Of a stretch of 64,000 nucleotides of DNA, positions 1-64,000 are shown piece after piece. A program made the position numbers and the translations under genes. This stretch comes from an uncultured Bacilli bacterium (lineage in GTDB: Bacteria > Bacillota_I > Bacilli_A > RF39 > UBA660), in assembly GCA_947629205.1 (NCBI GenBank), contig CANRCV010000001.1, positions 19,531-83,530 on the forward strand, written 5' to 3'. How positions within the stretch are numbered: the first letter of the stretch is position 1; the number at the start of each line of letters is the position of its first letter. The notes beneath the pieces were generated by a model. The model did no database searches. It saw nothing but the letters and a program-made list of their open reading frames with translations, and had not been told where the DNA came from.

Positions 1-20
1 AAGCCATATATCCTCACCTC

Positions 21-1574
21 TTACAATGTTGGAGAAACTCCTACTCCAATTGGCAGTCCTACTATATACCACACAATTAAAATTGTCAATAAAAGAGCAA
101 ATGTCATAAATACAAATGGAATTTGATATTTAATCGCTTTTAAGAAATTTACCGGTTGTTCTTTTTGATTATATTTTTCGAGTAAAGCTAAATAAATAAC
201 AAAATAAGCAAATAAAGGGGTTAAACCAATTGTTGTACATTCTCCAAAACGAAAGACAAGTTGGGTAAATTCCGGAGAAATTCCTGCATTCATAAACACT
301 GGAACCGTCATTCCTGATAGAATAGACCATCTAGAAAGAGAAGAAGGTAAAAAGACGGTTGAAATAGCACTAACTAAGAATAATAGTAAAATAAGGGGCA
401 TGGCTGTAAAGGTCGTATTATTTAATAGATTTGATAAACCTGTTACTACAACAACACCAATATTAGTTTCTTTTACGACATTTACTAAAATAGAAGCAAA
501 GAAAATTAAAACCAATATTCTACCAATTCCATCTAAAGAATGTCCTAAATCATTACAAAATTCATGATGATTTTTAATTGTTTTGGCCCCTATACCATAA
601 AAAAGTCCAATAATAATCATACCAATTGTTACAATAAAGACAAATCCACTACTAAAGAAAGAATTATAACTAAATAATTTATCAATATAGAAAGCTTGAC
701 TATTATCTAAAAATTTCCCAGAAAAAGGTAAACCAGGAATAATATTATAAAGGAAAATAAGAAAGTAAATCATAAAAGCAATAAAAGCAAGAGCAAGTCC
801 TTTCTTTTGTTTTTTATCAAGTAATAACTCTTCTTCAAATTCTGTTTCTAAAGCTTCATATTTATCTACTTTATAAACCGTATATCTTTCTGTAATTCTA
901 GTAATTAAGAAAGCAAGCATACAAACAACAACAAACATAATAAATAGAAAACTTAATGTAGAAATCGTATAGTTACTATCCAATACATGAGCAGCTAAAG
1001 TTGTCCAATCGGTTAGGGATGAATCAATACTTGTAAAAACTATATTAATTCCATACCCACACGTTAAAGCTGCATAAGATGCAACAATTCCAATCACTGG
1101 ATTTCGTTTTCCCACCTCAAATAATATAGCACTAATCGGTAATAAAATAATAAAGGAAATATCACCAATCATACCAAGTAAAATACCAATAAGTACTAAT
1201 ATAAAAGTAACATTTACTTTTTTAGCATTTTTAGTAAGTAAAGTAAAAGCAACACGTAAAAATCCACTTTTTTGCATAATTCCTATACCTATTAAGATAA
1301 TAATAAAACTACTTAAAGGAGCAAAGGACATAAAGTTTGAAACAGTAGATGTAAAAATATATTTTAAACCAGCCAAACTCAATAAAGATTTTACCTCTTG
1401 AATATCAATATTATATTCTAAAGAACTCGTACTAATACTTCTAGAGGTAGCTTGTACACCTAAAGCATGTAATATCCCACTTAATACAATCGTAAATCCT
1501 ATCATCATTAATAAAGTCATAATAGGATGCAAAGTTATTTTTTCTTTTAATTTATTTACATTCATTCGTCTCAC
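21..1574 (-). CDS. AbgT-family transporter, polytopic membrane protein (517 aa)
   Basis: ORF track. Many hydrophobic segments. The C-terminus ...WYIVGLPIGVGVSPTL closely matches the conserved AbgT C-terminal motif (...WYLVGLPIGPG...). Confidence 0.75.
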   Translation of the reverse strand: MRRMNVNKLKEKITLHPIMTLLMMIGFTIVLSGILHALGVQATSRSISTSSLEYNIDIQEVKSLLSLAGLKYIFTSTVSNFMSFAPLSSFIIILIGIGIMQKSGFLRVAFTLLTKNAKKVNVTFILVLIGILLGMIGDISFIILLPISAILFEVGKRNPVIGIVASYAALTCGYGINIVFTSIDSSLTDWTTLAAHVLDSNYTISTLSFLFIMFVVVCMLAFLITRITERYTVYKVDKYEALETEFEEELLLDKKQKKGLALAFIAFMIYFLIFLYNIIPGLPFSGKFLDNSQAFYIDKLFSYNSFFSSGFVFIVTIGMIIIGLFYGIGAKTIKNHHEFCNDLGHSLDGIGRILVLIFFASILVNVVKETNIGVVVVTGLSNLLNNTTFTAMPLILLLFLVSAISTVFLPSSLSRWSILSGMTVPVFMNAGISPEFTQLVFRFGECTTIGLTPLFAYFVIYLALLEKYNQKEQPVNFLKAIKYQIPFVFMTFALLLTILIVWYIVGLPIGVGVSPTL

Positions 1575-1752
1575 CTAAAACTTTTTTTAATTTTTTTTCA
1601 AATTCTAATCGATCCATCATAATCTCTCTTCCACAATGGACACATTTTATTTTAATATCAACTCCCATTCTTGTCACTTGCCATTCATTCGTTCCACAAG
1701 CATGGTTTTTTTTCATTATAACATAATCATTTAACTTATATTTTTTGTTCAT
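1552..1752 (-). CDS. DUF951/YyzM-like small zinc-ribbon protein (66 aa; CxxC...CxxC)
   Basis: Two Cys pairs (HACGT...CVHCG). Small proteins of this type commonly sit next to parAB in Firmicutes. It overlaps the abgT start by 23 nt, which suggests an operon. Confidence 0.45.
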   Translation of the reverse strand: MNKKYKLNDYVIMKKNHACGTNEWQVTRMGVDIKIKCVHCGREIMMDRLEFEKKLKKVLGETNECK

Positions 1753-2551
1753 TATGCACCTCTATTTGTTTGTATGGTATCTTTATTTTATCTTTATCAT
1801 ATAAATTTTTAATAATTTTTAAAGCATCTCTTTTTATTTGCCATTGTTTTTCTTGTGTACATAAAAAACTAATGGAATAAAATATACAACTATCTTCTAA
1901 AGAAGAAATCCCTAAATATACAGGATCTTTTTTAATTCCCGGTATTTTTTTTATTTCTACTAATATTTTTTCAATTGTTTTTTCAACTTTACTAGTTTTT
2001 TCTTCATAAGCCGTTGGAATATCAATAATCACATTAGCATGTTCTTGACTAATATTCACAATTTGATCCACATTACGATTGGAAATGACTAAAACCTCTC
2101 CCGTAATTTTTTTAATTTTTGTTGTTTTTAAACCAAGTGCAATAACCTCTCCCGTAAAATCTTTAAAAGAAACAATATCTCCAACAACATAAAAATTATC
2201 CATAATAATCGTAATACCACTAATAAAATCTTTTATCGTATCTTGCAAAGCTAAACCAAGTACAGCTCCTGCTACTCCTAAACTTGCTAGTAAAGCTTTT
2301 GTATCTACACCATATAAACTTAATATAGCAAGTCCTAAAAAGATATAAATAACATATTTTAAGATATTCGTAATTAAATTGACGATTGTTCTTCTCTTTT
2401 TTCTTTCATAAGCACTCTTACCACTTTCAATAATTTTTTGAATGGCAATTCGTCCAAAATAATATGAAGCAACAGCTACAAAGATGAGTAATGCAGAAGC
2501 CCATATTTCTTTCTTAGCTAATAGTTCGAACACCCCTTTTACCTTTTCCAT
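1736..2551 (-). CDS. MscS-family small-conductance mechanosensitive channel
   Basis: Three N-terminal TM helices followed by a beta-domain with the MscS-like motif ...GDIVSFKDFTGEVIALGLKTTKIKKITGEVLVISN... Confidence 0.7.
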   Translation of the reverse strand: MEKVKGVFELLAKKEIWASALLIFVAVASYYFGRIAIQKIIESGKSAYERKKRRTIVNLITNILKYVIYIFLGLAILSLYGVDTKALLASLGVAGAVLGLALQDTIKDFISGITIIMDNFYVVGDIVSFKDFTGEVIALGLKTTKIKKITGEVLVISNRNVDQIVNISQEHANVIIDIPTAYEEKTSKVEKTIEKILVEIKKIPGIKKDPVYLGISSLEDSCIFYSISFLCTQEKQWQIKRDALKIIKNLYDKDKIKIPYKQIEVHNEQKI

Positions 2552-3442
2552 CTAATCACCTGTAATTTCTATTCCTAAAATTTCCAGTATTCTTTCTAAA
2601 TCCTTTTCTCTTTCAAAAGGAATTTCTATTTTATTCTCTTTAATTTTTACTTTAGAACCTATTTTTTCACGCATTACTTTTTCATAAATAGCATAGTGAA
2701 TATTTTTTTCACTTTCTTTTCTTTCAATTTTATTCGTTTTAGCAATATCTTTTTCTTGTAACATTCTTTCTAATTCACGAACACTTAAATTTTCTTGTAA
2801 TACTTTATCTGCTAAATCTTCTATTAAAGATACATCACTTAATTTACTTAAAGCACGAGCATGTCCCATACTTAATTTTCCTGTTTTTACAAGTTCTTTT
2901 GTTGTATTTGGTAATTTTAATAAACCTAGCATATTGGTAACATAACTTCTACTTTTACCAAAACGATGAGCAAATTCTTCTTGTGTCATATGGTTCAGTT
3001 CAATAATATTTTGATAAGCAATTGCTTCATCTATTGGATTTAAATCTTCTCTTTGAATATTTTCAATTAAAGCGATTTCCATCATTTCTTGATCATTAAA
3101 CTCTTTAATAATAGCAGGAATAGTTTCAAGTCCAGCCATCAACGCTGCTTTTGTTCTTCGCTCTCCAGCAATTAATTCATATCCTTTAATTGCTTTTTTA
3201 ACAATAATTGGTTGAACAATTCCATATTCTTTAATACTACTTGCTAATTCTTTAATACTTTCTTCATTAAATGTTTTTCTTGGTTGATAAGGATTGCTTC
3301 TTATTTCCTTTAAAGGAATTTCCACAATATCATTTAATTTGGCAGAATCAACAATCTTTTTTTCAAAATGATTAAAATCAATAATTTCATTGGAAAATAA
3401 TTGCTCTAAACCCTTTCCTAATGCTTTTCTTTTAGTTTCCAT
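2552..3442 (-). CDS. parB: ParB/Spo0J chromosome partitioning protein
   Basis: ParB N-terminal box (...PYQPRK...IVQPIIV...ELIAGERR) followed by an HTH. It overlaps parA by 11 nt. Confidence 0.9.
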   Translation of the reverse strand: METKRKALGKGLEQLFSNEIIDFNHFEKKIVDSAKLNDIVEIPLKEIRSNPYQPRKTFNEESIKELASSIKEYGIVQPIIVKKAIKGYELIAGERRTKAALMAGLETIPAIIKEFNDQEMMEIALIENIQREDLNPIDEAIAYQNIIELNHMTQEEFAHRFGKSRSYVTNMLGLLKLPNTTKELVKTGKLSMGHARALSKLSDVSLIEDLADKVLQENLSVRELERMLQEKDIAKTNKIERKESEKNIHYAIYEKVMREKIGSKVKIKENKIEIPFEREKDLERILEILGIEITGD

Positions 3443-4217
3443 CGCGACTAATCACTTCCTTTGCTAAATTGGCATATGCAAGAGTTGCACGACTTGTGGG
3501 ATCATATACATTTACGGGTTTTCCATGACTAGGAGCTTCCACTAATCGTACAAGTCTTGGAATAATGGTATTAAAAACCTTATTTTTAAAATACTTGCGA
3601 ACCTCTTCCATTACTTGAAGTCCAATATTCGTTCTTCCATCTAACATCGTCAGTAAAACACCTTCAATTCTTAAATCAGGATTCATTTGTGATTGAACTA
3701 AAATAATGGAATTTAAAAGTTGATTAATTCCTTCTAATGCATAATATTCACATTGTACAGGAATAATCACTGAATCACTAGCAACTAAAGCATTCATTGT
3801 AGAAAGACCTAAAGAAGGTTGGCAATCAATTAATATATAATCATAACTATCTTTAATATCTTGAAGACGCATATTTAGTTGATTGTTTTGTTGAAATGTT
3901 TGATCTTCAAACATTTTTTTAATAAATTCAACCTCTACTCCCGCTAAATTTAAAGTAGCAGGAATAACAGATAAATTTTTAAACTTTGTTTTAATGATGG
4001 CATCTTTTATAGAACAAGCTCCAGTAATTACATCATAAATATCATTTTTAAAATCACTCGTATTTAAACCAAGTCCATTAGAAGCATTACCTTGTGAATC
4101 CAAATCAATAAGAAGCGTCTTTTTATTTTCATTTCCTAAAGCAGCAGCCAAGTTAATACTTGTCGTTGTTTTTCCAACACCACCTTTTTGATTTACGATT
4201 GAAATAACTTTTGCCAT
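3432..4217 (-). CDS. parA: ParA/Soj ATPase
   Basis: Deviant Walker A motif KGGVGKTT near the N-terminus. Length and position upstream of parB fit. Confidence 0.9.
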   Translation of the reverse strand: MAKVISIVNQKGGVGKTTTSINLAAALGNENKKTLLIDLDSQGNASNGLGLNTSDFKNDIYDVITGACSIKDAIIKTKFKNLSVIPATLNLAGVEVEFIKKMFEDQTFQQNNQLNMRLQDIKDSYDYILIDCQPSLGLSTMNALVASDSVIIPVQCEYYALEGINQLLNSIILVQSQMNPDLRIEGVLLTMLDGRTNIGLQVMEEVRKYFKNKVFNTIIPRLVRLVEAPSHGKPVNVYDPTSRATLAYANLAKEVISRDGN

Positions 4218-4270
4218 ACTACCATCCTCTTCAATAATTAGTTACTAGAACTATTTTAACACATTAATCT

Positions 4271-4747
4271 TTATTTGTCTTTAATGATTTTAAGAATATT
4301 TTTGATTTCCTCACTTGAAAATATTTTTAATAATTTTAATACCGTTTCCACCTCTTGTAATGTTGTACAATATAATAAAGATGCCATAAGATAAAGTTTT
4401 GGACTAACTTTGATATGACGATAACAATACGGAATATAAAATTCATAATAACAAGGTATTAATATTTCAAAAAAAGAATCTACTTCACGATAACTAAAGT
4501 TAATATAAAATTTTTTATTTTCTACAAATAATTTTTTTGTATCTTCTAAATGAATTTTTAATATTAATTCGGTATTAATAAAAAAATGAAATTCAATTAT
4601 AGAGCTTGATTTATTTAAATCCATTTTATTTATTGGTATATTATTATCTAATCCAAAAAAATTTAATAACACTTTATCAAATTTATAACGATACTTTTTA
4701 TCTTCAAATATTTTCTTAAACTTTTCTTTTGTAATTAACCTTTGCAA
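4271..4747 (-). CDS. hypothetical protein (158 aa), first gene of the parAB-containing transcription unit
   Basis: ORF track. Apparent TTG start preceded by a strong RBS (AAGGAGG, 7 nt spacing). No family recognised. Confidence 0.4.
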   Translation of the reverse strand: MQRLITKEKFKKIFEDKKYRYKFDKVLLNFFGLDNNIPINKMDLNKSSSIIEFHFFINTELILKIHLEDTKKLFVENKKFYINFSYREVDSFFEILIPCYYEFYIPYCYRHIKVSPKLYLMASLLYCTTLQEVETVLKLLKIFSSEEIKNILKIIKDK

Positions 4748-4941
4748 ACAAAAACCTCCTTAAAATTATGCCTTGCTAGTTCATAAAATCATATAAAAAA
4801 TGCAAAGTCAAATTACAAATTTGCCAAATTTGCTAAGCAGATTTTCTATTTTTTCATACAAAAAAGCCAAATCTGTAGACAAATTTGGCAAATCTGTATC
4901 ACTTTTTAGAAAATTTGTATTTTTTAAAAATTTTAATATTT

Positions 4942-6882
4942 TTAATTATTTATTGGTGTAAGAACGATACGGAAACTACGCTTTGATAGTCCACTATCAC
5001 CTTCATTAGAAAAAGCAAATATATTAGCTTGGATACCACTATTACTTTCGCCACCTCTCATAAACCATGGTAATTCGTTACCAATAAAACGAGCCCAACT
5101 TTCATTCCATGAATTAATTAGGTTATTACTTGTACTATATTTTTTCAACCCAAATGGTCCTAATTCTCCTGTGGCATCTCCTAATATTCTTTTATTATAA
5201 GTTGTGTAAACTGAACTATACTCATAAGCATCATAATATTTTTCATTCTCCTCCACTAAATCACTACTCCATATATTGCCATTCATATATCCCGTCACTA
5301 ATTCAAATGCACCCCCTGACATATCATATATTCCGCTATAATTTCCAGTTGTACTTGCAACGTTGCTTTTTTTGTTTTTGTAATTATAGCTTTTACCATT
5401 ATCTTGATTTGGTGTTACTATGTCATAACCATTATATTCAGTATATCCACTTGTTGGCATTTCTATTGCAGCATATCCTGTTACAAAATTTTGACTATTA
5501 TTTATCATTATTTCTGTACATATACCATCTGTACATATTCCATACTTAGAATGCGATAGATAAGCTACTGCTCCCCACTCTGTATTTTTCATCATATGGC
5601 TATCTAATTCTCTTTGATAAGCATAACTAACATCAAACATATTTTTTACTGTTATGCCTCTCCAACTATAAACATTTGGCTTTATAATAACTTTTGATGA
5701 ATTACTTTCATCTTTTTGAGCTTCTGTTGTACTGTTAGCATCTTTATATCCAGTTTCAAACTTTCCTACCCACATTCCTTTTGAACCTTCAAATGCTGTG
5801 AAGGCTGGATGTGTCATCCATTTATCCACTGCACATGAACCATCCTCTCCACTTGCATTTGGTGTTTCACAACTTGTTTCTGTATTTTCTGTATCATCTA
5901 AATCAAATTTAATTTCTATTGTTTGAGCTGCATTCTCATTTAATGGTCCATTTGCATCTGTATATTCTCCCATATTAAAGATTTTATATTTATATTTTGG
6001 TATCCATACAAAATAACTTTCGATGTTATCTTCTGGTATTGTATCTCCTTCTTTGTATTCTTTTGTATTGTCTACTAATATAACAGCATTTGCCCATTCC
6101 TTTTCTTCATAGTTATACCATTCTTCTTTTGTATTGGCTTTGGTTACTTTTCCTGTATCATCTATGATGACTGGTATTAGTTTATCATTGGTAGTTGGTT
6201 CTTCTGCTATTTCATTTGCAGTTAACATAGCTACTGGTTTACTACTTGTTTCTAATACTGGATCTGCTCCATGTAAGATTGGTTCTGTATATTCTGCTAC
6301 GGTATTCATTTTTCCATCTACTACTATTTTACTTATAAAATTTTTATTCATAGCATCATCATTGACGGTGACATCTTCATCCATCCATAGTTTTAATTTA
6401 AATTCTCTACTTTCTTGTCCTTTTAATGTTCCATTCATTAAATCTTTTGCTTCTATTGATGTATAATCATCTCCACTATAGGTGGTTACATCACTTGGAT
6501 ACTCACTTAATATTTGTTTTTGGCCACCATTTAGTTCTACTGCTACATACTTACTATCTAATATATTTTTTTCATTTTCACTACTTTCTTTTAATTTTTC
6601 TAGTTTTAATGAAAAATTAAGAGTTGTATTACATTTATTTTTTATTGTAAAACTATATGGTGTTAATTTTTGTGCTTCTTCATCTGTTATTGGGTATGCT
6701 TTTTCTAAATGAATAGCATCACTTTCATTTTCAAGAATCAAACTTAAACAATCACTTTGAATTTGATTCATACCTTGTTGTTCTGCAGTAGATGTCCACC
6801 ATGCAAAACTGGAACCTATCATTACAATTATTGTAAAGAGCATTCCTATTACTAAATATTTTTTCTTTTTACTTTTTTCCAT
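4942..6882 (-). CDS. exported two-domain protein, paralog 1: SipW/TasA-like N-terminal region plus C-terminal FGE-sulfatase (SUMF1)-like domain
   Basis: N-terminal signal/TM followed by ...SSFAWWTSTAEQ. C-terminal motifs EWGAVAYLSHSKYG, GIYDMSGGAFELVTGY, FMRGGES and SFRIVLTP parallel the FGE motifs SWxDAVAYCNW, GLYDMSGNVWEW, RGGSW and GFRC. RBS GGAGA upstream of the ATG at 6882. Confidence 0.6.
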   Translation of the reverse strand: MEKSKKKKYLVIGMLFTIIVMIGSSFAWWTSTAEQQGMNQIQSDCLSLILENESDAIHLEKAYPITDEEAQKLTPYSFTIKNKCNTTLNFSLKLEKLKESSENEKNILDSKYVAVELNGGQKQILSEYPSDVTTYSGDDYTSIEAKDLMNGTLKGQESREFKLKLWMDEDVTVNDDAMNKNFISKIVVDGKMNTVAEYTEPILHGADPVLETSSKPVAMLTANEIAEEPTTNDKLIPVIIDDTGKVTKANTKEEWYNYEEKEWANAVILVDNTKEYKEGDTIPEDNIESYFVWIPKYKYKIFNMGEYTDANGPLNENAAQTIEIKFDLDDTENTETSCETPNASGEDGSCAVDKWMTHPAFTAFEGSKGMWVGKFETGYKDANSTTEAQKDESNSSKVIIKPNVYSWRGITVKNMFDVSYAYQRELDSHMMKNTEWGAVAYLSHSKYGICTDGICTEIMINNSQNFVTGYAAIEMPTSGYTEYNGYDIVTPNQDNGKSYNYKNKKSNVASTTGNYSGIYDMSGGAFELVTGYMNGNIWSSDLVEENEKYYDAYEYSSVYTTYNKRILGDATGELGPFGLKKYSTSNNLINSWNESWARFIGNELPWFMRGGESNSGIQANIFAFSNEGDSGLSKRSFRIVLTPINN

Positions 6883-7001
6883 ATCATCAATTCTCCTATA
6901 TACAACTTATGATTGTATATAATATATATTTTACAACTTGAGGTTGTTATAGTCAATACAATTTCAAGTTGTATGATAATTTTCATTTAAGAGGTGTAAT
7001 T

Positions 7002-7223
7002 ATGAATATAGAAAGATTAAAAGAAATTCGTGAAGATAAAGATTTATATCAAAAAGACATAGCAAAAGTTTTGAATGTTTCTCAACAACAATATAATAAA
7101 TATGAATTAGGAATTAATTCCATTCCTATAGAAAAATTATATAAACTAGCAGATTTATATGAAACAAGTATTGATTATTTAGTTGGTAGAACCAATGAAA
7201 GAAAACCTTATCCTAAAAAATAA
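7002..7223 (+). CDS. XRE-family helix-turn-helix transcriptional regulator (about 73 aa), divergent from paralog 1
   Basis: Classic XRE HTH (...QKDIAKVLNVSQQQYNKYELG...). Start moved to ATG 7002, which has RBS AAGAGGTG. C-terminal tail GRTNERKPYPKK. Confidence 0.8.
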   Translation: MNIERLKEIREDKDLYQKDIAKVLNVSQQQYNKYELGINSIPIEKLYKLADLYETSIDYLVGRTNERKPYPKK

Positions 7224-7236
7224 GGTTTTAAATTTT
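7196..7236 (+). terminator. rho-independent terminator overlapping the 3' end of XRE-1 (10-bp perfect stem AAAACCTTAT/ATAAGGTTTT, then a T-run)
   Basis: Read directly from the sequence. Confidence 0.55.
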
Positions 7237-7293
7237 TTATGTTTATAAATATATTACACTAATTCTCTAAAATAGTATTAAAGTATTATTGTA

Positions 7294-9174
7294 TTATGGT
7301 GCAAGAACAATACGGAAGCCCATATTACTCTCTTCTCCACCACCTTCACCACAAAAAGCAAAGATTCCCGCTTCTACACCATTATGTTTGATTGAACCAC
7401 GATCCAGCCATGGTCCATTTTTAAACATAAACCAAGCATTATCAAAATGCCAAGAAGAAACATTTCTATCAGCATTACCATTGTAATGCACAAATGGTCC
7501 TAGTTCACCCGTTGCATCTCCTAGTATTCTATTTTTAAATACCAAATTATTTGTAGCATAATTATATACATCGTAATATTTTGAATTTTCTTCTTGATTA
7601 TTAAACGGAAAAGTACTAGTACTAAATCCACTTGAACCAAAGGTAAATCCAGTATTATTTGTTCCTTTTATTACTCCCATTGTATATTCCTTTGATCCAC
7701 CACTCATATCATATATTCCACTATAATTTCCTGTTGTACTTGCAACTTGACTTTTTGAATTTTTGTAATTTATCGTTTTTGTTCCATCAGCACCTAATCC
7801 ACTTGGGGTTTCATAGTCCCTATAGGCACTTAATCCAGTCATAGGTTCTTCTGTTGCCGCATAACCTGTAACAAATGCACTATTATTATTGATTCTTACT
7901 TCTACACATTTATCCCCATCACATGTTCCATACTTTGAATGGGATAAATAAGCTACTGCTCCCCATTCAGTATTCTTCATCATATGACTATCTAAGTCTA
8001 TTTGATAGTTATAACTTGTATCAAACATATTTTTTACTGTTATGTTTCTCCAACTATATACATTGGGTTTGATAATAACTTTTTCTGCTGCCAATTCATT
8101 GTGTTGCATAGCTTCTGTTGCACTTGTTACTCCATCATATCCAGTTTCAAATTTACCTACCCAAAATCCGTTTGTACCAAATGCAGTAAATGCTGATGGT
8201 GTCATCCACTTATCTACTGCACATGAGCCATTCTCTCCACTTGCTGGTGTTGTACATTCTATTGTGTTATCTACTGTATCATAGATTCCAAATTCTATTT
8301 CTATTTCTTGTGACTTTTCTTGATACTCATCTTGAGAAAGTCCATTATATTCTCCCATATTAAAGATTTTGTATTTATATTTTGGTATCCATACAAAATA
8401 ACTTTCTATATTTTCTTCTTTTATAGTTCCATCTTCTTCTATAGTACCATTATCTTTTAAGATAACCGCATTTGCCCATTCTTTTTTAGAATAATCATAC
8501 CATTTTTCTTCTATATTTGCTTTAGTTACTGTTCCATCTGTTTCATTTATTTTTACTGGTATTAAATTATCTTTTAGTACTGGATCTGCTCCATTTAATG
8601 TATCCTCTGTATATACTTTTGCTAGTGTATTTAATGTAGCATTCACTACGACTTTACTTTCAAATGTTTTATTCATGGACTCTTCATCTTCTACTGTTAC
8701 ATGTTCATCCATCCATAGTTTTAAACTATATTGTTTTGATTCTTTTCCATTTAGTATTCCTGTTGCTAGTTCATATCCTTTTTTATATTTTTCTAATGTT
8801 GTTTCTTTTAAACTATTTAATATTCTTTTGGTATTACTATTTAATTGTACTGCTATATATTCTTCTTTTAATGTACTACTATCACTTATACCTAAGTTTA
8901 CTGTATAGTTAATACTTGTATCACATGTATTTTCTACTTTAAAAGTAAATGGTGTTAAATCTTGTGCTTCTTCATCTGTTATTGGGTAGGCTTTTTCTAA
9001 ATGAATAGCATCTTTTTCTTCATTCAGTGATACTTTTAAACATGTACTTGTAATTTGATTAATTCCACTTTGTTCTGCAGTGGATGTCCACCATGCAAAA
9101 CTGGAACCTATAATAAGTGTTAATAAAAGTAATCCCCCAACAACACTGTAAATTACTCTTTCTTTTTTCTTCAT
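7294..9174 (-). CDS. exported TasA-like/FGE-like two-domain protein, paralog 2 (626 aa from ATG 9174)
   Basis: Start trimmed to MKKKERVIYSVVGGLLLL... (signal peptide). It has the same AWWTSTAEQSGINQI motif and the same C-terminal FGE-like motifs (GIYDMSGG, EWGAVAYLSHSKYG, FRIVLAP). Confidence 0.6.
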   Translation of the reverse strand: MKKKERVIYSVVGGLLLLTLIIGSSFAWWTSTAEQSGINQITSTCLKVSLNEEKDAIHLEKAYPITDEEAQDLTPFTFKVENTCDTSINYTVNLGISDSSTLKEEYIAVQLNSNTKRILNSLKETTLEKYKKGYELATGILNGKESKQYSLKLWMDEHVTVEDEESMNKTFESKVVVNATLNTLAKVYTEDTLNGADPVLKDNLIPVKINETDGTVTKANIEEKWYDYSKKEWANAVILKDNGTIEEDGTIKEENIESYFVWIPKYKYKIFNMGEYNGLSQDEYQEKSQEIEIEFGIYDTVDNTIECTTPASGENGSCAVDKWMTPSAFTAFGTNGFWVGKFETGYDGVTSATEAMQHNELAAEKVIIKPNVYSWRNITVKNMFDTSYNYQIDLDSHMMKNTEWGAVAYLSHSKYGTCDGDKCVEVRINNNSAFVTGYAATEEPMTGLSAYRDYETPSGLGADGTKTINYKNSKSQVASTTGNYSGIYDMSGGSKEYTMGVIKGTNNTGFTFGSSGFSTSTFPFNNQEENSKYYDVYNYATNNLVFKNRILGDATGELGPFVHYNGNADRNVSSWHFDNAWFMFKNGPWLDRGSIKHNGVEAGIFAFCGEGGGEESNMGFRIVLAP

Positions 9175-9303
9175 AAAATTCTCACTTTCTTTGCATGTAA
9201 TATGCGTAATACGTATATTACTTTTTAAATTTATTATATACGTAAAACGTATATAAGTCAATGCGTGAGACGTATATAATGTAAAATAAATTCAGTGATT
9301 AAT

Positions 9304-9525
9304 ATGAATATTGAAAGATTAAAAGAAATTAGAGAAGATAGAGATTTAAAGCAAATAGATATAGCAAAATTCCTTAAAGTTACACAAGCTCAATATTGTC
9401 GTTATGAAATGGGAGTTAATATAATTCCATTAGAAAAAATAGATAAACTTGCTGAATTTTATAATACTAGTGTTGATTATTTAATTGGTAGAACCAATGA
9501 AAGAAAACCTTATCCTAAAAAATAG
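9304..9525 (+). CDS. XRE-family HTH regulator 2 (about 73 aa), divergent from paralog 2
   Basis: MNIERLKEIRED...DIAKFLKVTQAQYCRYEMG... Same GRTNERKPYPKK tail. The last ~38 nt of its coding sequence are identical to the matching segment of XRE-1. Confidence 0.8.
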   Translation: MNIERLKEIREDRDLKQIDIAKFLKVTQAQYCRYEMGVNIIPLEKIDKLAEFYNTSVDYLIGRTNERKPYPKK

Positions 9526-9556
9526 ACATTAAAAAAATCTAGTTTCCTAGATTTCA

Positions 9557-9820
9557 TTATTCTTCTTCAATTTTATTAAATTCATCTAAAATTGCAGTTT
9601 GGAACATTGAACGAATATCAGTATTAATTGGATGAGCAATGTCTTTGTATTCTCCAGTTGCTGTTTTTCTACTTGGCATTGCTATAAATAATCCATTATC
9701 TCCTTCAATAATACGGATATCATGGATGGCAAATGCATCGTCGATAACAACGGTTGCTATTCCTTTCATTCTGTTTCCTTCTCTTTCAATTTTACGAACT
9801 GTTACTGATGTAATTTTCAT
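9557..9820 (-). CDS. spoVG: SpoVG septation protein
   Basis: ...[35 protein letters not shown]... is near-identical in pattern to B. subtilis SpoVG. Confidence 0.9.
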
Positions 9821-9899
9821 GCTTACTCTCCTTCTAAAGTTTCATATTCTCGTAACTTACTATTATTGTATGATAAATTTTTAAAGGAATCAAGAGTTT

Positions 9900-10112
9900 T
9901 TACAAATACTTTATATTTATTTCACCTGTAGCTATATCAGAGTAAGTAAAACTTTTTTCTACTCCATTTTCATTTATTGTAAAAATACTTGGATAGACAT
10001 TTGAAATATAGCCATAGACTTTGTAATTTTTATTACGCATTCCAAAAACACTAACCTCTACTTGAGCATTTAAGTGTTTCTTTACTTCTTCACGAATAAT
10101 ATCTAAATTCAT
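9900..10112 (-). CDS. veg: Veg (DUF1021) biofilm/sporulation-associated small protein
   Basis: Motif ...YPSIFTI...SFTYSDIATGEINI is Veg-like. Its position between yabG and spoVG matches Bacillus. Confidence 0.75.
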   Translation of the reverse strand: MNLDIIREEVKKHLNAQVEVSVFGMRNKNYKVYGYISNVYPSIFTINENGVEKSFTYSDIATGEINIKYL

Positions 10113-10123
10113 AATAACCCCCT

Positions 10124-10906
10124 TTATCTTGGATATCCTACATACATAAGACCATTACAAATAATGCCTCCCATACCATCTTTTCCATATTTGGTTTGTT
10201 CTAATAAAGAAAGTAAATCAATTTCTTTATTTCTTTCTGTTAAAGCTATTGCAGTTGCAATAATAGCTGGATCTAAACAATGAATATTAATCCGTTTAGG
10301 ACTTGAAGCAAAATTGGCGCCAGCTTTAATTAATTCTTCATAATTACTTTGACAAGCTCCAGCAATAATGACTAATTTTTCATGACTTTTTTCATATTTA
10401 CGACACTCTTTTACGGCTTTAATAAAATTCTCAGTATTTTTATAATTGTGTATATCTTCTATTTTTCCTTTTTTCTTATAATAGGCATCATGTCCAGTAA
10501 TAATAACAATATCTGGTTTACATTCTTCTAATAAGTCTCTTATTTTTAAAGGAATTTCTATCTCATTTAACTTTTTACCAATAGCAAAAACACTATGTTT
10601 TTTATAATACTCTAAACATCTTTGCAAATATTCTTTATCCCCATCAATATGAAGAATTTTACCTGGTAAATAAAAATATTCACTACGATCAAATACATCA
10701 TCGTTTTTTTCTTCTGGAAAATCCATTTTTAAATTTTGTCGATCTTCTTCTGTGGTTTTTTTTAAATCTTCTATCTCACTATCTGCATATAAACGAACAT
10801 CAATTCCTTTTAAATAACATATATTACCTTTCATATTTATGACTTTAAACAAGGTATCATTATTATAACTATTTCTGGTTACAATATCCCCTTTTTTTAT
10901 TGGCAT
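10124..10906 (-). CDS. yabG: sporulation-specific protease YabG (peptidase U57)
   Basis: Long collinear similarity to B. subtilis YabG: ...DIVIITGHDAY...IIAGACQSNYEELIKAGANFASSPKRINIHCLDP... Confidence 0.8.
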   Translation of the reverse strand: MPIKKGDIVTRNSYNNDTLFKVINMKGNICYLKGIDVRLYADSEIEDLKKTTEEDRQNLKMDFPEEKNDDVFDRSEYFYLPGKILHIDGDKEYLQRCLEYYKKHSVFAIGKKLNEIEIPLKIRDLLEECKPDIVIITGHDAYYKKKGKIEDIHNYKNTENFIKAVKECRKYEKSHEKLVIIAGACQSNYEELIKAGANFASSPKRINIHCLDPAIIATAIALTERNKEIDLLSLLEQTKYGKDGMGGIICNGLMYVGYPR

Positions 10907-10959
10907 TTTAGTTCACCAATATATTATATGCACCTAAAATGGTTTTTGCCCATAAAAAT

Positions 10960-11742
10960 TTATTTTTCTAATTTTGTTGCTAAATAAATAAAATCTTTTG
11001 GTTTTATTTCTTCTGCTCTTATTGTTTCTTTATAACCAAGTTCATTTAAAATAGCATAGACTTTATTCCAATCATACTCTTTTAAATTATTTTTAAGAGT
11101 TTTTCTTTTATTTTGAAAAGCTTTACGAATCAATTGTTTATAAAATTCTTGGTTATGAATAGCACTATTTAATTTATGGGTTAATTTAATAACTGCACTA
11201 TCAACTTTAGGTACAGGAATAAAGTTTTTTTTATCTACATCAAATAAAATTTGTGCCTCATAATTCATAGCAATAAGTAAGGTTAGAGCATTGTATTCTT
11301 TATGATTTTCTTTAGCACAAATTCGATTGGCTACCTCTTTTTGTACAAGTAAAACAATTTCATCAATACTATTTAAATCAATTAATTTTAAGATAATAGG
11401 AGAGGTAATGTAATAAGGAATATTCGCTACCACTTTTATTTTTTGATAAGAAAAAATAGCACTATCTTTTTTTAAATCATGATTTAAAAAATCATCATAA
11501 ATGATTTTACACTTTTCACTTTGATAAACATTTAAATAATCTTCCATCCTTTTATCTATTTCATAGCATAGTAAATAACTATTTTTATTTTTTAAATGTT
11601 TTGTTAAAGCTCCCATACCTGGACCAATTTCAATAATTAAATCATTTTCTTGTACAGCAACACTATCTGCTATATTTTTTAAAATAGTTTCATTTTTTAA
11701 AAAGTTTTGACCAAATTTTTTCTTTGCTTGTATTCTTTCCAT
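10960..11742 (-). CDS. rsmA: 16S rRNA (adenine1518/1519-N6)-dimethyltransferase RsmA/KsgA
   Basis: KKKFGQNFL...IEIGPGMGALT motifs. Start set at ATG 11742 (RBS GGTG), which avoids overlap with the upstream gene. Confidence 0.85.
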   Translation of the reverse strand: MERIQAKKKFGQNFLKNETILKNIADSVAVQENDLIIEIGPGMGALTKHLKNKNSYLLCYEIDKRMEDYLNVYQSEKCKIIYDDFLNHDLKKDSAIFSYQKIKVVANIPYYITSPIILKLIDLNSIDEIVLLVQKEVANRICAKENHKEYNALTLLIAMNYEAQILFDVDKKNFIPVPKVDSAVIKLTHKLNSAIHNQEFYKQLIRKAFQNKRKTLKNNLKEYDWNKVYAILNELGYKETIRAEEIKPKDFIYLATKLEK

Positions 11743-11767
11743 TTTCATCACCAACTTAAAAAATGGC

Positions 11768-12304
11768 TTATTGCCATCCATTTCTTAATACATCATACGT
11801 AATTGAAGATCGACCTACATAAGCAGCATAGGAATCACTAGAGGTTAATAAATCAATATCATTTCCTAAAACACCTCGATCAAGAACAATAGCTAACACA
11901 GGATCTGTAGAAATACGATTACTATTAAAACGAATAATAGATCCACAAGGTAAGTTTTTACTAGATGCTACAATTTTTACATTTCCATAAGAAATATCTT
12001 GATACGTTTCCGTACCATCTAAAACATTATATCTAGGAAGACAAGCAAGTTTCCCACTACATAATGGACAAGTTGGTAAATAACTCGTTAAATCTCCAGT
12101 AAATGTATCTTTAGCACTATATAAATCATTTTTAATATCTTCTTGTAATTTTAATGCCATTGTTGCTAAATCAATAGATTTATTATAATTATCATTTAAT
12201 ACTTTTGTCTCTTTTATATTATTACTTGATTCTACAAATACAACTAATAAAATAAGCAAAGTTACTTGAAATAATCTTCTAAAAGTTTTAATAATATCGT
12301 GCAT
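11768..12304 (-). CDS. 3D-domain (MltA-like, YabE-type) secreted protein
   Basis: N-terminal signal/TM after ATG 12304 (RBS GAGGTGG). The C-terminal ...GSIIRF...AIVLDRGVLGNDIDLL... is 3D-domain-like. Confidence 0.55.
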   Translation of the reverse strand: MHDIIKTFRRLFQVTLLILLVVFVESSNNIKETKVLNDNYNKSIDLATMALKLQEDIKNDLYSAKDTFTGDLTSYLPTCPLCSGKLACLPRYNVLDGTETYQDISYGNVKIVASSKNLPCGSIIRFNSNRISTDPVLAIVLDRGVLGNDIDLLTSSDSYAAYVGRSSITYDVLRNGWQ

Positions 12305-12359
12305 TTCTAAGCCACCTCGCAATACTTTTTTTCTTACTATTATTGTATCAAAACGAACC

Positions 12360-13106
12360 CTAAATGTCAAAAATTTGTGCTATATTTTCATTGGTTTTTT
12401 TTACTAATTCTTCTTTAGAAATCTTTTTTAAATTTGCCACAAATTCTGCAATTGTTTTAATCTTAGAAGGATCATTTTTTTCTCCTCGAAATGGTACAGG
12501 AGTTAAGTAAGGAGAATCGGTTTCTAATACTATATTATGAACATCAATTTTTTCTATTACCTCTTTAAGTCGACAATTTTTGAAGGTAATAACACCATTA
12601 ATGCCAAGTAAAAAACCCATTTTAATATAAATAGTTGCTATCTCTAAACTACCACTAAAAGAATGAATTACGCCTTTTACGTTGTATTTTTTTAATAGTT
12701 CTATTGTATCTTCTGTTGCTTCTCTTGAATGTATAACAACAGGCATTTGGTATTTTTCTGCTAAAGCTAATTGACGTTCAAAAAGTTTTAACTGTTCTTC
12801 ACGATTTTCTTTTCCATAATGATAATCCAAACCAATTTCACCAATCGCAATTATTTTTTCATGATTTAAATGTTCTTCAATAAATTTTAAATCTTCTTCT
12901 TGATAGTTTAAAACATCTTCTGGATGTATTCCTAAAGCTCCATAAACCTCTTTATGCTTTAAAGAATCTAGTACCTCTATATTACTTTTAGCATCACAGC
13001 CAGCATTAATCATACGATTTACTTGGTTTAAAGAAGCATTTTTTATAATAGTATCTATATCTTCATAATATTCTTTAAATAAATGACAATGCGTATCACA
13101 AAACAT
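12360..13106 (-). CDS. tatD: TatD-family metal-dependent hydrolase (YabD)
   Basis: MFCDTHCHL... with the TatD His/Glu/Asp pattern. Conserved position next to metG. Confidence 0.85.
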   Translation of the reverse strand: MFCDTHCHLFKEYYEDIDTIIKNASLNQVNRMINAGCDAKSNIEVLDSLKHKEVYGALGIHPEDVLNYQEEDLKFIEEHLNHEKIIAIGEIGLDYHYGKENREEQLKLFERQLALAEKYQMPVVIHSREATEDTIELLKKYNVKGVIHSFSGSLEIATIYIKMGFLLGINGVITFKNCRLKEVIEKIDVHNIVLETDSPYLTPVPFRGEKNDPSKIKTIAEFVANLKKISKEELVKKTNENIAQIFDI

Positions 13107-13110
13107 ACTT

Positions 13111-13941
13111 CTACCTACCTCTTTTCATTTTCAAAGCTTGTTGATGCGTAGCAATTAATAGCGAATATGCATAAGGAGTTTCACCAAAATACGTATTTGC
13201 TTCTTCTAATGCTGTTTCAAAATCTTCTTGCTTCGTTTCACAAACAATTTCTCCTTGAAACAATTCATTTCTTACTCTTTCATCATACACGATATGTTTT
13301 GCTAAATCAATAAATAATCCATTTTCGTCTCTTACAATGGTATGATAATAGGTTCCTACAAAATAATCAGGTATTAATTCCGTAATCAAAGTCGTATTAT
13401 TTATCATTTTTAAAAGAAGTTCCGAAACATTATGACAATTTCCATGTAATTTATCCTTATGTTTTCTCAGAAAATAATGCATCGTTTTTAAAGAACTGCG
13501 TAAATAATCATATATACTATAAAAAGAATACTTTTCTTTAGAAGTAAGTTCTAACTTAAATTCTTTATTTTTATAAGTTATATTTTCTATATAAGGATTA
13601 TTTAATAATGCATTGCACCAAAATTTTTTATCTTTATTACTTGTCGTATCTCCTAACACATACATATCATTTGTTATACAAGCATTTAAATTGCCATTAA
13701 ATTTCAAATATTTTTCATAAAAGGGAGAAACAAGTTCAGGAGAGTAACTATAAATATAACCGATTACGCAATAAAATAATCTATAACCATTTTGAATATC
13801 TATATGATTTACTTTAGCAAATTTTTCTAATGGGGGTAATTGATATTCTTGTAAAAACTCTTTCAAAAACATTAAAAACATTGCATTATTCTCTTTATAA
13901 TATTGTTCTTCAAATTGATAAAATAATTCTTGATAGGTCAT
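13111..13941 (-). CDS. hypothetical cytoplasmic protein, tandem paralog A (276 aa)
   Basis: ORF track. It shares collinear motifs with the upstream paralog (FYSIYDY, TELIP.YFVGTYYH, EIVCETK.ED, LLIATHQQ). Confidence 0.5.
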   Translation of the reverse strand: MTYQELFYQFEEQYYKENNAMFLMFLKEFLQEYQLPPLEKFAKVNHIDIQNGYRLFYCVIGYIYSYSPELVSPFYEKYLKFNGNLNACITNDMYVLGDTTSNKDKKFWCNALLNNPYIENITYKNKEFKLELTSKEKYSFYSIYDYLRSSLKTMHYFLRKHKDKLHGNCHNVSELLLKMINNTTLITELIPDYFVGTYYHTIVRDENGLFIDLAKHIVYDERVRNELFQGEIVCETKQEDFETALEEANTYFGETPYAYSLLIATHQQALKMKRGR

Positions 13942-14012
13942 ATTTTCTCCTCTTTCATTTTCAACTTATTATACACATATTTAAAAAAAAGAAAAGTTTT
14001 TGACGACTTTTC

Positions 14013-14837
14013 TTAACGTTTTTTGCTATTCATTATTTGTTGATGTGTAGCAATTAATAATGCCTCTGCATAAGAGGTTTCCCCAAAATAAGCATTAGCT
14101 TCTTCTAATTTTTCTAATAAGTCTTCTTCTTTTGTTTCACAAACAATTTCTGCTTGATATAAATCATAACGAATTTTTTCATCATACACAATTTCATTTG
14201 CTAAATCTATATACATACCATTTTTATCTTCTACAATAGAATGATAGTACGTTCCAACAAAACAATTTGGAATTAATTCTGTTAGTAAAGTAGAATCGTT
14301 TAATAAATGAGCAGTATCCCAAGCATCTGTATGACATTGTGCAAATAAGTGATTTCGATTTTTCATGATGTATTCAAACATTTTAGAATTCTTAGCAAAA
14401 TAATCATAAATACTATAAAAGGAATATTCTTCTCCTGATGCAAGTGTAATATGAATTTTTTTCTCTTCATAAGAAACCTTAACAATGTAAGGATGAGCAG
14501 AAAATTGTTCTACAACAGAACGATTTAACTTACCAAATGTTGATTTTCCTAACATACGAAGATCACATGTAATTAAAAAATTTAAATTTCCATTTTTCTT
14601 TAGAAACGCATCATAAAATGAATGTAATAATTCCTCATGATAATCTCCAAGATAATATCTTAAAGAATCAAATAAAGTATAGGGATTTAATTCTTCCAAA
14701 GGATGTTCTTGTAAAAATTTTTCTTTTGTACCTAAATGATGTTCTTCTAAAAAAGAAAAAACAAAATCAAAAATAAAATTATTATTTGGTTCATCAAATT
14801 GTTCTTCGTTTTGATAGATGATTTCATTAAATTCCAT
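14013..14837 (-). CDS. hypothetical cytoplasmic protein, tandem paralog B (274 aa)
   Basis: Same shared motifs as the 13111-13941 paralog. Confidence 0.5.
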   Translation of the reverse strand: MEFNEIIYQNEEQFDEPNNNFIFDFVFSFLEEHHLGTKEKFLQEHPLEELNPYTLFDSLRYYLGDYHEELLHSFYDAFLKKNGNLNFLITCDLRMLGKSTFGKLNRSVVEQFSAHPYIVKVSYEEKKIHITLASGEEYSFYSIYDYFAKNSKMFEYIMKNRNHLFAQCHTDAWDTAHLLNDSTLLTELIPNCFVGTYYHSIVEDKNGMYIDLANEIVYDEKIRYDLYQAEIVCETKEEDLLEKLEEANAYFGETSYAEALLIATHQQIMNSKKR

Positions 14838-14846
14838 AAGACACCC

Positions 14847-16367
14847 CTATTTTTCTACATCAATTCTTTGAAATAAGATTTCTGGAGTATTTAAATCATA
14901 AATAGAATTTTCATGAAATGCAAATGTTTTATCTTCCGTATTTAATTGATTTAAAATACGTTCACTCGTTTGTGGTAAATAGGGAAATAAGAATACAGCA
15001 CATATACGAATTGATTCTACTAAATTATATAAAACGGTCTCTAAACGATTTTTCTTTTCCTCTTCTTTGGCAAGAAGCCAAGGAGTTGTTTCATCAATGT
15101 ATTTGTTGCATCTTCTTAAAACTTCAAAGATTTCATCAATAGCTGCACCTATTTCTAAATGATCCATCTTTTCTTCTACTTTTGCTTCTAAAGCTTGAAC
15201 TTTTGTAATAAGTTCTTGATCAATTTCTTCCTTTACTTTTTTATTTTCAATATGTCCTTCAAAATATTTTTGACCCATTGAAATAGTACGATTGACTAAG
15301 TTTCCTAAAATATTTACTAAATCGCCATTAATTCTTTCAATTAATAAATCTCTTGTAAATACACCATCATTAGAAAAAGGTATTTCGTGTAACATATAGT
15401 AACGAACAGCATCGACACCAAATTCGTTTACTAAATCATCGGCATAGATAACATTACCACGACTTTTGCTCATCTTTCCATCACTCATAATAAGCCAAGG
15501 ATGGCCAAAGACTTGTTTTGGTAGTGGTAAATCTAAACTCATTAGAAAGCAAGGCCAATAAAGAGTATGGAAACGAATAATATCTTTTCCAATTAAGTGT
15601 AAATCAGCTGGCCAAAGTCTATTAAACTCTTCACTACTTCCATCTGGGTCATACCCAATATTGGTAATATAGTTTGTTAGGGCATCCAACCAAACATACA
15701 CAATGTGTTTTGGATCAAAATCAACAGGAATTCCCCAATCAAAAGAAGTTCTAGAAACACATAAATCTTGTAAGCCTGGTTTTAAGAAATTATTGACCAT
15801 TTCATTCTTTCTAGATTCTGGTTCAATAAAGTGAGGATGACTTTCAATATACTCTATTAATTTATCTTGATATTTGCTTAATTTAAAAAAGTAAGCTTCC
15901 TCTTTTTTTAATTCAACATCTCTACCACAATCCGGGCATTTTCCATCTACAAGTTGAGATTCTGTCCAAAAAGATTCACAAGGTGTACAATAAAGCCCTT
16001 GATATTCACCTAGATAAATGTCTCCTTTATCATACATTTTTTTAAATATTTTTTGAACAATTTTTTCGTGTTGCTCATCGGTTGTTCTTACAAATTTATC
16101 ATAACTTGTATTCATAATATCCCAAATATTTTTAATAACACCTGATACATTATCCACAAATTCTTTTGGTGTTAGTCCTGCTTCTTTGGCTTTTAACTCA
16201 ATTTTTTCTCCATGTTCATCTGTACCTGTTTGAAAATATACATCATATCCTTTTAAACGTTTATAACGAGCAATGGCATCGGCAAGAACAATTTCATATG
16301 TATTTCCAATATGAGGTTTTCCAGATGTATAAGCAATAGCTGTTGAAATATAGTATTTTTCTTTCAT
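14847..16367 (-). CDS. metG: methionyl-tRNA synthetase (short form, 506 aa)
   Basis: HIGN (HIGH-type) and KMSKS motifs. CxxC...CxxC zinc knuckle. Confidence 0.9.
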   Translation of the reverse strand: MKEKYYISTAIAYTSGKPHIGNTYEIVLADAIARYKRLKGYDVYFQTGTDEHGEKIELKAKEAGLTPKEFVDNVSGVIKNIWDIMNTSYDKFVRTTDEQHEKIVQKIFKKMYDKGDIYLGEYQGLYCTPCESFWTESQLVDGKCPDCGRDVELKKEEAYFFKLSKYQDKLIEYIESHPHFIEPESRKNEMVNNFLKPGLQDLCVSRTSFDWGIPVDFDPKHIVYVWLDALTNYITNIGYDPDGSSEEFNRLWPADLHLIGKDIIRFHTLYWPCFLMSLDLPLPKQVFGHPWLIMSDGKMSKSRGNVIYADDLVNEFGVDAVRYYMLHEIPFSNDGVFTRDLLIERINGDLVNILGNLVNRTISMGQKYFEGHIENKKVKEEIDQELITKVQALEAKVEEKMDHLEIGAAIDEIFEVLRRCNKYIDETTPWLLAKEEEKKNRLETVLYNLVESIRICAVFLFPYLPQTSERILNQLNTEDKTFAFHENSIYDLNTPEILFQRIDVEK

Positions 16368-16379
16368 TTTCTTTCCTCC

Positions 16380-16612
16380 TAAAAAAATAAAAAATCATAA
16401 ACTAAGGGCGAAATAACCGCGGTACCACCTTAATTCATGATTTTATCATGCACTTTTCTTCGTAACGTGAAGCATTCGATTTAACTCCAGAACCATGTTC
16501 ATATCTTCGTTTGTATTTACTTTCACCAAACGTAAACTCTCTTATCACAAACAAAAAATATTACTCTTTCTTTCTTCATTAATTACTTGTAGTTTAGCAC
16601 AAAACTTATTTA
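16380..16612 (-). promoter_or_regulatory. T-box riboswitch leader of metG
   Basis: The minus strand reads AATTAAGGTGGTACCGCGG (T-box consensus AAUUAGGGUGGUACCGCG) at 16417-16436. A terminator hairpin (AATCATGAATTAAGG...CCTTAGTTTATGATT followed by a U-run) encloses it, which is the usual terminator/antiterminator arrangement. Confidence 0.7.
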
Positions 16613-16615
16613 ACA

Positions 16616-17137
16616 TCAAGAAATATCCACTTTACTTACAATTAAATTTGACAAAAATTTTAAAAGAGAACAATATTCCTCTTCTAATGGACTTTCTTTA
16701 TAAAGAATAAGTAATCCTAAACAATCGGTAGAAGAAATAATCGGTTGAATAAAGAAATAACCACTTTTTTCTTCTCCATTTAATTTATATGCTTGCATTT
16801 GATTTTTTAAAACACTTTCTCTTTGATGAATAAAATGGATAAATTTTGAATCAATCTCTTTATTTTCTAAATCTTGAAAACGATTAGCATATACAAAGCG
16901 ATCACGATCCGTTACAAGTAAATTTACATCATAAACACTCGTAACCATTTCACAAATCGTATAAATTGTTTCTTTATAATCTTTAATTTTAGAATGTTTT
17001 TTTAAAATGACTTTATCATCTTCTACAAAGATTTCTAAATTTTCTCCTTCACGTATTCCTAAATTTCTTCTTATTTCTTTTGGTAAAACAATTCTACCTA
17101 ATTCATCAATTCTTCGAATAACACCTGTGGATTTCAA
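16616..17137 (-). CDS. spoVT: SpoVT/AbrB-family sporulation transcription regulator
   Basis: N-terminal AbrB swapped-hairpin motif (...GVIRRIDELGRIVLPKEIRRNLGI...) followed by a GAF-like C-terminal domain. Position next to mfd matches Bacillus. Confidence 0.8.
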   Translation of the reverse strand: MKSTGVIRRIDELGRIVLPKEIRRNLGIREGENLEIFVEDDKVILKKHSKIKDYKETIYTICEMVTSVYDVNLLVTDRDRFVYANRFQDLENKEIDSKFIHFIHQRESVLKNQMQAYKLNGEEKSGYFFIQPIISSTDCLGLLILYKESPLEEEYCSLLKFLSNLIVSKVDIS

Positions 17138-17200
17138 AGTATCACAACTCCTCTACAAAATTAGTTTGGATAATTTATAGAGAAAATATGCGAGGAAATC

Positions 17201-20200
17201 TTATTGTTTTTCTATATCACTTAAAATTAATTCTAACAAAGGAACAAAAGAGTATAAGAAATGTTTATCATCTATTTTAAGTAATAAAGTAATCATAATT
17301 CTTTTATTTAAATATTTAAAAGTAAAGTTTGGATTAATATTATAGGCTTCAAAGAATAACTTATCTCCTTTTACTAAAGATGAGTATTTCTCTGGTATTT
17401 CTATTTCTACCATTCTATCCGTTTGTTTAACATTGATAATTTCTAATTTTTTAGCAAGTTTTTCAAACCATTCTTCGTACATATAAATTTCTATATCTTC
17501 TGTAATTTTACCAAAACGATCCTCTAAAATACCTTTAATACGATTTAGGGAAGATAAATCTTCTACCTCATTTATTAATTGATGAATTTCAATTTTCATG
17601 TCCTCATCTGCAACATAAGTATCACTAATATGGGTACTTACATTTACTAAAGATTTTGTATCTTCTTCCTCTTCTACTTCTTCTCCATTCAGTCTTTTTA
17701 TTTCTTCTTCAACCATTTTTGTATACAAAGAAATTCCCACTGTATCAATAAATCCTGCTTGTTCACTTCCTAAAATATCTCCTGCTCCACGAAGGGATAA
17801 ATCACGCATGGCGATACGATAGCCACTACCAAGTTCTGTAAAATCTTTTATTGCTTGTAATCTTTTTACAGCAATATCATTAAGTAATTTATGATTATTA
17901 TATAAAAGGTAAGCATAAGCAATTTTATCACTTCTACCTACACGACCTCTTATTTGGTATAATTGACTTAATCCAAAATGATCGGCATCATAAATAATTA
18001 ATGTATTAGCATTTGGTATATCAATACCTGTTTCAATAATCGTTGTACAAACTAAAATATCAAATTCATAAGCAATAAAAGATTCCATAATCGTATCTAA
18101 TTCTTTTTTTGTCATCTTTCCATGTGCAAAAGAAATTCTAGCTTCAGGAATCAATTTTCTTAAACGATCACAGAATTCTTCTATAGAAGCAACTTTATTA
18201 TATAAAATAAAGATTTGTCCTTTACGTGCTAATTCTTTATAAATGGCATCTTTTACAATTAAATCATTTTCTGCAATTACATAAGTTTGTACCGGATAAC
18301 GATTAACAGGAGCTGTATCAATAATGGATAAATCTCTTAAACCACTCATAGCCATTTTCATCGTTCTTGGAATTGGGGTAGCAGATAGTGTAAGAACATT
18401 TACATCGTTTTTAAATTGTTTAATTTTTTCTTTATGAGTGACTCCAAAACGTTGTTCTTCATCAACTACTAGTAAACCTAAATCTTTACAAACAACATCA
18501 TCACTAAGTAAACGATGCGTACCAAATAAAATATCAATTTTACCTTTTTTTAAATCTTCTAATATACGTTTTGTATCCTTTGTTGATGTAAAACGATTTA
18601 ATAAAGCAATTTCAATTGGATAAGAAGAAAATCTTTTTAAAGCAGAGGTATATTGTTGTTTTGATAAAATAGTTGTAGGACACAAATATAAGACTTGTTT
18701 GTTATTTAAAACGGTTTTAAACATAGCACGGAAAGCCACTTCTGTTTTACCAAAACCTACATCTCCACATAAAAGTCGATCCATAGGAACCGTGCTTCGT
18801 AAATCTTTTTGCACATCTTGAATGGCTTTTATTTGATCTTTTGTTTCTTCATAAGGAAATTCCATTGCAAATAAATCTTCCATTGGATAATCTATATAAG
18901 CCATTTTCTTGGTTTGATTACGAATGGCATATAAATGCATTAATTCTTTTGAAATATCTTTAATCTTCTTTTGTACTTGACGTTTTTTAAGTTCCCATGA
19001 AGTACTATTTAATTTATTTATTTTTGGTTTTGTACCATCTTTATCAGTATATTTAAAAATTGTTGTAATCTTTTCTACTGGAATATAAACTTTATCATTT
19101 CCTAAATAGTTAATTTGTAAAAAATCTTTTTCCATACCTTTTTGTTTTAATGTTACTACCCCATTATAAATACCAATTCCATGTGTACGATGAACAACAT
19201 AGTCTCCAAGTTCTAAATTATTTAAAGAATTAATTTTCTTTCCAATCTTTAAAGTATTTTTATACTTTATGTCTGTTGTAGATACATTTTCTATATCATA
19301 TTCTCCAATAACAACATAATTTTGAAAAACAAAACCTTTATTAATTCTTTTTTTTAAAATTGTAATCGTATTTTCGGTTATTTTTCCATCCTTAGAAACG
19401 TTTGCTATAGGAAATAACTCTTTTATTTGCTTAATTTGATGTTCTTTTGATAAACAAAATAAAACGGTTTTCTTTTGATAAATCCATAATTCTACTTTTT
19501 CTTTTAACAAATCAAAATTACTTCGAAAGTTTTCAAGTTCTTTAGAAGAATAAGTATAAGTATTTTTAGAGGAATGATTTTCAATTGTATCTAAATAAAT
19601 GGCTTCTTTTATTTGAAAATCTTCCATAGTATACATAAAAGTTGTATTTTCAAGAGCATTATTTTTTTGGTATTCTAAAATATCTTCTAATAACTTTTTA
19701 TATGCAACTTTAATTTGTTGTTCATCATAATAGACAACACAAGGATTCTCTAAGTAATCCAATAAACTATTATGTTGATTTTCTAAAACCTCATCAAAAG
19801 GATATAAAGTTATTTTTTCTATATTTTCTAAAGAAAGTTGGGTATTTTCATCAAAAAAACGAAGAGATTCAATAGAATCTCCAAAAAATTCTATACGAAT
19901 AGGATGTTCAAAAAAAGTAGGAAATACATCAATTATAAATCCACGAACTGCATAGGTTCCGGTAGAGGTAACAAAAGAATCTTTTGTATAACCAAACAAA
20001 ACAAGTTTTTTTAACAATTCTTCTCTTACTATTTCCGTATCTTTTTTTAAAGTAATTTCTCTTTCTTCTTTGTTTTTTCTTAATGGTAAATATTTTAAGT
20101 ATCCCATTAAATTCGTAACGACAATATGAGGTTCTTCTTCTATCTTTTGTAATGTTTCTAAACGTTTAATCTTTAAATCAGGAGATATAGCCAAAGCAAC

Positions 20201-20422
20201 AGATGATAAAAAATCATCCATAGGAAAAAGAAGCACATGGTCTGTATATGTACTTAAAAGAGAATAAAGTAAATTACTTTCATACAAAGAATTGGTAACA
20301 ACTAAAATATTTTTCTTTTTTATTTTAAATAAATATAGTAAATATAAAACATTTAATTCTTTTGTAAGTCCAGTAATTCGTATATTCACATCTTTAGGAA
20401 ATTCTTTTGTTAACCATTGCAT
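17201..20422 (-). CDS. mfd: transcription-repair coupling factor Mfd
   Basis: 1073 aa. Central SF2 helicase motifs ([19 protein letters not shown]). RNAP-interaction and TRG regions present. Confidence 0.9.
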
Positions 20423-20431
20423 AATGCCTCC

Positions 20432-20980
20432 TTAAAAATGAAAAGTATTCATTGTTTTATCGATTCCATCTTTGATAAATGAATTTATAATGTCATTATA
20501 AACTTGATATTGTTCTTTTAAAGTTGCTAATTCCTCTTTGGAAAATTTACCTAAAACATAAGAAATGGTATCTTTATTTTTATCATGAGAAATTCCTATT
20601 TTTAAACGACCAAAAGCTTCTGTATTCAATGAAGAAATAATGGATTTAATTCCATTATGACCACCAGAAGAACTATTCTTTTTTAGTTTATAGCGTCCAA
20701 ACTCAATATCCATATCATCTTGAATCACTAAAATATCTGTAGGAGAAATATCATAATATTTACTCACTTGTACCACACTTAATCCAGAAAGATTCATAAA
20801 AGTAGTTGGTTTTAAAAAAATTACTTTTTCTCCCTCTATATTTACAATTTGATATAGACCATTAAATTTTTGTTGCCAATCATTATTGTTAATATATTGA
20901 TCTAATACCATAAAACCAACATTATGTCTTGTATTCTCATATTCTTTTCCGGGATTTCCCAAACCAACAATTAATTTCAT
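20432..20980 (-). CDS. pth: peptidyl-tRNA hydrolase
   Basis: N-terminal motif MKLIVGLGNPG..Y..TRHNVGF. Confidence 0.9.
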   Translation of the reverse strand: MKLIVGLGNPGKEYENTRHNVGFMVLDQYINNNDWQQKFNGLYQIVNIEGEKVIFLKPTTFMNLSGLSVVQVSKYYDISPTDILVIQDDMDIEFGRYKLKKNSSSGGHNGIKSIISSLNTEAFGRLKIGISHDKNKDTISYVLGKFSKEELATLKEQYQVYNDIINSFIKDGIDKTMNTFHF

Positions 20981-20985
20981 ATTCT

Positions 20986-21690
20986 CTACCTTCTAAATAT
21001 ATTCTTATAACTAGTATAATCTTGAATGAACAATGGAAAAAGAACTTTTAAATCATTATGAGCGTTCTTTACACATTTAATTAAAACTATATTAGCATTA
21101 TTATTCCCTTTTGTGTATATAAATTGCACTTTTTTAGCAACAATTTGATACTTTTCACATAAAGCAAGTATTTCTTCTAAACGTTCTGGAAGATGAACCA
21201 TATAAAAAGTTCCATTTTCTTTTAAAGCATATTTTACAATTTCAAAAATTGATTTTAAATCCAAAGCAATTTCATGACGTGCTACTGCCTTTTGTTTATT
21301 CTCATTAACTAATGAACTTTTTTGATACTTAAAATAAGGAGGATTTGCAACTATTACATCAAAATTATTTCCCGGGAAATAATTTTTTATCTCCTTTATA
21401 TCGTTGGGAAATAATTTTATTTGTTTTTCTTTATGGTTTAATGTAATGCTTTCTTGTGCCAGTTTTGCAATTGGTTTTTGAATTTCAAAAGCAACTATAT
21501 CATTTGAATAATAATAGGAAAGAATTAAAGGGACGACTGCATTTCCTGTACACAAATCTAGTACTTTATCTTCCTTTTTTAATTCAACAAATTCAGCCAG
21601 TAAAATAGAATCCAAAGAAAATTTAAAAGCTTCACTATCTTGAACAATTTTTAAAGGAACATAATCATATAAATCATTGATAACTTTCAT
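20986..21690 (-). CDS. SAM-dependent methyltransferase, YabB/TrmN6-like (tRNA adenine-N6 methyltransferase family)
   Basis: Motifs ...VLDLCTGNAVVPL... and ...VIVANPPYF... Position matches Bacillus yabB. Confidence 0.6.
   Translation of the reverse strand: MKVINDLYDYVPLKIVQDSEAFKFSLDSILLAEFVELKKEDKVLDLCTGNAVVPLILSYYYSNDIVAFEIQKPIAKLAQESITLNHKEKQIKLFPNDIKEIKNYFPGNNFDVIVANPPYFKYQKSSLVNENKQKAVARHEIALDLKSIFEIVKYALKENGTFYMVHLPERLEEILALCEKYQIVAKKVQFIYTKGNNNANIVLIKCVKNAHNDLKVLFPLFIQDYTSYKNIFRR
21361..21386. promoter_or_regulatory. candidate Noc-binding site: 26-bp perfect palindrome AAAATTATTTCCCGGGAAATAATTTT containing the 14-bp NBS consensus ATTTCCCGGGAAAT
   Basis: Read directly from the sequence at 21367-21380. 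It lies inside the methyltransferase coding sequence. Confidence 0.55.
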
Positions 21691-22465
21691 TATTCAAATT
21701 CACTTCTTTAATTTCGTTTCCACAATCTAATTTAATTTTACGATTTAAAACGTCTACAGAAACTACTTTTCCTTGATCACTATCAATTGTTACTGTATCT
21801 CCAAGGCTTGGTAAGCCTTTTAATGCCTCCAAATAGGCTTGATCTTCATAAGCAAGACAACAAAGTAATCTTCCACATGCTCCATTTATTTTAGATGGAT
21901 TTAAAGCTAAATTTTGATTTTTGGCCATATTCATAGATACAGACTCTAAAGAATTTAAGAAACTAGCACAACATAATTCTCTTCCACATTGTCCAATTCC
22001 TCCAACACTACAAGCTTTATCCCTTGCTCCTATTTGTCTTAATTCGATTCGAGTACGATATATAGCTGCTAATTTTCTTGTTAATTCTCTAAAATCAATT
22101 CTTTCATCTGCTGTAAAATTAAAGAGTAATTGCTTACGATCAAAAGTAAAGTTTGCAGATAGAAAATGCATTTCTAATCCAAGATCATCTGCTATATTTT
22201 GAGCTTTTTTTAAAGCTTGCTCTGCTGTTTTTAAATTATCTAAATATTGTTTATAATCTTCTTTAGTTGTAACTCTTAAAATATCTTTAATATTTTCACT
22301 TACATTTTTTAAATCCTTTTTTTCAATTTTATCAACGACTTTTCCATATTGAAGACCTTTTTCCGTTTCAACAATTACACATACATTATGATTTAATTTT
22401 AAATCATGAGCATTAAAATAATAAACTTTCCCTTTGTCATTAAACTTTACACCATATATATTCAT
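21674..22465 (-). CDS. ricT: RicT/YaaT (PSP1 C-terminal domain) protein
   Basis: Cys-rich PSP1 motifs (...GQCGRELCCASFL...GACGRLLCCLAYE...). Start trimmed to ATG 22465 (RBS GGAGGA). Confidence 0.8.
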   Translation of the reverse strand: MNIYGVKFNDKGKVYYFNAHDLKLNHNVCVIVETEKGLQYGKVVDKIEKKDLKNVSENIKDILRVTTKEDYKQYLDNLKTAEQALKKAQNIADDLGLEMHFLSANFTFDRKQLLFNFTADERIDFRELTRKLAAIYRTRIELRQIGARDKACSVGGIGQCGRELCCASFLNSLESVSMNMAKNQNLALNPSKINGACGRLLCCLAYEDQAYLEALKGLPSLGDTVTIDSDQGKVVSVDVLNRKIKLDCGNEIKEVNLNNESYQ

Positions 22466-22466
22466 C

Positions 22467-23300
22467 TTAATCCTCCAAACTAAGCACAAAATAATCTAAA
22501 ATCAAGTTTTGATTTACATTATAATTTAATCTTTCAATAATGGTATTGACAAGTTGTATTCTTTTTAAGACATCTTCTTGATGTAAACCTTTTAAAGCCT
22601 TTAATTTAGGGGAAATTTCTTCTCCATTTAAGACTTTTACATATAAATCTAACATTATTTTAAAAAATTGAATTATTTCGTCTTTCTCTAATTTTTCTTC
22701 TAAGACACTTTTATTATAAACGATGCTTAATTTTTTTTCTACCTCTATTTGGTATAAATAATCTATAACTAAATTCTGTAATTGCTCATTCGTAATACTA
22801 TCTTTTTCATTTTGATAATAAGATTTAACAATTTCACAACGGCTTTTAATCGTTTCAATAACATTTTCTTTATTATTTGTAAGTAAAAAACCGATAAGGT
22901 GAGATTCTGGTTCTTCAATAAATTTTAAAATTGTATTAGCAGAAGAAGCATTAAACTTTTCAGCATCATTAATAATATAAGTATTATAATTTGATAAATA
23001 AGGAATGGTAGCAAAATCTCTTTTCAAAGTATCCATTTGTCCTTTTTTTATTTCTTGTTCTTCTGGAATTATAATTTTTAAAGATGGTAAGGTATTTGTA
23101 TCAATTAAATGGCATAAATTACATTCTGTACAAGATTCGTTATACGTTTGTGGACAATTGATGATTTTTACAAGTTCTAAAATATCTTGTAAACATGCTT
23201 TTTTATCATTTGTTTCCACTAAAAAAATATGAGATAGTTTATTCTCATGAAATTTTTTTACTAATCCTTGAATATTTTCATTTTTAATCAATACTACCAC
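22467..23300 (-). CDS. holB: DNA polymerase III delta-prime subunit (HolB)
   Basis: AAA+ clamp-loader-like ...SHIFLVE... Cys-cluster ...CPQ..ESCTEC.LCH... and ...SRCE sensor. Position between dnaX/recR and ricT. Confidence 0.65.
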   Translation of the reverse strand: MVVLIKNENIQGLVKKFHENKLSHIFLVETNDKKACLQDILELVKIINCPQTYNESCTECNLCHLIDTNTLPSLKIIIPEEQEIKKGQMDTLKRDFATIPYLSNYNTYIINDAEKFNASSANTILKFIEEPESHLIGFLLTNNKENVIETIKSRCEIVKSYYQNEKDSITNEQLQNLVIDYLYQIEVEKKLSIVYNKSVLEEKLEKDEIIQFFKIMLDLYVKVLNGEEISPKLKALKGLHQEDVLKRIQLVNTIIERLNYNVNQNLILDYFVLSLED

Positions 23301-23308
23301 CTACTTTT

Positions 23309-23506
23309 TTATCTGGTCATAAAAAACATTGCTACTAAACTAATCATACCAGGAACACCTAAAACACTAACTGTACCTACTGTAAAAAAATTTATCGGTA
23401 TTAAAACGTTTAATGAATTGGTAAATAAATTTAAACCATACAATAATAAAAATGCAAAAATAACTCTTTTAACAACCCATACCATTTTTTTAATCACTAT
23501 TATCAC
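23309..23506 (-). CDS. bofA: BofA-like pro-sigma-K processing inhibitor (small membrane protein)
   Basis: ...LNVLIPINFFTVGTVSVLGVPGMISLV... parallels B. subtilis BofA ...LGIHVPINLVTTAISGILGIPGIAALV... It lies downstream of recR, as in Bacillus. Confidence 0.6.
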   Translation of the reverse strand: MIIVIKKMVWVVKRVIFAFLLLYGLNLFTNSLNVLIPINFFTVGTVSVLGVPGMISLVAMFFMTR

Positions 23507-23542
23507 CTAATAAAGTATATGGGACAACCTTAAAATTTAGTA

Positions 23543-24157
23543 TTAAGAAATTTGTTTTCGATCATCTAAGGCTTTATCTAATGTAATGGTATCCATATAA
23601 TCTATATCAGCACCCATTGGAATACCATAAGATAGTCTTGAAATAATAACCTCTTTATTTTCTAATATCTTTTTAATAAATAATGTAGTGGTTTCTCCTT
23701 CAATAGTTGATTTTAAAGCTAAAATAAGTTCAGGATGTTCCAATTTTTCTACACGATCAAGCAAACTTGATAAATTAATATCCTCATAACCAATACCTTC
23801 AGTTGGAGAAATAAGTCCCCCTAAAACATGGTATACTCCTTTAAAATTTCCTATTTTTTCAAAAGTAAATACGCTTTTAGAATCTTCTAAAACACATATG
23901 ATGTTTTTATTACGATCATCATCACTACAAATAGGACAAATGTCTTTATCGGTAATATGACCACAAATCTTACAAGGTTTTAAATTATTTTTTGCTTCTA
24001 ATAAATTTGTACTTGCATCTTCTATTTGTTCAATAGGTAAATCTAAAGTTGCTAAAGCCATTCTTTCCGCACTTTTTTCACCAATGCCCGGTAATTTCTT
24101 ATAAAATTCTATTAAATTTTCTAAACTCTTTGGATAAATCATTTTAGAAAAGGCCAC
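23543..24157 (-). CDS. recR: recombination protein RecR
   Basis: HhH motif, C4 zinc finger (CKICGHITDKDICPIC) and Toprim. Confidence 0.9.
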   Translation of the reverse strand: MAFSKMIYPKSLENLIEFYKKLPGIGEKSAERMALATLDLPIEQIEDASTNLLEAKNNLKPCKICGHITDKDICPICSDDDRNKNIICVLEDSKSVFTFEKIGNFKGVYHVLGGLISPTEGIGYEDINLSSLLDRVEKLEHPELILALKSTIEGETTTLFIKKILENKEVIISRLSYGIPMGADIDYMDTITLDKALDDRKQIS

Positions 24158-24437
24158 CTAAACCTGCACCTAGAGATCCCATTTTATTTTCTATTTCTTT
24201 ATCAATTTGATTTGTAGCATCTTTACATGCTAAGACAATCATATCTTCTAAAATATCTAAGTCTTCTAGTTCCAGTTCCTCTTTAATTTTAATAGAAACC
24301 ATTTCTTTTTTTCCATTAAAAACTACCTCTACAAGTTCAGATTTTCCCGTAAATAAAGTATTATCTATTTCTTCCTTCTTTTTTTGCATATCCCTTTGCA
24401 TTTTTTGAGCTTGTGCCATTAAATTTTGCATATTCAT
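24144..24437 (-). CDS. ybaB: YbaB/EbfC nucleoid-associated protein
   Basis: 97 aa between dnaX and recR. C-terminal ...GLGGLF. Confidence 0.85.
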   Translation of the reverse strand: MNMQNLMAQAQKMQRDMQKKKEEIDNTLFTGKSELVEVVFNGKKEMVSIKIKEELELEDLDILEDMIVLACKDATNQIDKEIENKMGSLGAGLGGLF

Positions 24438-24458
24438 TTTTCTATTCCTTCTTTCTTT

Positions 24459-26108
24459 CTATTGTATTTCTATTTTATTCTTTTCAAAAATAGTAAAGAC
24501 ATCTTCTATTGTTTCATTAGACCCTTCTTTTTCAATTTGTTTAGAATAAATAGGTTCTTCCATAATTTGATAAACATATTTTTCTTTTAATTTTTTAATA
24601 TATTCTTTTTTTAATTTTTCCCACTCTTCTGTAGTACATGCAATAAACTTTATAGGATGTTGTATACTATTTTCATATTCTTGTTCTATCTCTTCTAAAT
24701 TTTGATTAAACATCTCCACTATGCTTTCTTGCGTATTTGTAACTATATTAATCTCATTAGAAGCAAGAACAACTATGGAATCCATAATCATTGGTTTCAA
24801 TTGGTGAGTACCGTTAATTTTTTCATTAAATTGATCCCATGATTTTTTATTTTGAATTAATTGCGTCTTGTCCGCTTTGGCAAAACAATTATTTATTCGT
24901 ACCTTTTTTAATTTATCTATATATTGTTTATAATCTTGATTTTCTTGTCTATCTAATTTGTCAGGTTGTTCTATTTCTTCTTGCGGTATTGATTCTTCTA
25001 TTATAGGTTCTTTTATAATCTCTTCAGTTGATTTTGATACCTCAATATTTTCTTGAATAGGTATTTTATTTATTGCATCAGTATTTTCACTAGTACCTTT
25101 AATTAAGATTAAAAAAATAAGTAAAAAAGGATCAACATTAATATTTATTTTATTAATTACGTCATTTAATTCAAAAATAGTATCTTTTATTTTTAAATAT
25201 TTTGCTTCTTGATTATTGTTTTTAGTTTCAATAGCTTTTAAAAACAATACATCAATTAATTTTTTTAAAAATACTTTATAATCAATACTTGTTTTTTCAA
25301 TTTTATCAAATATATCTTTTATTTCTTTAAATTGATTATTTAAATACGCATCTACTATGTTTTTTATTTGAATCATCGAAATTGATCCATAATTATTTAA
25401 AACGGTATCTAAATCTATTTTTTTATTACTTGTGTATAATTGATTTAAAATACTTAAAGCATCACGACAACCACCCTCTGCTAAATAAGCTATCTCTTCT
25501 ATGGCATCATCACTAATATCTATTTTTTCAAGTTCTGCTATTTTTTTTAAGTGTGTTATTAATTCTTCATTACTTAACTTTTTAAAATCATAGCGTTGGC
25601 AACGAGAAAGTATTGTAATGGGCACCTTTTCAATATTAGTTGTTGCTAAAATAAATACAATATGACTAGGTGGTTCTTCTAATGTTAAAAGTAAAGCATT
25701 AAATGCAGAATTTGATAATTCATGTACCTCATCTATAATATATATTTTATATTTACTATAAGACGGGGCAATTTTTACATTATTTATTAATTCTCTTATA
25801 CTATCTATGCCATTGTTAGATGCTGCATCAATTTCTATAATATCAGCATTATTATTACTGTTAATACAGCTATTACACTTTCCACATGGAATACCATCTT
25901 TTGGATTTTCACAATTAATTGTTTTAGCAAAGATTTTTGCTGTACTTGTTTTTCCAGTTCCTCTTGGCCCTGTGAAAATATAAGCATGAGAAATTTTATC
26001 GTTTTTTACTGCATTTTTAAGCATTTCGATAGAATATTTTTGACCAACGATTTCATCAAAAGTTGTTGGTCGATATTTTCTATATAAGACTTTATAATCG
26101 TTTGGCAT
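24459..26108 (-). CDS. dnaX: DNA polymerase III gamma/tau subunit
   Basis: YRKYRP..F.E..GQ, Walker A GPRGTGKTS, Zn module CxxC, SRC motif. Confidence 0.9.
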   Translation of the reverse strand: MPNDYKVLYRKYRPTTFDEIVGQKYSIEMLKNAVKNDKISHAYIFTGPRGTGKTSTAKIFAKTINCENPKDGIPCGKCNSCINSNNNADIIEIDAASNNGIDSIRELINNVKIAPSYSKYKIYIIDEVHELSNSAFNALLLTLEEPPSHIVFILATTNIEKVPITILSRCQRYDFKKLSNEELITHLKKIAELEKIDISDDAIEEIAYLAEGGCRDALSILNQLYTSNKKIDLDTVLNNYGSISMIQIKNIVDAYLNNQFKEIKDIFDKIEKTSIDYKVFLKKLIDVLFLKAIETKNNNQEAKYLKIKDTIFELNDVINKININVDPFLLIFLILIKGTSENTDAINKIPIQENIEVSKSTEEIIKEPIIEESIPQEEIEQPDKLDRQENQDYKQYIDKLKKVRINNCFAKADKTQLIQNKKSWDQFNEKINGTHQLKPMIMDSIVVLASNEINIVTNTQESIVEMFNQNLEEIEQEYENSIQHPIKFIACTTEEWEKLKKEYIKKLKEKYVYQIMEEPIYSKQIEKEGSNETIEDVFTIFEKNKIEIQ

Positions 26109-26153
26109 TTCTATCCCCTCACAAGTTTCATTATACCATAAAAAAACAATTAT

Positions 26154-26570
26154 TTACCTCTTATTTTGAAAAAAAGTAGATAATAATTGTTGATAAGTTT
26201 CTATATCACTTTCTGTTCCTATTTTTTCTAAATTTGTTTTTTCAAAATCATGTTTATAATCCAATTTATCAAGAAGATAATAAACATTTTGAATTCGACT
26301 TTGTTTAATAATTTCCATACACATATTGCATGGTTTTAATGTTACATATAAAGTACAATCAGCTAAGTTCCATCGATTTAACTTTTTTGATGCTTTCTTT
26401 ATGGTCAAAATTTCTGCATGTCCCATTATATCTTTCTTTTTTTCTTTTTGATTAAAACTTTTAGCAATTATTTTGTTGTTATAAACAAGAATTGCAGATA
26501 CTGGAATTTCTCCTTTTTTATAAGCCTTTTTTGCTAACTGAATTAATTGTTTTAAAATTTGTTCATTCAT
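26154..26570 (-). CDS. tadA: tRNA-specific adenosine deaminase
   Basis: CDA-fold zinc motifs HAE...PCxxC. Confidence 0.8.
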   Translation of the reverse strand: MNEQILKQLIQLAKKAYKKGEIPVSAILVYNNKIIAKSFNQKEKKKDIMGHAEILTIKKASKKLNRWNLADCTLYVTLKPCNMCMEIIKQSRIQNVYYLLDKLDYKHDFEKTNLEKIGTESDIETYQQLLSTFFQNKR

Positions 26571-26585
26571 ACTTCCACCTTAAAT

Positions 26586-26672
26586 TTAAAAAAGTGCACA
26601 CGAATAGAGATTGATGTGGCTGCTATTTTCCAATCCTGACCAGATTACAATATATTCGTTGCACAAATAGAT
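26586..26672 (-). ncRNA. ffs: small (4.5S-type) SRP RNA
   Basis: The minus strand reads ...GUGCAACGAAUAUAUUGUAAUCUGGUCAGGAUUGGAAAAUAGCAGCCACAUCAAUCUCUAUUCGUGUGCAC followed by UUUUUU. It has the conserved domain IV elements GGUCAGG...GGAA...AGCAGCC and a closing helix GUGCA/UGCAC plus CGAAUA/UAUUCG. The location next to tadA/dnaX matches Bacillus scr. Confidence 0.65.
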
Positions 26673-26700
26673 AATAACAAAAATAATTTTAAAATACAAT

Positions 26701-26716
26701 AGTTTCACGTGAAACA
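26701..26716. promoter_or_regulatory. parS site AGTTTCACGTGAAACA (15/16 match to the consensus TGTTNCACGTGAAACA)
   Basis: Read from the sequence. Palindromic and intergenic, between gyrA and the SRP RNA. Confidence 0.75.
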
Positions 26717-26739
26717 TTACATTTTTATACAAAGAAAAA

Positions 26740-26755
26740 TGTTCCACGTGGAACA
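26740..26755. promoter_or_regulatory. parS site TGTTCCACGTGGAACA (15/16 match; perfectly symmetric variant)
   Basis: Read from the sequence. It overlaps the gyrA stop region and may double as the gyrA terminator hairpin (a U-rich tract follows on the minus strand). Confidence 0.75.
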
Positions 26756-29299
26756 TTAATTTTCTTCTGGAGTATTTTCTATTTCTTCGACAGGTTCTTC
26801 CGTTTCTATTTTAGCATCATTATTATCAACACTAAGTGTAGAAACTGCTAGTTCTTCATTGCTTTCTTCATTTGTTTCTGCAATTTCTGGTGTTTTTTCC
26901 ACTAAACTAATATTAGAAACTTCTTGTCCATCTTTTAAGTTAATAACTCTTACTCCTTGTGTTACGCGACCTAAAGTATTAATTTGTTCAAGAGGTACAC
27001 GAATAACCATACCAGTATTAGTAATAATAATTAAATCACTATTTTCTTCAACTAATCTAAAGGCAGCCATTGGACCATTCTTTTCTGTAATATTTAAAGC
27101 CTTAACACCTTTGCTTCCTCTTCTTGTTTGACGATAATCACGAACTATAGATTGTTTTCCATAACCTTTCTTTGTAACAATAATTAAACTATCGTCTTCA
27201 TTTGCAATTTCTGCACCAATACATTCTCCACCATCTAGGTTAATTCCTCGAACACCACTAGCTGTTCTACCCATAATACGGATTTCATTTTCATCAAATT
27301 TAACCATACGACCATTATTAGAGCCAAGTAAAATCATATCACTACCCGTTGTTTTCTTAACAGAAATTAATTCATCCGTAGGTTTTAAACTAATTGAAAT
27401 TTTACCATTGGTACGAATGTTTTCAAATTCACTAATATTCGTTCTTTTTACAATACCGTGTTTAGTAGCAAATAATAAATATTTAGCAACATCATCACGT
27501 TTAATACTTAAAATAGAGTTAATCTTTTCTTCTTTTTCTATTTGCAATAAGTTAATAATTGGTAATCCCTTTGATTGTCTACCAAATTCAGGTATTTCAT
27601 AGCCTTTTAATCGATAAACTTTACCTTTATTTGTGAAGAATAGAACATAATCGTGTGTGCATAAGTTTACTAAATGTTCAACAAAATCTTCTTCATTCGT
27701 ATTCATACCTTTAATCCCTACTCCACCACGATTTTGTAATTTAAATGTAGCAGACGTTGTTCTTTTGATATAACCATTGTGTGTAAGTGCTATAATGATA
27801 TCTTCTTCAGGAATTAAAGATTCATCTTCAATATATTCAATAGCAGACATATCAATATTTGTTCTTCGCTCATCAGCATATTTATTCTTAATTTCAAGTA
27901 ATTCTTCTCTAATAATTGCAAGAATCTTTTCTTCACTTGCTAAAATACTGTGGTATTCTTCAATCGCTTTTAATAATTCTGCAAGTTCTGCTTCAATTTT
28001 TTCTCTTTCTAAGCCAGTTAAACGACGTAATCTCATATCCAAAATAGCTTGAGCTTGTATTTCATCCAAATTAAATTTAGACATTAATTGTTCTTTAGCA
28101 ATTACATCCGTTTCACTTTCACGAATCGTTTTAATAACAGCATCTAAATTATCTAAAGCAATTTTTAAACCTTCTAAAATATGGACTCTTTCTTCTGCTT
28201 TTGCTAAATCAAATTGAGTTCTTCGAATAATAATTTCTTTTTGGTAATCAATATATTTAGAAATAATATCCTTAAGTCCTAATACCTTTGGTGCTCCTTG
28301 ATCAATCATTAATAAATTTATACCATAACTTGTTTGTAATTGTGTATATTTGTATAAATTATTTAAAATGACATTCGCATTAGCATCTCTTTTTAAATAA
28401 ATAACAACACGAACTGGATTTTCTAAGTTAGATTCTTCGTGTAATTCACTAATTCCATCAATGATTTTATCACGAACAAGTTCTCCAATACGAGTTTGGA
28501 ATTCTGCTTTATTAACTTGATAAGGAAGTTCTGTAACCACAATTCTTGTTTTACCATTTATCTCTTCAATATCGGCTTTACCACGAATAGTAATAGTTCC
28601 TCTACCCGTTTCATAAGCCTTTTTTATACCACTATTACCTAAAATAGAAGCACCAGTTGGAAAATCGGGTCCTTTAACATATTGCATTAATCCATCGGTA
28701 TCAATATCCGGATTATCGATATATGCAACACAACCATCAATTACTTCTCCTAAATTATGTGGTGGAATATTGGTTGCCATACCAACTGCAATCCCCATTG
28801 TTCCATTTACTAAGATATTTGGAAAACGACTTGGTAATATTTTAGGTTCAGATTCTGTTTCATCAAAGTTTGGTACAAAATCAACTGTATTTTTATTTAA
28901 ATCCCTTACCATTTCAAGAGATAACTTAGATAAACGGGCTTCGGTGTAACGCATTGCTGCTGCACCATCACCATCCATATTACCAAAGTTTCCGTGGCCA
29001 TCAACTAAAACATGACGAAAACTAAATGGTTGAGCCATTCTTACCATTGCTTCATAAATAGAAGAATCTCCGTGTGGATGATATTTACCCATAACATCCC
29101 CGACAATTCTTGCACTTTTACGGTGTGGTTTGTCAGGAGTATATCCAGATTCATACATAGAATATAAAATACGACGATGTACAGGTTTTAAACCATCTCT
29201 TAAATCTGGTAATGCACGAGCAACAATAACACTCATGGCATAACGACCAAAGGAATCTTTAACTTCTTCAACTATGTTATTTTCAATTATTTTATCCAT
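26756..29299 (-). CDS. gyrA: DNA gyrase subunit A
   Basis: ...[27 protein letters not shown]... Active-site Tyr region and C-terminal beta-pinwheel repeats. Acidic tail. Confidence 0.95.
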
Positions 29300-29311
29300 A
29301 CCTTACACCTC

Positions 29312-32328
<3,017 letters not shown>

Positions 32329-32438
32329 ATTTTGTCTTCTTTCACGCCTATAACAAAAATAATAGGTATTTATGTACTCCTATACCTATTAAAATTATAT
32401 CATAAAAAAAGCCTTTTTTAAACATTTTTTACATTTTT

Positions 32439-32897
32439 TTAAGAAATCTTCTCCCCTATTTTTCTTTCTCTTAAAATTGTTTCTAAACGAGCAGATTTTA
32501 ATATTTGATTGTTAATAACCTCATAGGAAGAATCAAGTCCTATTTTAAAACCATTTTTAAATTCTATATATAAAAGTCCATTATGATAATACATGGATTT
32601 AATTTTATTATAACGAAGCCATGAACAATTTTTTAATCTTGGACTTTTTGTAGGAAAAAAGATTAAATTACTACTCTCTTCTACTATAATTGGTGCTTTA
32701 TAAGAAGAACCTATCAACTTTCCTGTTCCTTTTTGTCTTCCTTCTAAAGAACTACCAAAATAAATACAACTTTCTTCCATGATTTCATTTGTTGGTTGAT
32801 TTACTAAAAATACTTTATCTTCTTCATATACCCTCGTTTTATCATTAATAGCATAAAGTGCTACCGTTTTTTCATTTACCTCATATTTTTTTTCCAT
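32439..32897 (-). CDS. ComK-family transcription factor-like protein (152 aa)
   Basis: Collinear matches to B. subtilis ComK: YEVNEKTVAL matches YEVNGATIAV; SCIYFGSSLEGRQKGT matches SCRFFGSSYAGRKAGT; KAPIIVEESSNLIFFPTKSPRLKNCSW matches KPPIMVDPSNQIFLFPTLSSTRPQCGW; NNQILKSARLETI matches ENQVYRTAWLRTK. Confidence 0.7.
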   Translation of the reverse strand: MEKKYEVNEKTVALYAINDKTRVYEEDKVFLVNQPTNEIMEESCIYFGSSLEGRQKGTGKLIGSSYKAPIIVEESSNLIFFPTKSPRLKNCSWLRYNKIKSMYYHNGLLYIEFKNGFKIGLDSSYEVINNQILKSARLETILRERKIGEKIS

Positions 32898-32984
32898 CTC
32901 TTAACCCTCCCTTGATAAATTGTTTTCTACAATAACAAGAAAAAAGAGAAAAATTTGTCAAAATATGGAAAAAACTTACATTTT

Positions 32985-34103
32985 TTAGTAAGTTTTTATT
33001 GGTAAAATTAATTGAATTAAAGATTCATCTTTAACGGATTTAATAACAATTGGTTTAATATCATCCGTCATTAAAAGTAATATTTCATCTTCTTTTATTG
33101 TTTTTAACGCTTCTAACATATATCTTGAACTAAAAGAAATATCAATACTTGCACTACTTTCAGCATCTACTTTTAATTTTTCTTCTACTTTTCCAATTTC
33201 ACTAGCATAAGAATTAATAATCATTGTTTGATTTTCTAATTTCATTTTAATAATATTTTTTTCTTTTCCTTGTGTTAATAAAGCTGCTCTATCAACACTT
33301 GCTATATAATCTTCTTTATTTATTTTTACAATCATTCCAAATTCACTAGGAATTAAATTTGATGTATTTGGATAAGTTCCAGAAAGTAAATTCGTTTGAA
33401 ATTTTAAATTTTTATATTTAAATAAAACTTTATTACTAAAAATATGCATTTCTACATTTTCATTATCCACAATAATTTTTTCTAATTCCATCATATTTTT
33501 TCCTGGTATAACAATATTAATATCTGTAGATACATTTTGTGAAATAATAATATTTTTTTTAGCTAAACGATAAGAATCCGTAGCAATAAAGGTTAAAATA
33601 TTACCCATTATTGTTACATTAATTCCTGTAAGAAGAGGTCTTAATTCTTGATTCGAAATAGCAAATACCGTTTGATTAATTAATGATTTTAAAGTATCTC
33701 CTTCTAATAAAATAGGATCTTTATGTTCTTCCATTTTTAAATTAGGATAATCATTGGCATCTAAACAATTTAAATTAAATTTAGCATTTTCGGTATAAAT
33801 AGCTATTTTAAGACGATCCATCATTTCAAAATGAATAATATCACTCGGTAATTTACGAATAATATCTAATAAAAATTTACTTTGAATAATAATTGTACCT
33901 TCTTGTTCAATACTTTTAATCTCTTTACTTTCTATAAAAGAATTAATTGTAAGTTCACTATCACTTGCTGTTAAAGATAATCCTTTATTGGTTAATTCAA
34001 ATTTAATTCCATTTAATACGGGTATTACATTCTTAGTTGAAATTGCTTTTACTACATTATTTAAGTTTTCTAATAAAATATTTTTATCGATTGAAAATTT
34101 CAT
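32985..34103 (-). CDS. dnaN: DNA polymerase III beta sliding clamp
   Basis: 372 aa with three-domain beta-clamp organisation. Immediately downstream of dnaA. Confidence 0.9.
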   Translation of the reverse strand: MKFSIDKNILLENLNNVVKAISTKNVIPVLNGIKFELTNKGLSLTASDSELTINSFIESKEIKSIEQEGTIIIQSKFLLDIIRKLPSDIIHFEMMDRLKIAIYTENAKFNLNCLDANDYPNLKMEEHKDPILLEGDTLKSLINQTVFAISNQELRPLLTGINVTIMGNILTFIATDSYRLAKKNIIISQNVSTDINIVIPGKNMMELEKIIVDNENVEMHIFSNKVLFKYKNLKFQTNLLSGTYPNTSNLIPSEFGMIVKINKEDYIASVDRAALLTQGKEKNIIKMKLENQTMIINSYASEIGKVEEKLKVDAESSASIDISFSSRYMLEALKTIKEDEILLLMTDDIKPIVIKSVKDESLIQLILPIKTY

Positions 34104-34250
34104 ATCGCATCCTTCTTTCTTTTTTATTTACTTTTTTATTTTTTTTATAGTGTGGATAAAGTTAAAAACTTATTAAATTCCTTTATATATCTATCATTCT
34201 CCTTTATTTTTTTCGTGAATATCTTGTGTAAAAAATAAAACTTATTCACA
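34104..34250. promoter_or_regulatory. oriC downstream segment (dnaA-dnaN intergenic): DnaA boxes plus an AT-rich unwinding stretch
   Basis: Perfect box TGTGGATAA (reverse complement TTATCCACA) at 34151-34159. TTATTCACA at 34242-34250. Poly-T/A tract 34121-34150. Confidence 0.6.
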
Positions 34251-35621
34251 TTAAAATTTATTTTTGATTTCATTAATCTCTTGTTCCAATTTTTTATTCT
34301 CTTTTATATCTTTTAAAATTTTTTCATAAGCATGCATTACGGTTGTATGATCTTTTCCTCCAAATTCAAATCCAATTCTAGGATAGGTTTCTTCTGTCAT
34401 AATTCTTGCTAAATACATAGCAATTTGTCTTGGATAAGTAAAAGAAGCATTTCTTTTATGTCCTTTTAAATCTTCAACAGTAATATGATAAAACTCTGCT
34501 ACTGCTTTTTGAATATTTTCTATAGAAATAGAAGAATATATATTCACATTTAAATAATCTTTTAATGCTTCATTGGCAAATTCTAAATCAATTTTTTCTG
34601 GTACCATCATTGCTGTATAAGCCATTAATCTTAATATAGTTCCTTCTATAAAACGTACATCATTTTGACAATGATTAGCAATTAAATCTATAACCGTATC
34701 ATCTACCATATTTTCAATACTTTTTCCTTTTAATTTTTCTTTAATAATACGACAACGAAGATCATAATCTGGTGGATCTATATTTACAGGAAGTCCCCAC
34801 ATCAAACGACTTCTAAGTCTTTCTTCTAATTTTTTTAAATCATCAGGACTTTTATCACTACTAATAATAATTTGTTTATTAGCTTGATGTAAGGCATTAA
34901 ATGTATAAAAAAATTCTTCTTGTGTTTTTTCTGCTCCTACTAAATATTGAATATCATCAATAATTAAGACATCCACATTACGATATTTGTTTTTAAATTG
35001 AGTAGAATAATCAATTGCACTTTTACCTTTTTCCATACCAGCTACATTAATATATTCATTCATAAACATATCACTTGTTGTATAAAGTACTTTTTTATCC
35101 GTATTTTCTTCAATAAAATTACCAATTGCATGCATTAAATGGGTTTTACCAATACCACTTTTTCCATAAATAAATAATGGATTATATATTTTTCCTGGTG
35201 CTTCTGCTACAGCCATACCAGCAACTTTTGCAAATTGATTGGTTTTCCCAACTATAAAATTATCAAAATTTAAATCTTTTCTTAAATTACTTTCCCAAAG
35301 AATTTCTACTTGCTCTTTTTCTTCTTTATTTTCTTCTTCTACTTGTTTTGCTTCCATTTTTTCTTGCTTTGGTAATTCACTTTCTAAAACAAAATGAATA
35401 TCATAATTAATACCAGATAAATTAAATAAGGTTTCTTCAATTAAAGAATAATAATTTTCTCCTAACATCTTTTTATGAAGATCCATGGGAACTTGAATGG
35501 TCATTTTATCTTGTTCCACATTCACTAATTTTAATTTATCAAACCAAAGATTATAAGAAGAAGCTTGAATTTCTTTTTTAATGTTACTTAAAAAATTGGT
35601 CCATAACTCATCGACTACCAA
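34251..35621 (-). CDS. dnaA: chromosomal replication initiator DnaA
   Basis: AAA+ Walker A GKSGIGKTHL. C-terminal DnaA-box-binding domain ...YPRIGFEFGGKDHTTVMHA... Confidence 0.95.
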   Translation of the reverse strand: MVVDELWTNFLSNIKKEIQASSYNLWFDKLKLVNVEQDKMTIQVPMDLHKKMLGENYYSLIEETLFNLSGINYDIHFVLESELPKQEKMEAKQVEEENKEEKEQVEILWESNLRKDLNFDNFIVGKTNQFAKVAGMAVAEAPGKIYNPLFIYGKSGIGKTHLMHAIGNFIEENTDKKVLYTTSDMFMNEYINVAGMEKGKSAIDYSTQFKNKYRNVDVLIIDDIQYLVGAEKTQEEFFYTFNALHQANKQIIISSDKSPDDLKKLEERLRSRLMWGLPVNIDPPDYDLRCRIIKEKLKGKSIENMVDDTVIDLIANHCQNDVRFIEGTILRLMAYTAMMVPEKIDLEFANEALKDYLNVNIYSSISIENIQKAVAEFYHITVEDLKGHKRNASFTYPRQIAMYLARIMTEETYPRIGFEFGGKDHTTVMHAYEKILKDIKENKKLEQEINEIKNKF

Positions 35622-35699
35622 GTTCCCTCACCCCACTTTCGTCTTTACTATTGTAAATTCATTGTATCTCAAACTTTTTTAATTGAAAAGACAAAATAT

Positions 35700-35932
35700 T
35701 TAATTTTTTGTTTTCCACAACTTATCCACACAATTTATGTATTATAATAACTGACTTTTTTTGATTTATCAACATTATCCACAAATTTTTTTTCATTTTT
35801 TATTCACATTGTGCATAAACTTATTTTAAAAAAAAGTGAATTAGGTGGACAAATATTTTTTTATAAATTCTTGACTTTTTTAATATCCTAATATTATAAT
35901 AAAATGACTTTAAATTTAAAGGAGGAGACATT
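35700..35932. promoter_or_regulatory. oriC upstream DnaA-box cluster (dnaA-rpmH intergenic), including the rpmH promoter
   Basis: Boxes TTTTCCACA 35710-35718, TTATCCACA 35721-35729, TTATCAACA 35765-35773, TTATCCACA 35774-35782, TTATTCACA 35799-35807 and TGTGCATAA 35809-35817. TTGACT 35870-35875 with TATTATAAT around 35892-35900 looks like a sigma-A promoter for rpmH. Confidence 0.7.
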
Positions 35933-36061
35933 ATGAAAATTGGTACTTATCAACCAAATAAAAGAAAAAAAGCTAAAAAGCATGGATTTTTTGCTCGTAA
36001 AGAAACAAAAATATTAAAAAATAGAAGAAAAAAAGGTCGTAAAAATTTAATTACTAAATAA
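35933..36061 (+). CDS. rpmH: 50S ribosomal protein L34
   Basis: Not in the ORF track (42 aa). Translation MKIGTYQPNKRKKAKKHGFFARKETKILKNRRKKGRKNLITK. RBS GGAGGAG 6 nt upstream. Confidence 0.9.
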   Translation: MKIGTYQPNKRKKAKKHGFFARKETKILKNRRKKGRKNLITK

Positions 36062-36092
36062 AACCACTTTGTGGTTTTTTTGCTTTTTTTAA
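36062..36092 (+). terminator. rho-independent terminator/attenuator after rpmH (AAACCAC-TTT-GTGGTTT followed by a T-run)
   Basis: Read from the sequence. Confidence 0.55.
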
Positions 36093-36106
36093 AAAGAAGG
36101 GATAAC

Positions 36107-36433
36107 ATGAAAAAATGGGAAATTATTAAAGATAAAAAAGAATTTACTACAATTATAAAAAATTGTCCATTTGTTAAAAATGAAAGTTTTATTCTATATA
36201 GTAAAGAGAAAGAAGAAAAAATTTCTCATTTTGGAATTGCTATTGCTAAAAAAGTAGGTACAGCAGTAGAACGTAATAAATTAAAACGTCAAGTACGTAT
36301 GATAATGGATAGTGAAAAAGAAAACTTTCCAAATTATAAAGATTATATTATAATGATAAGGAAAAGTTGTAAAAAAAGTTCTTATCAACAAATGTTAGTT
36401 GATTTAAGAAATTTAATAAAGGAGATCAAATGA
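36107..36433 (+). CDS. rnpA: RNase P protein component
   Basis: Position after rpmH. Basic small protein. Start trimmed to ATG 36107 (RBS AAGAAGGGA). Confidence 0.85.
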   Translation: MKKWEIIKDKKEFTTIIKNCPFVKNESFILYSKEKEEKISHFGIAIAKKVGTAVERNKLKRQVRMIMDSEKENFPNYKDYIIMIRKSCKKSSYQQMLVDLRNLIKEIK

Positions 36434-37380
36434 AAACAAAAAAAATAATATTTTTAGTAATATGTATTTTATTTTTAACAACGGGTTGTGGAAATAAAAC
36501 TTATTTAAAAGAAGATAAAACAATAGTTACTTATGAAAAAACGGGACAAAGTTTACAAAATAATATTCTTTGTAAACCAGAAGAACAAGAATTATATGAG
36601 GTTTATGAAAAATATAATGATCAATTACAAACAAAATTAGAAGATTTACCTACTTGTAATGATTTTAAACCAAATACGATTGCTTATCATAGTTTATGGG
36701 AATCTATTTTTGTAAAACCAATTGCTTGGTTAATATTAAAATTAGGAATATTCATTCATAATTTTGGTGTATCTGTAATGTTAATTGGATTAGGTATAAG
36801 ACTTATCTTATTACCATTTTCTAAAAAAACAATGGATCAATCCGAAAATATGAAAAAAGCTCAACCAGAAATTCAAAAGATTGAAAGAAAATATGCGGGT
36901 AGAACGGATACTGATTCAATGATGATGAAAAGTCAAGAAACAATGTTAGTTTATAAAAAATATAAAATTAATCCTGTCGGTGGTTGTTTAATTGCATTTA
37001 TTCAATTACCACTATTCTTTGCTTTCTTACAAGCTATTAATCGTGTTCCTGCTATATTTGAAGATAGTCTATTTGGTATGAAACTTGGTATGACACCAAT
37101 GGTAGGAATTGGACAAGGAAAATATATTTATATTGGTTTAATTATTTTAATTATTTTATCTACTTATTTTTCTTTTAAAAATGCCATGAAAAATCAAAAT
37201 ACAACTAGTGAAATGGAACGTCAAATGCAATTTACATTAAAATTTATGATTGTTATGATTGCCCTTGCATCCTTTAGTTTACCAACAGCTATTGCTCTTT
37301 ATTGGATAGTAACAAATGGTTTTGTTGTTATACAAAATTATTTGTTTAAAATAAAAAAGAATAAAAAGGAAAAAAATTAG
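36430..37380 (+). CDS. yidC: YidC/SpoIIIJ membrane protein insertase (lipoprotein; lipobox LTTGC)
   Basis: Lipoprotein signal peptide, five TM segments, position after rnpA. Confidence 0.85.
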   Translation: MKTKKIIFLVICILFLTTGCGNKTYLKEDKTIVTYEKTGQSLQNNILCKPEEQELYEVYEKYNDQLQTKLEDLPTCNDFKPNTIAYHSLWESIFVKPIAWLILKLGIFIHNFGVSVMLIGLGIRLILLPFSKKTMDQSENMKKAQPEIQKIERKYAGRTDTDSMMMKSQETMLVYKKYKINPVGGCLIAFIQLPLFFAFLQAINRVPAIFEDSLFGMKLGMTPMVGIGQGKYIYIGLIILIILSTYFSFKNAMKNQNTTSEMERQMQFTLKFMIVMIALASFSLPTAIALYWIVTNGFVVIQNYLFKIKKNKKEKN

Positions 37381-37394
37381 GAGGTAAAGTAGTA

Positions 37395-38009
37395 ATGAAT
37401 GAGGTCGTATTAGAAGCAAAAACAAAAGAAGAAGCAATAAGAAAAGCAACAGAAAGTTTAAATGCACAAGAAAGTGAAATCATTTATCATATTGAAGAAG
37501 AAACTACAGGTCGTTTATTTAAATCTTCTACTTATACAATTAAAGCCATTACTTTAACGAATTTAGTAGAACAAATGAAAACTTACTTAAAAGAAATTAT
37601 TCTTCCATTAGGTTTAGAAATTCAATTTGAATCTTCTATTCGTGATCGTAATATCTATATTTCTATGTATGCAGATAATAATGCAATTTTAATTGGTAAA
37701 AATGGACAAACATTAAAAGCATTAGAAACTTTAGTAAAACAAAAAGTACAAAATAATTATGGAGTTCACTTAAAAGTATATTTAGATGTGGAAAATTACA
37801 AAGAAAAACGTATTAAAAATTTAGAATTTATGGCAAAAAAGATAGCTAGAGAAGTAAGAAGTACAAAAGTAGAAGCAACTTTAGAAAATATGAATTCCTT
37901 TGAAAGAAGAATTGTCCACAATGTATTAACAGATTTTAAAGGTGTTACGACAATAAGTGAAGGAGAAGAACCAAATCGTCATGTCATAATAAAACCTACT
38001 GATAATTAA
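37395..38009 (+). CDS. khpB: Jag/KhpB RNA-binding protein (KH plus R3H domains)
   Basis: R3H motif ...ERRIVHNVL... Position between yidC and mnmE. Confidence 0.8.
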   Translation: MNEVVLEAKTKEEAIRKATESLNAQESEIIYHIEEETTGRLFKSSTYTIKAITLTNLVEQMKTYLKEIILPLGLEIQFESSIRDRNIYISMYADNNAILIGKNGQTLKALETLVKQKVQNNYGVHLKVYLDVENYKEKRIKNLEFMAKKIAREVRSTKVEATLENMNSFERRIVHNVLTDFKGVTTISEGEEPNRHVIIKPTDN

Positions 38010-38121
38010 ACCAGTAGGTTTTTATATTTTTATATATATAATTTATTGTTAATAATTATATTGAAAAAGTAATCCATTTGCAAGAAAATGTGTTATAATA
38101 CCCGCGAAGGAGAAAGTGTTT

Positions 38122-39471
38122 ATGGAAGATACAATTGCTGCTATTTCAACGTCTTTAGGGGTTGGAGCAATTTCTATTATTCGTGTGAGTGGAGCAAACT
38201 CTATTTCCATTGTGAATAAAATATTTCGTGGTTGTGATTTAACAAAAGTTGCTTCTCATACCATTCATTATGGGTATATTATGGATAAAGAAGAACAAAT
38301 AGATGAGGTTTTAGTTAGTGTTATGGCATCTCCTAAAACATTTACAACGGAAGATATTGTAGAAATTAATTGTCATGGAGGAATTGCTACAACAAATAAA
38401 ATACTTGAACTATTACTCGAAAATGGTTGTCGTCTTGCAGAACCTGGAGAATTTACCAAAAGAGCCTTCTTAAATGGACGAATTAGTTTGTTAGAAGCAG
38501 AATCTGTAAGTGATTTAATAGAAGCCAAAAGTGAAAAACAACGTTCTATGGCATTAAGTGGGGTAAGTGGAAGAACAACAAATTTAGTACGTGCATTAAG
38601 AGATAAAATCTTAGATGTTATTGCGAATATTGAGGTTAATATCGACTATCCAGAATACGAAGATGCTATAGAAATTACTCATGAAAATTTAAAAGAAAAA
38701 GTGGAGGATATAGAAAAAGATTTAGAACTTTTACTTAAAAATTCTAAAGTAGGAAAGTTAATAAAATCTGGTATTGATGTTGCATTAATTGGTAGACCTA
38801 ATGTTGGAAAAAGTAGTATTTTAAATGCTTTACTAAATGAAGAAAAAGCAATTGTAACGGATATTTCTGGAACAACAAGAGATGTAATTGAAGCAAAAAT
38901 GACTTTAAATGGAATTCCTATTAATTTAATGGATACAGCTGGAATTCGTGCAACAGATGACGTAGTAGAAAAAATTGGTGTTGATAAAAGTAAACAAATA
39001 CTTGAAAGTGCTGATTTAATTATTTTAGTTTTAAATAATAATGAAGAATTAACAGAGGAAGATAAAGAATTACTAGAACAAATCAAAGAGAAAACCCATC
39101 TGATCTTTATTAATAAAACGGATTTAGAAGAAAAACTCATTTTAGAACAAAATGAACATATTGTAAGAGGAAATACCAAAGAATTAAATGGGTTAGAAGA
39201 GTTAAAACAAAAAATAATGGAACTTTATCATTTAGATCAAATCCAAGAAAAAGACTTAACCTATCTTTCTAATGTACGCCAAATGGATTTAGTAAAAAAA
39301 TCTCTTACAAGTATGAATAAATTATTAGAAGATATGAAAGAAAATATTCCTGTTGATATGTTAGAAATTTACTTAAGAGAAGCCTTCGATAATTTAGGTT
39401 TACTTATTGGAGAAACCTATGAAGATGAATTAATTGATAAGTTATTTAAAAACTTTTGTTTGGGAAAATAA
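38122..39471 (+). CDS. mnmE: tRNA modification GTPase MnmE
   Basis: G-domain motifs GRPNVGKSS, DTAG and NKTD. C-terminal ...CLGK. Start set at ATG 38122, after the RBS AAGGAGAAAG. Confidence 0.9.
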   Translation: MEDTIAAISTSLGVGAISIIRVSGANSISIVNKIFRGCDLTKVASHTIHYGYIMDKEEQIDEVLVSVMASPKTFTTEDIVEINCHGGIATTNKILELLLENGCRLAEPGEFTKRAFLNGRISLLEAESVSDLIEAKSEKQRSMALSGVSGRTTNLVRALRDKILDVIANIEVNIDYPEYEDAIEITHENLKEKVEDIEKDLELLLKNSKVGKLIKSGIDVALIGRPNVGKSSILNALLNEEKAIVTDISGTTRDVIEAKMTLNGIPINLMDTAGIRATDDVVEKIGVDKSKQILESADLIILVLNNNEELTEEDKELLEQIKEKTHLIFINKTDLEEKLILEQNEHIVRGNTKELNGLEELKQKIMELYHLDQIQEKDLTYLSNVRQMDLVKKSLTSMNKLLEDMKENIPVDMLEIYLREAFDNLGLLIGETYEDELIDKLFKNFCLGK

Positions 39472-39480
39472 ATTTTACTA

Positions 39481-39545
39481 CATAGAGTAATTTTTTAATA
39501 AAAGTATAAAAAAATTACTCCACAGCGTAATTTTTTGACAAAATT
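39481..39545 (+). terminator. two tandem near-identical hairpins (TTACTACATAGAGTAA/TTACTCCACAGCGTAA), each followed by a T-run, at the mnmE/ATPase junction
   Basis: Read from the sequence. Likely an mnmE terminator duplicated. Confidence 0.45.
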
Positions 39546-39586
39546 AATATTTTTGATTATAATAAGAATAGAAAAGAGGAATATGT

Positions 39587-40792
39587 ATGATTATTCGTGA
39601 AAGATATTTAAAATTAATAAGACCATTTTATAATCAAGAATTAATTAAAGTATTAATTGGACTTAGACGTTCTGGTAAGTCTGTAATTTTAACGCAAATT
39701 ATTGATGAACTCAAAAAAGATAATATAGATGATCAACATATTATTTATATTAATTTTGAAGATTATGATTATGATGAATTAACGAATGCCAAAAGTTTAA
39801 ATAAATATATAAAAGAAAAAATGATAGATCAAAAGAAATATTATTTATTTTTTGATGAAATTCAAAATGTTGAATCTTGGGAAAAAGTTATAAATTCTTT
39901 TAGAGCAACTAAAAATGTATCCATATTTATAACAGGATCAAATAGTGATTTATTATCAAGTGATTTAGCAACGCATATTGCAGGAAGATATGTAAGTTTT
40001 AAAATAACTCCATTTACTTTTAGTGAAGTTTGCGAACTTTTAGAAATAAAAGATAAAGAGAAAATAGAAGAAGCCTTTAAAGATTATATAAAATGGGGTG
40101 GAATGCCTCAAAGATTTATGCAAACAGATGATTTATCTAAAAAAACTTATTTAAATGATATATATGATTCTATTATTATAAAAGATATAGTGAAAAGATT
40201 TAATATTAAAGATATAGATTTATTAAATAAAATTGTAACCTATGTTTTAACAACACCTGCTCAAACTTTTTCTCCTGAAAGTTTAAAAAAATATTTTGAA
40301 AGTGTTTCAAGAGGTGTATCTCTTGAAACGATTTATAACTATTTAGATTATATAACAAGAGCCAATTTAATATTTAAAGCCGAAAGATATGATATTAGAG
40401 GAAAAAGAATTTTAACAGGTAAATATAAGTATTATTTAACGGATTTAGGTTTTACTAATATACTAAGTGAAGGAAAAAAAGAAAAACTTGGTGCTTATTT
40501 AGAAAATATTGTTTATAATGAATTAATTGCAAGAGGCTATAATGTAAACATAGGAAATTTAGATAATGGAGAAATTGATTTCATCGCAACAAAATTTGAT
40601 GAAAAAATTTATGTTCAAGTAGCTTATTTACTTGCAGATGAATCGGTTATTCAAAGAGAGTTTGATGCTTATAAAAAAATAGAAGATAATTTTCCTAAAT
40701 ATGTATTATCTATGGATCATTTCGATTTTTCCAAAGATGGAATTATTCATAAAAACATTATAGATTGGTTATTAGAAGAAGAAAAAAACTAG
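39587..40792 (+). CDS. AAA+ ATPase with C-terminal DUF4143 (COG1373 family, PD-(D/E)xK-like C-terminal module), paralog 1
   Basis: Walker A GLRRSGKS. Conserved ...FITGSNS... The C-terminal ...GEIDFIA...YVQVAY... is typical of DUF4143. RBS AAGAGGAA. The gene sits between mnmE and mnmG. Confidence 0.75.
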   Translation: MIIRERYLKLIRPFYNQELIKVLIGLRRSGKSVILTQIIDELKKDNIDDQHIIYINFEDYDYDELTNAKSLNKYIKEKMIDQKKYYLFFDEIQNVESWEKVINSFRATKNVSIFITGSNSDLLSSDLATHIAGRYVSFKITPFTFSEVCELLEIKDKEKIEEAFKDYIKWGGMPQRFMQTDDLSKKTYLNDIYDSIIIKDIVKRFNIKDIDLLNKIVTYVLTTPAQTFSPESLKKYFESVSRGVSLETIYNYLDYITRANLIFKAERYDIRGKRILTGKYKYYLTDLGFTNILSEGKKEKLGAYLENIVYNELIARGYNVNIGNLDNGEIDFIATKFDEKIYVQVAYLLADESVIQREFDAYKKIEDNFPKYVLSMDHFDFSKDGIIHKNIIDWLLEEEKN

Positions 40793-40805
40793 AAGGTGAA
40801 AACGT

Positions 40806-42671
40806 ATGAAATATGAAGTTATAGTAGTTGGAGGAGGACACGCAGGTTGTGAAGCTGCTCATATGGCTGCTTTTTTAGGTAAAAAGACATTACTGATCAC
40901 AATGAATAAAAAAAATATTGCTGATATGCCTTGTAATCCATCTATTGGAGGAACTGCTAAAGGAGTTATTGTTCGTGATATAGATGCTCTAGGTGGCCTT
41001 ATGGGTAAAGTTGCAGATGAATCCCATTTTCAAATGAAAATGTTAAATAGTAAAAAAGGACCTGCGGTGCAATCTCTTCGTTGCCAAGCTGATAAAACAA
41101 CTTATCCTAAAAATATGTTAAAACGATTAGAAAATACTGAAAATTTAACCATTCAAGAAGATTTAGTAGAAGACTTAATTGTTGAAAACAATAAAATAAA
41201 AGGAATAGTGCTAGCAAATAATGAAAAAATAGAATGCGATGCCTTAATATTAACAACAGGAACGTATTTAAAAAGTAATATTTTAAGAGGTGCTGTTTCA
41301 ACAGAAGGTGGTCCACACGGAGAAGGAAGAAGCAATCATTTAAGTGATAATTTAAAACGTTTAGGTTTTACGATTCAACGTTTAAAAACCGGAACTCCTC
41401 CTAGAATTAAAGCAGATTCTATTGACTTTTCAAAATGTAGTATTGAAAAAGGGGATAATAAATATTACACCTTTTCTCACGATGATAAACCAAAATACAA
41501 AATAGAAGACCAACAAAACTGTTATTTAATTTATACGAATCAAGAAACACATCAAATTATTTTAGACAATCTAGATAAATCCAGTATGTATGGAGGGTAT
41601 GTAACAGGAGTTGGACCAAGATATTGTCCATCCATTGAAGATAAAATTGTACGTTTTAAAGATAAAGAAAGACATCAATTATTTTTAGAACCGGAAAGTA
41701 TGTATTATGATGAATGGTATATTCAAGGTTTTTCTACAAGTATGCCCGAAGATGTTCAAGAAAAAATGGTACATAGTTTAAAAGGACTCGAAAATGCGAT
41801 AATTACCAAATATGCTTATGCCATAGAATATGATGCGATAGACCCTTTACAACTAAAACCATCCTTAGAAACAAAAGTAATTGAAAACTTATTTACAGCA
41901 GGGCAAATTAACGGAACAAGTGGTTATGAAGAAGCAGCAGGACAAGGTCTAATCGCCGGAATAAACGCCGCAAGAAAATTAGAGAATAAGAGTCCATTTA
42001 TTTTAAAAAGAAATGAATCCTATATAGGTGTTTTAATTGATGATTTAGTAACGAAAGGAACAAAAGAACCTTATCGAATGCTTACATCTCGTGCTGAATA
42101 TCGTTTACTTCTTCGCCACGATAACGCAGATTTACGTTTAAGAGGTTATGCTCACGAACTAGGAACTATCACCGATGAAATGTATCAAAACTACTTAAAT
42201 CGCGTACAAAAAATAGAAGAATTAAATGACTTTTTAGATACCACAAAACTAGAACTAACCGAAGATGTAAAAGCAAAATTTCAAGAACAAAACTTTAATT
42301 TACCTTTAAATAAAATGAGTTTAAAAGAACTATTAAAAAGACCAGAAATTACATTTGAATTTTTAGATACACTTTTAAATATCCCATTTGAAGAAGATAT
42401 CAAAGAAGTCGTAAGTATTGCGATTAAATATGATGGGTACATTAAAAAAACCGAAAAAGAAATAGAAAAAATGTTAAAGTTAGAAGAAAAACAAATTCCA
42501 AAAGATATTGATTATAGCAAAGTAAATAACTTAGCAAGTGAAGCTCGTGTGAAATTAGAAAAAATAAGACCAATTTCCATTGGCCAAGCTGCAAGAATTA
42601 GTGGTGTTAATCCTGCCGATATTTCAATACTTGCTATTTACTTAAAGAAAGAGTATGGTAAAAATGACTAA
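40806..42671 (+). CDS. mnmG: tRNA uridine 5-carboxymethylaminomethyl modification enzyme MnmG (GidA)
   Basis: FAD-binding motif VIVVGGGHAGCEAA. 621 aa. Confidence 0.95.
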   Translation: MKYEVIVVGGGHAGCEAAHMAAFLGKKTLLITMNKKNIADMPCNPSIGGTAKGVIVRDIDALGGLMGKVADESHFQMKMLNSKKGPAVQSLRCQADKTTYPKNMLKRLENTENLTIQEDLVEDLIVENNKIKGIVLANNEKIECDALILTTGTYLKSNILRGAVSTEGGPHGEGRSNHLSDNLKRLGFTIQRLKTGTPPRIKADSIDFSKCSIEKGDNKYYTFSHDDKPKYKIEDQQNCYLIYTNQETHQIILDNLDKSSMYGGYVTGVGPRYCPSIEDKIVRFKDKERHQLFLEPESMYYDEWYIQGFSTSMPEDVQEKMVHSLKGLENAIITKYAYAIEYDAIDPLQLKPSLETKVIENLFTAGQINGTSGYEEAAGQGLIAGINAARKLENKSPFILKRNESYIGVLIDDLVTKGTKEPYRMLTSRAEYRLLLRHDNADLRLRGYAHELGTITDEMYQNYLNRVQKIEELNDFLDTTKLELTEDVKAKFQEQNFNLPLNKMSLKELLKRPEITFEFLDTLLNIPFEEDIKEVVSIAIKYDGYIKKTEKEIEKMLKLEEKQIPKDIDYSKVNNLASEARVKLEKIRPISIGQAARISGVNPADISILAIYLKKEYGKND

Positions 42672-43377
42672 AGAAGAGTTTTATGAAGCCTTAAAGAATC
42701 TAAATATAGAATTAACAAATGATGAAAAAGAACAACTGGAAATTTATAAGGATTTCTTAAAAGAATACAATACCCATACCAATCTAACGGCCATTAAAGA
42801 AGATAATGGAATATATTTAAAACATTTTTATGATTCTTTAACAATCAATTCTTACATCAAAGAAGGTTTAAAAGTATTAGATATTGGAACCGGAGCAGGT
42901 TTTCCAGGTATGGTTCTTGCCATAGTAAATCCTAATACTTCTTTTACTTTATTAGATTCTAATAACAAAAAAACAACTTTTTTAAATCAATTAAAAGAAA
43001 AACTTGATTTAAAAAATGTTGAGGTTGTAAATGCACGAGCAGAGGAATATGTAAGAGAAAATAGGGAATTGTTTGATCTTGTGACCTCTCGTGCTGTAGC
43101 AAAACTTTCCATTTTAGCAGAACTATCCCTACCAGCTTTAAAAATAGAAGGCTTATTTATTCCTTTAAAAGCAAATATTGATCATGAAATAGAAGAATTA
43201 AATATTGCTTTATCTGTTTTAAATGGAAAGATAGAAAAAAAAGAAGAATTTAGTTTACCTATTGAAAATAGTAAGCGAACAATTCTACAAATAAAACATT
43301 TTGCTAAAACGGAAACTATTTTTCCAAGAAGTTATGATAAAATTTTGAAAAAGCCATTGAAAAATTATAATAAATAA
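42655..43377 (+). CDS. rsmG: 16S rRNA (guanine527-N7)-methyltransferase RsmG (GidB)
   Basis: SAM-binding motif DIGTGAGFPG. Position after mnmG. Confidence 0.9.
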   Translation: MVKMTKEEFYEALKNLNIELTNDEKEQLEIYKDFLKEYNTHTNLTAIKEDNGIYLKHFYDSLTINSYIKEGLKVLDIGTGAGFPGMVLAIVNPNTSFTLLDSNNKKTTFLNQLKEKLDLKNVEVVNARAEEYVRENRELFDLVTSRAVAKLSILAELSLPALKIEGLFIPLKANIDHEIEELNIALSVLNGKIEKKEEFSLPIENSKRTILQIKHFAKTETIFPRSYDKILKKPLKNYNK

Positions 43378-43412
43378 GGTATATTAATAATAGGCTAAAG
43401 GGGCTGATTAGG

Positions 43413-45071
43413 ATGAATATCGACAAAAATATTCTAGAAATACCAATTGAGGACATTATTCCCAATCGTTTTCAACCAAGACTTTCATTTAACGAAGAAG
43501 GAATTACAGAACTAGCAGAGTCTATAAAACAACATGGGATTATTCAACCCCTTGTCGTAAGAAAACTTGGAGATAAGTATGAAATTATAGCTGGAGAAAG
43601 AAGATATAAAGCCGCTACAATGGCTGGTTTAACAAAAGTTCCAGTTATTATTTCTAATATAGATGATAATAAAAGTGCAGAGGTGGCTCTAGTGGAAAAT
43701 ATACAAAGAAGAAATTTAACAGCAATTGAAGAAGCAAAATCATATAAAAATCTGTTAGATAGAGGATATTTAACACAAGAACAACTTGCAAATAAAATGG
43801 GTGTATCTCAAAGTTCTATTGCCAATAAGCTACGTTTATTAAACTTAGATGAAGAGGTACAAGAAGCTTTATTAAATGAAAAAATAAGTGAAAGACATGC
43901 GAGAGCATTACTTGCACTTGAAGATAAAGAAGAACAAAAGAAATGGTTAAAAAGAATTATTGATGAAAGATTAACAGTAAGACAATTAGATTTAGAACTT
44001 AAAAAATTACAAGAAAATGGAGATTCTGCTGATAGTGATGAAATTAAATTAGTCAATATTAATCCTAATTTAGATGAAATCGTATCCAATGCAGAAGATA
44101 TTGTTGTACAAAGAGCACCACATGATGTTGCGAGTATGTTAATTCCAGAGGTACAAGAAGAACCAAAAGAAGAAATAAAAGAAGAACAAGAAACAAAACC
44201 TTCTAATAAATTCTTTAATTTTTTAGAAAATGAAGAAGCAAACATGAGTGTCATTGAACCAGATGAAATTTTAGATACATTTACAACTACTTCTGTAATG
44301 GAAAATCCTATAGAATCTACTGTAGAAGAACAACCAAAAGAACCAGTTTTAAATAATGATTCTCCTACTATAAATGAAGAGGTAACACCAATAGAAAATC
44401 CGTTTACAGATACACCAATGATAAATACCCCACAAGAAGAAAATAAAGTAGATTCAGTTGAATTATTAGATGAATTAGATGATGAAGAAGATTTACAACC
44501 AATGAAACCAGAATTAAATTCATTTATTACAGAAGATATTGTAAATGAAATTGCTAATGAACCAGATGAAGAAGCAAATGATTCTGCTATGGCAAATATC
44601 TTTGAAACTCCATCTACTGAACCAATTAATAATGAAAATACAATTGTAGAAGAAACACCAAGTATAGATTCTGTTCCTGTAATAGAACCTACACCTATAG
44701 AAGAACCAGTAAATACTCAACAAGAAGAAACTAAAACAAATGAAGAAGAACCATTTAAATCTATTTTCTTTAATCATGAAGAAGAAAAACCAGAAGAAGT
44801 AGTTTCTCCTATTGAAGATAATAAAATAGAAGAAATAGAACCAACAGTAGAAGAAAATATTGTTGATCCATTAGATAGTATTGTAACTTTAGAACCTAAT
44901 TATCAACAAAAACAAGAAGAATTAGCAGGAAGAGATTTAAAAACAGCTATTAATACTGTTCGTAATACCATTAAAGAGTTAGAAAATAAAGGCTTTCTAA
45001 TTGAAACCGAAGAGGCTGATTTAGAAGATGTTTATCATATAACCATAAAAATTGATAAAGATAATAAATAA
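43413..45071 (+). CDS. noc: ParB-family protein in the Noc position (after rsmG), carrying an unusually long (~300 aa) acidic/Pro-rich low-complexity insertion before a conserved C-terminal segment
   Basis: ParB N-terminal box (...RFQPR...IIQPLVV...IIAGERR) plus an HTH. Residues about 250-510 are E/P/T/N-rich. 552 aa against ~280 aa for typical Noc. Confidence 0.7.
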   Translation: MNIDKNILEIPIEDIIPNRFQPRLSFNEEGITELAESIKQHGIIQPLVVRKLGDKYEIIAGERRYKAATMAGLTKVPVIISNIDDNKSAEVALVENIQRRNLTAIEEAKSYKNLLDRGYLTQEQLANKMGVSQSSIANKLRLLNLDEEVQEALLNEKISERHARALLALEDKEEQKKWLKRIIDERLTVRQLDLELKKLQENGDSADSDEIKLVNINPNLDEIVSNAEDIVVQRAPHDVASMLIPEVQEEPKEEIKEEQETKPSNKFFNFLENEEANMSVIEPDEILDTFTTTSVMENPIESTVEEQPKEPVLNNDSPTINEEVTPIENPFTDTPMINTPQEENKVDSVELLDELDDEEDLQPMKPELNSFITEDIVNEIANEPDEEANDSAMANIFETPSTEPINNENTIVEETPSIDSVPVIEPTPIEEPVNTQQEETKTNEEEPFKSIFFNHEEEKPEEVVSPIEDNKIEEIEPTVEENIVDPLDSIVTLEPNYQQKQEELAGRDLKTAINTVRNTIKELENKGFLIETEEADLEDVYHITIKIDKDNK

Positions 45072-45097
45072 AGTGCTAAAAAAAACTAGCACTTTTT
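45072..45097. terminator. bidirectional terminator hairpin AGTGCTA-A8-TAGCACT followed by a T-run, between the noc-like gene and the RHH gene
   Basis: Read from the sequence. It overlaps the RHH stop codon. Confidence 0.5.
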
Positions 45098-45283
45098 ATT
45101 TTTATCCTCTTTTTCTTCCTCTTCTAATTCATTTAATACATATTCACAAGCTTGAATTACAAATCTTGAAAAATTAGATTCAGTTCCTTCTAAATATTTT
45201 TCAATTTTTTCAATTAATGGTAAAGGAAACCTAATTGTTTTTGTTTCACTTTCTTTTCTATCTATGTTTAATTTAAAAGCCAT
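45086..45283 (-). CDS. small ribbon-helix-helix (Arc/CopG-like) DNA-binding protein with an acidic tail, divergent from paralog 3
   Basis: N-terminal beta-strand KTIRFPLPL, then helices IEKIEKYL and NFSRFVIQACEYVL. RBS GGTGA. Confidence 0.5.
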   Translation of the reverse strand: MAFKLNIDRKESETKTIRFPLPLIEKIEKYLEGTESNFSRFVIQACEYVLNELEEEEKEDKNKKC

Positions 45284-45330
45284 ATTTTCACCACTTTCTT
45301 ATTACAATAAATTTTATAATAAAAATGCAA

Positions 45331-45346
45331 TGCAATATGTATTGCA
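45331..45346. promoter_or_regulatory. 16-bp perfect inverted repeat TGCAATA-TG-TATTGCA in the divergent RHH/paralog-3 promoter region (candidate operator)
   Basis: Read from the sequence. A further TGCAA half-site lies 2 bp upstream. Confidence 0.5.
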
Positions 45347-45387
45347 AAATGTAATACAAAAATGGTAAAATCAAAATAGGTGAGAAT

Positions 45388-47268
45388 ATGGAAAAAAGTA
45401 AAACAAAATATTTGATTATAGTAGGAATACTTATTATGATGTTAATTGCTATAGGTTCGGGTTATGCCTGGTGGACGTCTACTGCAGAACAAAGTGGAAT
45501 TAATCAAATTCAAAGTGATTGTTTAAAAATATCTTATACAGATGATAACCCTATAAAATTAGATACAACGTATCCTTTAACAGATAAAGAAGGAGAAGCA
45601 TTAACTCCTTATACATTTACTATACAAAATACTTGTTCTAACGCTATAGATTATACTATAAATTTAGGTATAAGTGATACTAATACTTTAAATGATGAAT
45701 ATGTTGCAGTCAAGTTAAATGATAATACGAAAAGAATATTAGATAGTTTAAAACAAACAAAAATTAAAAACTACAATAAATCTTATGAACTAGCAACAGG
45801 AATACTAAATGGAAGTGAATCAAAAGAATTTAGTTTAAGACTATGGATGGATGAACATGTAACATTAAGTGATGATGCAATAAATAAAACATTCTCAAGT
45901 AAAGTAGTAGTAGAAGCAACCTTAAATACATTAGCAAAAGTATATACAGATGATGAATTAAATGGAGCAGATCCAGTATTAAAAGATAATTTAATACCAG
46001 TAAAAATAAATGAAACAGATGGAACAGTAACTAAAGCAAATATAGAAGAAGAATGGTACAACTATAAAAATAAAGAATGGGCAAATGCCGTTATATTAAA
46101 AGATAATGGAACTATAGAAGAAGATGGAACTATCAAAGAAGAGAGTATAGAAAGTTATTTTGTATGGATACCAAAGTATAAATACAAAATCTTTAATATG
46201 GGAGAATATAATGGATTAAGTGAAGGAGCATATGAAGAAAAATCTCAAGAAATAGAAATTGAATTTGGAATCTATGATACAGTAAATAACACAATTGAGT
46301 GTACAACACCACCAAGTGGAGAAAATGGATCATGTGCAGTAGATAAATGGATGACACCATCAGCATTTACAAGTTTTGCTACAAATGGATTCTGGGTAGG
46401 TAAATTTGAAACTGGATATGATGGAGCAACTAATGATACTTTTGCTACAGGTACTACATGTAAGAATGAGGTTAATGTAACTAATGTTTCAAAAATTATA
46501 ATTAAACCAAATTCTTATTCATGGAGATGTATTAATATGGCAAATATGTATAAAAATTCATACAATTATCAAAGAGACTTAGATAGTCATATGATGAAGA
46601 ATACAGAGTGGGGAGCAGTTGCCTATCTATCACATTCCAAATATGGAACATGTGATAGTGGTAAATGTACAGAGATTAGATTGAATAACAATACAAATTA
46701 TATTACTGGATATGCAGCAGTTAATCAACCAGTAGGTGGACTAGATGTTTATAAAGAATATATAGGTACCACGCCTGGTATAGATAACGATAAAACTTAT
46801 AACTATAAAAATAAAAAAAGTACAATAGCAAGCACAACTGGAAATTATAGTGGAATTTATGACTTATCAGGAGATTGTTGGGAAATCGTAATGGGGGTTA
46901 CAACTAGTGCCACTAGTGCAAAAGATGCAACTTTAGAAAATATACAATTAGGAACATCAGGATTAACTAAAGATGATATAAAAGATAGAAAATATGTAGA
47001 TTTATATACAAGTGGTACATACTTACAATATAATAGAAGAATACTTGGTGATGCAACAGGAGAGATGGGAACGTTTAGATTATCACCTGAAAAGAGTGGT
47101 AGGATACGAGGATCTTGGTATAATGATCTAGGATCACAAATTGTTTCAAACAGCTCTTTTATTCGAGGTGGATCGTTTGGGCAAGGTGTGGAAGGTGGAT
47201 CTTTTGAGTTTTCTATGGGTGTTTATATTAGAAATGATTTTTCTTTCCGTATAGTCTTAACACCATAA
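45388..47268 (+). CDS. exported TasA-like/FGE-like two-domain protein, paralog 3 (626 aa)
   Basis: Signal peptide followed by GSGYAWWTSTAEQSGINQIQSDC. C-terminal motifs EWGAVAYLSHSKYG, GIYDLSGDCWEIV, FIRGGSFGQG and FSFRIVLTP give the closest FGE-like match of the three paralogs. Confidence 0.65.
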   Translation: MEKSKTKYLIIVGILIMMLIAIGSGYAWWTSTAEQSGINQIQSDCLKISYTDDNPIKLDTTYPLTDKEGEALTPYTFTIQNTCSNAIDYTINLGISDTNTLNDEYVAVKLNDNTKRILDSLKQTKIKNYNKSYELATGILNGSESKEFSLRLWMDEHVTLSDDAINKTFSSKVVVEATLNTLAKVYTDDELNGADPVLKDNLIPVKINETDGTVTKANIEEEWYNYKNKEWANAVILKDNGTIEEDGTIKEESIESYFVWIPKYKYKIFNMGEYNGLSEGAYEEKSQEIEIEFGIYDTVNNTIECTTPPSGENGSCAVDKWMTPSAFTSFATNGFWVGKFETGYDGATNDTFATGTTCKNEVNVTNVSKIIIKPNSYSWRCINMANMYKNSYNYQRDLDSHMMKNTEWGAVAYLSHSKYGTCDSGKCTEIRLNNNTNYITGYAAVNQPVGGLDVYKEYIGTTPGIDNDKTYNYKNKKSTIASTTGNYSGIYDLSGDCWEIVMGVTTSATSAKDATLENIQLGTSGLTKDDIKDRKYVDLYTSGTYLQYNRRILGDATGEMGTFRLSPEKSGRIRGSWYNDLGSQIVSNSSFIRGGSFGQGVEGGSFEFSMGVYIRNDFSFRIVLTP

Positions 47269-47284
47269 TGAACAAAAATGCAAA

Positions 47285-47328
47285 AAATGTCAATTTTGTA
47301 TTCTGTGGAATACAAAATTGACATTTTC
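47285..47328 (+). terminator. 20-bp perfect-stem hairpin AAAATGTCAATTTTGTATTC-TGTG-GAATACAAAATTGACATTTT followed by a T-rich tract
   Basis: Read from the sequence. The stem is unusually long for a terminator. Confidence 0.55.
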
Positions 47329-47368
47329 TTTTCATTGTGCTACCATTTTAAATAGTGAGGGGATACAA

Positions 47369-48577
47369 ATGATTATTCGTGAAAACTATTTAAAAAAAAT
47401 AAGACCATTTTATGATGTTGATTTAATTAAAGTTATAACGGGAATTAGAAGATGTGGAAAAACAATTACTTTTTTACAAATTATGGATGAAATAAAAGAA
47501 AAAGGTGTTCCAGAAGAAAATATTATTTATATAAACTTTGAATTAAAAAAATATTCTTTTATTAAAAATGATGATGATTTATATCAATACATAAAAGAGA
47601 ATATGAAAAATAAAAAGAAATATTATTTATTTTTGGATGAAATTCAAAATGTTTTAAAATGGGAATTAACAATTAATTCACTTAAAGCCGAATATAATGA
47701 CAAAATATCTATTTTTATAACGGGTTCCAATAGTGATTTATTATCTAGTGAACTTGCTACCCATATTGCTGGGAGATATGTAAGTTTTCAAATACATCCT
47801 TTTACTTTTGAAGAGGTATGTGAATTTAAAAAAATCAAAAATAAAAATAAATATGAATTAGAAAGTGAATTTGAAAATTATTTATTATGGGGTGGAATGC
47901 CACAAAGACTTATATTTAAAGAAAAAGAGGAAATAAATGCTTATTTTATAGATGTACTTAATTCTATTATAAAAGATGTTGTTGAAAGATTTAAAATAAA
48001 AGATATTGATTTATTTAATCGTATTTTAGAATATATTATTACAACACCTTCTCAAATTTTTTCTGTAGAAAGTATTCAAAAGTATTTTGAATCAGAAAAT
48101 AGAAAAGTAACCAAAAATACAATATATAATTATTTAGATTATTTATGTAAAACTTTTTTAATTCAAAAAGTAGAACGTTATGATGTACGTGGTAAAAAAA
48201 TATTGCAAGGAAAATTTAAGTATTATTTAACGGATTTAGGATTAGGTCAAATAATGAATGCTTCTAAAAGAGTTCAATTAGGAGCTTATTTAGAAAATGT
48301 TGTTTATAATGAATTAATTTATCGTGGATATGATGTTAAAATTGGAACGCTTCCTAAAGGCGAAATTGACTTTATTGCTGAAAAAGATGGAGCAAAAGAA
48401 TATTATCAAGTTTGTCTTTATGTGGGTGATGATGAAAAAATAATTGATCGAGAATTTAATACATATAAAAATATTAAAGATAATTATCCTAAATATGTAA
48501 TTTCAATGGATAAATTTGATTTATCAAGTGAAGGAATTATCCATAAGAATATAATTGATTGGCTATTAAACAAGTAA
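47369..48577 (+). CDS. AAA+ ATPase with C-terminal DUF4143, paralog 2 (~60% identical to the copy at 39587-40792)
   Basis: Walker A GIRRCGKT. Collinear with the other copy throughout. Start trimmed to ATG 47369 (RBS GTGAGGGG). Confidence 0.75.
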   Translation: MIIRENYLKKIRPFYDVDLIKVITGIRRCGKTITFLQIMDEIKEKGVPEENIIYINFELKKYSFIKNDDDLYQYIKENMKNKKKYYLFLDEIQNVLKWELTINSLKAEYNDKISIFITGSNSDLLSSELATHIAGRYVSFQIHPFTFEEVCEFKKIKNKNKYELESEFENYLLWGGMPQRLIFKEKEEINAYFIDVLNSIIKDVVERFKIKDIDLFNRILEYIITTPSQIFSVESIQKYFESENRKVTKNTIYNYLDYLCKTFLIQKVERYDVRGKKILQGKFKYYLTDLGLGQIMNASKRVQLGAYLENVVYNELIYRGYDVKIGTLPKGEIDFIAEKDGAKEYYQVCLYVGDDEKIIDREFNTYKNIKDNYPKYVISMDKFDLSSEGIIHKNIIDWLLNK

Positions 48578-48616
48578 CAATAAAAGAAAACATTTTACTT
48601 TGTTTTCTTTTTTAAA

Positions 48617-50551
48617 TTATTCTTCTTTAACATCTACAGTAATTGTGTTTCCTTCACTTCCTCTTACATAGTAAAAAAGACTTGCTTTTCCATTGGTAGC
48701 TGGTTTCCCTGTTACTGGATCTTGTAATATACCAATAACATTAGCAGGAGTTTCATACCAATGTTCTTCTTTTCCCATTAAATAATCTTCTATTGTTTCA
48801 ACCCATATATTTTTAGCCCATTTAGAGGCATTATCATTAATTTCAGTAGCATCATCATAACCAAGCCATATCATAAGTAATGCATCTTTATTATAACCAA
48901 CTGTCCAATAATCGGTTTTAGTTGTTCCTGTTTTTAAAGCATATTTTCGACTCATTTTACTGGCAATAGAAAGAGCAGTTGGGGAGGTATAACTTTGAAA
49001 GTTTTTATTACTGGTATTTGCTAGCATTTCATTTAATATATAAACATAGTTATAATTTAAAACCATTTTCTTTTTATTTTTATGTTGGTATAAAACATGA
49101 CCATTTAAATCTTCTACTTTTTCTATTAAGTAATTATCTGTTAAATATCCACCATTTGCTAAAGTAGTATATCCATTTGCAAATCCTAGCATAGACATTT
49201 CACTCGTTCCTAAAGCAAGAGATGGATTTGCAATTAATTCTTCTTTTATTCCCATTTTTTCTGCTGTATCTACTAAAGTTTCTTCTCCTAAAAAAAGATG
49301 TGTTTTCACAGCATAGATGTTATCGGAGTAAGCAATAGCTGCTGCCATGGTAATATTTTTATTTGCATAAATATCATTAAAATTAGAAGGATGATAAACT
49401 TGATTATTGGAAAATACAAAGTTTGTAGGTTCACTTACAAAAGTAGAAGAAGAGGTAAGTCCATTTTCTAAAGCGGCATAGTAAAGAAATGGTTTCATTG
49501 TTGAACCTACTTGTCTTTTGGCTTGTAAGGCTCGATTAAATTGACTTTCTTGATAGTTCATTCCTCCTGTTAAAGCTTTTATAGCTCCTGTTTCGGGATC
49601 AATTAAAATACTAGCTACTTGTAATTTTTCATCTTTTACAGTATCCAAAATTTCTTTTTCTAGTTTTGTTTGCGCATTCATATCTAAAGTAGTATATATT
49701 TTTAAACTACCTGCATCTAGTAGAGAGGTAGGTATATTATCTAACGTATCTAATTCTTTTAAAACGGCATCTTGAAAGTACATAAGCATTTGTAAGTTAT
49801 TGGTCTCTCTTTTACCATATATTTCTATTTTTTCTTCAAATAAGTGATTGTAAGTTTCTTCATCAATTACTTTATTATGAAGCATCGCTTGAGCAACAAT
49901 TTTGGCTCTTTCAATACATGCATCATAATGATTTACTGGATTATAATTAGATGGATTTTTAGGAATACCTGCAAGCATTAAAGACTCTTCTAATGTTAAA
50001 TCTTTTGCTTGTTTATGAAAATAGTATTGACTTGCATTTTCTATACCATAATTTCCTGCTCCAAAATTAATCGTATTTAAATATCCTTCTAGTATTTCCT
50101 CTTTACTATAATGAACCTCTAATTCTAAAGTTAAAAAAGCTTCTTCTAATTTTCTTTTCCATGTTTGATTAAAATCTAAATACATATTTTTAATATATTG
50201 TTGACTTATAGTAGATGCTCCTTGAACAATACTTTTATTTTTTATATTCAAAGCCATAGCTTTTATAATTCTTAAATAATCAAATCCTTGATGTTTATAA
50301 AAATTTTTATCTTCTACATTAATAACAGCATCTTTTAAATAAGGAGAAATATTTTCTAAATTTACCCATTCACTTGCTCCACTTCCTTGATAGACTAAAT
50401 TATTTTCATTATCATATATATACATTTGTCCAACACTTGTTAATTCTAATTTAGGACTTAAAAAGGCATATGTATATAAACCAGCCATAACAATAATAAA
50501 AGAAAGAAAGGAAAAGATAAGTATTTTTAGTAGAAACTTAAATTTATGCAT
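48617..50551 (-). CDS. class A penicillin-binding protein (glycosyltransferase GT51 plus transpeptidase)
   Basis: N-terminal TM. GT51 motifs (...EDKNFYKHQGFD..., ...QGASTISQQ...). Transpeptidase SxxK (STMKP). Confidence 0.85.
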   Translation of the reverse strand: MHKFKFLLKILIFSFLSFIIVMAGLYTYAFLSPKLELTSVGQMYIYDNENNLVYQGSGASEWVNLENISPYLKDAVINVEDKNFYKHQGFDYLRIIKAMALNIKNKSIVQGASTISQQYIKNMYLDFNQTWKRKLEEAFLTLELEVHYSKEEILEGYLNTINFGAGNYGIENASQYYFHKQAKDLTLEESLMLAGIPKNPSNYNPVNHYDACIERAKIVAQAMLHNKVIDEETYNHLFEEKIEIYGKRETNNLQMLMYFQDAVLKELDTLDNIPTSLLDAGSLKIYTTLDMNAQTKLEKEILDTVKDEKLQVASILIDPETGAIKALTGGMNYQESQFNRALQAKRQVGSTMKPFLYYAALENGLTSSSTFVSEPTNFVFSNNQVYHPSNFNDIYANKNITMAAAIAYSDNIYAVKTHLFLGEETLVDTAEKMGIKEELIANPSLALGTSEMSMLGFANGYTTLANGGYLTDNYLIEKVEDLNGHVLYQHKNKKKMVLNYNYVYILNEMLANTSNKNFQSYTSPTALSIASKMSRKYALKTGTTKTDYWTVGYNKDALLMIWLGYDDATEINDNASKWAKNIWVETIEDYLMGKEEHWYETPANVIGILQDPVTGKPATNGKASLFYYVRGSEGNTITVDVKEE

Positions 50552-50691
50552 TGTGATTCACCATTTTTAGTATGTAAAAAAGGATAAAATTTATGTAAAA
50601 AGCAAGTCGGTAGTAAAAATAAAAAATAGGGGGTGCATTTTTAATGACCTTATGTTATAATGACCTAGAAAAAAAGAGGTGGCTTTTGAAA

Positions 50692-51045
50692 ATGGAAAAA
50701 TACCTATGTACTCTTTACAAAAGCAATCAACAAATTTATAATGATACAATTGAAAATAAAAGTAAGAAAGAAAATGAATTTTATTTTTCTCTTTTGGATT
50801 ATGAAACAACAATTGATTTAGAAAAGCAAACTTTTTTAAGAGAGAATGAAGAATTTTGTTTCTTTTTGGATATACAGAATAAAAAATGTCAAGTTTATTT
50901 AAAAAAAGAAGATTTAACCGTAGATGTTTTAGTAGAGGAATGCCAATTTATTCATGAAAAGGATAAAATCGTGTTAGAATACTTTATTGAAAGTGATACA
51001 GAAAGAATAAAACTTGTACTAGAAAAGAGGATGAAAAATGAATAA
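50692..51045 (+). CDS. DUF1934 (YwiB-like) protein upstream of argS
   Basis: ~118 aa from ATG 50692 (RBS AGAGGTGG). The conserved ywiB-argS adjacency in Firmicutes supports the call, which rests on context more than on motifs. Confidence 0.4.
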   Translation: MEKYLCTLYKSNQQIYNDTIENKSKKENEFYFSLLDYETTIDLEKQTFLRENEEFCFFLDIQNKKCQVYLKKEDLTVDVLVEECQFIHEKDKIVLEYFIESDTERIKLVLEKRMKNE

Positions 51046-52723
51046 GGAATTAAAAGAAATTATCAAGGAAAAGTTTCAAGTAGAAGATGCTGCTGAACTT
51101 TTAATTTCTAATCGACCAGATCTATGTGATTATCAATATAATAGTTTATTTACTCTTGCTAAAAACTTACATCAAAATCCTTATGATTTAGGACTTACTT
51201 TAGTAGAAGAATTACAAAAAAATACCGAATGCCAAAAAAAGTTTTTAAAAATAGAGTGTGTAAAACCAGGATTTATTAACTTTACTTTAAAAGATGAATA
51301 TATCAATACTCTTTTAAATGATATGTTGGTTCATGATAAATTTAATATCCTTTTACCAGAAAAGCAAACCATCGTACTAGATTATGGAGGAGCTAATGTT
51401 GCGAAACCCTTACATGTTGGGCATTTAAGACCAGCGATTGTAGGAGAATCCATTAAAAGACTTTTAAAGTATATGAATCAATCCGTTATTGCGGATGTCC
51501 ATTTAGGAGACTATGGTTTGCAAATAGGACAAGTGATTTATGGATTACTAAAAGAAGGAATGACTCCAAATGAAATAACTTTAGAAAAACTAGGAGAAAT
51601 CTATCCTAAAATTAGTAAACTTTGTAAAGAAGAGGAAAGTGTAAAAGAAATTTGTGCTACTATTACGAAAGATTTACAAGACAATGATGAACAATACCAA
51701 GAATACTTTAAAAAAATTCTAGAAATATCAAAAGCAGATATTAAAAAAATGTATGATTATTTAGGAGTTCGTTTTGATTTATGGTTAGGAGAATCAAATG
51801 CTTATAAAGAAATTCCTTATGTAACAGAAGAATTAACAAACTTGCATTTACTAAAAGAAAGTGAAGGAGCAATGGTTATAGATGTAAAAGAAGAAAGTGA
51901 TACCATTGATATTCCTCCTTGTATTTATCAAAAGAGTAATAAAGCTTACCTTTATGGAACCACAGATTTAGGAACCATTTGGCAAAGACAAAGAGATATA
52001 AAACCTGATAAAATACTCTATGTTGCTGATAGTCGTCAAAAACTACATTTTACACAAGTTTTTCGTGTTGCTAAAAAGTTAACTACAACGAAAGATATTG
52101 ATTTTGAATTTTTAGGTTTAGGAACGATTAATGGTAGTGATAATAAACCTTTAAAAACAAGAGATGGAAATACTCCTAAATTAGAAGATTTATTAGAAGA
52201 AACCAAAACGATTTTCTTAAATAATGAAGAACATAATACGAATTATACAGAAAGTGATTTAGATAAAATTGTAAATTCTATTATTAAGTTTGCTGATTTA
52301 CAAAATAATCGTGAAAAAGAATATATTTTTGATATTCAAAAATTCTCCAAAACTACTGGAAAAACAGGGCCTTACATCCTTTATACGTATTTAAGAACAA
52401 AAAAAATTGTAAAAAATAACGAAACATCTATAGACAAGTTATCAAAAACAATATATAATGTTCACGACCGAGAGTTAAGATTAAAATTATTAGAATTAAA
52501 TGAAATCTTAAATTATGCCTTTAAAACAAGGATGCCATCGGTTATTGCAAATTATTTATATGAAATATGTGTTTTAGTGAATGCATTTTATGAAAATAAT
52601 CATATTAATAATTTAGAAAGTATAGAAAAGAAAAAAGATTGGGTAACATTACTAAATTTAACGACAGAAATCATTTATGATTTATTAGATATTTTAGTAA
52701 TAGAAATTCCAACCATTATGTAG
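51038..52723 (+). CDS. argS: arginyl-tRNA synthetase
   Basis: HIGH-type motif ...PLHVGHLR... 561 aa. Confidence 0.9.
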   Translation: MNKELKEIIKEKFQVEDAAELLISNRPDLCDYQYNSLFTLAKNLHQNPYDLGLTLVEELQKNTECQKKFLKIECVKPGFINFTLKDEYINTLLNDMLVHDKFNILLPEKQTIVLDYGGANVAKPLHVGHLRPAIVGESIKRLLKYMNQSVIADVHLGDYGLQIGQVIYGLLKEGMTPNEITLEKLGEIYPKISKLCKEEESVKEICATITKDLQDNDEQYQEYFKKILEISKADIKKMYDYLGVRFDLWLGESNAYKEIPYVTEELTNLHLLKESEGAMVIDVKEESDTIDIPPCIYQKSNKAYLYGTTDLGTIWQRQRDIKPDKILYVADSRQKLHFTQVFRVAKKLTTTKDIDFEFLGLGTINGSDNKPLKTRDGNTPKLEDLLEETKTIFLNNEEHNTNYTESDLDKIVNSIIKFADLQNNREKEYIFDIQKFSKTTGKTGPYILYTYLRTKKIVKNNETSIDKLSKTIYNVHDRELRLKLLELNEILNYAFKTRMPSVIANYLYEICVLVNAFYENNHINNLESIEKKKDWVTLLNLTTEIIYDLLDILVIEIPTIM

Positions 52724-52734
52724 GAGGATAAGAA

Positions 52735-53172
52735 ATGAAATTAAAAGATATACCTGTAGAAGAATTAGAAAATATGTCATATGATGATATCGCCTTTTTA
52801 ATCCTTACAGAGAAAAAGAAAAAAATGAAAATTATTGATTTATTTGAAGAGGTAGGAAAATTAATTCATCTACCCCAAGCAATGATTGAAGAAAAAATTG
52901 GAGATTTTTTTGAAATGTTAACAACTGACAAAAGATTTATTATGCTTGATAATGGAACATGGGATTTAAAAGAAAGACATGCTCAAGATATTGTTATCGA
53001 TGAAGAAGATGAAGATATTAGTACAGAAGATATGGAAGATTTAGAAGAAATGGATGAAGAAGAGGAAGATGATGATGAAATCTTCTATGATGAAGATGAC
53101 GATGATGATCATGATGATGATTTAAAAGATTTAGTTGTCATTAGTGAAGAAGATGAAGAAGATTCTATGTAG
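52735..53172 (+). CDS. rpoE: RNA polymerase delta subunit
   Basis: N-terminal HARE-HTH (...YDDIAFLIL...) followed by a long poly-Asp/Glu tail, the hallmark of RpoE-delta. Confidence 0.8.
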   Translation: MKLKDIPVEELENMSYDDIAFLILTEKKKKMKIIDLFEEVGKLIHLPQAMIEEKIGDFFEMLTTDKRFIMLDNGTWDLKERHAQDIVIDEEDEDISTEDMEDLEEMDEEEEDDDEIFYDEDDDDDHDDDLKDLVVISEEDEEDSM

Positions 53173-53225
53173 CAAGTCTTCTTTTTGTTTGTTATAATAG
53201 AATTTAGTTAGAAAGAGGAATATTT

Positions 53226-54287
53226 ATGGAAGAAAGATTAGAGGCAATTTTAAAAAGATTTAATGAAATTAAAGAAGAATTACTAAAACCAGATGTTATG
53301 CAAGATTTTAAAAAAGTAAAAGAACTTTCTAAAGAACAAAGTAATTTAGAAAGTATTGTAAATAAATATGATGAATATAAAGATGCCAATGAAAAAATTA
53401 AGGAAGCCAAAAGTTTAATGAATGATACGGAATTACGTGAAATGGCAGAATTAGAATTAGAAGAACAAACCAGTCGTTTAGAAGATATTACCAAAGAACT
53501 GGAAATTTTATTAATTCCTAAAGATGAAAATGATGGTAAAAACGTTATTATGGAAATTCGTGGTGCTGCTGGTGGCGATGAAGCAAATATCTTTGCAGGG
53601 GACTTATTTAGAATGTATACGTACTACGCTGAAAAAAACAATTGGAAAATTGAAATTATTAATGAAGTTCCAGGAACAAGTGGTGGTTTTTCTCAAGTTG
53701 AATGCATGATTAAAGGAGAAAATGTTTATTCTAAATTAAAGTATGAAAGTGGAGCTCATCGTGTACAAAGAGTACCGGAAACCGAAAGCCAAGGAAGAGT
53801 ACATACCTCTACAGCAACAGTTGTTGTCATGCCAGAGGTAGAAGACATTGATTTTGAAATAAAAGAAAGTGATTTAAAAATTGATGTATACCATTCAAGT
53901 GGTGCAGGAGGACAAAGTGTTAATACCTCAAACTCTGCCGTTCGTATTACTCACCTACCAACAAATACAGTGGTAACTTGTCAAAATGAAAGAAGCCAAA
54001 TGAAAAACAAAGAACAAGCCATGAAAATATTAAAATCTAAAATTTATGATAACTTAGAACAACAAAAATATAATGAAATGACAGAAGAAAGAAAAAATAA
54101 AGTAGGAACAGGAGATCGATCTGAAAAAATAAGAACTTATAATTATCCACAAAATAGAGTAACGGACCATCGTATTAATTTTTCCATTATGGAACTTGAT
54201 CGCGTCATGGATGGTAACTTAGATCCTATTATTACAGCATTAATTACCGAAGACCAAAGAAGAAAATTAGAGGGAGAAAATGTTTAA
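53226..54287 (+). CDS. prfA: peptide chain release factor 1
   Basis: GGQ motif (SGAGGQSVN). PxT-type recognition loop region. Confidence 0.95.
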   Translation: MEERLEAILKRFNEIKEELLKPDVMQDFKKVKELSKEQSNLESIVNKYDEYKDANEKIKEAKSLMNDTELREMAELELEEQTSRLEDITKELEILLIPKDENDGKNVIMEIRGAAGGDEANIFAGDLFRMYTYYAEKNNWKIEIINEVPGTSGGFSQVECMIKGENVYSKLKYESGAHRVQRVPETESQGRVHTSTATVVVMPEVEDIDFEIKESDLKIDVYHSSGAGGQSVNTSNSAVRITHLPTNTVVTCQNERSQMKNKEQAMKILKSKIYDNLEQQKYNEMTEERKNKVGTGDRSEKIRTYNYPQNRVTDHRINFSIMELDRVMDGNLDPIITALITEDQRRKLEGENV

Positions 54288-54993
54288 TCAAAGAACTCTT
54301 ACCGATTTAGATAAAAAATTACTACAAGAAAAATTTCCTACTACTTATGAAGAACAAATAAAAAGAGTAGAAAATGGGTATCCAATTCAATACTTACTTG
54401 GAGATGTTTCTTTTTTGAATGTACAAATAAAGGTTAATGAAAGTGTTTTAATTCCTCGATTTGAAACCGAATATTTAGTAGAAAAAGTATTAAACCGAGT
54501 AGAAAAAAATCAAAAATTAAAATGTTTGGATTTATGTACTGGAAGTGGTTGTATTGCTATTGCTATTGCCAAGAATACCAACTTTTTTTGTACGGGCATT
54601 GATATTTCAATACCTGCTTTAGAAGTAGCCAAAGAAAATGCTAAACTTAATAGTGTGGTGGTGGAATTTAAACAAATGGATATTTTAAAAGATGAAATTG
54701 AAGAAAAATACGATATTATCGTTGCCAATCCTCCCTACATAGGATTTCAAGAACCTGTGGATAACTCCACTCGTTATGAACCTCAAATGGCTCTTTTTGC
54801 AGAAGAAAATGGTCTTATTTTTTATAGAAAGATACTAGAAAACATTAAAAATACGCCAAAACTTATTGCTTTTGAAATAGGGGAAATGCAAGGTATTGCC
54901 ATAAAAAACTTAGCAATTCAAAGATTTCCAAATGCTCACATAAGTATCAAAAAGGATTTAGCAGGAAAGGATCGCTATTTGTTTATAGAATGA
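54280..54993 (+). CDS. prmC: release-factor glutamine methyltransferase PrmC (HemK)
   Basis: NPPY motif (VANPPY). Overlaps prfA. Confidence 0.8.
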   Translation: MFNQRTLTDLDKKLLQEKFPTTYEEQIKRVENGYPIQYLLGDVSFLNVQIKVNESVLIPRFETEYLVEKVLNRVEKNQKLKCLDLCTGSGCIAIAIAKNTNFFCTGIDISIPALEVAKENAKLNSVVVEFKQMDILKDEIEEKYDIIVANPPYIGFQEPVDNSTRYEPQMALFAEENGLIFYRKILENIKNTPKLIAFEIGEMQGIAIKNLAIQRFPNAHISIKKDLAGKDRYLFIE

Positions 54994-55118
54994 ATTGTTT
55001 CAAGAACTTGACAAATAGTCAAATAAACTATACAATGTTATAAGAAATTAATAACACAAGAAATTACATTTTCATTGCCTTAAAATCATATAGTGTTATT
55101 AATAAAGGAGTAATTAGA

Positions 55119-56351
55119 ATGATACAAGTAATCTATTATATATTGTTTGTCATCACCCTTTTATATGGAGTCTATTTTATCATTACTGGCTTATTTGCTT
55201 TTAAAAAAGAGGATGAAAGAAAAATTCGCTCTTTTCGAGCAAGAACAAAATTTGCTGTAATTATTGCTGCAAGAAATGAAGGCCAAGTTATAGGGGATTT
55301 AATTAAGAGCTTAAATAATCAAAATTATCCAAAAGATTTATATGATGTCTATGCTTTTGTAAATAATAGTAGTGATGATACATTTGATGTAGCCAAAGAA
55401 GCTGGAGCAACTGCTGTAGATGTAACAGTACCAGTTAAATCAAAAGGAGATGTTTTAAGATTTGCTTTTGATAAGTTAAAGAAAAAAGATTATGATGCTT
55501 ATGTCATCTTTGATGCTGATAATGTTGTCCATCCTGATTTTTTAAAATTAATGAATAATACGTATATGTCTGGTTATAAAGTTGCACAAGGTAGAAAAGA
55601 TAGTAAGAATATTGAAGACAACTGGTTAAGTGCTAGTTATTCCATTTTTTACTATATTCAAAACTTCTTTTTTAACAAAGCTAGAATGAAAGTAAACGCT
55701 GCAGCAGCAATTAATGGAACTGGATTTATGGTAGCCAAAAGTATAATGGATGAAGGATTTGATCCTAAAACCGTTACAGAAGATATTGAACTTTCTATTC
55801 AATGTGTTTTAAAAGGTTATGAAATTGCTTATGTAGAAGATGCTATTACTTATGATGAGCAACCAATTAAATTTGTAGATTCATGGCATCAAAGAAGCCG
55901 TTGGAGTAAAGGAATTATTGAATGTAATCGTCTATATAGAAAACCATTACTTAAAAAATGGATTAAAGATAAAGATTTTTCTAGTTTAGATAAATTTATG
56001 TTTAGTTTTGCTCCTTATATTCAAGTATTAGGTGTATGCTTATCTATAGCTTTATTCTTCTTCTATATATTTGGTATTGAATTAAATGATATTTTCTCTT
56101 ATTTCTTCTCATTAGGTTATATATGTTTTGTAATTGGTTATTTAACAGATATTATTATGAACATCTTTGTTGTATTGTTCTATAAAAGAGATTTAGAGGA
56201 TGCTATTCATGGAATACTATTATTTATTGTTTTCTTCTTAACATGGATTCCTATCAATGCCATTTGCTTATTTAAAAAAGATTTAAAATGGGTAGAAATT
56301 TCTCATAATCGTAAAGCAAATATTGATTCTTTAGTAAAAGAAAATGAATAA
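55119..56351 (+). CDS. family-2 glycosyltransferase, membrane-embedded processive type (QxxRW motif)
   Basis: N-terminal TM. DxD (FDADN). Q(R/Q)xRW (HQRSRWSKG). Three to four C-terminal TM helices. Confidence 0.7.
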   Translation: MIQVIYYILFVITLLYGVYFIITGLFAFKKEDERKIRSFRARTKFAVIIAARNEGQVIGDLIKSLNNQNYPKDLYDVYAFVNNSSDDTFDVAKEAGATAVDVTVPVKSKGDVLRFAFDKLKKKDYDAYVIFDADNVVHPDFLKLMNNTYMSGYKVAQGRKDSKNIEDNWLSASYSIFYYIQNFFFNKARMKVNAAAAINGTGFMVAKSIMDEGFDPKTVTEDIELSIQCVLKGYEIAYVEDAITYDEQPIKFVDSWHQRSRWSKGIIECNRLYRKPLLKKWIKDKDFSSLDKFMFSFAPYIQVLGVCLSIALFFFYIFGIELNDIFSYFFSLGYICFVIGYLTDIIMNIFVVLFYKRDLEDAIHGILLFIVFFLTWIPINAICLFKKDLKWVEISHNRKANIDSLVKENE

Positions 56352-56399
56352 TTTGAATAAAAAATAAAAAAATAAGACATTATTATTTAGGTGAATAAA

Positions 56400-56909
56400 A
56401 TGAAAAAAATAATAATTGTCTTATTTTTATTTGTCTGTTTATTTTTATTAACACAAGGAAAAGAAGAATATATTATTCCAGATAGTGCTATACGATTACG
56501 TGTTATTGCCAGTAGTAATACATTTGAAGATCAAGCAACTAAAATGGAAATTAAAAACAACATTGAAACCATATTACAACAAGATTTAACCAAACGACAA
56601 ACAAAAGAGGAAGCAACTTTAAATATTCAAAATAACCTTCCTAAAATTAAAACCATGTTAAATAATTATAATTTGGATTATAAAATGAATTATGGAAAAA
56701 ATTATTTCCCAGAAAAAACATACAAAGGAGTAAAATATGAAGAAGGAATGTATGAATCTTTAGTAGTAACTTTAGGTAGTGGTGAAGGAGAAAATTGGTG
56801 GTGTGTACTTTTTCCACCTCTATGTTTTATTGATGAAAGTAAAATAGAAAATAAAGAAAATATGAACTATGCTTTTTTTGTCAAAGAATTATTTCAAAAA
56901 TATATGTAA
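56400..56909 (+). CDS. spoIIR: stage II sporulation protein R
   Basis: Signal peptide. Hallmark motif GENWWCVLFPPLCF. Start set at ATG 56400 (RBS AGGTGA). Confidence 0.75.
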   Translation: MKKIIIVLFLFVCLFLLTQGKEEYIIPDSAIRLRVIASSNTFEDQATKMEIKNNIETILQQDLTKRQTKEEATLNIQNNLPKIKTMLNNYNLDYKMNYGKNYFPEKTYKGVKYEEGMYESLVVTLGSGEGENWWCVLFPPLCFIDESKIENKENMNYAFFVKELFQKYM

Positions 56910-56955
56910 TTTTTAAAAAATTCTTCTAGTATATTTAATTAGGAGGATTTTTTTA

Positions 56956-57495
56956 ATGAAAGAAATAATGACATTATTTACAATTGCTATTGCACTTAGT
57001 ATGGATACTTTTTCTCTTTCTTTAGGAATTGGTACAGGTTCTATTTCTAAAAAAAGATGTCTTTTATTTGCTATCATTGTTGGTATTATGCATTTTATCA
57101 TGCCTTTAATTGGAAATATGATTGGCATAAAATTAGTAGAAATTTTTATGTTAAAAAGTAATTTTTTATTAGGAATTATTTTAATTTACTTAGCTATTAC
57201 CATGTTGATTGAATTAATAAAACCGGAACAAAAAGAAAAAAATATGACTATACTAAATATGTTTTTATTTGCTCTAGGAGTATCCATTGATAGTTTTTCT
57301 ACTGGCATTGGCTTAAGTGCAATTACTTCCAATATGTTTTTAGCAGTAACTATATTTTCTATTACTAGTTTTTTATTTACTTATATTGGATTATTAATTG
57401 GAAAATACGCAAGTCACTTATTAGGAGCTTATGCAACTGTTTTTGGAGCAATTTTACTGATTGCGATTGGTTTCTTTCATTTATGTAAATATTAA
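56956..57495 (+). CDS. MntP/YtaF-family (DUF204) membrane protein, putative Mn efflux pump
   Basis: Two tandem repeats of the ...LSMDTFS.../...VSIDSFS... motif across six TM helices. Confidence 0.6.
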   Translation: MKEIMTLFTIAIALSMDTFSLSLGIGTGSISKKRCLLFAIIVGIMHFIMPLIGNMIGIKLVEIFMLKSNFLLGIILIYLAITMLIELIKPEQKEKNMTILNMFLFALGVSIDSFSTGIGLSAITSNMFLAVTIFSITSFLFTYIGLLIGKYASHLLGAYATVFGAILLIAIGFFHLCKY

Positions 57496-57558
57496 TATTC
57501 TTGAATTGCAAAACATATAATTAAATTATATAATTATAGAATAAAGGAATGTGATTTG

Positions 57559-58815
57559 ATGCAAAAATTAGTTATTCAAGGTGGAAACACATTAGAGGGA
57601 ACAATACGTATTAATGGAGCAAAAAATAGTGTAGTTGCTCTTTTACCTGCAGCCATTTTAAGTGATGAAGAAACCATTATTTATAATGTTCCTAAAATTA
57701 CAGATGTTGATGTATTAAAAGAAATAATTGAACTTTTAAATGGAAAATTAGTAGTAGAAAAAGATTCTATTAAAATTGATTCGAGTCATATTATAAACAC
57801 AACCATTCCCGAAGAATTATCAAATAAATTAAGAGCTTCTTACTATTTTATGGGGGCACTACTTGCTAAATTTAAACATGTTGAAATTTATTTCCCTGGA
57901 GGATGTAATTTTGGGGCTCGTCAAATTGATTTTCATTTAAAAGGATTTGAACTTTTAGGGGCTACAATTAAAGAAGAAAATAATAAATTTATTATTGATG
58001 CTAAAGAATTAATAGGTTGTCCTATTGCCCTAAATTTTGCTAGTGTAGGAGCTACGATTAACTTAATGCTTGCAGCAGTAAAAGCTAAAGGTCAAACCAC
58101 TATTTATAATGCTGCCAAAGAACCAGAGATTGTCAATGTTGCTTCTTTTTTAAACAATATGGGAGCCAAAATTCGTGGAGCAGGAACAAGTACAATAAAG
58201 ATTACAGGAGTAGAAAAATTAGGACATGCAATGGTCGATGTTATTCCTGATCGAATAGAAGCTGGAACTTATATTATTGCTGGTGCATTATTAGGAAAAA
58301 ATTTAACAATTTCGAATATTATTCCTGAACATTTATCTAGTTTACTTGCCAAATTAAAAGAAATGAATGTTGAGTATACCCAAACAATTGATTCGATTAC
58401 GATTAATAAATGTACTAACTTAAAAGCTACCAATATTACAACGGGAGTATATCCAGGTTATCCAACGGATTTAGCGCAACCCATCTGTGTATTACTTGCA
58501 AATGCTAAGGGAACAAGTAAAGTAACTGAAACCATTTATGCAAAAAGAATGGGGCATGTCAAATACTTACAACAAATGGGTGCTAATATAACGATTCAAG
58601 AGAATACTGAAATTATAGAAGGACCAACAAAGTTTTATGGAACGAATGTGGAAGCAAGTGATTTAAGAGCAGGAGCAACTCTTTTCCTAGCTGCTTTAGT
58701 TGCAGACGGAGAAACAACCATAACAAACATTCAATATATTTTAAGAGGATATGAAAACTTAGTCAAAAAACTTTCAAACGTTGGTGCTAATATAACAATA
58801 AAAGAAATAGAATAG
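57559..58815 (+). CDS. murA: UDP-N-acetylglucosamine 1-carboxyvinyltransferase
   Basis: ...IQGGNTLEGTIRINGAKNS... Active-site Cys region. 418 aa. Confidence 0.9.
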   Translation: MQKLVIQGGNTLEGTIRINGAKNSVVALLPAAILSDEETIIYNVPKITDVDVLKEIIELLNGKLVVEKDSIKIDSSHIINTTIPEELSNKLRASYYFMGALLAKFKHVEIYFPGGCNFGARQIDFHLKGFELLGATIKEENNKFIIDAKELIGCPIALNFASVGATINLMLAAVKAKGQTTIYNAAKEPEIVNVASFLNNMGAKIRGAGTSTIKITGVEKLGHAMVDVIPDRIEAGTYIIAGALLGKNLTISNIIPEHLSSLLAKLKEMNVEYTQTIDSITINKCTNLKATNITTGVYPGYPTDLAQPICVLLANAKGTSKVTETIYAKRMGHVKYLQQMGANITIQENTEIIEGPTKFYGTNVEASDLRAGATLFLAALVADGETTITNIQYILRGYENLVKKLSNVGANITIKEIE

Positions 58816-58848
58816 TAGTAGAAACTACTATTTTTTTATGGGGGAAAT

Positions 58849-59556
58849 ATGAAATATAAAATATTAACCATTATTTTTTTAGGAATACTCTTTACCACTT
58901 TAATCTATTTTTATACTGATAAAGATAACTTAAATTATCTTGCTTTAGGAGACGGACTTTCTACAGGTATGACCTCTTATCATGTAGAAGGATATAATTA
59001 CAATGATTATATGATAGAGTATTTAAATGAAAATAATCAATTAGAAGAATACTATAAAAATTTTAATGAAATTGATGAAACAGCAAGTAGTTTAGTAAAT
59101 AAAATTAATAACAATATAGAAAATATTGATCAAAATATAAAAATAAAACAAGCAATAAAAGAAGCCGATATTATAACAATTGCTTTAGGAATGGATGAAT
59201 TAAATAATTATGCTAAAAAGAATAATTTAGGTTCTACTAAAATAAATGGTTTTATAAAAAAATATGAGCAAGTTTTAAAACAAATTCGCCGATTAAATGA
59301 TAAAAAAGTGTATGTATTAGGTTTATATGAAACAAGTAATATAAAAAAGAGTAAAATTAGTAAAATAAATGAGGAAATAAAAAATTTATGTTCTAAGTAT
59401 AAAGCTATTTTTATTGATTTAAGTTCCATAACTGAGTACAAAGAATTTTTTGCCAATAAAAAAGATTATTACTTAACTTATAAAGGACAAGAATATATTT
59501 TCAATTTAATTCGTAATGAATTAGAAAAACCAGTATTTCATGAAACAATTATTTAA
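58849..59556 (+). CDS. membrane-anchored hypothetical protein, possibly a degenerate SGNH/GDSL-like hydrolase
   Basis: N-terminal TM. LALGDGLSTG resembles SGNH block I. Other blocks are unclear. Confidence 0.3.
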   Translation: MKYKILTIIFLGILFTTLIYFYTDKDNLNYLALGDGLSTGMTSYHVEGYNYNDYMIEYLNENNQLEEYYKNFNEIDETASSLVNKINNNIENIDQNIKIKQAIKEADIITIALGMDELNNYAKKNNLGSTKINGFIKKYEQVLKQIRRLNDKKVYVLGLYETSNIKKSKISKINEEIKNLCSKYKAIFIDLSSITEYKEFFANKKDYYLTYKGQEYIFNLIRNELEKPVFHETII

Positions 59557-59678
59557 ATTGATAAGTATTTCATCAATACTTGTTGCATAAAATAGTTGCT
59601 TATTCAATAAAATATGATATAATACATTAGAAAGAAATTACTATGCCTAGGAATTAGGTATGGCGAAAGGAGCGAATT

Positions 59679-59897
59679 ATGAAAGCAAATATTCATCCAG
59701 AAATGAAAGAAGCAACAATTAAATGTGCTTGTGGTGCTACCTTTAAAACAAGATCTACAAAAGAAAACATTGAAGTTGAAATTTGTAGCGAATGTCATCC
59801 TTTTTATACAGGAAAACAAGGAAATGCTAAAAGAACTGGTAATATTGAAAAATTTAACCGTAAATATGGTTTAAATAATGATAACAAAACTGCCTAG
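59679..59897 (+). CDS. rpmE: 50S ribosomal protein L31 (Zn-ribbon type, CxxC...CxxC)
   Basis: MKANIHPE... A terminator hairpin with a T-run follows at about 59885-59910. Confidence 0.9.
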
Positions 59898-59961
59898 GGT
59901 AGTTTTTTTGTGTTATAATGAAATTGAAACAATACATTTCTTATAAGAAAGGAAGAAATAT

Positions 59962-60417
59962 ATGGAAATATTTATTGGTTCTGATCATCGAGGAGTAGCC
60001 TTAAAGCAAGAAATTATAAAAAGCCTAGAAGAGGATGGCTTTAAAGTTTATGATACAAAATTAACGAATAATGAAATGGATGATTATCCAGATTTTGCTT
60101 TTGAGGTAGGAGAAAATGTAATTAAAAATAAAAATGCTTTAGGAATTTTAATTTGTGGTAATGGTATAGGAATTAGTATCGCTGCAAATAAAGTAAAAGG
60201 CATTCGTTGTGCTAGAGTTTTAACTGAAGATGATGCTTTTAAATCCAAAAATCATAATGGTGCAAATGTAATTGCTATTGGAGCAGAAATGACTCTTAGA
60301 AAAGCAATGGAAATTATTAATGTCTTTATTAGTACAAAATCTACAAGTGAAGAAAGACATTTAAAAAGAATTCATAAAATCATAAAATATGAGGAAGGAC
60401 AATATAATGAACTATAA
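59962..60417 (+). CDS. rpiB: ribose-5-phosphate isomerase B (RpiB/LacAB family)
   Basis: ...IFIGSDHRG... and ...ILICGNGIGISIAANK... motifs. Confidence 0.85.
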   Translation: MEIFIGSDHRGVALKQEIIKSLEEDGFKVYDTKLTNNEMDDYPDFAFEVGENVIKNKNALGILICGNGIGISIAANKVKGIRCARVLTEDDAFKSKNHNGANVIAIGAEMTLRKAMEIINVFISTKSTSEERHLKRIHKIIKYEEGQYNEL

Positions 60418-60604
60418 GTTAATTGTTTATACATTTACAATTTTATTAAATATTTTTGCTTTAAGTGGAATTAACTTTGAAAAATTTATAAAAAAAGATC
60501 GAATATGGGAGACAAGAATTTTAGTTATGATTCTTTCTTTTGTACTAGCTTATTTATTAACGAATTTTATATTTGATTTTTTAAGTGTAAGTAAAATGAC
60601 TTAA
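60407..60604 (+). CDS. small hypothetical membrane protein (two TM helices)
   Basis: ORF track only. Start uncertain. Confidence 0.3.
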   Translation: MNYKLIVYTFTILLNIFALSGINFEKFIKKDRIWETRILVMILSFVLAYLLTNFIFDFLSVSKMT

Positions 60605-60617
60605 AGGAGAAAAGAAA

Positions 60618-61529
60618 ATGAGAAATAAAATACTTTTGGTTGTCGTTTTGCTTTTAGGAATTGTTACAGGAGTAGTGGTGCGTTGTAAGAAAAAAACGGA
60701 CCACTCTTTTTTTTCGCAAGAAGAAACGATTAAAGTCAAAACAAAGGAAGAAGAAATACAAGAATTAAATTTAGAAACTTATTTAATAGGTGTTCTTGCA
60801 GCAGAAATGCCTGCTTCCTTTGAAGAAGAAGCCCTAAAAGCCCAAGCTGTCGCTTCAAGAACCTATGCCCTTTATAAAATAAAACATAGTACGGAGGATT
60901 ATGATATAGTTAGTGATGTAACAAATCAATCTTTTATAAATGAAGAAGAAATGAAAGAAAAATGGTTAGATAACTATGATTACTATTACAATCGTATTAA
61001 AAACGCTATTGATAATACCAAAGAAGAAATATTAACGTATCATGGAGAAATTATAGAAGCATTTTATTTTGCAATGAGTAATGGGGCAACAGAAGATGTC
61101 CAAAGTGTATTTGGAGAAACTCTTCCTTATATTAAATCTGTTTCTTCTTCATGGGAAGATGAATCTTTACATAATTTTTTAGTTAATAAAACAATTTCTA
61201 AAAGTGAATTTTGTAAGTTATTACAACTTAATACTTGTAATACAATTCAAATTGATGCTATTAATCGTAGTGCAACACATCGTGTAAGAACCATTTCCAT
61301 TAATAATAAAGTATTTAAAGGAACTGAGATAAGAACTCTTTTAAATCTTCGTAGTACGGATTTTACCATTGAAGAACAAAATGATTATTTCATTATTAGT
61401 ACAAAAGGATATGGACATGGAGTTGGTATGAGTCAATATGGTGCTAATGGAATGGCTAAAGCTGGTTATAACTATGAAGAAATATTAAAATATTATTACA
61501 ATGATGTCGAATTAAATAAAATGGTATAA
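60618..61529 (+). CDS. spoIID: stage II sporulation protein D (SpoIID/LytB domain lytic transglycosylase)
   Basis: N-terminal TM. ...AEMPASFEEEALKAQAVASRTYAL... and ...GYGHGVGMSQYGANGMA... motifs. Confidence 0.8.
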   Translation: MRNKILLVVVLLLGIVTGVVVRCKKKTDHSFFSQEETIKVKTKEEEIQELNLETYLIGVLAAEMPASFEEEALKAQAVASRTYALYKIKHSTEDYDIVSDVTNQSFINEEEMKEKWLDNYDYYYNRIKNAIDNTKEEILTYHGEIIEAFYFAMSNGATEDVQSVFGETLPYIKSVSSSWEDESLHNFLVNKTISKSEFCKLLQLNTCNTIQIDAINRSATHRVRTISINNKVFKGTEIRTLLNLRSTDFTIEEQNDYFIISTKGYGHGVGMSQYGANGMAKAGYNYEEILKYYYNDVELNKMV

Positions 61530-61573
61530 ATTTCCTTCTTTTGGGTGACACTATCTAACAGGAAGGTGATGAA

Positions 61574-62203
61574 ATGACAAAAAGAAGATTAAAAGGTAGC
61601 GTAAAAAGATGTTTGTTTGTATTGGGAATAACCATGTTTTTTCTTTCTTTCTTTTTAATAACTAAAAATTTAAAATCAAGCAATGAAAATGATGATGTTT
61701 TCGTAATGGATGCTGTTTTAGATCCAATTGTTCCTGTAACCAATATGGAAAATACGGAACAATTCACACGTCCTTATACAAGCGATAAAGTAAAAATTAG
61801 TAAATACTTTTATAGCAAGGATGATACAACAGAAAAACAAGAGAATTCTTTAATTTATTATGAAAATACCTATTTACAAAATAGTGGAGTTATTTATGGA
61901 TGTGAAGAAGAATTTAGTGTTGTTTCTGTTTATGATGGAACTATCATTGATGTAAAACAAGATGATATTTTAAATACTATTGTCTATGTTTCACATAATA
62001 ATAGTTTAACAACCATTTATTATGGATTAAAAGATGTTCAAGTAAAAGTAAATGATGCTATTAGTAAAAATACAGTCTTAGGAACGAGTAATACCAATAA
62101 ATTTGCTACCGATAAATATTCCTTCTTATTTGAGGTAAATGTGGATGGTAAAGTATTAAATCCAGAAACTTTTTATACAATGAATATAAATGAATTAAAT
62201 TAA
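61574..62203 (+). CDS. membrane-anchored M23/LytM-domain protein (possibly SpoIIQ-like; catalytic residues not verifiable by eye)
   Basis: N-terminal TM. The C-terminal ...VYVSHNNSLTTIYYGLKDVQVKVNDAISKNTVLGTS... resembles the LytM core. Located between spoIID and spoIIID. Confidence 0.45.
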   Translation: MTKRRLKGSVKRCLFVLGITMFFLSFFLITKNLKSSNENDDVFVMDAVLDPIVPVTNMENTEQFTRPYTSDKVKISKYFYSKDDTTEKQENSLIYYENTYLQNSGVIYGCEEEFSVVSVYDGTIIDVKQDDILNTIVYVSHNNSLTTIYYGLKDVQVKVNDAISKNTVLGTSNTNKFATDKYSFLFEVNVDGKVLNPETFYTMNINELN

Positions 62204-62254
62204 GAATAGAGAACCCCTAAAATAAATAAAGTTTATTAAGGGGTTGTTTAAATC

Positions 62255-62515
62255 ATGAAAGAACATTTAAATAATAGGGCGCAAGAAGAAGCAAAATACT
62301 TAATTAAAACACAAAAAACCATTCGTGAGGTAGCAAAGTATTTTCATTTAAGTAAAAGTACAGTACATAAAGATTTACAAGAACGATTAGAAAAAATTTC
62401 TCCTTTTTTATTTAATCAAGTACGTCCTATTTTAATTACCCATTTAAAAACAAGACATATTAAAGGAGGAGAATCAACAAAATTAAAATATTTACAGAAA
62501 CAAGAGAGTGAATAA
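62255..62515 (+). CDS. spoIIID: stage III sporulation protein D (small HTH regulator)
   Basis: ...IREVAKYFHLSKSTVHKDLQERL... and ...HIKGGESTKLKY are near-identical to B. subtilis SpoIIID. Confidence 0.85.
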   Translation: MKEHLNNRAQEEAKYLIKTQKTIREVAKYFHLSKSTVHKDLQERLEKISPFLFNQVRPILITHLKTRHIKGGESTKLKYLQKQESE

Positions 62516-62516
62516 A

Positions 62517-63113
62517 ATGAAAAAAATACAATATATTATTTCTATTTTTGATAATAAAGTTTATGTATATGATCAAAAAAAAGATAAGGTTTATAAAAGT
62601 GTATTTAAAAGTTTAAAGCAAGAGTTAATTATAGATAAAGAACTTTTTATTGAAGAATGGAATCGATTTATGAAAACAAATTCTATGAAAGTTACTTTAT
62701 TTGGTTTAAATATTCTTTTTATAAAAAATGAAAATATTCCTTCCTTAATTTTAAATACTTACAAAGAAATATGGAAAGAATACTTTCATAAAATAGAATT
62801 AATAGATATTAAAGATATAGTAAATATGGAAAAAGAAAAAGCTTACCTATTTATCCACAAAGATTATATAGATTACTATTTTTCTAAAAAACAAGAAAAA
62901 TATTGTTATCGTATTTATTTAAATGTATTTCAAAATCAAGTAGAAAAAGCGATACGACATATCTATATGAATCTTTATAAACCAAAACGATTAATGGTTC
63001 TAGGAGAGGATAATATTTCTAAAATAGCAGAAGAAATACACAAAACTTATAAGATAGATACTACATTTCCTGAAAAATATTATTATTATTTATTTGAAGA
63101 ATGCAAAATATAA
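62517..63113 (+). CDS. hypothetical protein (~199 aa)
   Basis: ORF track. Start moved to ATG 62517. No family recognised. Confidence 0.4.
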   Translation: MKKIQYIISIFDNKVYVYDQKKDKVYKSVFKSLKQELIIDKELFIEEWNRFMKTNSMKVTLFGLNILFIKNENIPSLILNTYKEIWKEYFHKIELIDIKDIVNMEKEKAYLFIHKDYIDYYFSKKQEKYCYRIYLNVFQNQVEKAIRHIYMNLYKPKRLMVLGEDNISKIAEEIHKTYKIDTTFPEKYYYYLFEECKI

Positions 63114-63179
63114 CTATTTTGTATTTTTTTGAATTATTTTGTGATATAATTGCAGATAGTAAACAGGATATAGAAGTAG

Positions 63180-63914
63180 GTGAAGTATATGATAAGAATA
63201 ATTGTTGTTGAAGATGATAAAAATACGCAAATGTTAGTTAAGAAAGCCCTAAGAGAATTAGATATCTTTAAAGATGAAGAAATCAAAGTTGAGTATTATA
63301 CAAAATATAATAATGCACTAAAAGAAACCATTTTAAATCAAGAAGATCATAAAATTTATATCTTAGATATTCAATTAGAAACAACAGTTAGTGGTATTGA
63401 TATTGCTAAATATATAAGAGATAGAGATTGGGATAGTGAAATTATTTTTATTACAAATCATGATAAAATGTTTGAAACGGTCTATCGAAATATTTATGAA
63501 GTATTTGATTTTATTGAAAAGTTTCATGGATTTGGTTCTAAACTTAAGAAGGATATGAAAGAAATATTTAAAAGAAACTTTGATAATAAGATGTTTAAAT
63601 TTAGTAATAGAAATGGAAACTTACAAATTTATTATCGTTCGATACTTTATTTATACAGAGATACAGAAGAAAGAAAATTAGTAGTAAAAACGGAAAGATC
63701 AAGTTATACCATTGGTTTGAATGTAAGTGATTCATTAAAATATTTAGATCATCGTTTTATGATGGTTCATAGAGCATGTGTTGTGAATATGGATAAAGTA
63801 GAAAACTTTAATTGGTCAAAAGGATACTTTAAATTATATTCTGGTGAAAAAGTTCATATGTTATCTAGAAAATATAGAAAAGAGGTAGAAGATTATATTG
63901 AACGCAATCGTTAG
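63180..63914 (+). CDS. LytTR-family response regulator (REC plus LytTR DNA-binding domain)
   Basis: REC motifs (IVVEDD...YILDIQL...). C-terminal LytTR (...RFMMVHRACVVNMDKVE...). No histidine kinase is visible inside the window. Confidence 0.75.
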   Translation: MKYMIRIIVVEDDKNTQMLVKKALRELDIFKDEEIKVEYYTKYNNALKETILNQEDHKIYILDIQLETTVSGIDIAKYIRDRDWDSEIIFITNHDKMFETVYRNIYEVFDFIEKFHGFGSKLKKDMKEIFKRNFDNKMFKFSNRNGNLQIYYRSILYLYRDTEERKLVVKTERSSYTIGLNVSDSLKYLDHRFMMVHRACVVNMDKVENFNWSKGYFKLYSGEKVHMLSRKYRKEVEDYIERNR

Positions 63915-64000
63915 TATATATATTTTTGCAATTTTTATGCTAATATTTTGTTACAACTTGTGTTATGCAAAATTAACAAATCAAAAATTTTATCTAACTG

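Follow-up and report, generated by a model that had tools for sequence, protein, structure and literature searches.

Paralogous exported-type proteins with a predicted C-type-lectin fold, paired with divergent, putative small regulators in an uncultured Bacilli bacterium

What kind of system places a large, apparently exported protein head to head with a very small XRE-family protein, twice in succession? This arrangement occurs in a 64-kb stretch of DNA from an uncultured Bacilli bacterium (the whole of which was analysed and is called the window here). It comprises the large genes L1 (positions 4942-6882, minus strand, 646 aa) and L2 (7294-9174, minus strand, 626 aa counted from the ATG, with a longer TTG-started ORF reaching 9261 as the alternative), divergent from the 73-aa XRE (HTH_3) genes X1 (7002-7223, plus strand) and X2 (9304-9525, plus strand), respectively. 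An earlier note on this DNA had correctly located all four ORFs and recognised the XRE genes and their head-to-head placement. It had also taken the locus for a recently duplicated module whose architecture it did not recognise as a described family and which is inserted into a Bacillus-like gene order and is controlled by dedicated local repressors, and these proposals fared differently.

Paralogy of the large proteins and genomic setting

L1 and L2 share 52% protein identity in an alignment that spans their full length (E=0), and 52-57% across the comparisons made. A third paralog, L3 (45388-47268, plus strand, 626 aa), lies 38 kb from the pair on the opposite replichore, with rsmG and a long ParB/Noc-like gene as upstream neighbours, and a fourth (P0087) is found on the same 91-kb contig beyond the window. 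L3 is 50-54% identical to L1 and 62-65% identical to L2, and codon identity at residues conserved between the large paralogs is 0.70-0.75. The proposal of a recent duplication of the whole module fails because L2 is nearer to the distant L3 than to its tandem neighbour L1; judged from these sequence comparisons, the duplication behind L1, L2 and L3 is old. L3, the off-window paralog and the fact that L1 and L2 are not the closest pair had been overlooked in the earlier note. Directly past the L1 stop codon there is a terminator-like hairpin with a T-run (4866-4889, minus strand), so that L1 looks monocistronic.

The small genes are 73% identical at the protein level, share the C-terminal end GRTNERKPYPKK and carry an identical run of 40 nt at their 3' ends (7183-7222 = 9485-9524). 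The chance of 12 of 12 identical tail codons under independent draws at the genome's codon usage is P≈0.0012, which makes local gene conversion or nucleotide-level constraint the likely origin of this tail identity.

As to the setting, the site is a synteny breakpoint, with parA/parB on the "wrong" replichore, and the view of a cassette interrupting an otherwise Bacillus-like order was not supported. The lack of an integrase or transposase nearby was borne out, and the large proteins gave neither a phage-family nor a defence-family signal. A defence system was rejected since PADLOC had no defence-model match for L1, L2 or L3 (the XREs matched generic HTH regions only). Phage origin was likewise rejected, PHROGs being empty for the large proteins and the scanned IMG/VR contigs yielding no relatives.

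A decayed prophage or mobile remnant, in which a CI/Cro-type repressor would sit beside a receptor-binding, tail-fibre-like protein, is a reading that we hold to be highly improbable. Phage regulator families do have matches in X1 and X2 (phrog_8, with E-values of 3e-22 and 2e-19; the RstR subfamily was under cut-off), and the small gene divergent from L3 matches phrog_949; C-type-lectin (CLec) heads are frequent as phage receptor-binding modules, e.g., Mtd, and XRE-bearing genes of the family sit at differing sites in related genomes. Against this stand the missing PHROG match of the large proteins, a motif scan over 2.9 million viral contigs that returned no relative, export-type N-terminal leaders, flanks free of integrase, terminase or other phage genes, and a GC content like that of neighbouring genes.

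Predicted fold and relation to diversity-generating retroelements

In the predicted structure of L1, three parts can be distinguished: a basic and hydrophobic N-terminal leader (aa 1-25, with a helix at 3-25, nt 6808-6876), a TasA-like β-sandwich (aa 46-192, nt 6307-6747) and a C-type-lectin/FGE-fold module of ~410 aa (aa 236-646, nt 4945-6177); L2 has an L1-like architecture, and L3 too consists of these parts. The AlphaFold2 model of the large protein (pLDDT 84.7, pTM 0.72) has a low-confidence stretch at aa 23-42, from the leader to the first strand. In Foldseek it matched the variable protein TaqVP (5vf4, E 1.8e-8), to which the C-terminal head is closest, and, at E 1.3e-3, an archaeal bundling pilin of TasA-like type (7ueg); the predicted fold thus agrees with the TasA-like/FGE-like description that the large proteins had been given.

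Sequence searches were far less informative. L1, L2 and L3 match no Pfam family, the N-domain has no Pfam or NCBIfam match to TasA/camelysin (Peptidase_M73), and a single-sequence search against solved structures gave no match. A family profile against PDB sequences gave sub-significant matches to TaqVP and PvdO alone, the alignments falling on common NxEW and G-x-x-D-x-x-G-x-x-W-E motifs. The leader of all three proteins terminates in a G-S-S-[FY]-A-W-W motif and, by sequence, resembles SipW/TasA-class signal peptides; the SipW-type signal model TIGR04088 scored 13.6 bits against L2 (E 0.055), under its cut-off of 19.

From the tapA-sipW-tasA operon of Bacillus subtilis the locus differs in several respects: the large proteins have no Pfam TasA/camelysin match, there is no sipW or tapA near L1/L2, a motif scan of the window and the fetched loci found no SGSMxP-type signal peptidase, and TasA lacks the large CLec head carried by the window proteins. 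With respect to the FGE-sulfatase superfamily (PF03781: FGE, pFGE, EgtB, PvdO, PorK/GldJ), the window proteins differ in having large insertions, an exported-protein context and no Pfam match. The catalytic residues of PF03781 are not found in them, nor is there a catalytic cysteine pair in the C-terminal stretch equivalent to the VR. We give very little credence to the idea that the large proteins are enzymes of this superfamily (formylglycine-generating or sulfoxide-synthase-like), with the XREs regulating metabolism.

The view that the proteins belong to no described family finds no support, in that the C-terminal module is a remote relative of the variable proteins (TaqVP type) of diversity-generating retroelements (DGRs), and certain homologs in other genomes are real DGR targets. 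The homolog in locus L070 has a VR/TR pair in which 15/15 mismatches fall at template adenines, with bAvd and RT present, and for that in locus L021 the figure is 12/12. Like DGR targets, the large proteins have a predicted C-type-lectin fold, with the part equivalent to the variable region at the C terminus. A DGR within the window was nevertheless rejected: it holds no TR-like copy of the 3' end of L1, L2 or L3, and tblastn with the RT, bAvd and MutS_I-like proteins of L070 found no match in the 64 kb. In contrast to the CLec variable proteins of DGRs (TaqVP, TvpA, Mtd), the window copies hence come without TR, Avd or RT and diversify by paralogy instead; with the predicted TasA-like N-domain and export leader added, their length is roughly double that of TaqVP. 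A literature search pairing RF39 with DGR returned no papers, and the exact domain combination together with the regulator pairing is, as far as our searches went, undescribed.

We consider it very improbable that a DGR elsewhere in the genome acts on L1, L2 and L3 as remote targets and that they are hypervariable rather than static. Such a reading draws on the genuine DGR targets in L070 and L021, whose VR is at the equivalent C-terminal position, on our 64-kb view of the genome and on the tails of L1-L3 being slightly richer in GC than the remainder of the genes (0.34-0.39 versus 0.30-0.31). The genuine VRs of relatives, however, have a GC of 0.48, the window is devoid of the required components, and the final ~140 nt of L1, L2 and L3 are too far from identical for the three genes to share one TR.

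Relatives elsewhere keep the head constant and swap the N-terminal module, which may be of the SipW/TasA type, a type IV pilin module (PF07963) or another leader. Such swapping on a constant head fits filament or surface display, and we infer that the large proteins are exported and ligand-binding and that they may polymerise.

Small regulators and operator-like arrays

X1 and X2 are HTH_3 proteins (PF01381, 55.1 bits, E 8e-15, and 44.6 bits, E 1.5e-11, respectively; cut-off 23). With an HTH at residues 6-60 of 73, they leave no room for a SinR-type oligomerisation domain. Their recognition helices differ, with five variant positions.

Each XRE gene is separated from its large gene by an operator-like array. 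O1 (6902-6972) consists of three ACAA-N7-TTGT imperfect palindromes (6902-6916, 6933-6947 and 6958-6972), which overlap and flank the best promoter-like site of L1 (6928-6956, minus strand, TTGACT-17-TAAAAT, 10/12, by consensus match only). The motif has 3 matches in the 64-kb window against 2.59 by chance, so that the signal lies in their clustering, all inside 71 bp. O2 (9197-9279) has four ACGTATATWA half-sites in 70 bp, laid out as palindromes at 9197-9221 and 9234-9256 plus an extra half-site at 9270-9279, and contains 4 of the 5 matches in the window (0.32 expected per 64 kb). Its second palindrome occupies the spacer of the best L2 promoter-like site (9233-9261, minus strand, TTGACT-17-TATAAT, 11/12, again by consensus match only), contacting both hexamers. 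Promoter-like matches in this AT-rich region are as numerous as in shuffled sequence (37 versus 36.1), and the promoters were hence placed by the highest-scoring sites and by what is conserved in another genome locus, L035. There, an XRE with 4 of the 5 variant recognition-helix residues of X2 is accompanied by X2-type operators, in an intergenic region that is 83% identical and keeps every repeat and both hexamers, although the large gene next to it differs in its N-terminal module. No known RNA elements were found in the cassette. The arrays over promoter-like sites are consistent with the dedicated local repressors that had been suggested.

This layout shares with Cro/CI-type small repressors the HTH_3 domain, the divergent pair and multiple palindromes spanning both putative promoters. 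X1 and X2 differ from them in lying outside a phage, in having a single surface-protein gene as putative target and in being paralogous to one another with diverged operator sequences. They also depart from SinR, the XRE-family repressor associated with tapA-sipW-tasA, in being HTH-only proteins with no SinI-like partner among adjacent ORFs of ≥50 aa.

L3 has a divergent neighbour of another kind, a 65-aa gene of the YlcI/YnfO family (45086-45283, minus strand; DUF3950, phrog_949), the family name being the source annotation of one of its homologs. It is possibly a small DNA-binding regulator. AlphaFold2 predicts an extended N-terminus and two helices (pLDDT 71), and the top Foldseek matches, SegB and Reg576, both described elsewhere as ribbon-helix-helix (RHH) proteins, had E-values >3 and are not significant, so that an RHH assignment was not adopted. 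A homolog occupies the equivalent divergent position beside a family member in locus L011. In L081, from another lineage, the partner of the YlcI-like gene was not detectable as a family member.

In the family loci, a divergent small HTH gene precedes 6 of 87 family genes and 0 of the 543 other genes there (Fisher P 6e-6, relatedness among loci ignored), and several unrelated regulator types occur divergent from family genes. About 11% of the evaluable family members have a divergent small regulator; as the other ~89% have no adjacent one, the pairing is not family-defining. That frequency, the many roles served by 73-aa XRE proteins and the generic HTH-only matches of X1 and X2 to antitoxin and defence regulators would be compatible with XREs that are not dedicated repressors but activators, pure autoregulators or orphan antitoxin-like HTH bystanders. 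We regard this as unlikely: the arrays cross the top promoter-like site of each large gene and do not just adjoin the XRE start, array and promoter are kept in L035, the association with small regulators is specific to the family, and no toxin-like partner was found, the ORF listing having no further ORF of ≥50 aa beside the XRE genes.

We thus favour, as a probable reading, that L1-L3 are static paralogs, adhesins or fibre proteins, each of them repressed separately, and belong to a large unnamed family of exported proteins. The large proteins would be non-enzymatic, ligand-binding surface proteins (adhesins), retained at the surface by a leader that stays uncleaved or by polymerising through donor-strand exchange in the manner of TasA, with a head that is DGR-diversified in some genomes and whose variety in the window would come from diverged paralogs. 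Each paralog would be transcribed as a unit of its own and be paired head to head with a small regulator (X1, X2 or the YlcI/YnfO-like protein). X1 and X2 would each bind their own palindromic array, which extends over the putative −35/−10 sequences of the neighbouring large gene and probably over the promoter of the XRE gene itself, thereby repressing the large gene and autoregulating the XRE. With X1 and X2 acting on separate arrays, each paralog could be switched independently.

A large unnamed family and its possible role in gut Bacilli

The family has 11,343 representatives at 50% identity (E≤1e-3). More than 5,257 family matches carry the source label "hypothetical protein", plus one "FliL" from JGI, with no functional name, and Pfam recognised PF16403 on a few longer members and otherwise nothing. 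At least 586 genome loci have family members. The 80 kept for analysis are all from uncultured metagenome-assembled genomes, nearly all labelled Bacilli or Tenericutes, and the recovered loci come from animal or human gut. In an all-against-all clustering of the ORFs of these 80 loci, the sole recurrent neighbours were more family members.

A parallel in design is found in the CLec-headed type V pilins of Bacteroides, which comprise DGR-diversified and static paralogs, many per genome (bioRxiv 10.1101/2024.11.15.621889). Common to both is an N-terminal polymerising or anchoring domain followed by a C-terminal CLec ligand-binding head. The window proteins, however, belong to another lineage (Bacilli-type genomes), are without a lipoprotein signal and have unrelated N-domains, the family using a TasA-like domain or a type IV pilin leader. 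A term search of the same study found no dedicated divergent small repressors.

A tentative extension, which we put forward as a doubtful though conceivable one, is that this gut Bacilli family is the Gram-positive-lineage counterpart of the Bacteroides CLec-tipped pilins, its head varied by two interchangeable routes. If so, subunits would polymerise by donor-strand exchange as described for the N terminus of TasA (PMC9674648), displaying a TaqVP-type head, and the variants with a pilin leader would join a type IV filament. For donor-strand exchange the sole hint is the low-confidence stretch at aa 23-42. One route would be hypermutation of a single copy by a DGR. The other would be a set of diverged paralogs, each kept silent by an orthogonal, autoregulated mini-repressor, and would let alternative adhesins be expressed in a switch-like manner and independently of one another.

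An XRE gene beside its target is, taken alone, ordinary bacterial regulation. Where paralogs have small repressors of their own, with XRE operator sets that have diverged, alternative surface proteins could be controlled independently. The family itself spans many copies per small genome, without a Pfam domain or functional name; the fold and the genuine VR/TR pairs tie it to DGR variable proteins and provide a first functional handle, one that covers a major share of the predicted surface proteome in these organisms. The picture they suggest is one of ligand-binding heads on fibre or pilin modules.

Organization, setting, and age of the duplicated genes

The open reading frame (ORF) list confirmed two large minus-strand genes, L1 (4942-6882, 646 aa) and L2 (7294-9174, 626 aa counted from the ATG), each head-to-head with a plus-strand XRE gene encoding a 73-aa protein with a Pfam HTH_3 match, X1 (7002-7223) and X2 (9304-9525), at the same coordinates as in the earlier note. 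The intergenic regions between the divergent partners span 119 bp and 129 bp, and no Rfam elements were found within the cassette. L1 and L2 are 52% identical in full-length alignment; X1 and X2 are 73% identical and have a common C-terminal end, GRTNERKPYPKK. A third paralog, L3 (45388-47268, plus strand), was detected by tblastn of the window without an adjoining XRE copy, and a protein search turned up a fourth (P0087, 502 aa) beyond the window, on the 91-kb contig that carries it. Between L1 and parA, a 158-aa minus-strand ORF (4271-4747) occupies the region's most AT-rich stretch (GC, ~0.19 to 0.21) and had no match in Pfam, NCBIfam, PHROGs, or PADLOC.

The replication origin lies inside the window, with dnaA at 34251-35621 (minus strand) and a strand-bias switch near 36 kb. 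On the dnaA side, the YabG peptidase, Veg, and SpoVG were identified, followed by ORFs which, judging from their translations, we take to be rsmA and tatD, as on the B. subtilis map. rsmG and a long ParB/Noc-like gene lie opposite the dnaA side (the rnpA side, 42655-45071), again as they do in B. subtilis. Unlike these genes, parA (3432-4217) and parB (2552-3442) stand behind spoVG in the dnaA half, and the slot after the noc-like gene is taken by L3; L1 and L2 therefore lie at a synteny breakpoint rather than within a conserved block. The earlier proposal of an insertion into an otherwise Bacillus-like gene order is thus not supported, parA/parB being themselves displaced. The reported lack of an integrase or transposase nearby was borne out, and no tRNA gene was found near the cassette either. 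L3 and L1/L2 are inverted paralogs on either side of the origin, exactly at the breakpoints, a layout that an origin-symmetric inversion via recombination between paralogs would produce.

Several other features were recorded. A family gene also lies ~4 kb upstream of parA/parB at a fetched locus, L024. The Noc-position protein (43413-45071, plus strand) is unusually long (552 aa), with ParB_N and HTH_ParB domains and a C-terminal extension of ~350 aa without a Pfam match. Directly downstream of L3, 47318-48577 (plus strand) encodes an AAA_14/DUF4143 ATPase that matches the PADLOC candidate defence family PDC-S01 (E = 1.5e-144). Although the closest relatives of this genome are often labelled "Tenericutes," it has spoVG, veg, and a gene for a YabG-type peptidase (9557-10906), whose names come from sporulation and biofilm genes of B. 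subtilis. A T-box leader (16401-16585, minus strand) upstream of a 506-aa ORF (14847-16367) and a small SRP RNA (26588-26668, minus strand) both exceeded the Rfam gathering score. In MAG Lapin-018 bin67, locus L009 (37-11410) is syntenic with window positions 51038-59556 (70 to 96% protein identity) and carries an XRE gene plus a family gene immediately beyond its ortholog of 58849-59556, a position filled by other genes in the window; the insertion sites of such units hence differ among related genomes.

The cassette had been read as a recent duplication. In codon-level alignments, however, amino acid identity is only 57% for L1/L2 and 54% for L1/L3, L2 being nearer to L3 (65%), and conserved degenerate residues use the same codon in only 70 to 75% of cases, indicating that the duplications are old and that the latest of them did not give rise to the tandem pair. 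The identical 3′ ends of X1 and X2, also noted earlier, are confirmed as a run of 40 nt (7183-7222 = 9485-9524) that contains a rare ACC Thr codon in both genes. Since its 12 identical codons would be improbable if codon choice were independent (P≈0.0012), the run points to local gene conversion or nucleotide-level constraint rather than to a young duplication. In X1, its last bases pair with sequence past the stop codon in a hairpin (AAAACCTTAT...ATAAGGTTTT) followed by a T-run; the hairpin downstream of X2 differs.

A large family with a predicted C-type-lectin head

L1 to L3 gave no significant match in Pfam, NCBIfam, PHROG, or PADLOC, and no solved structure matched them by sequence. Yet the family is vast: it has >5,257 matches in a 90%-clustered database, none with a functional name from its source ("hypothetical protein" throughout, save one JGI "FliL" label) and none with a Pfam domain except PF16403, a surface Ig-like domain added in some longer members. 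At 50% identity, there are 11,343 representatives with E≤1e-3, including 7,488 at ≤1e-10. At least 586 genome loci carry the family; all 80 kept are from MAGs of rabbit, mouse, chicken, and human (Hadza) gut samples, with uncultured Bacilli or Tenericutes as the label in nearly every case. A single genome has many copies, and as many as four can stand in tandem. No relative turned up when 2.9 million viral contigs were scanned for the family motif.

A confident AlphaFold2 model of L1 built from 53 homologs (pLDDT 84.7, pTM 0.72) predicts a helix (residues 3-25), a low-confidence segment (23-42), a β-sandwich (46-192) followed by a linker, and a large domain (236-646, pLDDT above 90). The top Foldseek match in the PDB was TaqVP, a variable protein of a DGR, a retroelement that hypermutates lectin-type heads (E = 1.8e-8); the N-domain best matched the TasA-like archaeal bundling pilin 7ueg (E = 1.3e-3). 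Against PDB sequences, the family profile found TaqVP and PvdO alone, both below significance, in alignments centred on NxEW and G-x-x-D-x-x-G-x-x-W-E motifs. The label "TasA-like/FGE-like" was, by these matches, right at the level of fold, "TaqVP-type C-type-lectin head" being more precise.

Family members have the C-terminal head in common (profile positions ~185 to 627) and differ in their N-termini. The L1 type has a basic and hydrophobic leader ending in G-[STV]-[ST]-[YF]-A-x-[WF] before the β-sandwich; the DGR target of locus L070 has a type IV pilin leader (KGFTLIELL; PF07963, E = 7e-6); P0087 is a short form without the sandwich, and further types occur. The L1-type leader motif resembles SipW-dependent signals, but the TIGR04088 match is below threshold, and the available sequence has no motif of a SipW-like peptidase. 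TasA subunits are linked by a donor strand made up of the residues that directly follow the signal peptide (PMC9674648); the equivalent low-confidence residues 23-42 of L1 could act likewise, which is a hint only.

DGR targets and apparently static paralogs

Because the best structural match is a DGR variable protein, we searched for pairs of variable region (VR) and template repeat (TR). Within the window, the 3′ ends of the three paralogs have no matches other than each other, confined to conserved internal stretches, and there are no homologs of reverse transcriptase (RT), bAvd, or the MutS_I-like protein. At L070, in contrast, a 142-nt repeat is shared by the 3′ end of a family gene and a stretch 200 bp further downstream; the two differ at 15 positions, each a template adenine, and a MutS_I-domain ORF, bAvd, and RT follow. 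The same cassette recurs at L021 (adenine mismatches, 12/12), apparently decayed pairs occur at L013 and L026, and at L024 a fragment of an RT precedes the family gene. To our knowledge, the MutS domain I-like gene between TR and bAvd (128 to 133 aa; L070, 12006-12392; L021, 12480-12878) is not listed among standard DGR components.

The L070 and L021 pairs, set against none in the window, and the GC content of genuine VRs (0.48, versus 0.34 to 0.39 in the equivalent L1-L3 tails) indicate that the family includes genuine DGR targets and that L1 to L3 are apparently static paralogs. Elsewhere in this genome, outside the window, a DGR may exist; for L1 to L3 as DGR targets, the runnable membership tests failed, with neither TR nor RT in the window.

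Candidate repressors and the nearest known systems

In the L1-X1 region lie three imperfect ACAA-N7-TTGT palindromes (6902-6916, 6933-6947, and 6958-6972), a motif with no other match anywhere in the window. Of the window's five ACGTATATWA half-sites (0.32 expected per 64 kb), four fall in the L2-X2 region, where they make up palindromes (9197-9221; 9234-9256) and a further site (9270-9279). Promoter-like sites face L2 (TTGACT-17-TATAAT, 9261..9233, the top hit in a scan of 4700-9900) and L1 (TTGACT-17-TAAAAT, 6956..6928, among the best); each has its spacer occupied by a palindrome and more sites just up- and downstream. Because the scan as a whole yields as many matches as expected from shuffled sequence, these placements are no more than suggestive. 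They gain independent support from locus L035, whose XRE protein is 80% identical to X2 and whose adjoining intergenic region (83% identical) keeps every repeat and both hexamers, next to a family gene with an N-terminal module different from that of L2. At L006, an X1-like XRE gene has ACAC...GTGT palindromes at the same positions. The predicted recognition helices differ (X1, SQQQYNKYE; X2, TQAQYCRYE), and that of L035 (TQAQYSRYE) has four of X2's five variant residues. By inference, X1 and X2 would each act as a local repressor, orthogonal to the other, and also control their own expression. The earlier idea of a dedicated repressor is supported, as is the domain reading, by sequence and predicted structure.

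All three window copies have a divergent small regulator. The fetched loci contain 80 evaluable family genes (>=400 aa): in 9 of them (11%) such a gene stands directly upstream, in 19 the preceding gene is a tandem family member, and in most others it is unrelated. Counting HMM-detected HTH genes only, pairing occurs in 6/87 family genes versus 0/543 other genes of >=200 aa at the same loci (Fisher P = 6e-6, with related loci counted as independent). The several regulator types (X1/X2-like, other HTH_3, HTH_26, a two-HTH protein, and a YlcI/YnfO-like gene) suggest repeated, independent recruitment. The last type includes the gene upstream of L3 (45086-45283; DUF3950, phrog_949), whose product is modelled with an extended N-terminus and two helices; fold matches were all nonsignificant, and it may be a ribbon-helix-helix protein. 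In another lineage (L081-L086, 2641-4192), a YlcI/YnfO-like gene is again divergent from that of a leader-bearing 412-aa protein with no Pfam match and no BLASTP similarity to the L1-L3 family, a hint that the small protein has a wider association with exported proteins.

In design, the nearest precedent for L1 to L3 is found among the type V pilins of Bacteroides, whose C-type-lectin (CLec) head is diversified by a DGR in some copies and stays static in paralogous ones (bioRxiv 10.1101/2024.11.15.621889); the nearest relative in fold is TaqVP (PMC6328139). For X1 and X2, the nearest regulatory analogy is SinR control of tapA-sipW-tasA, but they are too short for SinR's oligomerisation domain, and neither sipW nor tapA is near the cassette. 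Sequence tests of L1 to L3 for membership of the TasA or FGE families also failed. L1 to L3 are best regarded as CLec adhesin-like in their mode of action and not as members of the DGR-target, TasA, or FGE families. The impression of an undescribed architecture needs correcting, its elements being of known kinds: the window has what appear to be static paralogs in which a CLec head of DGR-target type is fused to a TasA-like module, each behind a small putative repressor. The XRE pairing is not the main source of significance, which rests mainly on the family's size and obscurity and on the testable contrast between DGR diversification and a library of paralogs.

Follow-up and report, generated by a model that had tools for sequence, protein, structure and literature searches.

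Two adjacent XRE-type regulators in an uncultured Bacilli bacterium, each with its own probable set of three 19-bp operators

In kind, the regulatory arrangement described here is familiar: a small Cro/CI-type repressor, multiple dyads in a divergent promoter region, and variants that resemble phage immunity groups. Co-crystals of the phage 434 repressor revealed Q28 and Q29 as the residues that recognise the first two base pairs of ACAA, and lambda CI activates itself from OR2. The CTX-phage repressor RstR, a small XRE protein, is encoded divergently from rstA with several operators in the intergenic region (ig-2), and RstR and its operators covary as a cassette between phage types (heteroimmune classes). 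In Enterococcus faecalis, the 66-aa CylR2 is an XRE dimer that stands alone and lacks a sensor domain; its binding site is an inverted repeat within a region of divergent promoters. SinR of Bacillus subtilis is an XRE-type repressor divergent from the adjoining secreted matrix-protein genes tapA-sipW-tasA; it carries a C-terminal domain for SinI/SlrR binding and recognises a GTTCTYT-type site. The C proteins of restriction-modification systems are XRE dimers of ~80 aa that bind adjacent dyad operators at their own promoter, autoregulate in a concentration-dependent manner and fall into several operator-specificity groups. Each operator region of phage 434 comprises three sites of 14 bp (PMC1636474), and CylR2, ImmR, SinR and DdrO have been grouped structurally in the 434 Cro family (PMC8960796). 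In the literature, we found no specific description of the XRE family reported here, nor of paralogous XRE-operator insulation in these organisms.

The locus lies in a stretch of 64,000 nucleotides (64 kb, hereafter the window) and consists of two tandem divergent pairs, in each of which a 73-aa XRE gene faces a large exported-protein gene ("big gene") across a short intergenic region (IGR1 for the first pair, IGR2 for the second). A further copy of the big gene is found elsewhere in the window:

4942-6882, minus strand: paralog-1, 646 aa, from the open reading frame list; presumed XRE-1 target, exported protein
7002-7223, plus strand: XRE-1, 73 aa, HTH_3; recognition helix QQQYNKYE (28-35)
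7294-9174, minus strand: paralog-2, 626 aa, ATG at 9174; presumed XRE-2 target, exported protein
9304-9525, plus strand: XRE-2, 73 aa, HTH_3; recognition helix QAQYCRYE (28-35)
45388-47268: paralog-3, third big-gene copy, differently regulated

Past the two cassettes lie spoVG, veg, yabG and ksgA downstream and parA/parB upstream; the region belongs to the core chromosome of a Firmicute with 27% G+C. Each XRE gene is monocistronic, with the divergent big gene on one side and a convergent gene on the other. Among the window neighbours, no partner gene adjoins the XREs, and neither has a toxin, protease or phage gene next to it. Paralog-1 and paralog-2 are 52% identical, XRE-1 and XRE-2 73%. The small gene divergent from paralog-3 has no significant Pfam family; read by eye, it may encode a putative ribbon-helix-helix protein.

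Both XREs pass the Pfam HTH_3 threshold (PF01381; 55.1 bits for XRE-1 and 44.6 bits for XRE-2, cutoff 23). The AF2 model of XRE-1 (pLDDT 91.4) comprises five helices (4-12, 17-23, 28-35, 43-52 and 57-60) and a non-helical tail (61-73), with H3 (28-35) as the predicted recognition helix; the chain stops at residue 73 and includes neither a sensor domain nor a C-terminal dimerisation or RecA-cleavable domain. XRE-1 and the phage 434 repressor domain, the reference sequence of which we confirmed against 1R69 and 2OR1, align gaplessly at 30% identity and with the same numbering. Q28 and Q29 are kept, as T27 Q28 Q29 S30 ... Q33 of 434 coincides with S27 Q28 Q29 Q30 ... K33 of XRE-1. Across residues 27-37, XRE-1 reads SQQQYNKYELG and XRE-2 TQAQYCRYEMG; inside H3 the two differ at exactly residues 29, 32 and 33 (Q/A, N/C and K/R), with flanking differences at 27 and 36. 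XRE-1 combines Q28 and Q29 with an ACAA inside the half-site of its candidate operators, and XRE-2 combines Q28 and A29 with the half-site ATACG. The XRE-1 type (class A) operator contains ACAA...TTGT, ACAA being the half-site of 434. The near-identical C-termini pointed out in the preliminary description are borne out: all specificity classes conserve the tail T[DN]ERKPYPK, and the final 40 nt of the XRE-1 and XRE-2 genes match at every position, synonymous sites among them.

By sequence, the nearest relatives with a structure in the PDB are the ImmR DNA-binding domain, Pli0006, PezA, DdrO and CylR2, all of them members of the 434 Cro structural family (PMC8960796). With 434 repressor/Cro and OR, the locus shares a Cro/CI-type five-helix HTH protein and three dyads between divergent promoters. 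Unlike in 434, the sites here are 19-20 bp long with ACAA-N7-TTGT (N6 in 434), sequence identity stands at the 30% given above, and there is neither a Cro partner nor a C-terminal oligomerisation/cleavage domain; where 434 has a lytic operon opposite the regulator, the locus has an exported-protein gene of the chromosome, and there is no prophage. RstR (NF041951) is the best NCBIfam match, at 57.4 and 50.4 bits, under the cutoff of 80; the XREs differ from it also in length (73 aa versus ~110) and in having no phage context. CylR2 resembles them in standing alone, but its sequence match is weak (E 7.7e-4) and it partners the membrane protein CylR1, a gene of which kind is absent here. Unlike for SinR, no SinI-like antagonist is present, and the match to the SipW-dependent signal (TIGR04088, cutoff 19 bits) stays under the cutoff for paralog-2 (13.6 bits, E 0.055), with no match for paralog-1. 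The XREs resemble the C proteins as described above; no restriction-modification genes occur here, and the target is a divergent exported-protein gene.

Each intergenic region carries three 19-bp dyads in the same layout, with the consensus ATACAACT-N3-AGTTGTAT in IGR1 and ATATACGT-N3-ACGTATAT in IGR2. The candidate operators are:

6900-6918: IGR1 O1, ATACAACTTATGATTGTAT, read as ATACAACT-TAT-GATTGTAT; 2 mismatches to the dyad consensus; inverted repeat I5
6931-6949: IGR1 O2, TTACAACTTGAGGTTGTTA, read as TTACAACT-TGA-GGTTGTTA; position homologous to O2 elsewhere, centre ~-61 from the XRE ATG
6956-6974: IGR1 O3, ATACAATTTCAAGTTGTAT, read as ATACAATT-TCA-AGTTGTAT; 1 mismatch; centre ~-36 from the ATG, typical of the family
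9200-9218: IGR2 O1, ATATGCGTAATACGTATAT, read as ATATGCGT-AAT-ACGTATAT; differs from the palindrome at 1 position; conserved in 8 class D (XRE-2 type) IGRs
9236-9254: IGR2 O2, ATATACGTAAAACGTATAT, read as ATATACGT-AAA-ACGTATAT; perfect palindrome
9259-9277: IGR2 O3, CAATGCGTGAGACGTATAT, read as CAATGCGT-GAG-ACGTATAT; 3 mismatches; conserved among class D IGRs

This arrangement recasts several elements of the preliminary description. Its central observation, that the motifs of IGR1 and IGR2 differ, holds, the half-sites ATACAACT and ATATACGT being distinct. For IGR2, the bounds 9175-9303, the palindrome ATATACGTAAAACGTATAT at 9236-9254 and the extra ACGTATAT copies at 9211-9218 and 9270-9277 are all exact. 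The two ATGCGT-N3-ACGTATATA copies that had been read there as direct repeats are present, with the correction that the first ends in T (ACGTATATT); they are not an element of their own, but two imperfect copies of the same 19-bp palindrome. In IGR1, TTACAACTTG lies at 6931-6940 as described, while its proposed partner CAAGTTGTAT falls at 6965-6974 instead of 6966-6975, and the two do not constitute a single inverted repeat: they are the left half of one operator and the right half of the next. Likewise, ATATACAA-N7-TTGTATAT is found one position along, at 6898-6920 instead of 6897-6919, within 9-nt arms at 6897-6905 and 6913-6921.

We built position matrices for classes A and D from other genomes only and scanned the whole 64 kb with them. 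The class A matrix placed the three IGR1 sites at ranks 1-3 (O1 22.9, O3 21.9, O2 13.4; next best 10.9), and the class D matrix did the same for the IGR2 sites (O2 25.0, O1 24.2, O3 22.3; next best 6.9), with negative cross-scores in both directions (class A best in IGR2 -13.1; class D best in IGR1 -9.9). IGR1 O2 is a weak site, at 13.4 versus 10.9 for the best non-operator match. Counts in the window agree with this picture: four of the six ACGTATAT copies fall inside 67 bp of IGR2 (shuffle expectation for the window 1.34), and, when up to 3 mismatches are allowed, the 19-bp IGR2 pattern is confined to the three sites of IGR2 (expected 0.44). Since the sites occupy ranks 1-3 and exceed the shuffle expectation, the motifs are not generic AT-rich repeats, a possibility that the preliminary description had named against itself; each is private to its own IGR.

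The assignment of each set of sites to its neighbouring XRE is best judged across the family. XRE homologues number more than 1300 at E below 1e-6; our sample comprised 97 XRE instances and 75 non-redundant upstream IGRs, drawn from genomes, assemblies and a metagenome scan, and classes were defined by XRE residues 27-37 alone. At least six helix classes emerged, each with its own half-site, in which positions 1-3 (ATA) are constant and positions 4-8 variable:

Helix [ST]QQQYNKYELG (XRE-1 type, class A): operator ATACAACT-N3-AGTTGTAT
Helix TQQQYSKYELG: operator ATACATCT-N4-AGATGTAT
Helix PQQNYSRYE[LI]G: operator ATACACCA-N4-TGGTGTAT
Helix TQAQY[CS]RYEMG (XRE-2 type, class D): operator ATAT[AG]CG[TC]-N3 dyad
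Helix [ST]QKQYSLYETG: operator ATATCCTC-N4-GAGGATAT
Helix TQQVYSEYELG: operator ATACATGA-N4-TCATGTAT

For a seventh class, with helix [ST]QVQYSRYE[TR]G, the operator motif appears to be ATATAACC. In classes A, C, D, E and F, the operators centre on three positions relative to the XRE ATG, ~-36, -61 and -92, and an IGR holds on average 2.6-3.0 sites of its own class in classes A, C, D and E; among the 75 non-redundant IGRs, zero class A sites occur in class D IGRs and zero class D sites in class A IGRs. Mutual information, uncorrected for phylogeny, links helix residues 29, 32, 33 and 36 to half-site positions 4-8 and is about zero for positions 1-3. Q28 of the XRE and A at half-site position 3 are invariant in the family; Q at residue 29 goes mostly with C at half-site position 4, and A or K at residue 29 with T. 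The class consensus motifs and the classes share one data set, and independence belongs to the window matrix test and to consensus-free dyad detection only, the latter of which recovered ATATACGT in 8/8 class D IGRs and ATACAAC[TC] in 17/21 class A IGRs. In the 8 class D IGRs, which come from different samples, the invariant columns are O1, O2, O3 and the -35 box, with variable sequence between them. Sites that track the helix, the zero count of cross-class sites and the negative cross-scores support the view, already put forward in the preliminary description, of XRE copies with different operator specificities as insulated pairs.

The placement of the operators relative to predicted promoters offers a clue to what binding would do. 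The predicted elements are:

6928-6956, minus strand: predicted paralog-1 promoter; -35 TTGACT (6956-6951), 17-nt spacer, -10 TAAAAT (6933-6928); 10/12
6950-6977, plus strand: predicted XRE-1 promoter; weak -35 TAGTCA, 16-nt spacer, -10 TATGAT (6972-6977); 9/12
9233-9261, minus strand: predicted paralog-2 promoter; -35 TTGACT (9261-9256), 17-nt spacer, -10 TATAAT (9238-9233); 11/12
9275-9280, plus strand: predicted XRE-2 -10, TATAAT; no recognisable -35

Of all sigma-70-type matches in the 3 kb scanned, those of the two minus-strand big-gene promoters are the best, and they sit at homologous places; because the consensus scan overall is not enriched over shuffles (21 matches versus 22 expected), the promoter and start-site assignments are predictions only. 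In both IGRs, O2 takes up the spacer and reaches into the -10 of the predicted big-gene promoter, O3 starts at the -35 of that promoter and ends in the predicted -10 of the XRE, and O1 lies downstream of the predicted big-gene transcription start, at ~+12 for paralog-1 and ~+17 for paralog-2. Across the family, an xGTCAA box (the reverse complement of TTGACx) is found between O2 and O3 in 44/75 IGRs, being invariant as TGTCAA/AGTCAA in class D, and a TATGA[TGA] box follows O3 in many IGRs. Downstream of O3, class D IGRs also have an invariant TGTAAAAT box, which could be an alternative -10 for the XRE-2 promoter.

We consider it likely that XRE-1 and XRE-2 are autoregulated local repressors with orthogonal specificities, each acting on three 19-bp dyads of its own. 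They would be stand-alone dimeric repressors of the Cro/CI type (HTH_3), each binding the three dyads in its own divergent promoter region. Occupancy of O2 and O3 would occlude the strong sigma-A-type promoter of the exported-protein gene, O1 would add a roadblock just downstream of the target start, and O3, by covering the regulator's -10, would limit XRE synthesis and so provide negative autoregulation. As the operators overlap both promoters, occupancy should silence the exported-protein gene and at the same time hold down production of the regulator. XRE-1 would read ATACAACT and XRE-2 ATATACGT, the difference being set by residues 29, 32 and 33 with flanking residues 27 and 36. Since different half-sites would be read, neither XRE should occupy the operators of the other and the two modules should be regulated independently; orthogonal half-sites would also keep both modules and paralog-3 independent of one another. 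From sequence, we infer binding, repression rather than activation, the transcription starts and a derepression signal. The tail T[DN]ERKPYPK, by virtue of its conservation in every specificity class, is the obvious candidate handle for a shared derepression input.

A different use of the same sites would be a bidirectional switch as in lambda or 434. From O2, in a class II position, bound XRE would repress the target and activate the weak promoter of its own gene, O3 would shut the XRE off at higher XRE concentration, and the result would be bistable, heritable ON/OFF states of the surface protein. The geometry allows this: O2 and O3 each centre at ~-19 of one predicted promoter and at -42 to -44 of the other, and the XRE promoters have a poor -35 (TAGTCA in IGR1, none in IGR2) next to near-consensus target promoters, so that the XRE might also activate itself from O2, as lambda CI does from OR2. 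In IGR2, moreover, O2 is the strongest site and O3 the weakest (25.0 versus 22.3), and the 434 repressor, with which the XRE aligns, likewise has three sites per operator region (PMC1636474). However, the starts that define these distances are predicted only, the order of strengths is reversed in IGR1 (O3 21.9 versus O2 13.4), and there is no second, Cro-like regulator. We therefore regard such a switch as unlikely, if the most credible of the alternatives to local repression.

Palindromes could also act as RNA or DNA hairpins, either as a 5'-terminal stabilising stem-loop of the exported-protein mRNA or as a terminator-like element. O1 does lie in the predicted 5' UTR of both targets, with stems of -7.2 to -7.5 kcal/mol (z-scores -1.9 and -2.9), and one terminator-like match covers IGR2 O1 on the plus strand. 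Yet these stems are weak, O2 and O3 are upstream of the predicted target starts, and a hairpin needs self-complementarity only, whereas the three sites of an IGR share a half-site that tracks the recognition helix across genomes. This makes a hairpin function very improbable.

Slightly less credible still is that the XREs belong to a toxin-antitoxin, prophage immunity or defence module to which the exported-protein neighbours are incidental. It would account for a best NCBIfam match in the CTX-phage RstR subfamily, for matches of the XREs to PHROG transcription-regulator families and to the HTH parts of the PADLOC RmrA and CapH models, and for a RelB gene that follows the XRE of one relative. 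These matches, however, cover the generic HTH only and stay under curated cutoffs, as given for RstR above; the XREs have the big genes and spoVG-veg-yabG-ksgA as neighbours, searches of PADLOC and PHROG gave no family for the big proteins, and the divergent pairing with an exported-protein gene recurs in 49/52 unique cases. We also considered and rejected an identity as type II antitoxin (HipB, PezA, MqsA and similar), there being no operon toxin and the antitoxin models scoring far under their cutoffs. Finally, that AT-rich promoter DNA produced the repeats by chance, as the 27% G+C of the window and an only about twofold enrichment of TACAACTT alone (9 copies versus 4.4 expected) might suggest, is effectively refuted by the matrix scan, the sites being unique in the window, predicted by matrices from other genomes and conserved where their flanks vary, and we give it practically no weight.

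The reading as two orthogonal local repressors leaves two routes to the present pair. The preliminary description had seen duplicated regulators that diverged in their operators. The specificities do differ; a local duplication followed by divergence is not established, the 76% identity of XRE-1 and XRE-2 outside the helix being uninformative, as it is neither closer nor further than that of same-class proteins from other samples. XRE-2 and the class D XRE of L024 are 79% identical. Relatives that are syntenic with the window have a class A cassette next to spoVG in place of the class D one, which makes cassette exchange as likely as divergence in situ and suggests that regulator and operators behave together as an exchangeable unit. 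One XRE class can face different target types, and one chromosomal site can have the same identical XRE opposite different genes.

The two targets in the window are large and belong to an unannotated family. In the AF2 model of paralog-1 (pLDDT 86), an N-terminal hydrophobic helix (3-25) is followed by a beta-sandwich and a large C-terminal domain, the only strong fold match of which is TaqVP (E 1.3e-8), a C-type-lectin-fold variable protein of a diversity-generating retroelement. Paralog-1 matches no Pfam family, and a profile search of the PDB with the big-protein family returned a single marginal match, 5vf4 (E 0.12). A link to diversity-generating retroelements, which the TaqVP-like fold might suggest, was rejected, as no template repeat is present in the window; the 3' ends of the three paralogs are repeated nowhere else in the window except in each other. 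Several targets carry a SipW-like xYAxF/W signal motif. Big-protein homologues number more than 5000, and 583 loci were confirmed in GTDB representative genomes, almost all from uncultured gut Bacilli, with many paralogs per genome. Among 80 genome loci of the big-protein family that we examined, only 3 have a neighbouring XRE, so XRE pairing is a trait of a subset and not of the whole family. Seen from the regulator, a hydrophobic segment opens 49 of the 52 unique genes that lie divergent to an XRE of the family, and these genes belong to several protein families; the XRE family is thus consistently wired to genes for predicted exported proteins.

As a case of paralogous local repressors that have operators of their own, the window is sound but conventional; it is the family-wide covariation of helix and operator that is unusually clean and experimentally tractable. 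It amounts to a natural recognition code, in which residues 27, 29, 30, 32, 33 and 36 map onto half-site positions 4-8 on a compact 73-aa scaffold, and the helix-operator pairs could be used for testing rules of HTH specificity and for building orthogonal repressors. A bolder and unlikely extension is that uncultured low-G+C gut Bacilli carry a natural library of at least six to seven orthogonal, three-operator switches of the 434/lambda kind, exchangeable between loci, each controlling one surface gene and sharing the tail as a common handle for an anti-repressor or protease. If this were true, cells would vary heritably between ON and OFF states across a large and variable repertoire of surface proteins, by means of transcription factors and not of DNA rearrangement. 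For the organisms themselves, the XREs and their candidate operators provide a first regulatory handle on an unannotated, CLec-like exported-protein family of uncultured gut Bacilli.

The genes for the two predicted HTH_3 repressors, XRE-1 and XRE-2, differ by about 25% in their central parts, and their last 40 nt (7183-7223 and 9485-9525, respectively) are identical, synonymous positions included. Gene conversion could account for these matching 3' ends, as could constraint on the tail-coding DNA. In the intergenic region upstream of XRE-2 (IGR2, 9175-9303), two elements are found in addition to the three predicted operator dyads, O1 to O3:

9280-9287: TGTAAAAT box, downstream of O3, invariant in eight intergenic regions of class D, the recognition-helix class of XRE-2
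9197-9221, plus strand: hairpin formed by O1 and flanking bases, 11 pairs followed by a T run

Among related loci (L119-L129), the TGTAAAAT box lies at about -26 to -19 from the XRE start codon ATG, and transcription may begin around it, or it may serve as an alternative -10 element of the predicted XRE promoter. With respect to paralog-2, the large exported-protein gene divergent from XRE-2, the hairpin is antisense and at the 5' end; it is the sole terminator-like match in the 3 kb scanned.

Structure prediction is of high confidence for the C-terminal domain (residues ~230-646) of paralog-1 (4942-6882), the exported protein encoded divergently from XRE-1. Of the fold matches to this domain, only that to TaqVP is strong; TaqVP is a variable protein with the C-type-lectin fold that belongs to a diversity-generating retroelement. 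The window contains no template repeat. The exported-protein family counts more than 5000 homologues and is not covered by a Pfam model; in uncultured gut Bacilli its members occur as many paralogs within a genome. A third paralog also lies in the window, together with the following neighbors:

45388..47268, plus strand: third paralog, 62% identical to paralog-2
45086..45283, minus strand: divergent 65-aa ORF, matching phrog_949 (E 1.5e-9)
45326-45358: set of 9-nt dyads, TGCAATGCA / TGTATTGCA / TGTAATACA, between the two genes

Unlike paralog-1 and paralog-2, this gene has no XRE. The 65-aa ORF, for which no Pfam family was found, looks like a different small regulator taking the role of the XRE, and the dyad set is this intergenic region's own. 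Also of note in the window are rsmG and, after it, a gene for a 552-aa ParB/Noc-like protein (42655-45071) that carries a long, acidic, low-complexity C-terminal extension, and, ~40 kb away, parA/parB on the minus strand (2552-4217).

Related loci in other samples vary in gene content. An identical XRE protein, P0193, is encoded between typA and pncA in different samples (L081-L085; XRE at 3001), where the facing genes, all for exported proteins, vary by sample (380 aa glycine-rich, 319 aa, or 315 aa Flg_new); where the 319- or 315-aa gene is present, just one operator is still recognizable. In one relative (L090-L093), a class C XRE is followed on the same strand by a RelB-family gene (3334-3582 in L090). 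Other relatives (L086-L089) are syntenic with the window, sharing the gene order XRE-spoVG-veg-yabG-ksgA, and carry an XRE and operators of class A, the class of XRE-1, in place of the window's class D set (9175-9525). We interpret this as replacement of the predicted regulator-operator cassette while its place in the chromosome stayed the same.

Follow-up and report, generated by a model that had tools for sequence, protein, structure and literature searches.

In Firmicutes, the paradigm for protecting the chromosome from being severed by the division ring is Noc, whose accepted mode of action requires an N-terminal amphipathic helix set free upon CTP binding. The stretch of DNA analysed here (64,000 nucleotides from an uncultured Bacilli bacterium, hereafter the window) holds both a palindrome that matches the Noc-binding site (NBS) and a ParB paralog in the Noc position that has a long acidic insertion. 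This raises the question of whether the palindrome is a genuine NBS, whether the protein is its cognate Noc, and through which part such a protein could act.

The site and the gene in which it lies are as follows.

21361-21386, unstranded: extended 26-bp palindrome, with flanks that fit a lineage-specific consensus, AAT-NBS-ATT
21366-21381, unstranded: NBS core of 16 bp, TATTTCCCGGGAAATA, exact match
20986-21690, minus strand: TrmN6/YabB-like SAM methyltransferase, 234 aa, with Pfam MTS and N6-methylase-like matches

Positions 21361-21386 read AAAATTATTTCCCGGGAAATAATTTT, and inspection of the sequence confirmed that this is a perfect 26-bp palindrome, as originally predicted. The 14-bp Noc-binding sequence reported earlier (ATTTCCCGGGAAAT, 21367-21380) is exact and lies within the 16-bp NBS, which is also present in full. 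No second NBS-like site was found in the 64-kb window, where the runner-up carries 3 mismatches. Judged by base composition, chance would yield an exact 16-mer ~1e-5 times per 64 kb, a value scaled from the expectation for related genomes. Shuffle statistics that allow 2-3 mismatches are uninformative for an exact 16-mer, and composition expectations and control palindromes were used instead.

The candidate partner of this site is encoded 22 kb away, on the other side of the replication origin.

43413-45071, plus strand: Noc-type ParB paralog, 552 aa, with Pfam ParB_N and HTH_ParB matches
43413-44027, plus strand: CTP-binding and HTH DNA-binding domains, residues 1-205, AF2 pLDDT ~80-92
44883-45068, plus strand: Noc-type C-terminal (dimerisation) domain, predicted with confidence by AF2 as a helix and two strands (497-547)

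The reading frame immediately follows rsmG (42655-43377), in agreement with the original prediction of a 552-aa ParB paralog after this gene, and the rsmG-noc synteny near oriC is conserved in relatives. Annotation pipelines call these proteins merely generic ParB/Spo0J. Against the NCBIfam Noc model TIGR04285, the native protein scores 301.4 bits versus a cutoff of 315; with the linker excised, it aligns end to end at 317.9 bits, above the cutoff, and the C-terminal domain then reaches the end of the model. The best PDB matches of the 552-aa protein are the Noc structures 7NG0, 7NFU and 7OL9 (215, 214 and 186 bits), versus 173 and 168 bits for Spo0J.

DNA specificity within this superfamily has been assigned to four residues, QKKR in Noc versus RTAG in ParB, of which Q173 and R201 switch specificity and only one of positions 179 and 184 needs to be lysine (Jalal 2020, PMC7383237). 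The corresponding residues of the window protein are Q133, K139, N144 and R161 (positions 173/179/184/201), a QKNR combination present in 115/120 homologs. Hence the comparison of HTH residues with Noc and Spo0J that had been proposed as a check places the protein on the Noc side rather than with ParB RTAG. Position 184 is N instead of the K of Noc, and neither QKNR nor QKAR appears as such in the text or supplements of Jalal 2020 (PMC7383237). The CTP-binding residues Q45, G61, R63, R64 and N96 are invariant in the homolog alignment (A1), and were mapped to Q68, G86, R88, R89 and N121 of B. subtilis via alignment with 7OL9; the roles of the CTP-binding and clamp-closing residues in ParB boxes I and II have been described (PMC4331003, PMC8429893). 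The structure matches and specificity residues support the identification of the 552-aa protein as a divergent Noc, a reading that the original prediction had put forward.

A canonical partition system is also encoded in the window.

2552-3442, minus strand: canonical Spo0J/ParB, 296 aa (tblastn and ORF listing)
3432-4217, minus strand: Soj/ParA ATPase, with ParA-family NCBIfam matches
26701-26716, unstranded: parS, AGTTTCACGTGAAACA, 1 mismatch to the consensus
26740-26755, unstranded: parS, TGTTCCACGTGGAACA, a perfect palindrome variant that recurs in relatives
35711-35818, unstranded: DnaA-box cluster (oriC) before dnaA

The soj-spo0J operon and the two parS sites are additions to what had been noted for this DNA. 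The HTH of this Spo0J has R...G at 173/201 (GKSRSY...SMGHAR) and its N-terminus reads ALGKGLEQLF, so that both the R173/G201 type and the LG(K/R)GL ParA-interacting peptide are present; in the PDB it matches B. subtilis Spo0J best (203 bits), with Noc structures reaching 158-160 bits. Soj is 57% identical to a B. subtilis Soj sequence. In relatives, the orthologous intergenic region contains 1-8 exact parS sites. The 552-aa protein shares its superfamily and clamp architecture with the Spo0J/ParB-parS system, but it has Q and R in place of R and G at the specificity-switching positions, scores higher against Noc, and lacks the ParA-stimulating LG(K/R)GL peptide. GC skew switches sign between 32 and 40 kb, and the position of the DnaA-box cluster places the NBS ~14 kb to the left and noc ~8 kb to the right of the origin. 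The soj-spo0J pair (2552-4217) is not adjacent to noc and lies across oriC, ~40 kb away.

At the N-terminus, the protein departs from the described mechanism. In all Noc homologues examined in an earlier study, the N-terminal amphipathic helix (aa 1-10) is highly conserved; membrane binding by B. subtilis Noc requires K2, F5, R7 and F9, and is abolished by the charge inversions K2E and R7E (PMC4331003). The window protein begins with MNIDKNILEIPIEDI and has 16 residues before PNRFQPR, versus ~39 in B. subtilis Noc. A longer N-terminus is excluded by an in-frame stop at 43371-43373, 14 codons 5' of the noc start, together with the ribosome-binding site AAAGGGG. The helix is absent from the window protein, from alignment A1 and from at least 147/150 cluster representatives of the clade, which forms 150 or more clusters when grouped at 50% identity; the absence of a Noc-like membrane-targeting N-terminus, suspected from this one protein, thus extends across the clade. 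No account of Noc homologs without the N-terminal helix or with long linkers turned up in literature searches, and the helix-less, long-linker Noc is a previously undescribed variant of this cell-division safeguard.

If an effector is still present in these proteins, the linker is the region that offers candidates for it.

44028-44882, plus strand: acidic disordered linker, 285 aa, residues 206-490, pLDDT mostly <50
44043-44147, plus strand: conserved element of ~35 aa right after the DNA-binding domain, IKLVNINPNLDEIVSNAEDIVVQRAPHDVASMLIP, from conserved columns of A1
44205-44246, plus strand: invariant linker motif NKFFNFLENEEANM, residues 265-278, a candidate effector or membrane-targeting motif
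44751-44774, plus strand: second hydrophobic linker motif, PFKSIFFN, residues 447-454, with PFKxIFF conserved in A1

The linker consists of 21% E, 10% P, 10% N and 7% T and has a net charge of -68, and its composition and location agree with the E/P/T/N-rich block that had been described between the DNA-binding core and the C-terminal segment. The disorder check gave the same picture: in the AF2 model of the full protein, the terminal domains are confident and the linker is of low confidence. The view of the linker as a low-complexity block holds for its composition, but it is not featureless, as it contains invariant short motifs. A1 shows no variation at K266, F267, F268, N269, F270, L271 and E272, and KFFNFLE was found in 118/120 homologs. 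Among the 141 long representatives, 82 have [KR]FF in the linker (versus 3.1 expected), while the strict form is missing in the other 59. The loose pattern [PST][FL]x1-3[FIMLY]FF or PFx0-4FF of the second motif occurs in 95/120 close homologs, and distant representatives carry recognisable variants of the ~35-aa element. Protein length among relatives ranges from 398 to 639 aa. The NKFFNFLE core resembles the canonical R7-F8-F9 membrane-binding core, a likeness that spans ~10 residues. AF2 places a helix at 268-277 amid the disordered linker with low confidence (pLDDT ~52-58); the motif has a single basic residue and acidic flanks, and a hydrophobic-moment scan did not single it out, the highest windows lying in the folded domains.

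These features would probably be explained by a system made up of an NBS loading site, a Noc-type clamp, and a linker motif that works in place of the missing helix. In this scheme, a Noc-type dimer would recognise TATTTCCCGGGAAATA via its helix-turn-helix, as suggested by the conserved residues and by selection on the site, with Q133 and R161 reading two NBS-specific bases and K139 serving as the permissive lysine. CTP binding via the conserved GERR box would lead to clamp closure and spreading on nearby origin-proximal DNA, and the Soj/Spo0J pair, which has parS sites of its own, would separately handle partitioning. NKFFNFLE would then substitute for the missing helix as effector: DNA flanking the NBS would be anchored at the membrane, or at a membrane or divisome partner, and division over the nucleoid would thereby be prevented. 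The parts of this scheme differ in strength. For the linker motif as effector the odds are about even, and the mode of action, be it membrane or partner binding through the motif, is what we infer for it. Direct binding of the membrane by the motif is doubtful. It is likewise only tentatively proposed that this clade of low-GC gut Bacilli relocated the [KR]FF core from the CTP-gated N-terminus into the acidic linker, and that it sits there at times as several copies is similarly speculative.

The protein could instead load at the NBS and serve as an organiser of the origin region, or as a regulator of replication or segregation, rather than as a membrane-tethering nucleoid-occlusion factor. 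In that case the acidic linker would work as a brush, by steric or electrostatic effects, or would gather soluble partners on its short motifs. This alternative is rather unlikely. It accords with the clade-wide loss of the canonical membrane helix and with the linker charge of -68, which disfavours contact with an anionic membrane through the repulsion to be expected, but the conserved [KR]FF mirrors the membrane-binding residues of B. subtilis Noc. Noc of S. aureus is reported to control replication initiation (PMC5540599), which would fit a role at the origin. Speaking against the alternative, the organism possesses a cell wall and division genes (e.g., a PBP1A-like gene at 48617-50551) that would profit from nucleoid occlusion. 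The distribution of sites can be read in two ways. In relatives, the NBS cluster on the origin-proximal left arm and are often paired directly next to parS arrays, as expected of an origin organiser; yet this clustering may be a sampling effect, since only origin-proximal DNA was sampled from the lineage. Loci on the noc side without NBS also speak for an organiser: no NBS was found in ~200 kb of noc-side loci, among them 7 loci from a single-protein search of genome contigs, which hold no parS either, and five further loci around noc. There was also no NBS in the loci fetched around the methyltransferase of the P0211 lineage; these negatives, together with the single NBS in the 64-kb window, weigh against the scheme of NBS, Noc clamp and linker effector as well.

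Clamp loading at the NBS with a linker effector presupposes, as does an origin organiser, that the palindrome is bound. The exact 16-mer was seen 77 times versus 1.5e-4 expected in 818,604 bp from 80 related loci, an enrichment of >10^5-fold, whereas control palindromes of the same composition (n=200) did not occur once in this DNA. All CCCGGG hexamers in related loci (86/86) fall within an NBS context. The flanks of 72 unique NBS contexts favour A, A and T at positions -3, -2 and -1 (0.76, 0.85 and 0.71) and, further out, A at -5 and -4 (0.6 and 0.54). Together with the codon-level conservation described below, this enrichment upholds the assignment of the palindrome as a Noc-binding site. 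The 26-bp palindrome is very probably a genuine NBS with a cognate Noc ortholog, for which binding is predicted from sequence comparison. The long Noc and an NBS-bearing methyltransferase share a contig in 3 genomes (the window, P0042/P0168 and P0075/P0197).

The palindrome lies inside a yabB-like methyltransferase gene, as had been noted, and homologs of this methyltransferase carry the name TrmN6 (JGI). Read in frame, the site is AAA AAT TAT TTC CCG GGA AAT AAT TTT, which encodes K N Y F P G N N F, and Y-F-P-G-N forms a loop shortly before the NPPY motif. The NBS is kept at the orthologous position in 16/20 metagenome loci of the YFPGN type and in 6/6 loci fetched for the methyltransferases of two closer relatives, across orthologs of 42-76% protein identity, and the codons TAT TTC CCG GGA AAT are used in the same 16/20 and 6/6 loci. 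Since TTC makes up 9% of Phe codons and CCG 4% of Pro codons, codon usage predicts this choice at P ~1.5e-3 per lineage. One might argue that it is the methyltransferase that preserves the palindrome, through constraint on YFPGNNF or through an mRNA hairpin, and that the match to the NBS is a coincidence. The peptide is indeed near-invariant in >100 methyltransferase homologs, and the palindrome could form a perfect hairpin within the mRNA. This is highly improbable, however, in view of the rare codons fixed at synonymous positions, the many loop peptides tolerated by orthologs without the NBS, and the recurrence of the identical 16-mer across many further genes and at intergenic positions. 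The loop is variable in lineages without an NBS. The site is held by selection on the DNA inside the methyltransferase gene, with the YFPGN peptide dictated by it. The flanks of the other 16-mers show that these did not spread with a mobile element carrying a fragment of this gene. An origin by chance in AT-rich DNA, or from a former restriction site (CCCGGG), suggested by the single site in the window and by the 24/100 shuffles with at least one match at 2 mismatches (an uninformative test), is rejected as having a negligible probability, given the chance expectation for the exact 16-mer, its 77 occurrences in related loci, its retention in diverged orthologs, and conservation that reaches into the flanks well beyond CCCGGG.

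Compared with the Noc of B. subtilis and Geobacillus (7OL9, 7NFU, 7NG0, 6Y93), the system described here has the same 16-bp site, a ParB N-terminal CTP-binding domain with the GERR box, the HTH specificity residues Q, K and R, a Noc-type C-terminal domain, and a gene right after rsmG near oriC that coexists with a separate Spo0J/parS. In contrast, the window protein is without helix alpha1, helix alpha2 and the spacer, and a basic linker of ~15 aa is replaced in the clade by an acidic disordered linker of 150-390 aa with [KR]FF-type motifs. The preferred site is extended to ~22 bp (AAT...ATT), noc stands apart from soj-spo0J, and position 184 is N rather than K. The arrangement also recalls the membrane-targeting helices of MinD and FtsA and the C-terminal peptides of FtsZ and SSB, in which short motifs end disordered linkers. 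These systems share a short conserved hydrophobic motif within a disordered segment that is long, little conserved and variable in length, on a folded assembly domain; unlike them, the candidate motif here is internal, in a strongly acidic context, and part of a DNA-sliding clamp.

These findings extend the 16-bp NBS, conserved unchanged, far outside the Bacillales, and they show that selection on a DNA-binding site is able to fix a peptide (YFPGN) within an unrelated enzyme. A very large clade in which NBS, specificity residues and CTP box are retained but the helix is lacking amounts to a natural test of what Noc cannot do without, and the acidic linker with its KFF motif points to a testable alternative effector. 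If the linker motif does act in this way, engagement of the membrane or divisome would be freed from the N-terminal autoinhibition known in Geobacillus Noc, and these bacteria would have a mechanistically distinct way of coupling a ParB-type clamp to the cell envelope.

The original prediction placed a perfect 26-bp palindrome with a 14-bp Noc-binding sequence inside a methyltransferase coding sequence. The window reads so, and Pfam agrees:

21361-21386: perfect 26-bp palindrome AAAATTATTTCCCGGGAAATAATTTT, read directly from the window
21366-21381: full 16-bp Noc-binding site (NBS) TATTTCCCGGGAAATA, exact match
20986-21690, minus strand: small SAM methyltransferase ORF holding the NBS (Pfam MTS and N6-methylase; homologs carry the JGI name TrmN6)

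The 14-mer ATTTCCCGGGAAAT is part of this palindrome, which translates in the methyltransferase frame as K-N-Y-F-P-G-N-N-F, immediately N-terminal to the NPPY motif. Because only one NBS is present in the 64-kb window, where the runner-up match has three mismatches, relatives were examined for conservation of the site.

A metagenome scan with the methyltransferase alignment provided 80 orthologous loci (818,604 bp, 24-31% GC), in which the exact 16-mer occurs 77 times vs. 1.5e-4 expected from composition, while 200 control palindromes of identical composition do not occur at all. With the window site included, all 86 CCCGGG hexamers lie in an NBS context, 78 as the exact 16-mer and the remaining eight with deviations confined to outer flank positions. 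The exact NBS is also found in 6/6 loci fetched for two closer-relative methyltransferases. More than 2,000 methyltransferase homologs exist, and the peptide YFPGNNF is near-invariant among the top 120. YFPGN is encoded at the orthologous position in 20 loci, as TAT TTC CCG GGA AAT in 16 and with a CCA or TTT codon as the sole difference in the other four. In the window, TTC accounts for 9% of Phe codons and CCG for 4% of Pro codons, giving this codon string a probability of ~1.5e-3 for the peptide. Hence a chance origin of the window NBS is rejected by the enrichment, the empty controls and the fixation of rare codons. Orthologs without an NBS have a diverse loop peptide (YILPE, YFDSN, YYKTG, FFKPN and others), so YFPGN is kept through selection for the DNA site rather than for the enzyme.

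Across 72 unique contexts the NBS has lineage-specific AAT-NBS-ATT flanks (A 0.76, A 0.85, T 0.71) with A also enriched at positions -4 and -5, and it is for this reason that the window site stretches to a 26-bp palindrome. Approximately two thirds of the NBS in relatives are coding and one third lie in the ~8% of DNA that is non-coding. Some related loci have additional NBS within other genes, ~-3.0 to -3.6 kb or ~+4.1 to +5.0 kb from the methyltransferase site (L012 2963, L018 7305, L039 1854, L013 9737, L015 14463 and L036 14443). These conserved offsets suggest that orthologous conservation in those lineages extends to several coding-embedded NBS, of which the window has no counterparts.

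The candidate reader of the site is encoded on the other side of the origin:

43413-45071, plus strand: 552-aa Noc-type protein, after mnmG and rsmG

A stop codon in the same frame, 14 codons upstream, together with the ribosome-binding site AAAGGGG, fixes its start. The protein has ParB_N and HTH_ParB domains (Pfam), and its long homologs are publicly annotated only as 'ParB/RepB/Spo0J family partition protein'. The suggestion of a divergent Noc in the post-rsmG position is borne out, as its top hits among solved structures are the Noc proteins of Geobacillus and B. subtilis (215, 214 and 186 bits), with Spo0J lower (173 and 168 bits). Against the NCBIfam Noc model the native protein scores 301 bits, just below the cutoff of 315 because the insertion splits the match; with residues 213-496 removed in silico, the alignment runs end to end at 317.9 bits. 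Jalal et al. 2020 (PMC7383237) defined the specificity quartet at positions 173/179/184/201 as RTAG in ParB and QKKR in Noc, with Q173 and R201 converting specificity to NBS and one lysine, at 179 or 184, sufficing. The structure-match alignment gives Q133, K139, N144 and R161 here, which is Noc-like and not ParB RTAG. QKNR recurs in 115/120 close homologs, and Q-K-(N/S/T)-R predominates in the wider clade (best 150 cluster representatives). Likewise, the counterparts of the B. subtilis Noc CTP-binding and clamp residues Q68, G86, R88, R89 and N121 (PMC4331003, PMC8429893) are Q45, G61, R63, R64 and N96, invariant in the homolog alignment, and the last 60 residues form a Noc-type C-terminal domain with a confident AF2 fold.

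The window also holds a soj-spo0J pair and parS sites, both missed by the original prediction and listed here with other features of the region:

3432-4217, minus strand: canonical Soj
2552-3442, minus strand: canonical Spo0J, with R and G at the two positions that switch specificity
26701-26716 and 26740-26755: two parS sites, between gyrA and the SRP RNA gene
26588-26668, minus strand: gene for a small bacterial SRP RNA (Rfam RF00169; 56.8 bits), adjoining the two parS sites
35711-35818: DnaA-box cluster upstream of dnaA
32439-32897, minus strand: 152-aa ORF between recF and dnaN

This Spo0J has the usual N-terminal ALGKGLEQLF peptide and best matches B. subtilis Spo0J (203 bits; Noc 158-160 bits). 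With soj-spo0J and parS alongside noc and NBS, two paralogous systems are therefore present, each with its own site. The replication origin lies inside the window, where GC skew switches sign between 32 and 40 kb; soj-spo0J is ~32 kb to its left and noc ~8 kb to its right, whereas B. subtilis has a contiguous noc-soj-spo0J.

Other genes share this region. In relatives L094, L096, L097 and L098 the 152-aa gene adjoining dnaN matches Pfam ComK (PF06338), and the origin gene cluster therefore seems to include a ComK-like regulator. Two paralogous ~400-aa ATPase-like genes (39587-40792 and 47318-48577, plus strand; N-terminus IIRERYLKLIRPFY…GxRRxGKS) flank the mnmG-rsmG-noc block; since they are missing at the corresponding position in relatives L094-L098, they seem to have been inserted into the conserved cluster. 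Three paralogs of 626-655 aa (4942-6882 and 7294-9261, minus; 45388-47268, plus), one of them immediately downstream of noc, have in common a hydrophobic segment at the N-terminus and the motif WWTSTAEQ(S/Q)G(I/M)NQI(Q/T)S.

Canonical Noc attaches to the membrane by means of an amphipathic N-terminal helix (aa 1-10), which Adams et al. found extremely conserved among all homologues they examined and required for function, with K2E, F5E, R7E and F9E abolishing peripheral localisation (PMC4331003). According to Jalal et al. 2021 (PMC8429893), this helix is subject to autoinhibition, and CTP probably releases it. The window protein, as had been noticed, has no such N-terminus: just 16 residues precede its PNRFQPR motif and no upstream extension is possible. 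An extension is absent from 120/120 closest homologs (398-639 aa); a few homolog gene calls begin farther upstream, with added residues unlike the canonical helix. Among the best 150 hits of an exhaustive search over 1.84 billion cluster representatives, length is nearly always 340-740 aa and 147 have 14-23 residues ahead of a PNRFQPR-type motif. Judged from these sequences, the helix-less N-terminus is a clade-wide trait.

Canonical Noc has a short basic linker, whereas the window protein has a long acidic one (285 aa, 21% Glu, net charge -68; disordered in the AF2 prediction) with conserved motifs, as seen in the homolog alignment:

44043-44147 (residues 211-245): conserved 35-aa element IPLVNINPNLDxIVNNAEDINVxRxPHDVASMLIP, directly after the DNA-binding domain
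residues 265-278: invariant motif NKFFNFLE(D/N)E..NM
conserved island: acidic-hydrophobic patch E(V/I)LDDLD
residues 447-454: motif PFKSIFF
directly preceding the C-terminal domain: motif VDPLDSIV

The predicted E/P/T/N-rich disordered linker is thus present, but it is not of low complexity throughout, and in relatives its length varies, yet the islands are conserved. KFFNFLE occurs in 118/120 close homologs, and [KR]FF, sometimes in 2-3 copies, in the linker of 82/141 long representatives vs. 3.1 expected from shuffled linkers. The wider-clade logo is (N/G)(K/R)FF(N/T)(F/P/L)(L/F)E(D/E)E, and residues 268-277 form a short helix in the AF2 prediction. The N-terminus of B. subtilis Noc, MKHSFSRFFGLGEKEQ, agrees with K2, F5, R7 and F9 and has an R-F-F core, then L..E.EQ, in common with this motif. 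The 211-245 element (AF2 confidence just 58-67) has recognisable variants in distant clade members (…AxDIN…SLLKP) and no known counterpart in canonical Noc/ParB. Acidic E/N/P/T-rich tails or inserts also occur in the gyrA C-terminus (26756-29299; ~50 residues), dnaX (24459-26108) and 52735-53172, so the linker composition may be due in part to a genome-wide trend in this AT-rich lineage and not to a specific adaptation.

The evidence establishes an NBS that is conserved and under selection, a Noc-type reader with its CTP residues intact, and a separate Spo0J/parS system. We infer that the Noc-type protein would nucleate at the NBS, close as a CTP clamp and then spread, and we propose that a linker motif would serve as effector through membrane or partner binding. 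Direct membrane binding by the motif is disfavored by its strongly acidic context, single basic residue and low AF2 confidence; the main rival accordingly keeps the use of NBS but casts the protein as an organiser of the origin region or a hub for partners, not as a membrane tether. This rival has some support, in that every NBS found is on the side of the origin that runs from gyrA to the methyltransferase, and none occurs in ~200 kb of related loci surrounding noc, although this distribution is drawn from origin-proximal DNA only. Moreover, in distant relatives NBS are often paired directly beside parS arrays. The gyrA-to-SRP-RNA/tadA intergenic region (26571-26755 in the window, with two parS) spans 1-1.4 kb in those relatives (L055 3900-4900; also L020, L027, L044 and L059) and contains 3-8 exact parS at intervals of ~35-150 bp, after which come one or two NBS, ~150 bp from each other. 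A variant of TTGTGTTGATAA follows each of the five parS sites at 3905-4407 of L055, two of these variants reading exactly as the DnaA-box-like TTATCAACA on the opposite strand; a sixth site at 4575 is looser.

The system shares with B. subtilis Noc/NBS the binding site, the reader residues, the CTP box, the C-terminal domain and the post-rsmG gene position, but not the N-terminal membrane helix, a defining feature. The source is an uncultured low-GC gut bacterium, and MAGs related to it bear the label 'uncultured Tenericutes/Bacilli bacterium'. We found no literature account of helix-less, long-linker Noc variants. While Noc/NBS itself is known, the helix-less form with a long acidic linker appears to be a new variant, in which a linker motif is proposed to take over the effector role of the lost helix.

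Follow-up and report, generated by a model that had tools for sequence, protein, structure and literature searches.

Positions 39472-40805 of the window (the whole stretch of 64,000 nucleotides that was analysed) probably constitute an autoregulated single-gene cassette of the PDC-S01 type (AAA_14 + DUF4143, COG1373), the product of which would bind its own putative operator. We infer this autoregulation solely from architecture and co-variation. The gene order is rnpA-yidC-jag-mnmE-[ATPase1]-mnmG-rsmG-parB, divergent from dnaA/dnaN, and the open reading frame and its Pfam matches bear out the statement of the sequence-only reading that an AAA+ ATPase with DUF4143, 401 aa in length, is located between mnmE and mnmG. 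The following features are referred to below, with ATPase1 and ATPase2 denoting the two paralogous genes.

38116-39471, + strand: mnmE, left flank (TAA stop at 39469-39471; Pfam TrmE_N, MnmE_helical, MMR_HSR1)
39475-39490: site 1, distal repeat TTACTACATAGAGTAA, palindrome TTAC-N8-GTAA followed by T6, 3 nt past the mnmE stop
39509-39536: site 2, proximal repeat, A6-7 TTACTCCACAGCGTAA T6, abutting and overlapping the -35 box
39535-39563, + strand: sigma-70 promoter TTGACA-17 nt-TATAAT, perfect consensus
39574-39580, + strand: ATPase1 ribosome binding site AAGAGGA, 6 nt before the ATG, as read from the sequence
39587-40792, + strand: PDC-S01 / AAA_14-DUF4143 gene (ATPase1), 401 aa, ATG start
39587-40042: AAA+ domain of ATPase1 (Walker A at 39659-39682, Walker B at 39854-39859)
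40055-40201: lid of ATPase1
40214-40435: winged helix of ATPase1
40481-40774: PD-(D/E)xK-fold domain of ATPase1
40793-40805, + strand: 13-nt spacer between cassette and mnmG, with the mnmG ribosome binding site AAGGTGA
40806-42671, + strand: mnmG, right flank (Pfam GIDA, 1.4e-162)
47270-47346, + strand: ATPase2 promoter region with an imperfect distal half-site GAACAAAAAT and the promoter TTGACA-17-TACCAT
47284-47327: ATPase2 palindrome with 20-bp arms, core ATTTTGTAT-N8-ATACAAAAT, the -35 box lying in the 3' arm
47369-48577, + strand: second PDC-S01 paralogue (ATPase2), 402 aa from the ATG, 60% identical to ATPase1

The presence of a second copy at 47369-48577 with about 60% identity had been predicted correctly; the value holds over the full length. 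The mechanical TTG start of ATPase2 at 47318 is unlikely, and its match to the PADLOC PDC-S01 profile is full-length (1.5e-144). ATPase2 is neighboured by orf626 and a PBP gene, and its orthologue in the sister genome (90% identical) has a different neighbourhood. The 419-aa ORF at 57556-58815 was rejected as a third copy; it has the length of the mechanical ATPase2 ORF but is unrelated. Likewise, a 626-aa ORF in the mnmE-mnmG gap of L037 matches orf626 of the window in length but shows zero similarity to it.

Repeats and promoters across the family

Sites 1 and 2 are 16-bp palindromes that are identical at 13 of 16 positions, each followed by TTTTTT; a repeat search lengthens them to two 37-nt copies of 78% identity with a spacing of 40 nt. 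The sequences and T-runs of the two tandem hairpins were thus given correctly in the sequence-only reading, but the palindromes are placed at 39475-39490 and 39515-39530 (the core TTACTCCACAGCGTAA of site 2) and not at 39481-39545. The motif TTAC-N8-GTAATTTT occurs only at this locus in the 64 kb (0.07 expected; the count was reached in 0 of 100 shuffles), and the promoter at 39535-39563 is the sole 12/12 match within 35.5-50.7 kb. The region upstream of ATPase2 has the same layout with a different half-site sequence, its orthologue in the sister species retains the proximal half-site only, and the repeat motifs of both paralogues were found nowhere else in the 64-kb window.

This layout consists of three half-sites, a distal one, an inverted one and a proximal one that touches the -35 box, with the direct copies exactly 40 bp apart, and it is found again in four clades as well as on a plasmid of Moraxella. 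Of 40 upstream regions left after dereplication, 32 have it, compared to 1.9 in shuffles and 2.8% of random genomic 70-mers, and an exact direct repeat is found at 40 bp in 26 and at 39-41 bp in 29 of the 40 regions; since upstream regions are homologous within clades, these counts are not independent events and the real sample size behind them is about five distinct half-site versions. The versions follow the protein clades ((C)GTAAT, TAAACAAAAT, GTACAAAAT/ATACAAAAT and TGAAAGATTTT), and the Moraxella plasmid homologue (39% identity) has the half-site AATTGGAAAT, again with 40-bp spacing. Clade A, with 32 unique upstream regions, conserves TTAC and GTAAT but not the inner 8 nt, which are variable; its upstream A-tract is conserved as well. 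The promoter TTGACA-17-TATAAT precedes nearly all homologues, and in every clade the repeats stand immediately before the promoter. In most homologues the T-run is replaced by TAAAT, and the counterpart of site 1 is a lone (C)GTAAT half-site at equal distance. The L033 clade and a Lactobacillus gasseri plasmid have additional copies inside or downstream of the core promoter. A scan of viral contigs with alignment A1 gave four loci, three of which (L184, L185 and L186) have repeats flanking the promoter and one of which (L183) has a 5'-UTR hairpin only. At least 18 other contexts have the gene together with its repeats, for example after pnp, hsdR or mfd or beside type I R-M genes, and homology between contexts begins at the distal repeat and stops at the stop codon. 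Together with the presence of family members on 241 plasmids, this speaks for mobility of the cassette. Judged by this distribution, the two "hairpins" belong to the cassette and not to mnmE, and they probably are promoter-side control sites of ATPase1 itself rather than the scar of an insertion. We found no mention in the literature of a conserved promoter with operator-like repeats for PDC-S01.

It is conceivable, albeit improbable, that the repeats act as RNA, namely as weak bidirectional terminators or insulators (A-tract, stem, T-tract) against read-through, and not as protein sites. The predicted fold of site 2 including the A and T tracts (-6.5 kcal/mol, z -4.9, achieved through A/T-tract pairing only), the fold of the ATPase2 palindrome (-22.9 kcal/mol), the flagging of 47284-47327 on both strands by the terminator scan and the conserved A-tract of clade A would fit this assumption. 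The scan called neither site 1 nor site 2, Rfam gave no match near 39.4-39.6 kb and only a sub-threshold chance match to mir-548 on the palindrome at 47.3 kb, and the fold of site 1 (-2.8 kcal/mol, z -1.3) is no better than that of shuffles. Most homologues have no U-tract past the stem but TAAAT or TA-TTGACA. Of the stem bases, the outer TTAC/GTAA do not co-vary but are invariant, and the loop-proximal ones vary freely. Moreover, the lone half-site that usually forms the distal copy makes a hairpin impossible, yet the exact 40-bp phasing is kept, and copies inside or downstream of the core promoter also speak against a function as RNA.

We also regard it as unlikely that the repeats serve another factor, either a host regulator or a machinery that uses them as recombination or targeting sites for movement of the cassette. 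In favour of this possibility, the distal repeat coincides with the cassette boundary, serine recombinase genes flank plasmid-borne copies, and nothing else points to a mechanism of mobility. However, neither a recombinase nor a second gene was consistently linked to the homologues in roughly 20 chromosomal contexts, and the repeats are present on one side of the gene only. The ORFs inside 39472-40805 include no recombinase gene. Different ATPase clades have different half-sites and two versions coexist in one genome, which favours a specificity determinant encoded by the cassette, and the ATPase is its only product. A DnaA-box reading of TTACTCCACA (7/9 consensus match, 5/9 at the other site) was dropped because the element is also found at loci remote from an origin.

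The predicted protein and its relatives

ATPase1 matches Pfam AAA_14 (PF13173; 2.3e-36, 125 bits at a cut-off of 27) and DUF4143 (PF13635; 1.7e-17, 64 bits at a cut-off of 28.1), with ATPase_2 as a sub-threshold further match, and residues 1-398 align to positions 10-409 of the 412 positions of the PADLOC profile PDLC04787 (PDC-S01; 2.9e-150). It therefore shares with PDC-S01 the two Pfam domains, the full-length profile match and the character of a single-gene system. NCBIfam gave no match for either paralogue, and a PDB sequence search gave none at E ≤1. The Walker A motif GLRRSGKS was correctly recognised in the sequence-only reading and comprises residues 25-32; Walker B is D90-E91, and neither GxxxxGKS nor D90-E91 varies among 65 diverse homologues. 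An AF2 model predicts an Orc1/Cdc6-like AAA+ base, a lid and a winged helix (residues 210-283), followed by a PD-(D/E)xK-fold domain. The best Foldseek matches in the PDB are Orc1/Cdc6 on origin DNA (E about 1e-7), ORC1-5 and Cdc6; RFC is matched as well. The order of AAA+ base, lid and winged helix is that of Orc1/Cdc6 (S. solfataricus Cdc6-1/Cdc6-3, PDB 2qby), but the identity amounts to only 11-13%, the whole-chain TM score is 0.3, no Pfam Cdc6/ORC match was obtained and ATPase1 has the C-terminal nuclease-fold domain in addition.

This C-terminal domain (110 residues, pLDDT 87 in an AF2 domain model) has the succession alpha-beta-beta-beta-alpha-beta and is matched in Foldseek by Bax1, McrC, NucS, Can2 and Hjc (E 1e-4 to 1e-2, TM 0.45-0.6) and by EcoRV, in support of the earlier assignment of DUF4143 to a PD-(D/E)xK-like fold; DUF4143 is also listed in the PD-(D/E)xK superfamily by Steczkiewicz et al. 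2012 (PMC3424549). E306, E329 and D331 are conserved and occupy the places expected for PD-(D/E)xK. The third motif reads Q344-V-(A/C/T), and the canonical lysine is absent throughout the subfamily, by which ATPase1 differs from the nuclease domains of Bax1, McrC, NucS, Can2/Card1 and Hjc that share its fold. Nuclease activity is uncertain for this reason; catalysis may use K371 or R357, which are conserved nearby as is E358, or it may be lost. All seven positions (7/7) that are fixed differently in three clades are located in helix 3 of the winged helix (246, 256) or in residues 290-296, although clade-specific residues may cluster in the latter segment simply because it is a loop (pLDDT <50).

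The structural matches raise the question whether the protein could be an ORC- or DnaA-like auxiliary replication or chromosome-organising factor with iteron-like repeats and no link to defence. Archaeal orc1 genes adjoin their binding repeats, the best structural matches are complexes on origin DNA, two copies are no more than 13 kb away from oriC and the origin-proximal slot was hit twice. Nevertheless, we consider such a role highly improbable: close homologues are found at many non-origin loci and on plasmids with their own replicons, a nuclease-fold domain is fused to the ATPase, and there are only about three half-sites and no evident AT-rich unwinding element. In addition, the gene is absent from most relatives and thus is not essential.

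The function of the family had been called unknown; the family now corresponds to the PADLOC candidate PDC-S01, described as an ATPase fused to a PD-(D/E)xK domain; it ranks fourth in frequency among the "defence" systems of prokaryotes and is itself unvalidated (PMC12988326). Few candidate defence systems are reported to be more frequent than PDC-S01 in prokaryotes, archaea and rumen microbiomes (PMC12988326, PMC13356809). One representative was challenged with T7, T5 and T4 in E. coli B and is not among the systems reported as protective (bioRxiv 10.1101/2024.09.26.614923), PDC-S01 is not named in the text of the Payne et al. preprint, and no mechanistic or structural study of DUF4143, COG1373, PF13173/PF13635 or PDC-S01 was found in the literature. 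Some copies with 82-85% identity are neighbours of type I R-M, AbiLi-like, MTase and PDC-S62 genes, and others follow pnp or lie elsewhere. Many members of the family reside amid housekeeping genes and not in defence islands, ATPase1 and ATPase2 included, neither of which is beside known defence genes. In contrast to PDC-S01 in defence islands, ATPase1 is placed between housekeeping tRNA-modification genes at the origin.

The mnmE-mnmG junction

Synteny in related genomes supports an insertion of ATPase1 between mnmE and mnmG. The comparison is based on mnmE orthologues at 80 related loci. In 55 of 71 related loci, the closest relatives included, 7-141 nt separate mnmE from mnmG; the spacer is 8-25 nt in most relatives and 7-20 nt in the nearest non-carriers (L001, L002), whose ancestral spacer has its counterpart in the 13 nt at 40793-40805. 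The gene thus appears as an insertion into an otherwise tight junction, as had been proposed. The adjacency of mnmE and mnmG, described as near-universal, is indeed the rule in related genomes but not across bacteria: in E. coli mnmE adjoins yidC, and mnmG-rsmG are located across oriC. The position is also not unusual, contrary to what had been stated, since 16 of 71 relatives have other genes in the slot (ZIP transporter, GNAT, GpsA, ATP-grasp, TM2/DUF2752) and L033/L170 carry a second, 40%-identical family member there, which entered the slot independently of ATPase1. Neither a terminator nor a strong promoter was found between the cassette and mnmG (40793-40805), and from the spacing mnmG is probably co-transcribed with or through the cassette. 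No repeat pair that bridges 39472 and 40793-40805 (target-site duplication, terminal inverted repeats) was found. The GC content of ATPase1 (0.23; GC3 0.095) falls within the range of its neighbours, and composition is therefore uninformative on a foreign origin.

The insert is common to L081-84 and L187-188, with flank proteins 74-94% and the ATPase 92% identical. In L081, the one sister species that shares the insert, ATPase1 is found at the same place with conserved flanks and therefore is vertically inherited there; this is the pattern that the sequence-only reading would have taken to speak against an insertion if the hairpin duplication had been missing, but the two repeats are present there as well. 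ATPase1 evolves under purifying selection, with a dN/dS of 0.078 relative to the sister species, compared to 0.05-0.20 for its neighbours. Selection as strong as on core genes, together with family members that fill the slot in two separate groups (window/L081 and L033/L170), could be explained without any insertion if the gene were ancestral to the mnmE-mnmG cluster of the lineage and had been lost repeatedly in relatives. This is very unlikely, as at least 55 losses would be needed, each leaving a seamless spacer of 8-25 nt. Furthermore, the slot occupants are only 40% identical compared to 58% for mnmE and 73% for mnmG, and for either occupant, relatives of 77-85% identity are found in different contexts.

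The proposal that the hairpins represent a duplicated intrinsic terminator of mnmE and hence a scar of the insertion is hardly tenable: a 5-bp stem is possible in each 16-mer, T6 follows and the elements are located exactly at the left junction, but hairpin 1 folds at -2.8 kcal/mol compared to -9 to -10 kcal/mol for genuine terminators of the window, homologues behind pnp, hsdR, mfd and other genes have the same elements in front of them, the T-run is TAAAT in most homologues, both copies are on the 5' side with no matching repeat at the right junction, and there was nothing to duplicate because the 7-25 nt spacers of uninserted relatives contain no terminator.

The insertion as such is unremarkable: an accessory gene from a known and very common family has entered a slot that is variable in the lineage. 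The mnmE|mnmG and jag|mnmE junctions appear as recurrent landing sites in the RF39-like lineage of gut Bacilli, which matters for those who use synteny of the origin cluster as a marker.

A proposed self-repression circuit

We assume that the repeats are operator DNA for ATPase1, which would be bound via the winged helix and possibly also via the loop 290-296. Two units of the protein, spaced by 40 bp, would cover the -35 box and repress a promoter that is intrinsically maximal; nucleases with potential toxicity are usually under negative autoregulation of this kind. The repeats are poor terminators and mnmG starts 13 nt past the stop codon, so that mnmG-rsmG would still be expressed by read-through. 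Because their operators differ, we propose that ATPase1 and ATPase2 are regulated independently. The most speculative part is an ATP-dependent recognition, possibly cleavage, of foreign DNA in defence against phages or plasmids, and the sole ground for suggesting it is the enrichment of the family next to defence genes. Extended to the family, PDC-S01 proteins would be sequence-specific DNA binders with clade-specific half-sites in a fixed, 40-bp-phased layout on their own consensus promoter, a generalisation that we offer tentatively and to which we give slightly less than even weight.

Autorepressed operator/promoter arrangements are known from iteron-plasmid Rep proteins, controller (C) proteins of R-M systems and toxin-antitoxin operators. 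By analogy, direct and inverted copies of an element overlap the strong promoter of the gene of the presumed binder, and the likeness would imply dose control of a potentially harmful product. In contrast to those regulators, the presumed binder is an AAA+ ATPase with a winged helix and is unrelated to them in sequence and fold; the 40-bp phasing and the three-half-site layout are specific to the PDC-S01 family.

Repeats that co-vary with the clade and stand on a perfect promoter predict specific DNA binding and self-repression. If the hypothesis holds, the gene is tightly repressed, and heterologous tests on native promoters may be silent for this reason. An ORC-like AAA+ ATPase-nuclease would then police its own expression, with paralogues in one genome made orthogonal by operator divergence, and a recognition code (helix 3 of the winged helix and the 290-296 loop versus the half-site) would be readable from sequence. 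This would provide a first experimental handle on the DNA targets of PDC-S01 proteins.

The mnmE-mnmG junction and its occupants

The window spans the replication-origin region of an AT-rich genome (27% GC) from an uncultured member of the Bacilli. The minus strand carries dnaA and dnaN, and rnpA, yidC, jag, mnmE, a 401-aa ORF, mnmG, rsmG and parB diverge from them on the plus strand. The genes relevant here are:

38116-39471, plus strand: mnmE, left neighbour of ATPase1
39587-40792, plus strand: ATPase1, the 401-aa ORF with AAA_14 and DUF4143 domains
40806-42671, plus strand: mnmG, right neighbour of ATPase1
47369-48577, plus strand: ATPase2, a paralogue 60% identical to ATPase1

Both ATPase genes and the two near-identical 16-mers reported by the sequence-only reading were located in the window. 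The window proteins were mapped onto 80 loci retrieved for mnmE homologues and their surroundings; the species-level relatives closest by mnmE in GTDB (57-76% identity) are gut MAGs named uncultured Bacilli, Tenericutes or 'CAG:605'. In 71 of the 80 loci mnmG comes after mnmE in the same orientation, and in 55 of these 71, the closest relatives (L001 and L002) included, the genes are only 7-141 nt apart. Most of the short gaps measure 8-25 nt and contain solely the mnmG ribosome-binding site. The proposed insertion of ATPase1 into this junction is thus very likely. A sister species (L081-84, GCA_947631035) carries a 92% identical orthologue in the same slot between flanking proteins of 74-94% identity, and comparison of the two species gives ATPase1 a dN/dS of 0.078 (0.05-0.20 for neighbouring genes). 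Insertion therefore predates the split of both species and the gene has been kept functional since. ATPase1 has a dS of 0.53 (39587-40792 against L081 6001-7197), below the 0.71-0.96 of the flanking genes, possibly owing to an extreme AT3 bias (GC3 0.095) or because the two lineages exchanged the cassette more recently.

The position itself is not unusual in this lineage, contrary to the sequence-only reading. Unrelated cargo enlarges the gap to 0.4-3 kb in 16 of the 71 loci, encoding a ZIP transporter, GNAT, GpsA, an ATP-grasp protein, TM2 and DUF2752 membrane proteins, and unknowns. Two loci (L033 and L170) hold a different AAA_14/DUF4143 gene, just 40% identical to ATPase1. Since both occupants have far closer relatives (77-85%) in other contexts, two members of the family were inserted independently into the same short spacer. 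The jag-mnmE interval is also variable, with 0.6-2.2 kb of extra DNA in L003, L005, L011, L021, L036, L037, L051, L052, L061 and L074; several junctions of the origin cluster are thus recurrent landing sites in this lineage. In L033 (3741-3920) and L170 (5185-5300) a TTGCTA-17-TATAAT promoter and a hairpin lie between cassette and mnmG, which appears to have gained its own promoter there, unlike mnmG in the window.

Promoter repeats of the ATPase cassettes

The 16-mers (39475-39490 and 39515-39530) extend to 37-nt copies spaced by 40 nt, and their pattern is absent from the rest of the 64 kb (0.07 expected). The second palindrome runs straight into TTGACA-17-TATAAT (39535-39563), the sole 12/12 promoter match in 15 kb. 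The comparison of upstream DNA took in the 92% orthologue, homologues of 82-85% identity in unrelated contexts (downstream of pnp; next to hsdMSR) and 80 loci from metagenomes (63-85% identity). Homology between contexts starts at the distal repeat and stops at the stop codon, and nearly all copies share the perfect promoter, an inverted repeat immediately before it and a further copy upstream. Anchored at the -35 element, a distal direct half-site lies near -50, an inverted one near -25 and a proximal direct one abuts the -35. This three-half-site layout was found in 32 of 40 dereplicated upstream regions, against 1.9 for shuffles; random 70-mers drawn from the same sources show it in 2.8% of cases. 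The spacing of the direct copies is exactly 40 bp in 26 of the 40 regions and 39-41 bp in 29.

The half-site differs by clade, being (C)GTAAT for ATPase1, TAAACAAAAT for a 69% clade, GTACAAAAT or ATACAAAAT for ATPase2 and TGAAAGATTTT for the L033 clade, with an additional copy within the promoter spacer. A homologue on a Moraxella osloensis plasmid (39% identical) has AATTGGAAAT repeats, again at 40 bp spacing, and in the copy on a Lactobacillus gasseri plasmid TATACAAAAT-type sites lie either side of the -10.

In the window each repeat is followed by a T-run, and the sequence-only reading took the pair for the mnmE terminator in duplicate, consistent with a scar of the insertion. Both readings are excluded by the observations taken together: the repeats accompany homologues in unrelated contexts; the T-run is TAAAT in most relatives, where the distal copy is usually a lone half-site; in the ATPase1 clade the inner 8 nt vary between invariant outer TTAC and GTAA; and the RNA folds are -2.8 kcal/mol (site 1, the distal repeat; no better than shuffles) and -6.5 (site 2, the proximal one) against -9 to -10 for true terminators in the window. 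The same features make any action at the RNA level unlikely. The repeats very probably belong to the promoter region of the cassette. Invariant outer bases, variable centres, lone half-sites and weak folding fit protein-binding operator DNA, and we lean towards an operator that would be bound by the cassette's own protein.

Domain structure of the ATPase

ATPase1 matches AAA_14 (2.3e-36) and DUF4143 (1.7e-17), and its Walker A motif (GLRRSGKS) spans residues 25-32, with Walker B at D90-E91. An AF2 model from 34 homologues (pLDDT 76) comprises an AAA+ base (1-152), a lid (157-205), a winged helix (210-283) and a C-terminal alpha-beta-beta-beta-alpha-beta domain (299-396). Foldseek matched the model to PDB entries of Orc1/Cdc6 on origin DNA, ORC/Cdc6 subunits, RFC and RuvB (E about 1e-7). 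Modelled alone (pLDDT 87), the C-terminal domain resembles Bax1, McrC, NucS, Can2/Card1, Hjc and EcoRV; its predicted fold is PD-(D/E)xK, as the sequence-only reading had suggested and in agreement with the placement of DUF4143 in this superfamily (Steczkiewicz et al. 2012, PMC3424549). Residues E306, E329, D331, Q344-V345, R357, E358 and K371 are conserved. The whole subfamily lacks the canonical Lys of the (D/E)xK motif, so nuclease activity is uncertain.

All seven positions fixed differently in three clades fall in helix 3 of the winged helix (246, 256) or in the 290-296 loop, a distribution compatible with clade-specific DNA recognition, although loops vary anyway. Some proteins of the L033 clade (P0250, P0253, P0260, P0296, P0313, P0351) carry a precomputed Pfam FUR match (PF01475, winged-helix) between AAA_14 and DUF4143, which independently supports, at sequence level, a DNA-binding winged helix mid-protein.

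A mobile cassette and its family

The cassette is a mobile promoter-plus-ORF unit. Its conserved, phased repeats change along with the protein clade and overlap a maximal promoter; its product is modelled as containing a winged helix and a domain of nuclease fold. We propose that this product binds the repeats and represses its own promoter, and that ATPase1 and ATPase2 would use different operators. Read-through presumably keeps mnmG and rsmG expressed, since the repeats terminate poorly and the ATPase1 stop lies just 13 nt, ribosome-binding site included, before the mnmG ATG.

A 90% identical ATPase2 orthologue lies in a different neighbourhood (PTS EIIB, CotZ-like) of the sister genome GCA_947631035, contig 1 (L168 8001-9263); the second copy has thus moved or been rearranged since speciation. 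It kept the proximal half-site alone, preceded by the upstream gene's terminator. Serine 'recombinase family' genes flank the plasmid members L189 (Moraxella osloensis pYHS3) and L190 (L. gasseri pLgVSI47_2), together with Fic and BrnA genes in L189; these may hint at how cassettes move between replicons.

Near ATPase2, parB (43413-45071, plus strand) encodes 552 aa, about twice the usual length, with the ParB_N and HTH_ParB match confined to the first ~200 residues and no domain assigned to the C-terminal half; its counterpart in the sister species has 564 aa. The ORF directly upstream of ATPase2 (orf626, 626 aa; 45388-47268, plus strand) gave zero matches in Pfam, NCBIfam or PADLOC; a partial match (34-39% identical) follows parB in the sister species (L081). 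Divergent from orf626 is a 65-aa ORF (45086-45283, minus strand) matching the YlcI/YnfO family (NCBIfam NF041551, 3.7e-9), and TGCAAT/ATTGCA repeats lie between the two (45284-45387). This ORF and the repeats look like another small regulator with its operator.

PADLOC assigns ATPase1 and ATPase2 to the phage-defence candidate family PDC-S01 (2.9e-150 and 1.5e-144). The family comprises 13,862 clusters at 50% identity (E up to 1e-3), with members on 241 plasmids. Published surveys (PMC12988326, PMC13356809) rank PDC-S01 fourth among the defence candidates of prokaryotes and first in frequency among single loci of rumen genomes, and describe it as unvalidated; a representative tested against T7, T5 and T4 is absent from the list of protective systems (bioRxiv 10.1101/2024.09.26.614923). 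In the literature on the PDC-S01/DUF4143 family we found no paper describing promoter or repeat architecture. Close ATPase1 homologues adjoin type I R-M, an AbiLi-like ATPase, type II methyltransferases and PDC-S62, whereas other homologues and both window copies sit among housekeeping genes. As cellular role, defence against foreign DNA is a tentative guess at family level.

The inserted gene is real, but what had seemed an unusual insertion with a scar is ordinary in the first respect and wrong in the second: ATPase1 belongs to a family that is known but uncharacterised, and the slot it occupies is a variable one. What is useful is the operator-like architecture seen across the family, since it offers a direct experimental handle on PDC-S01.
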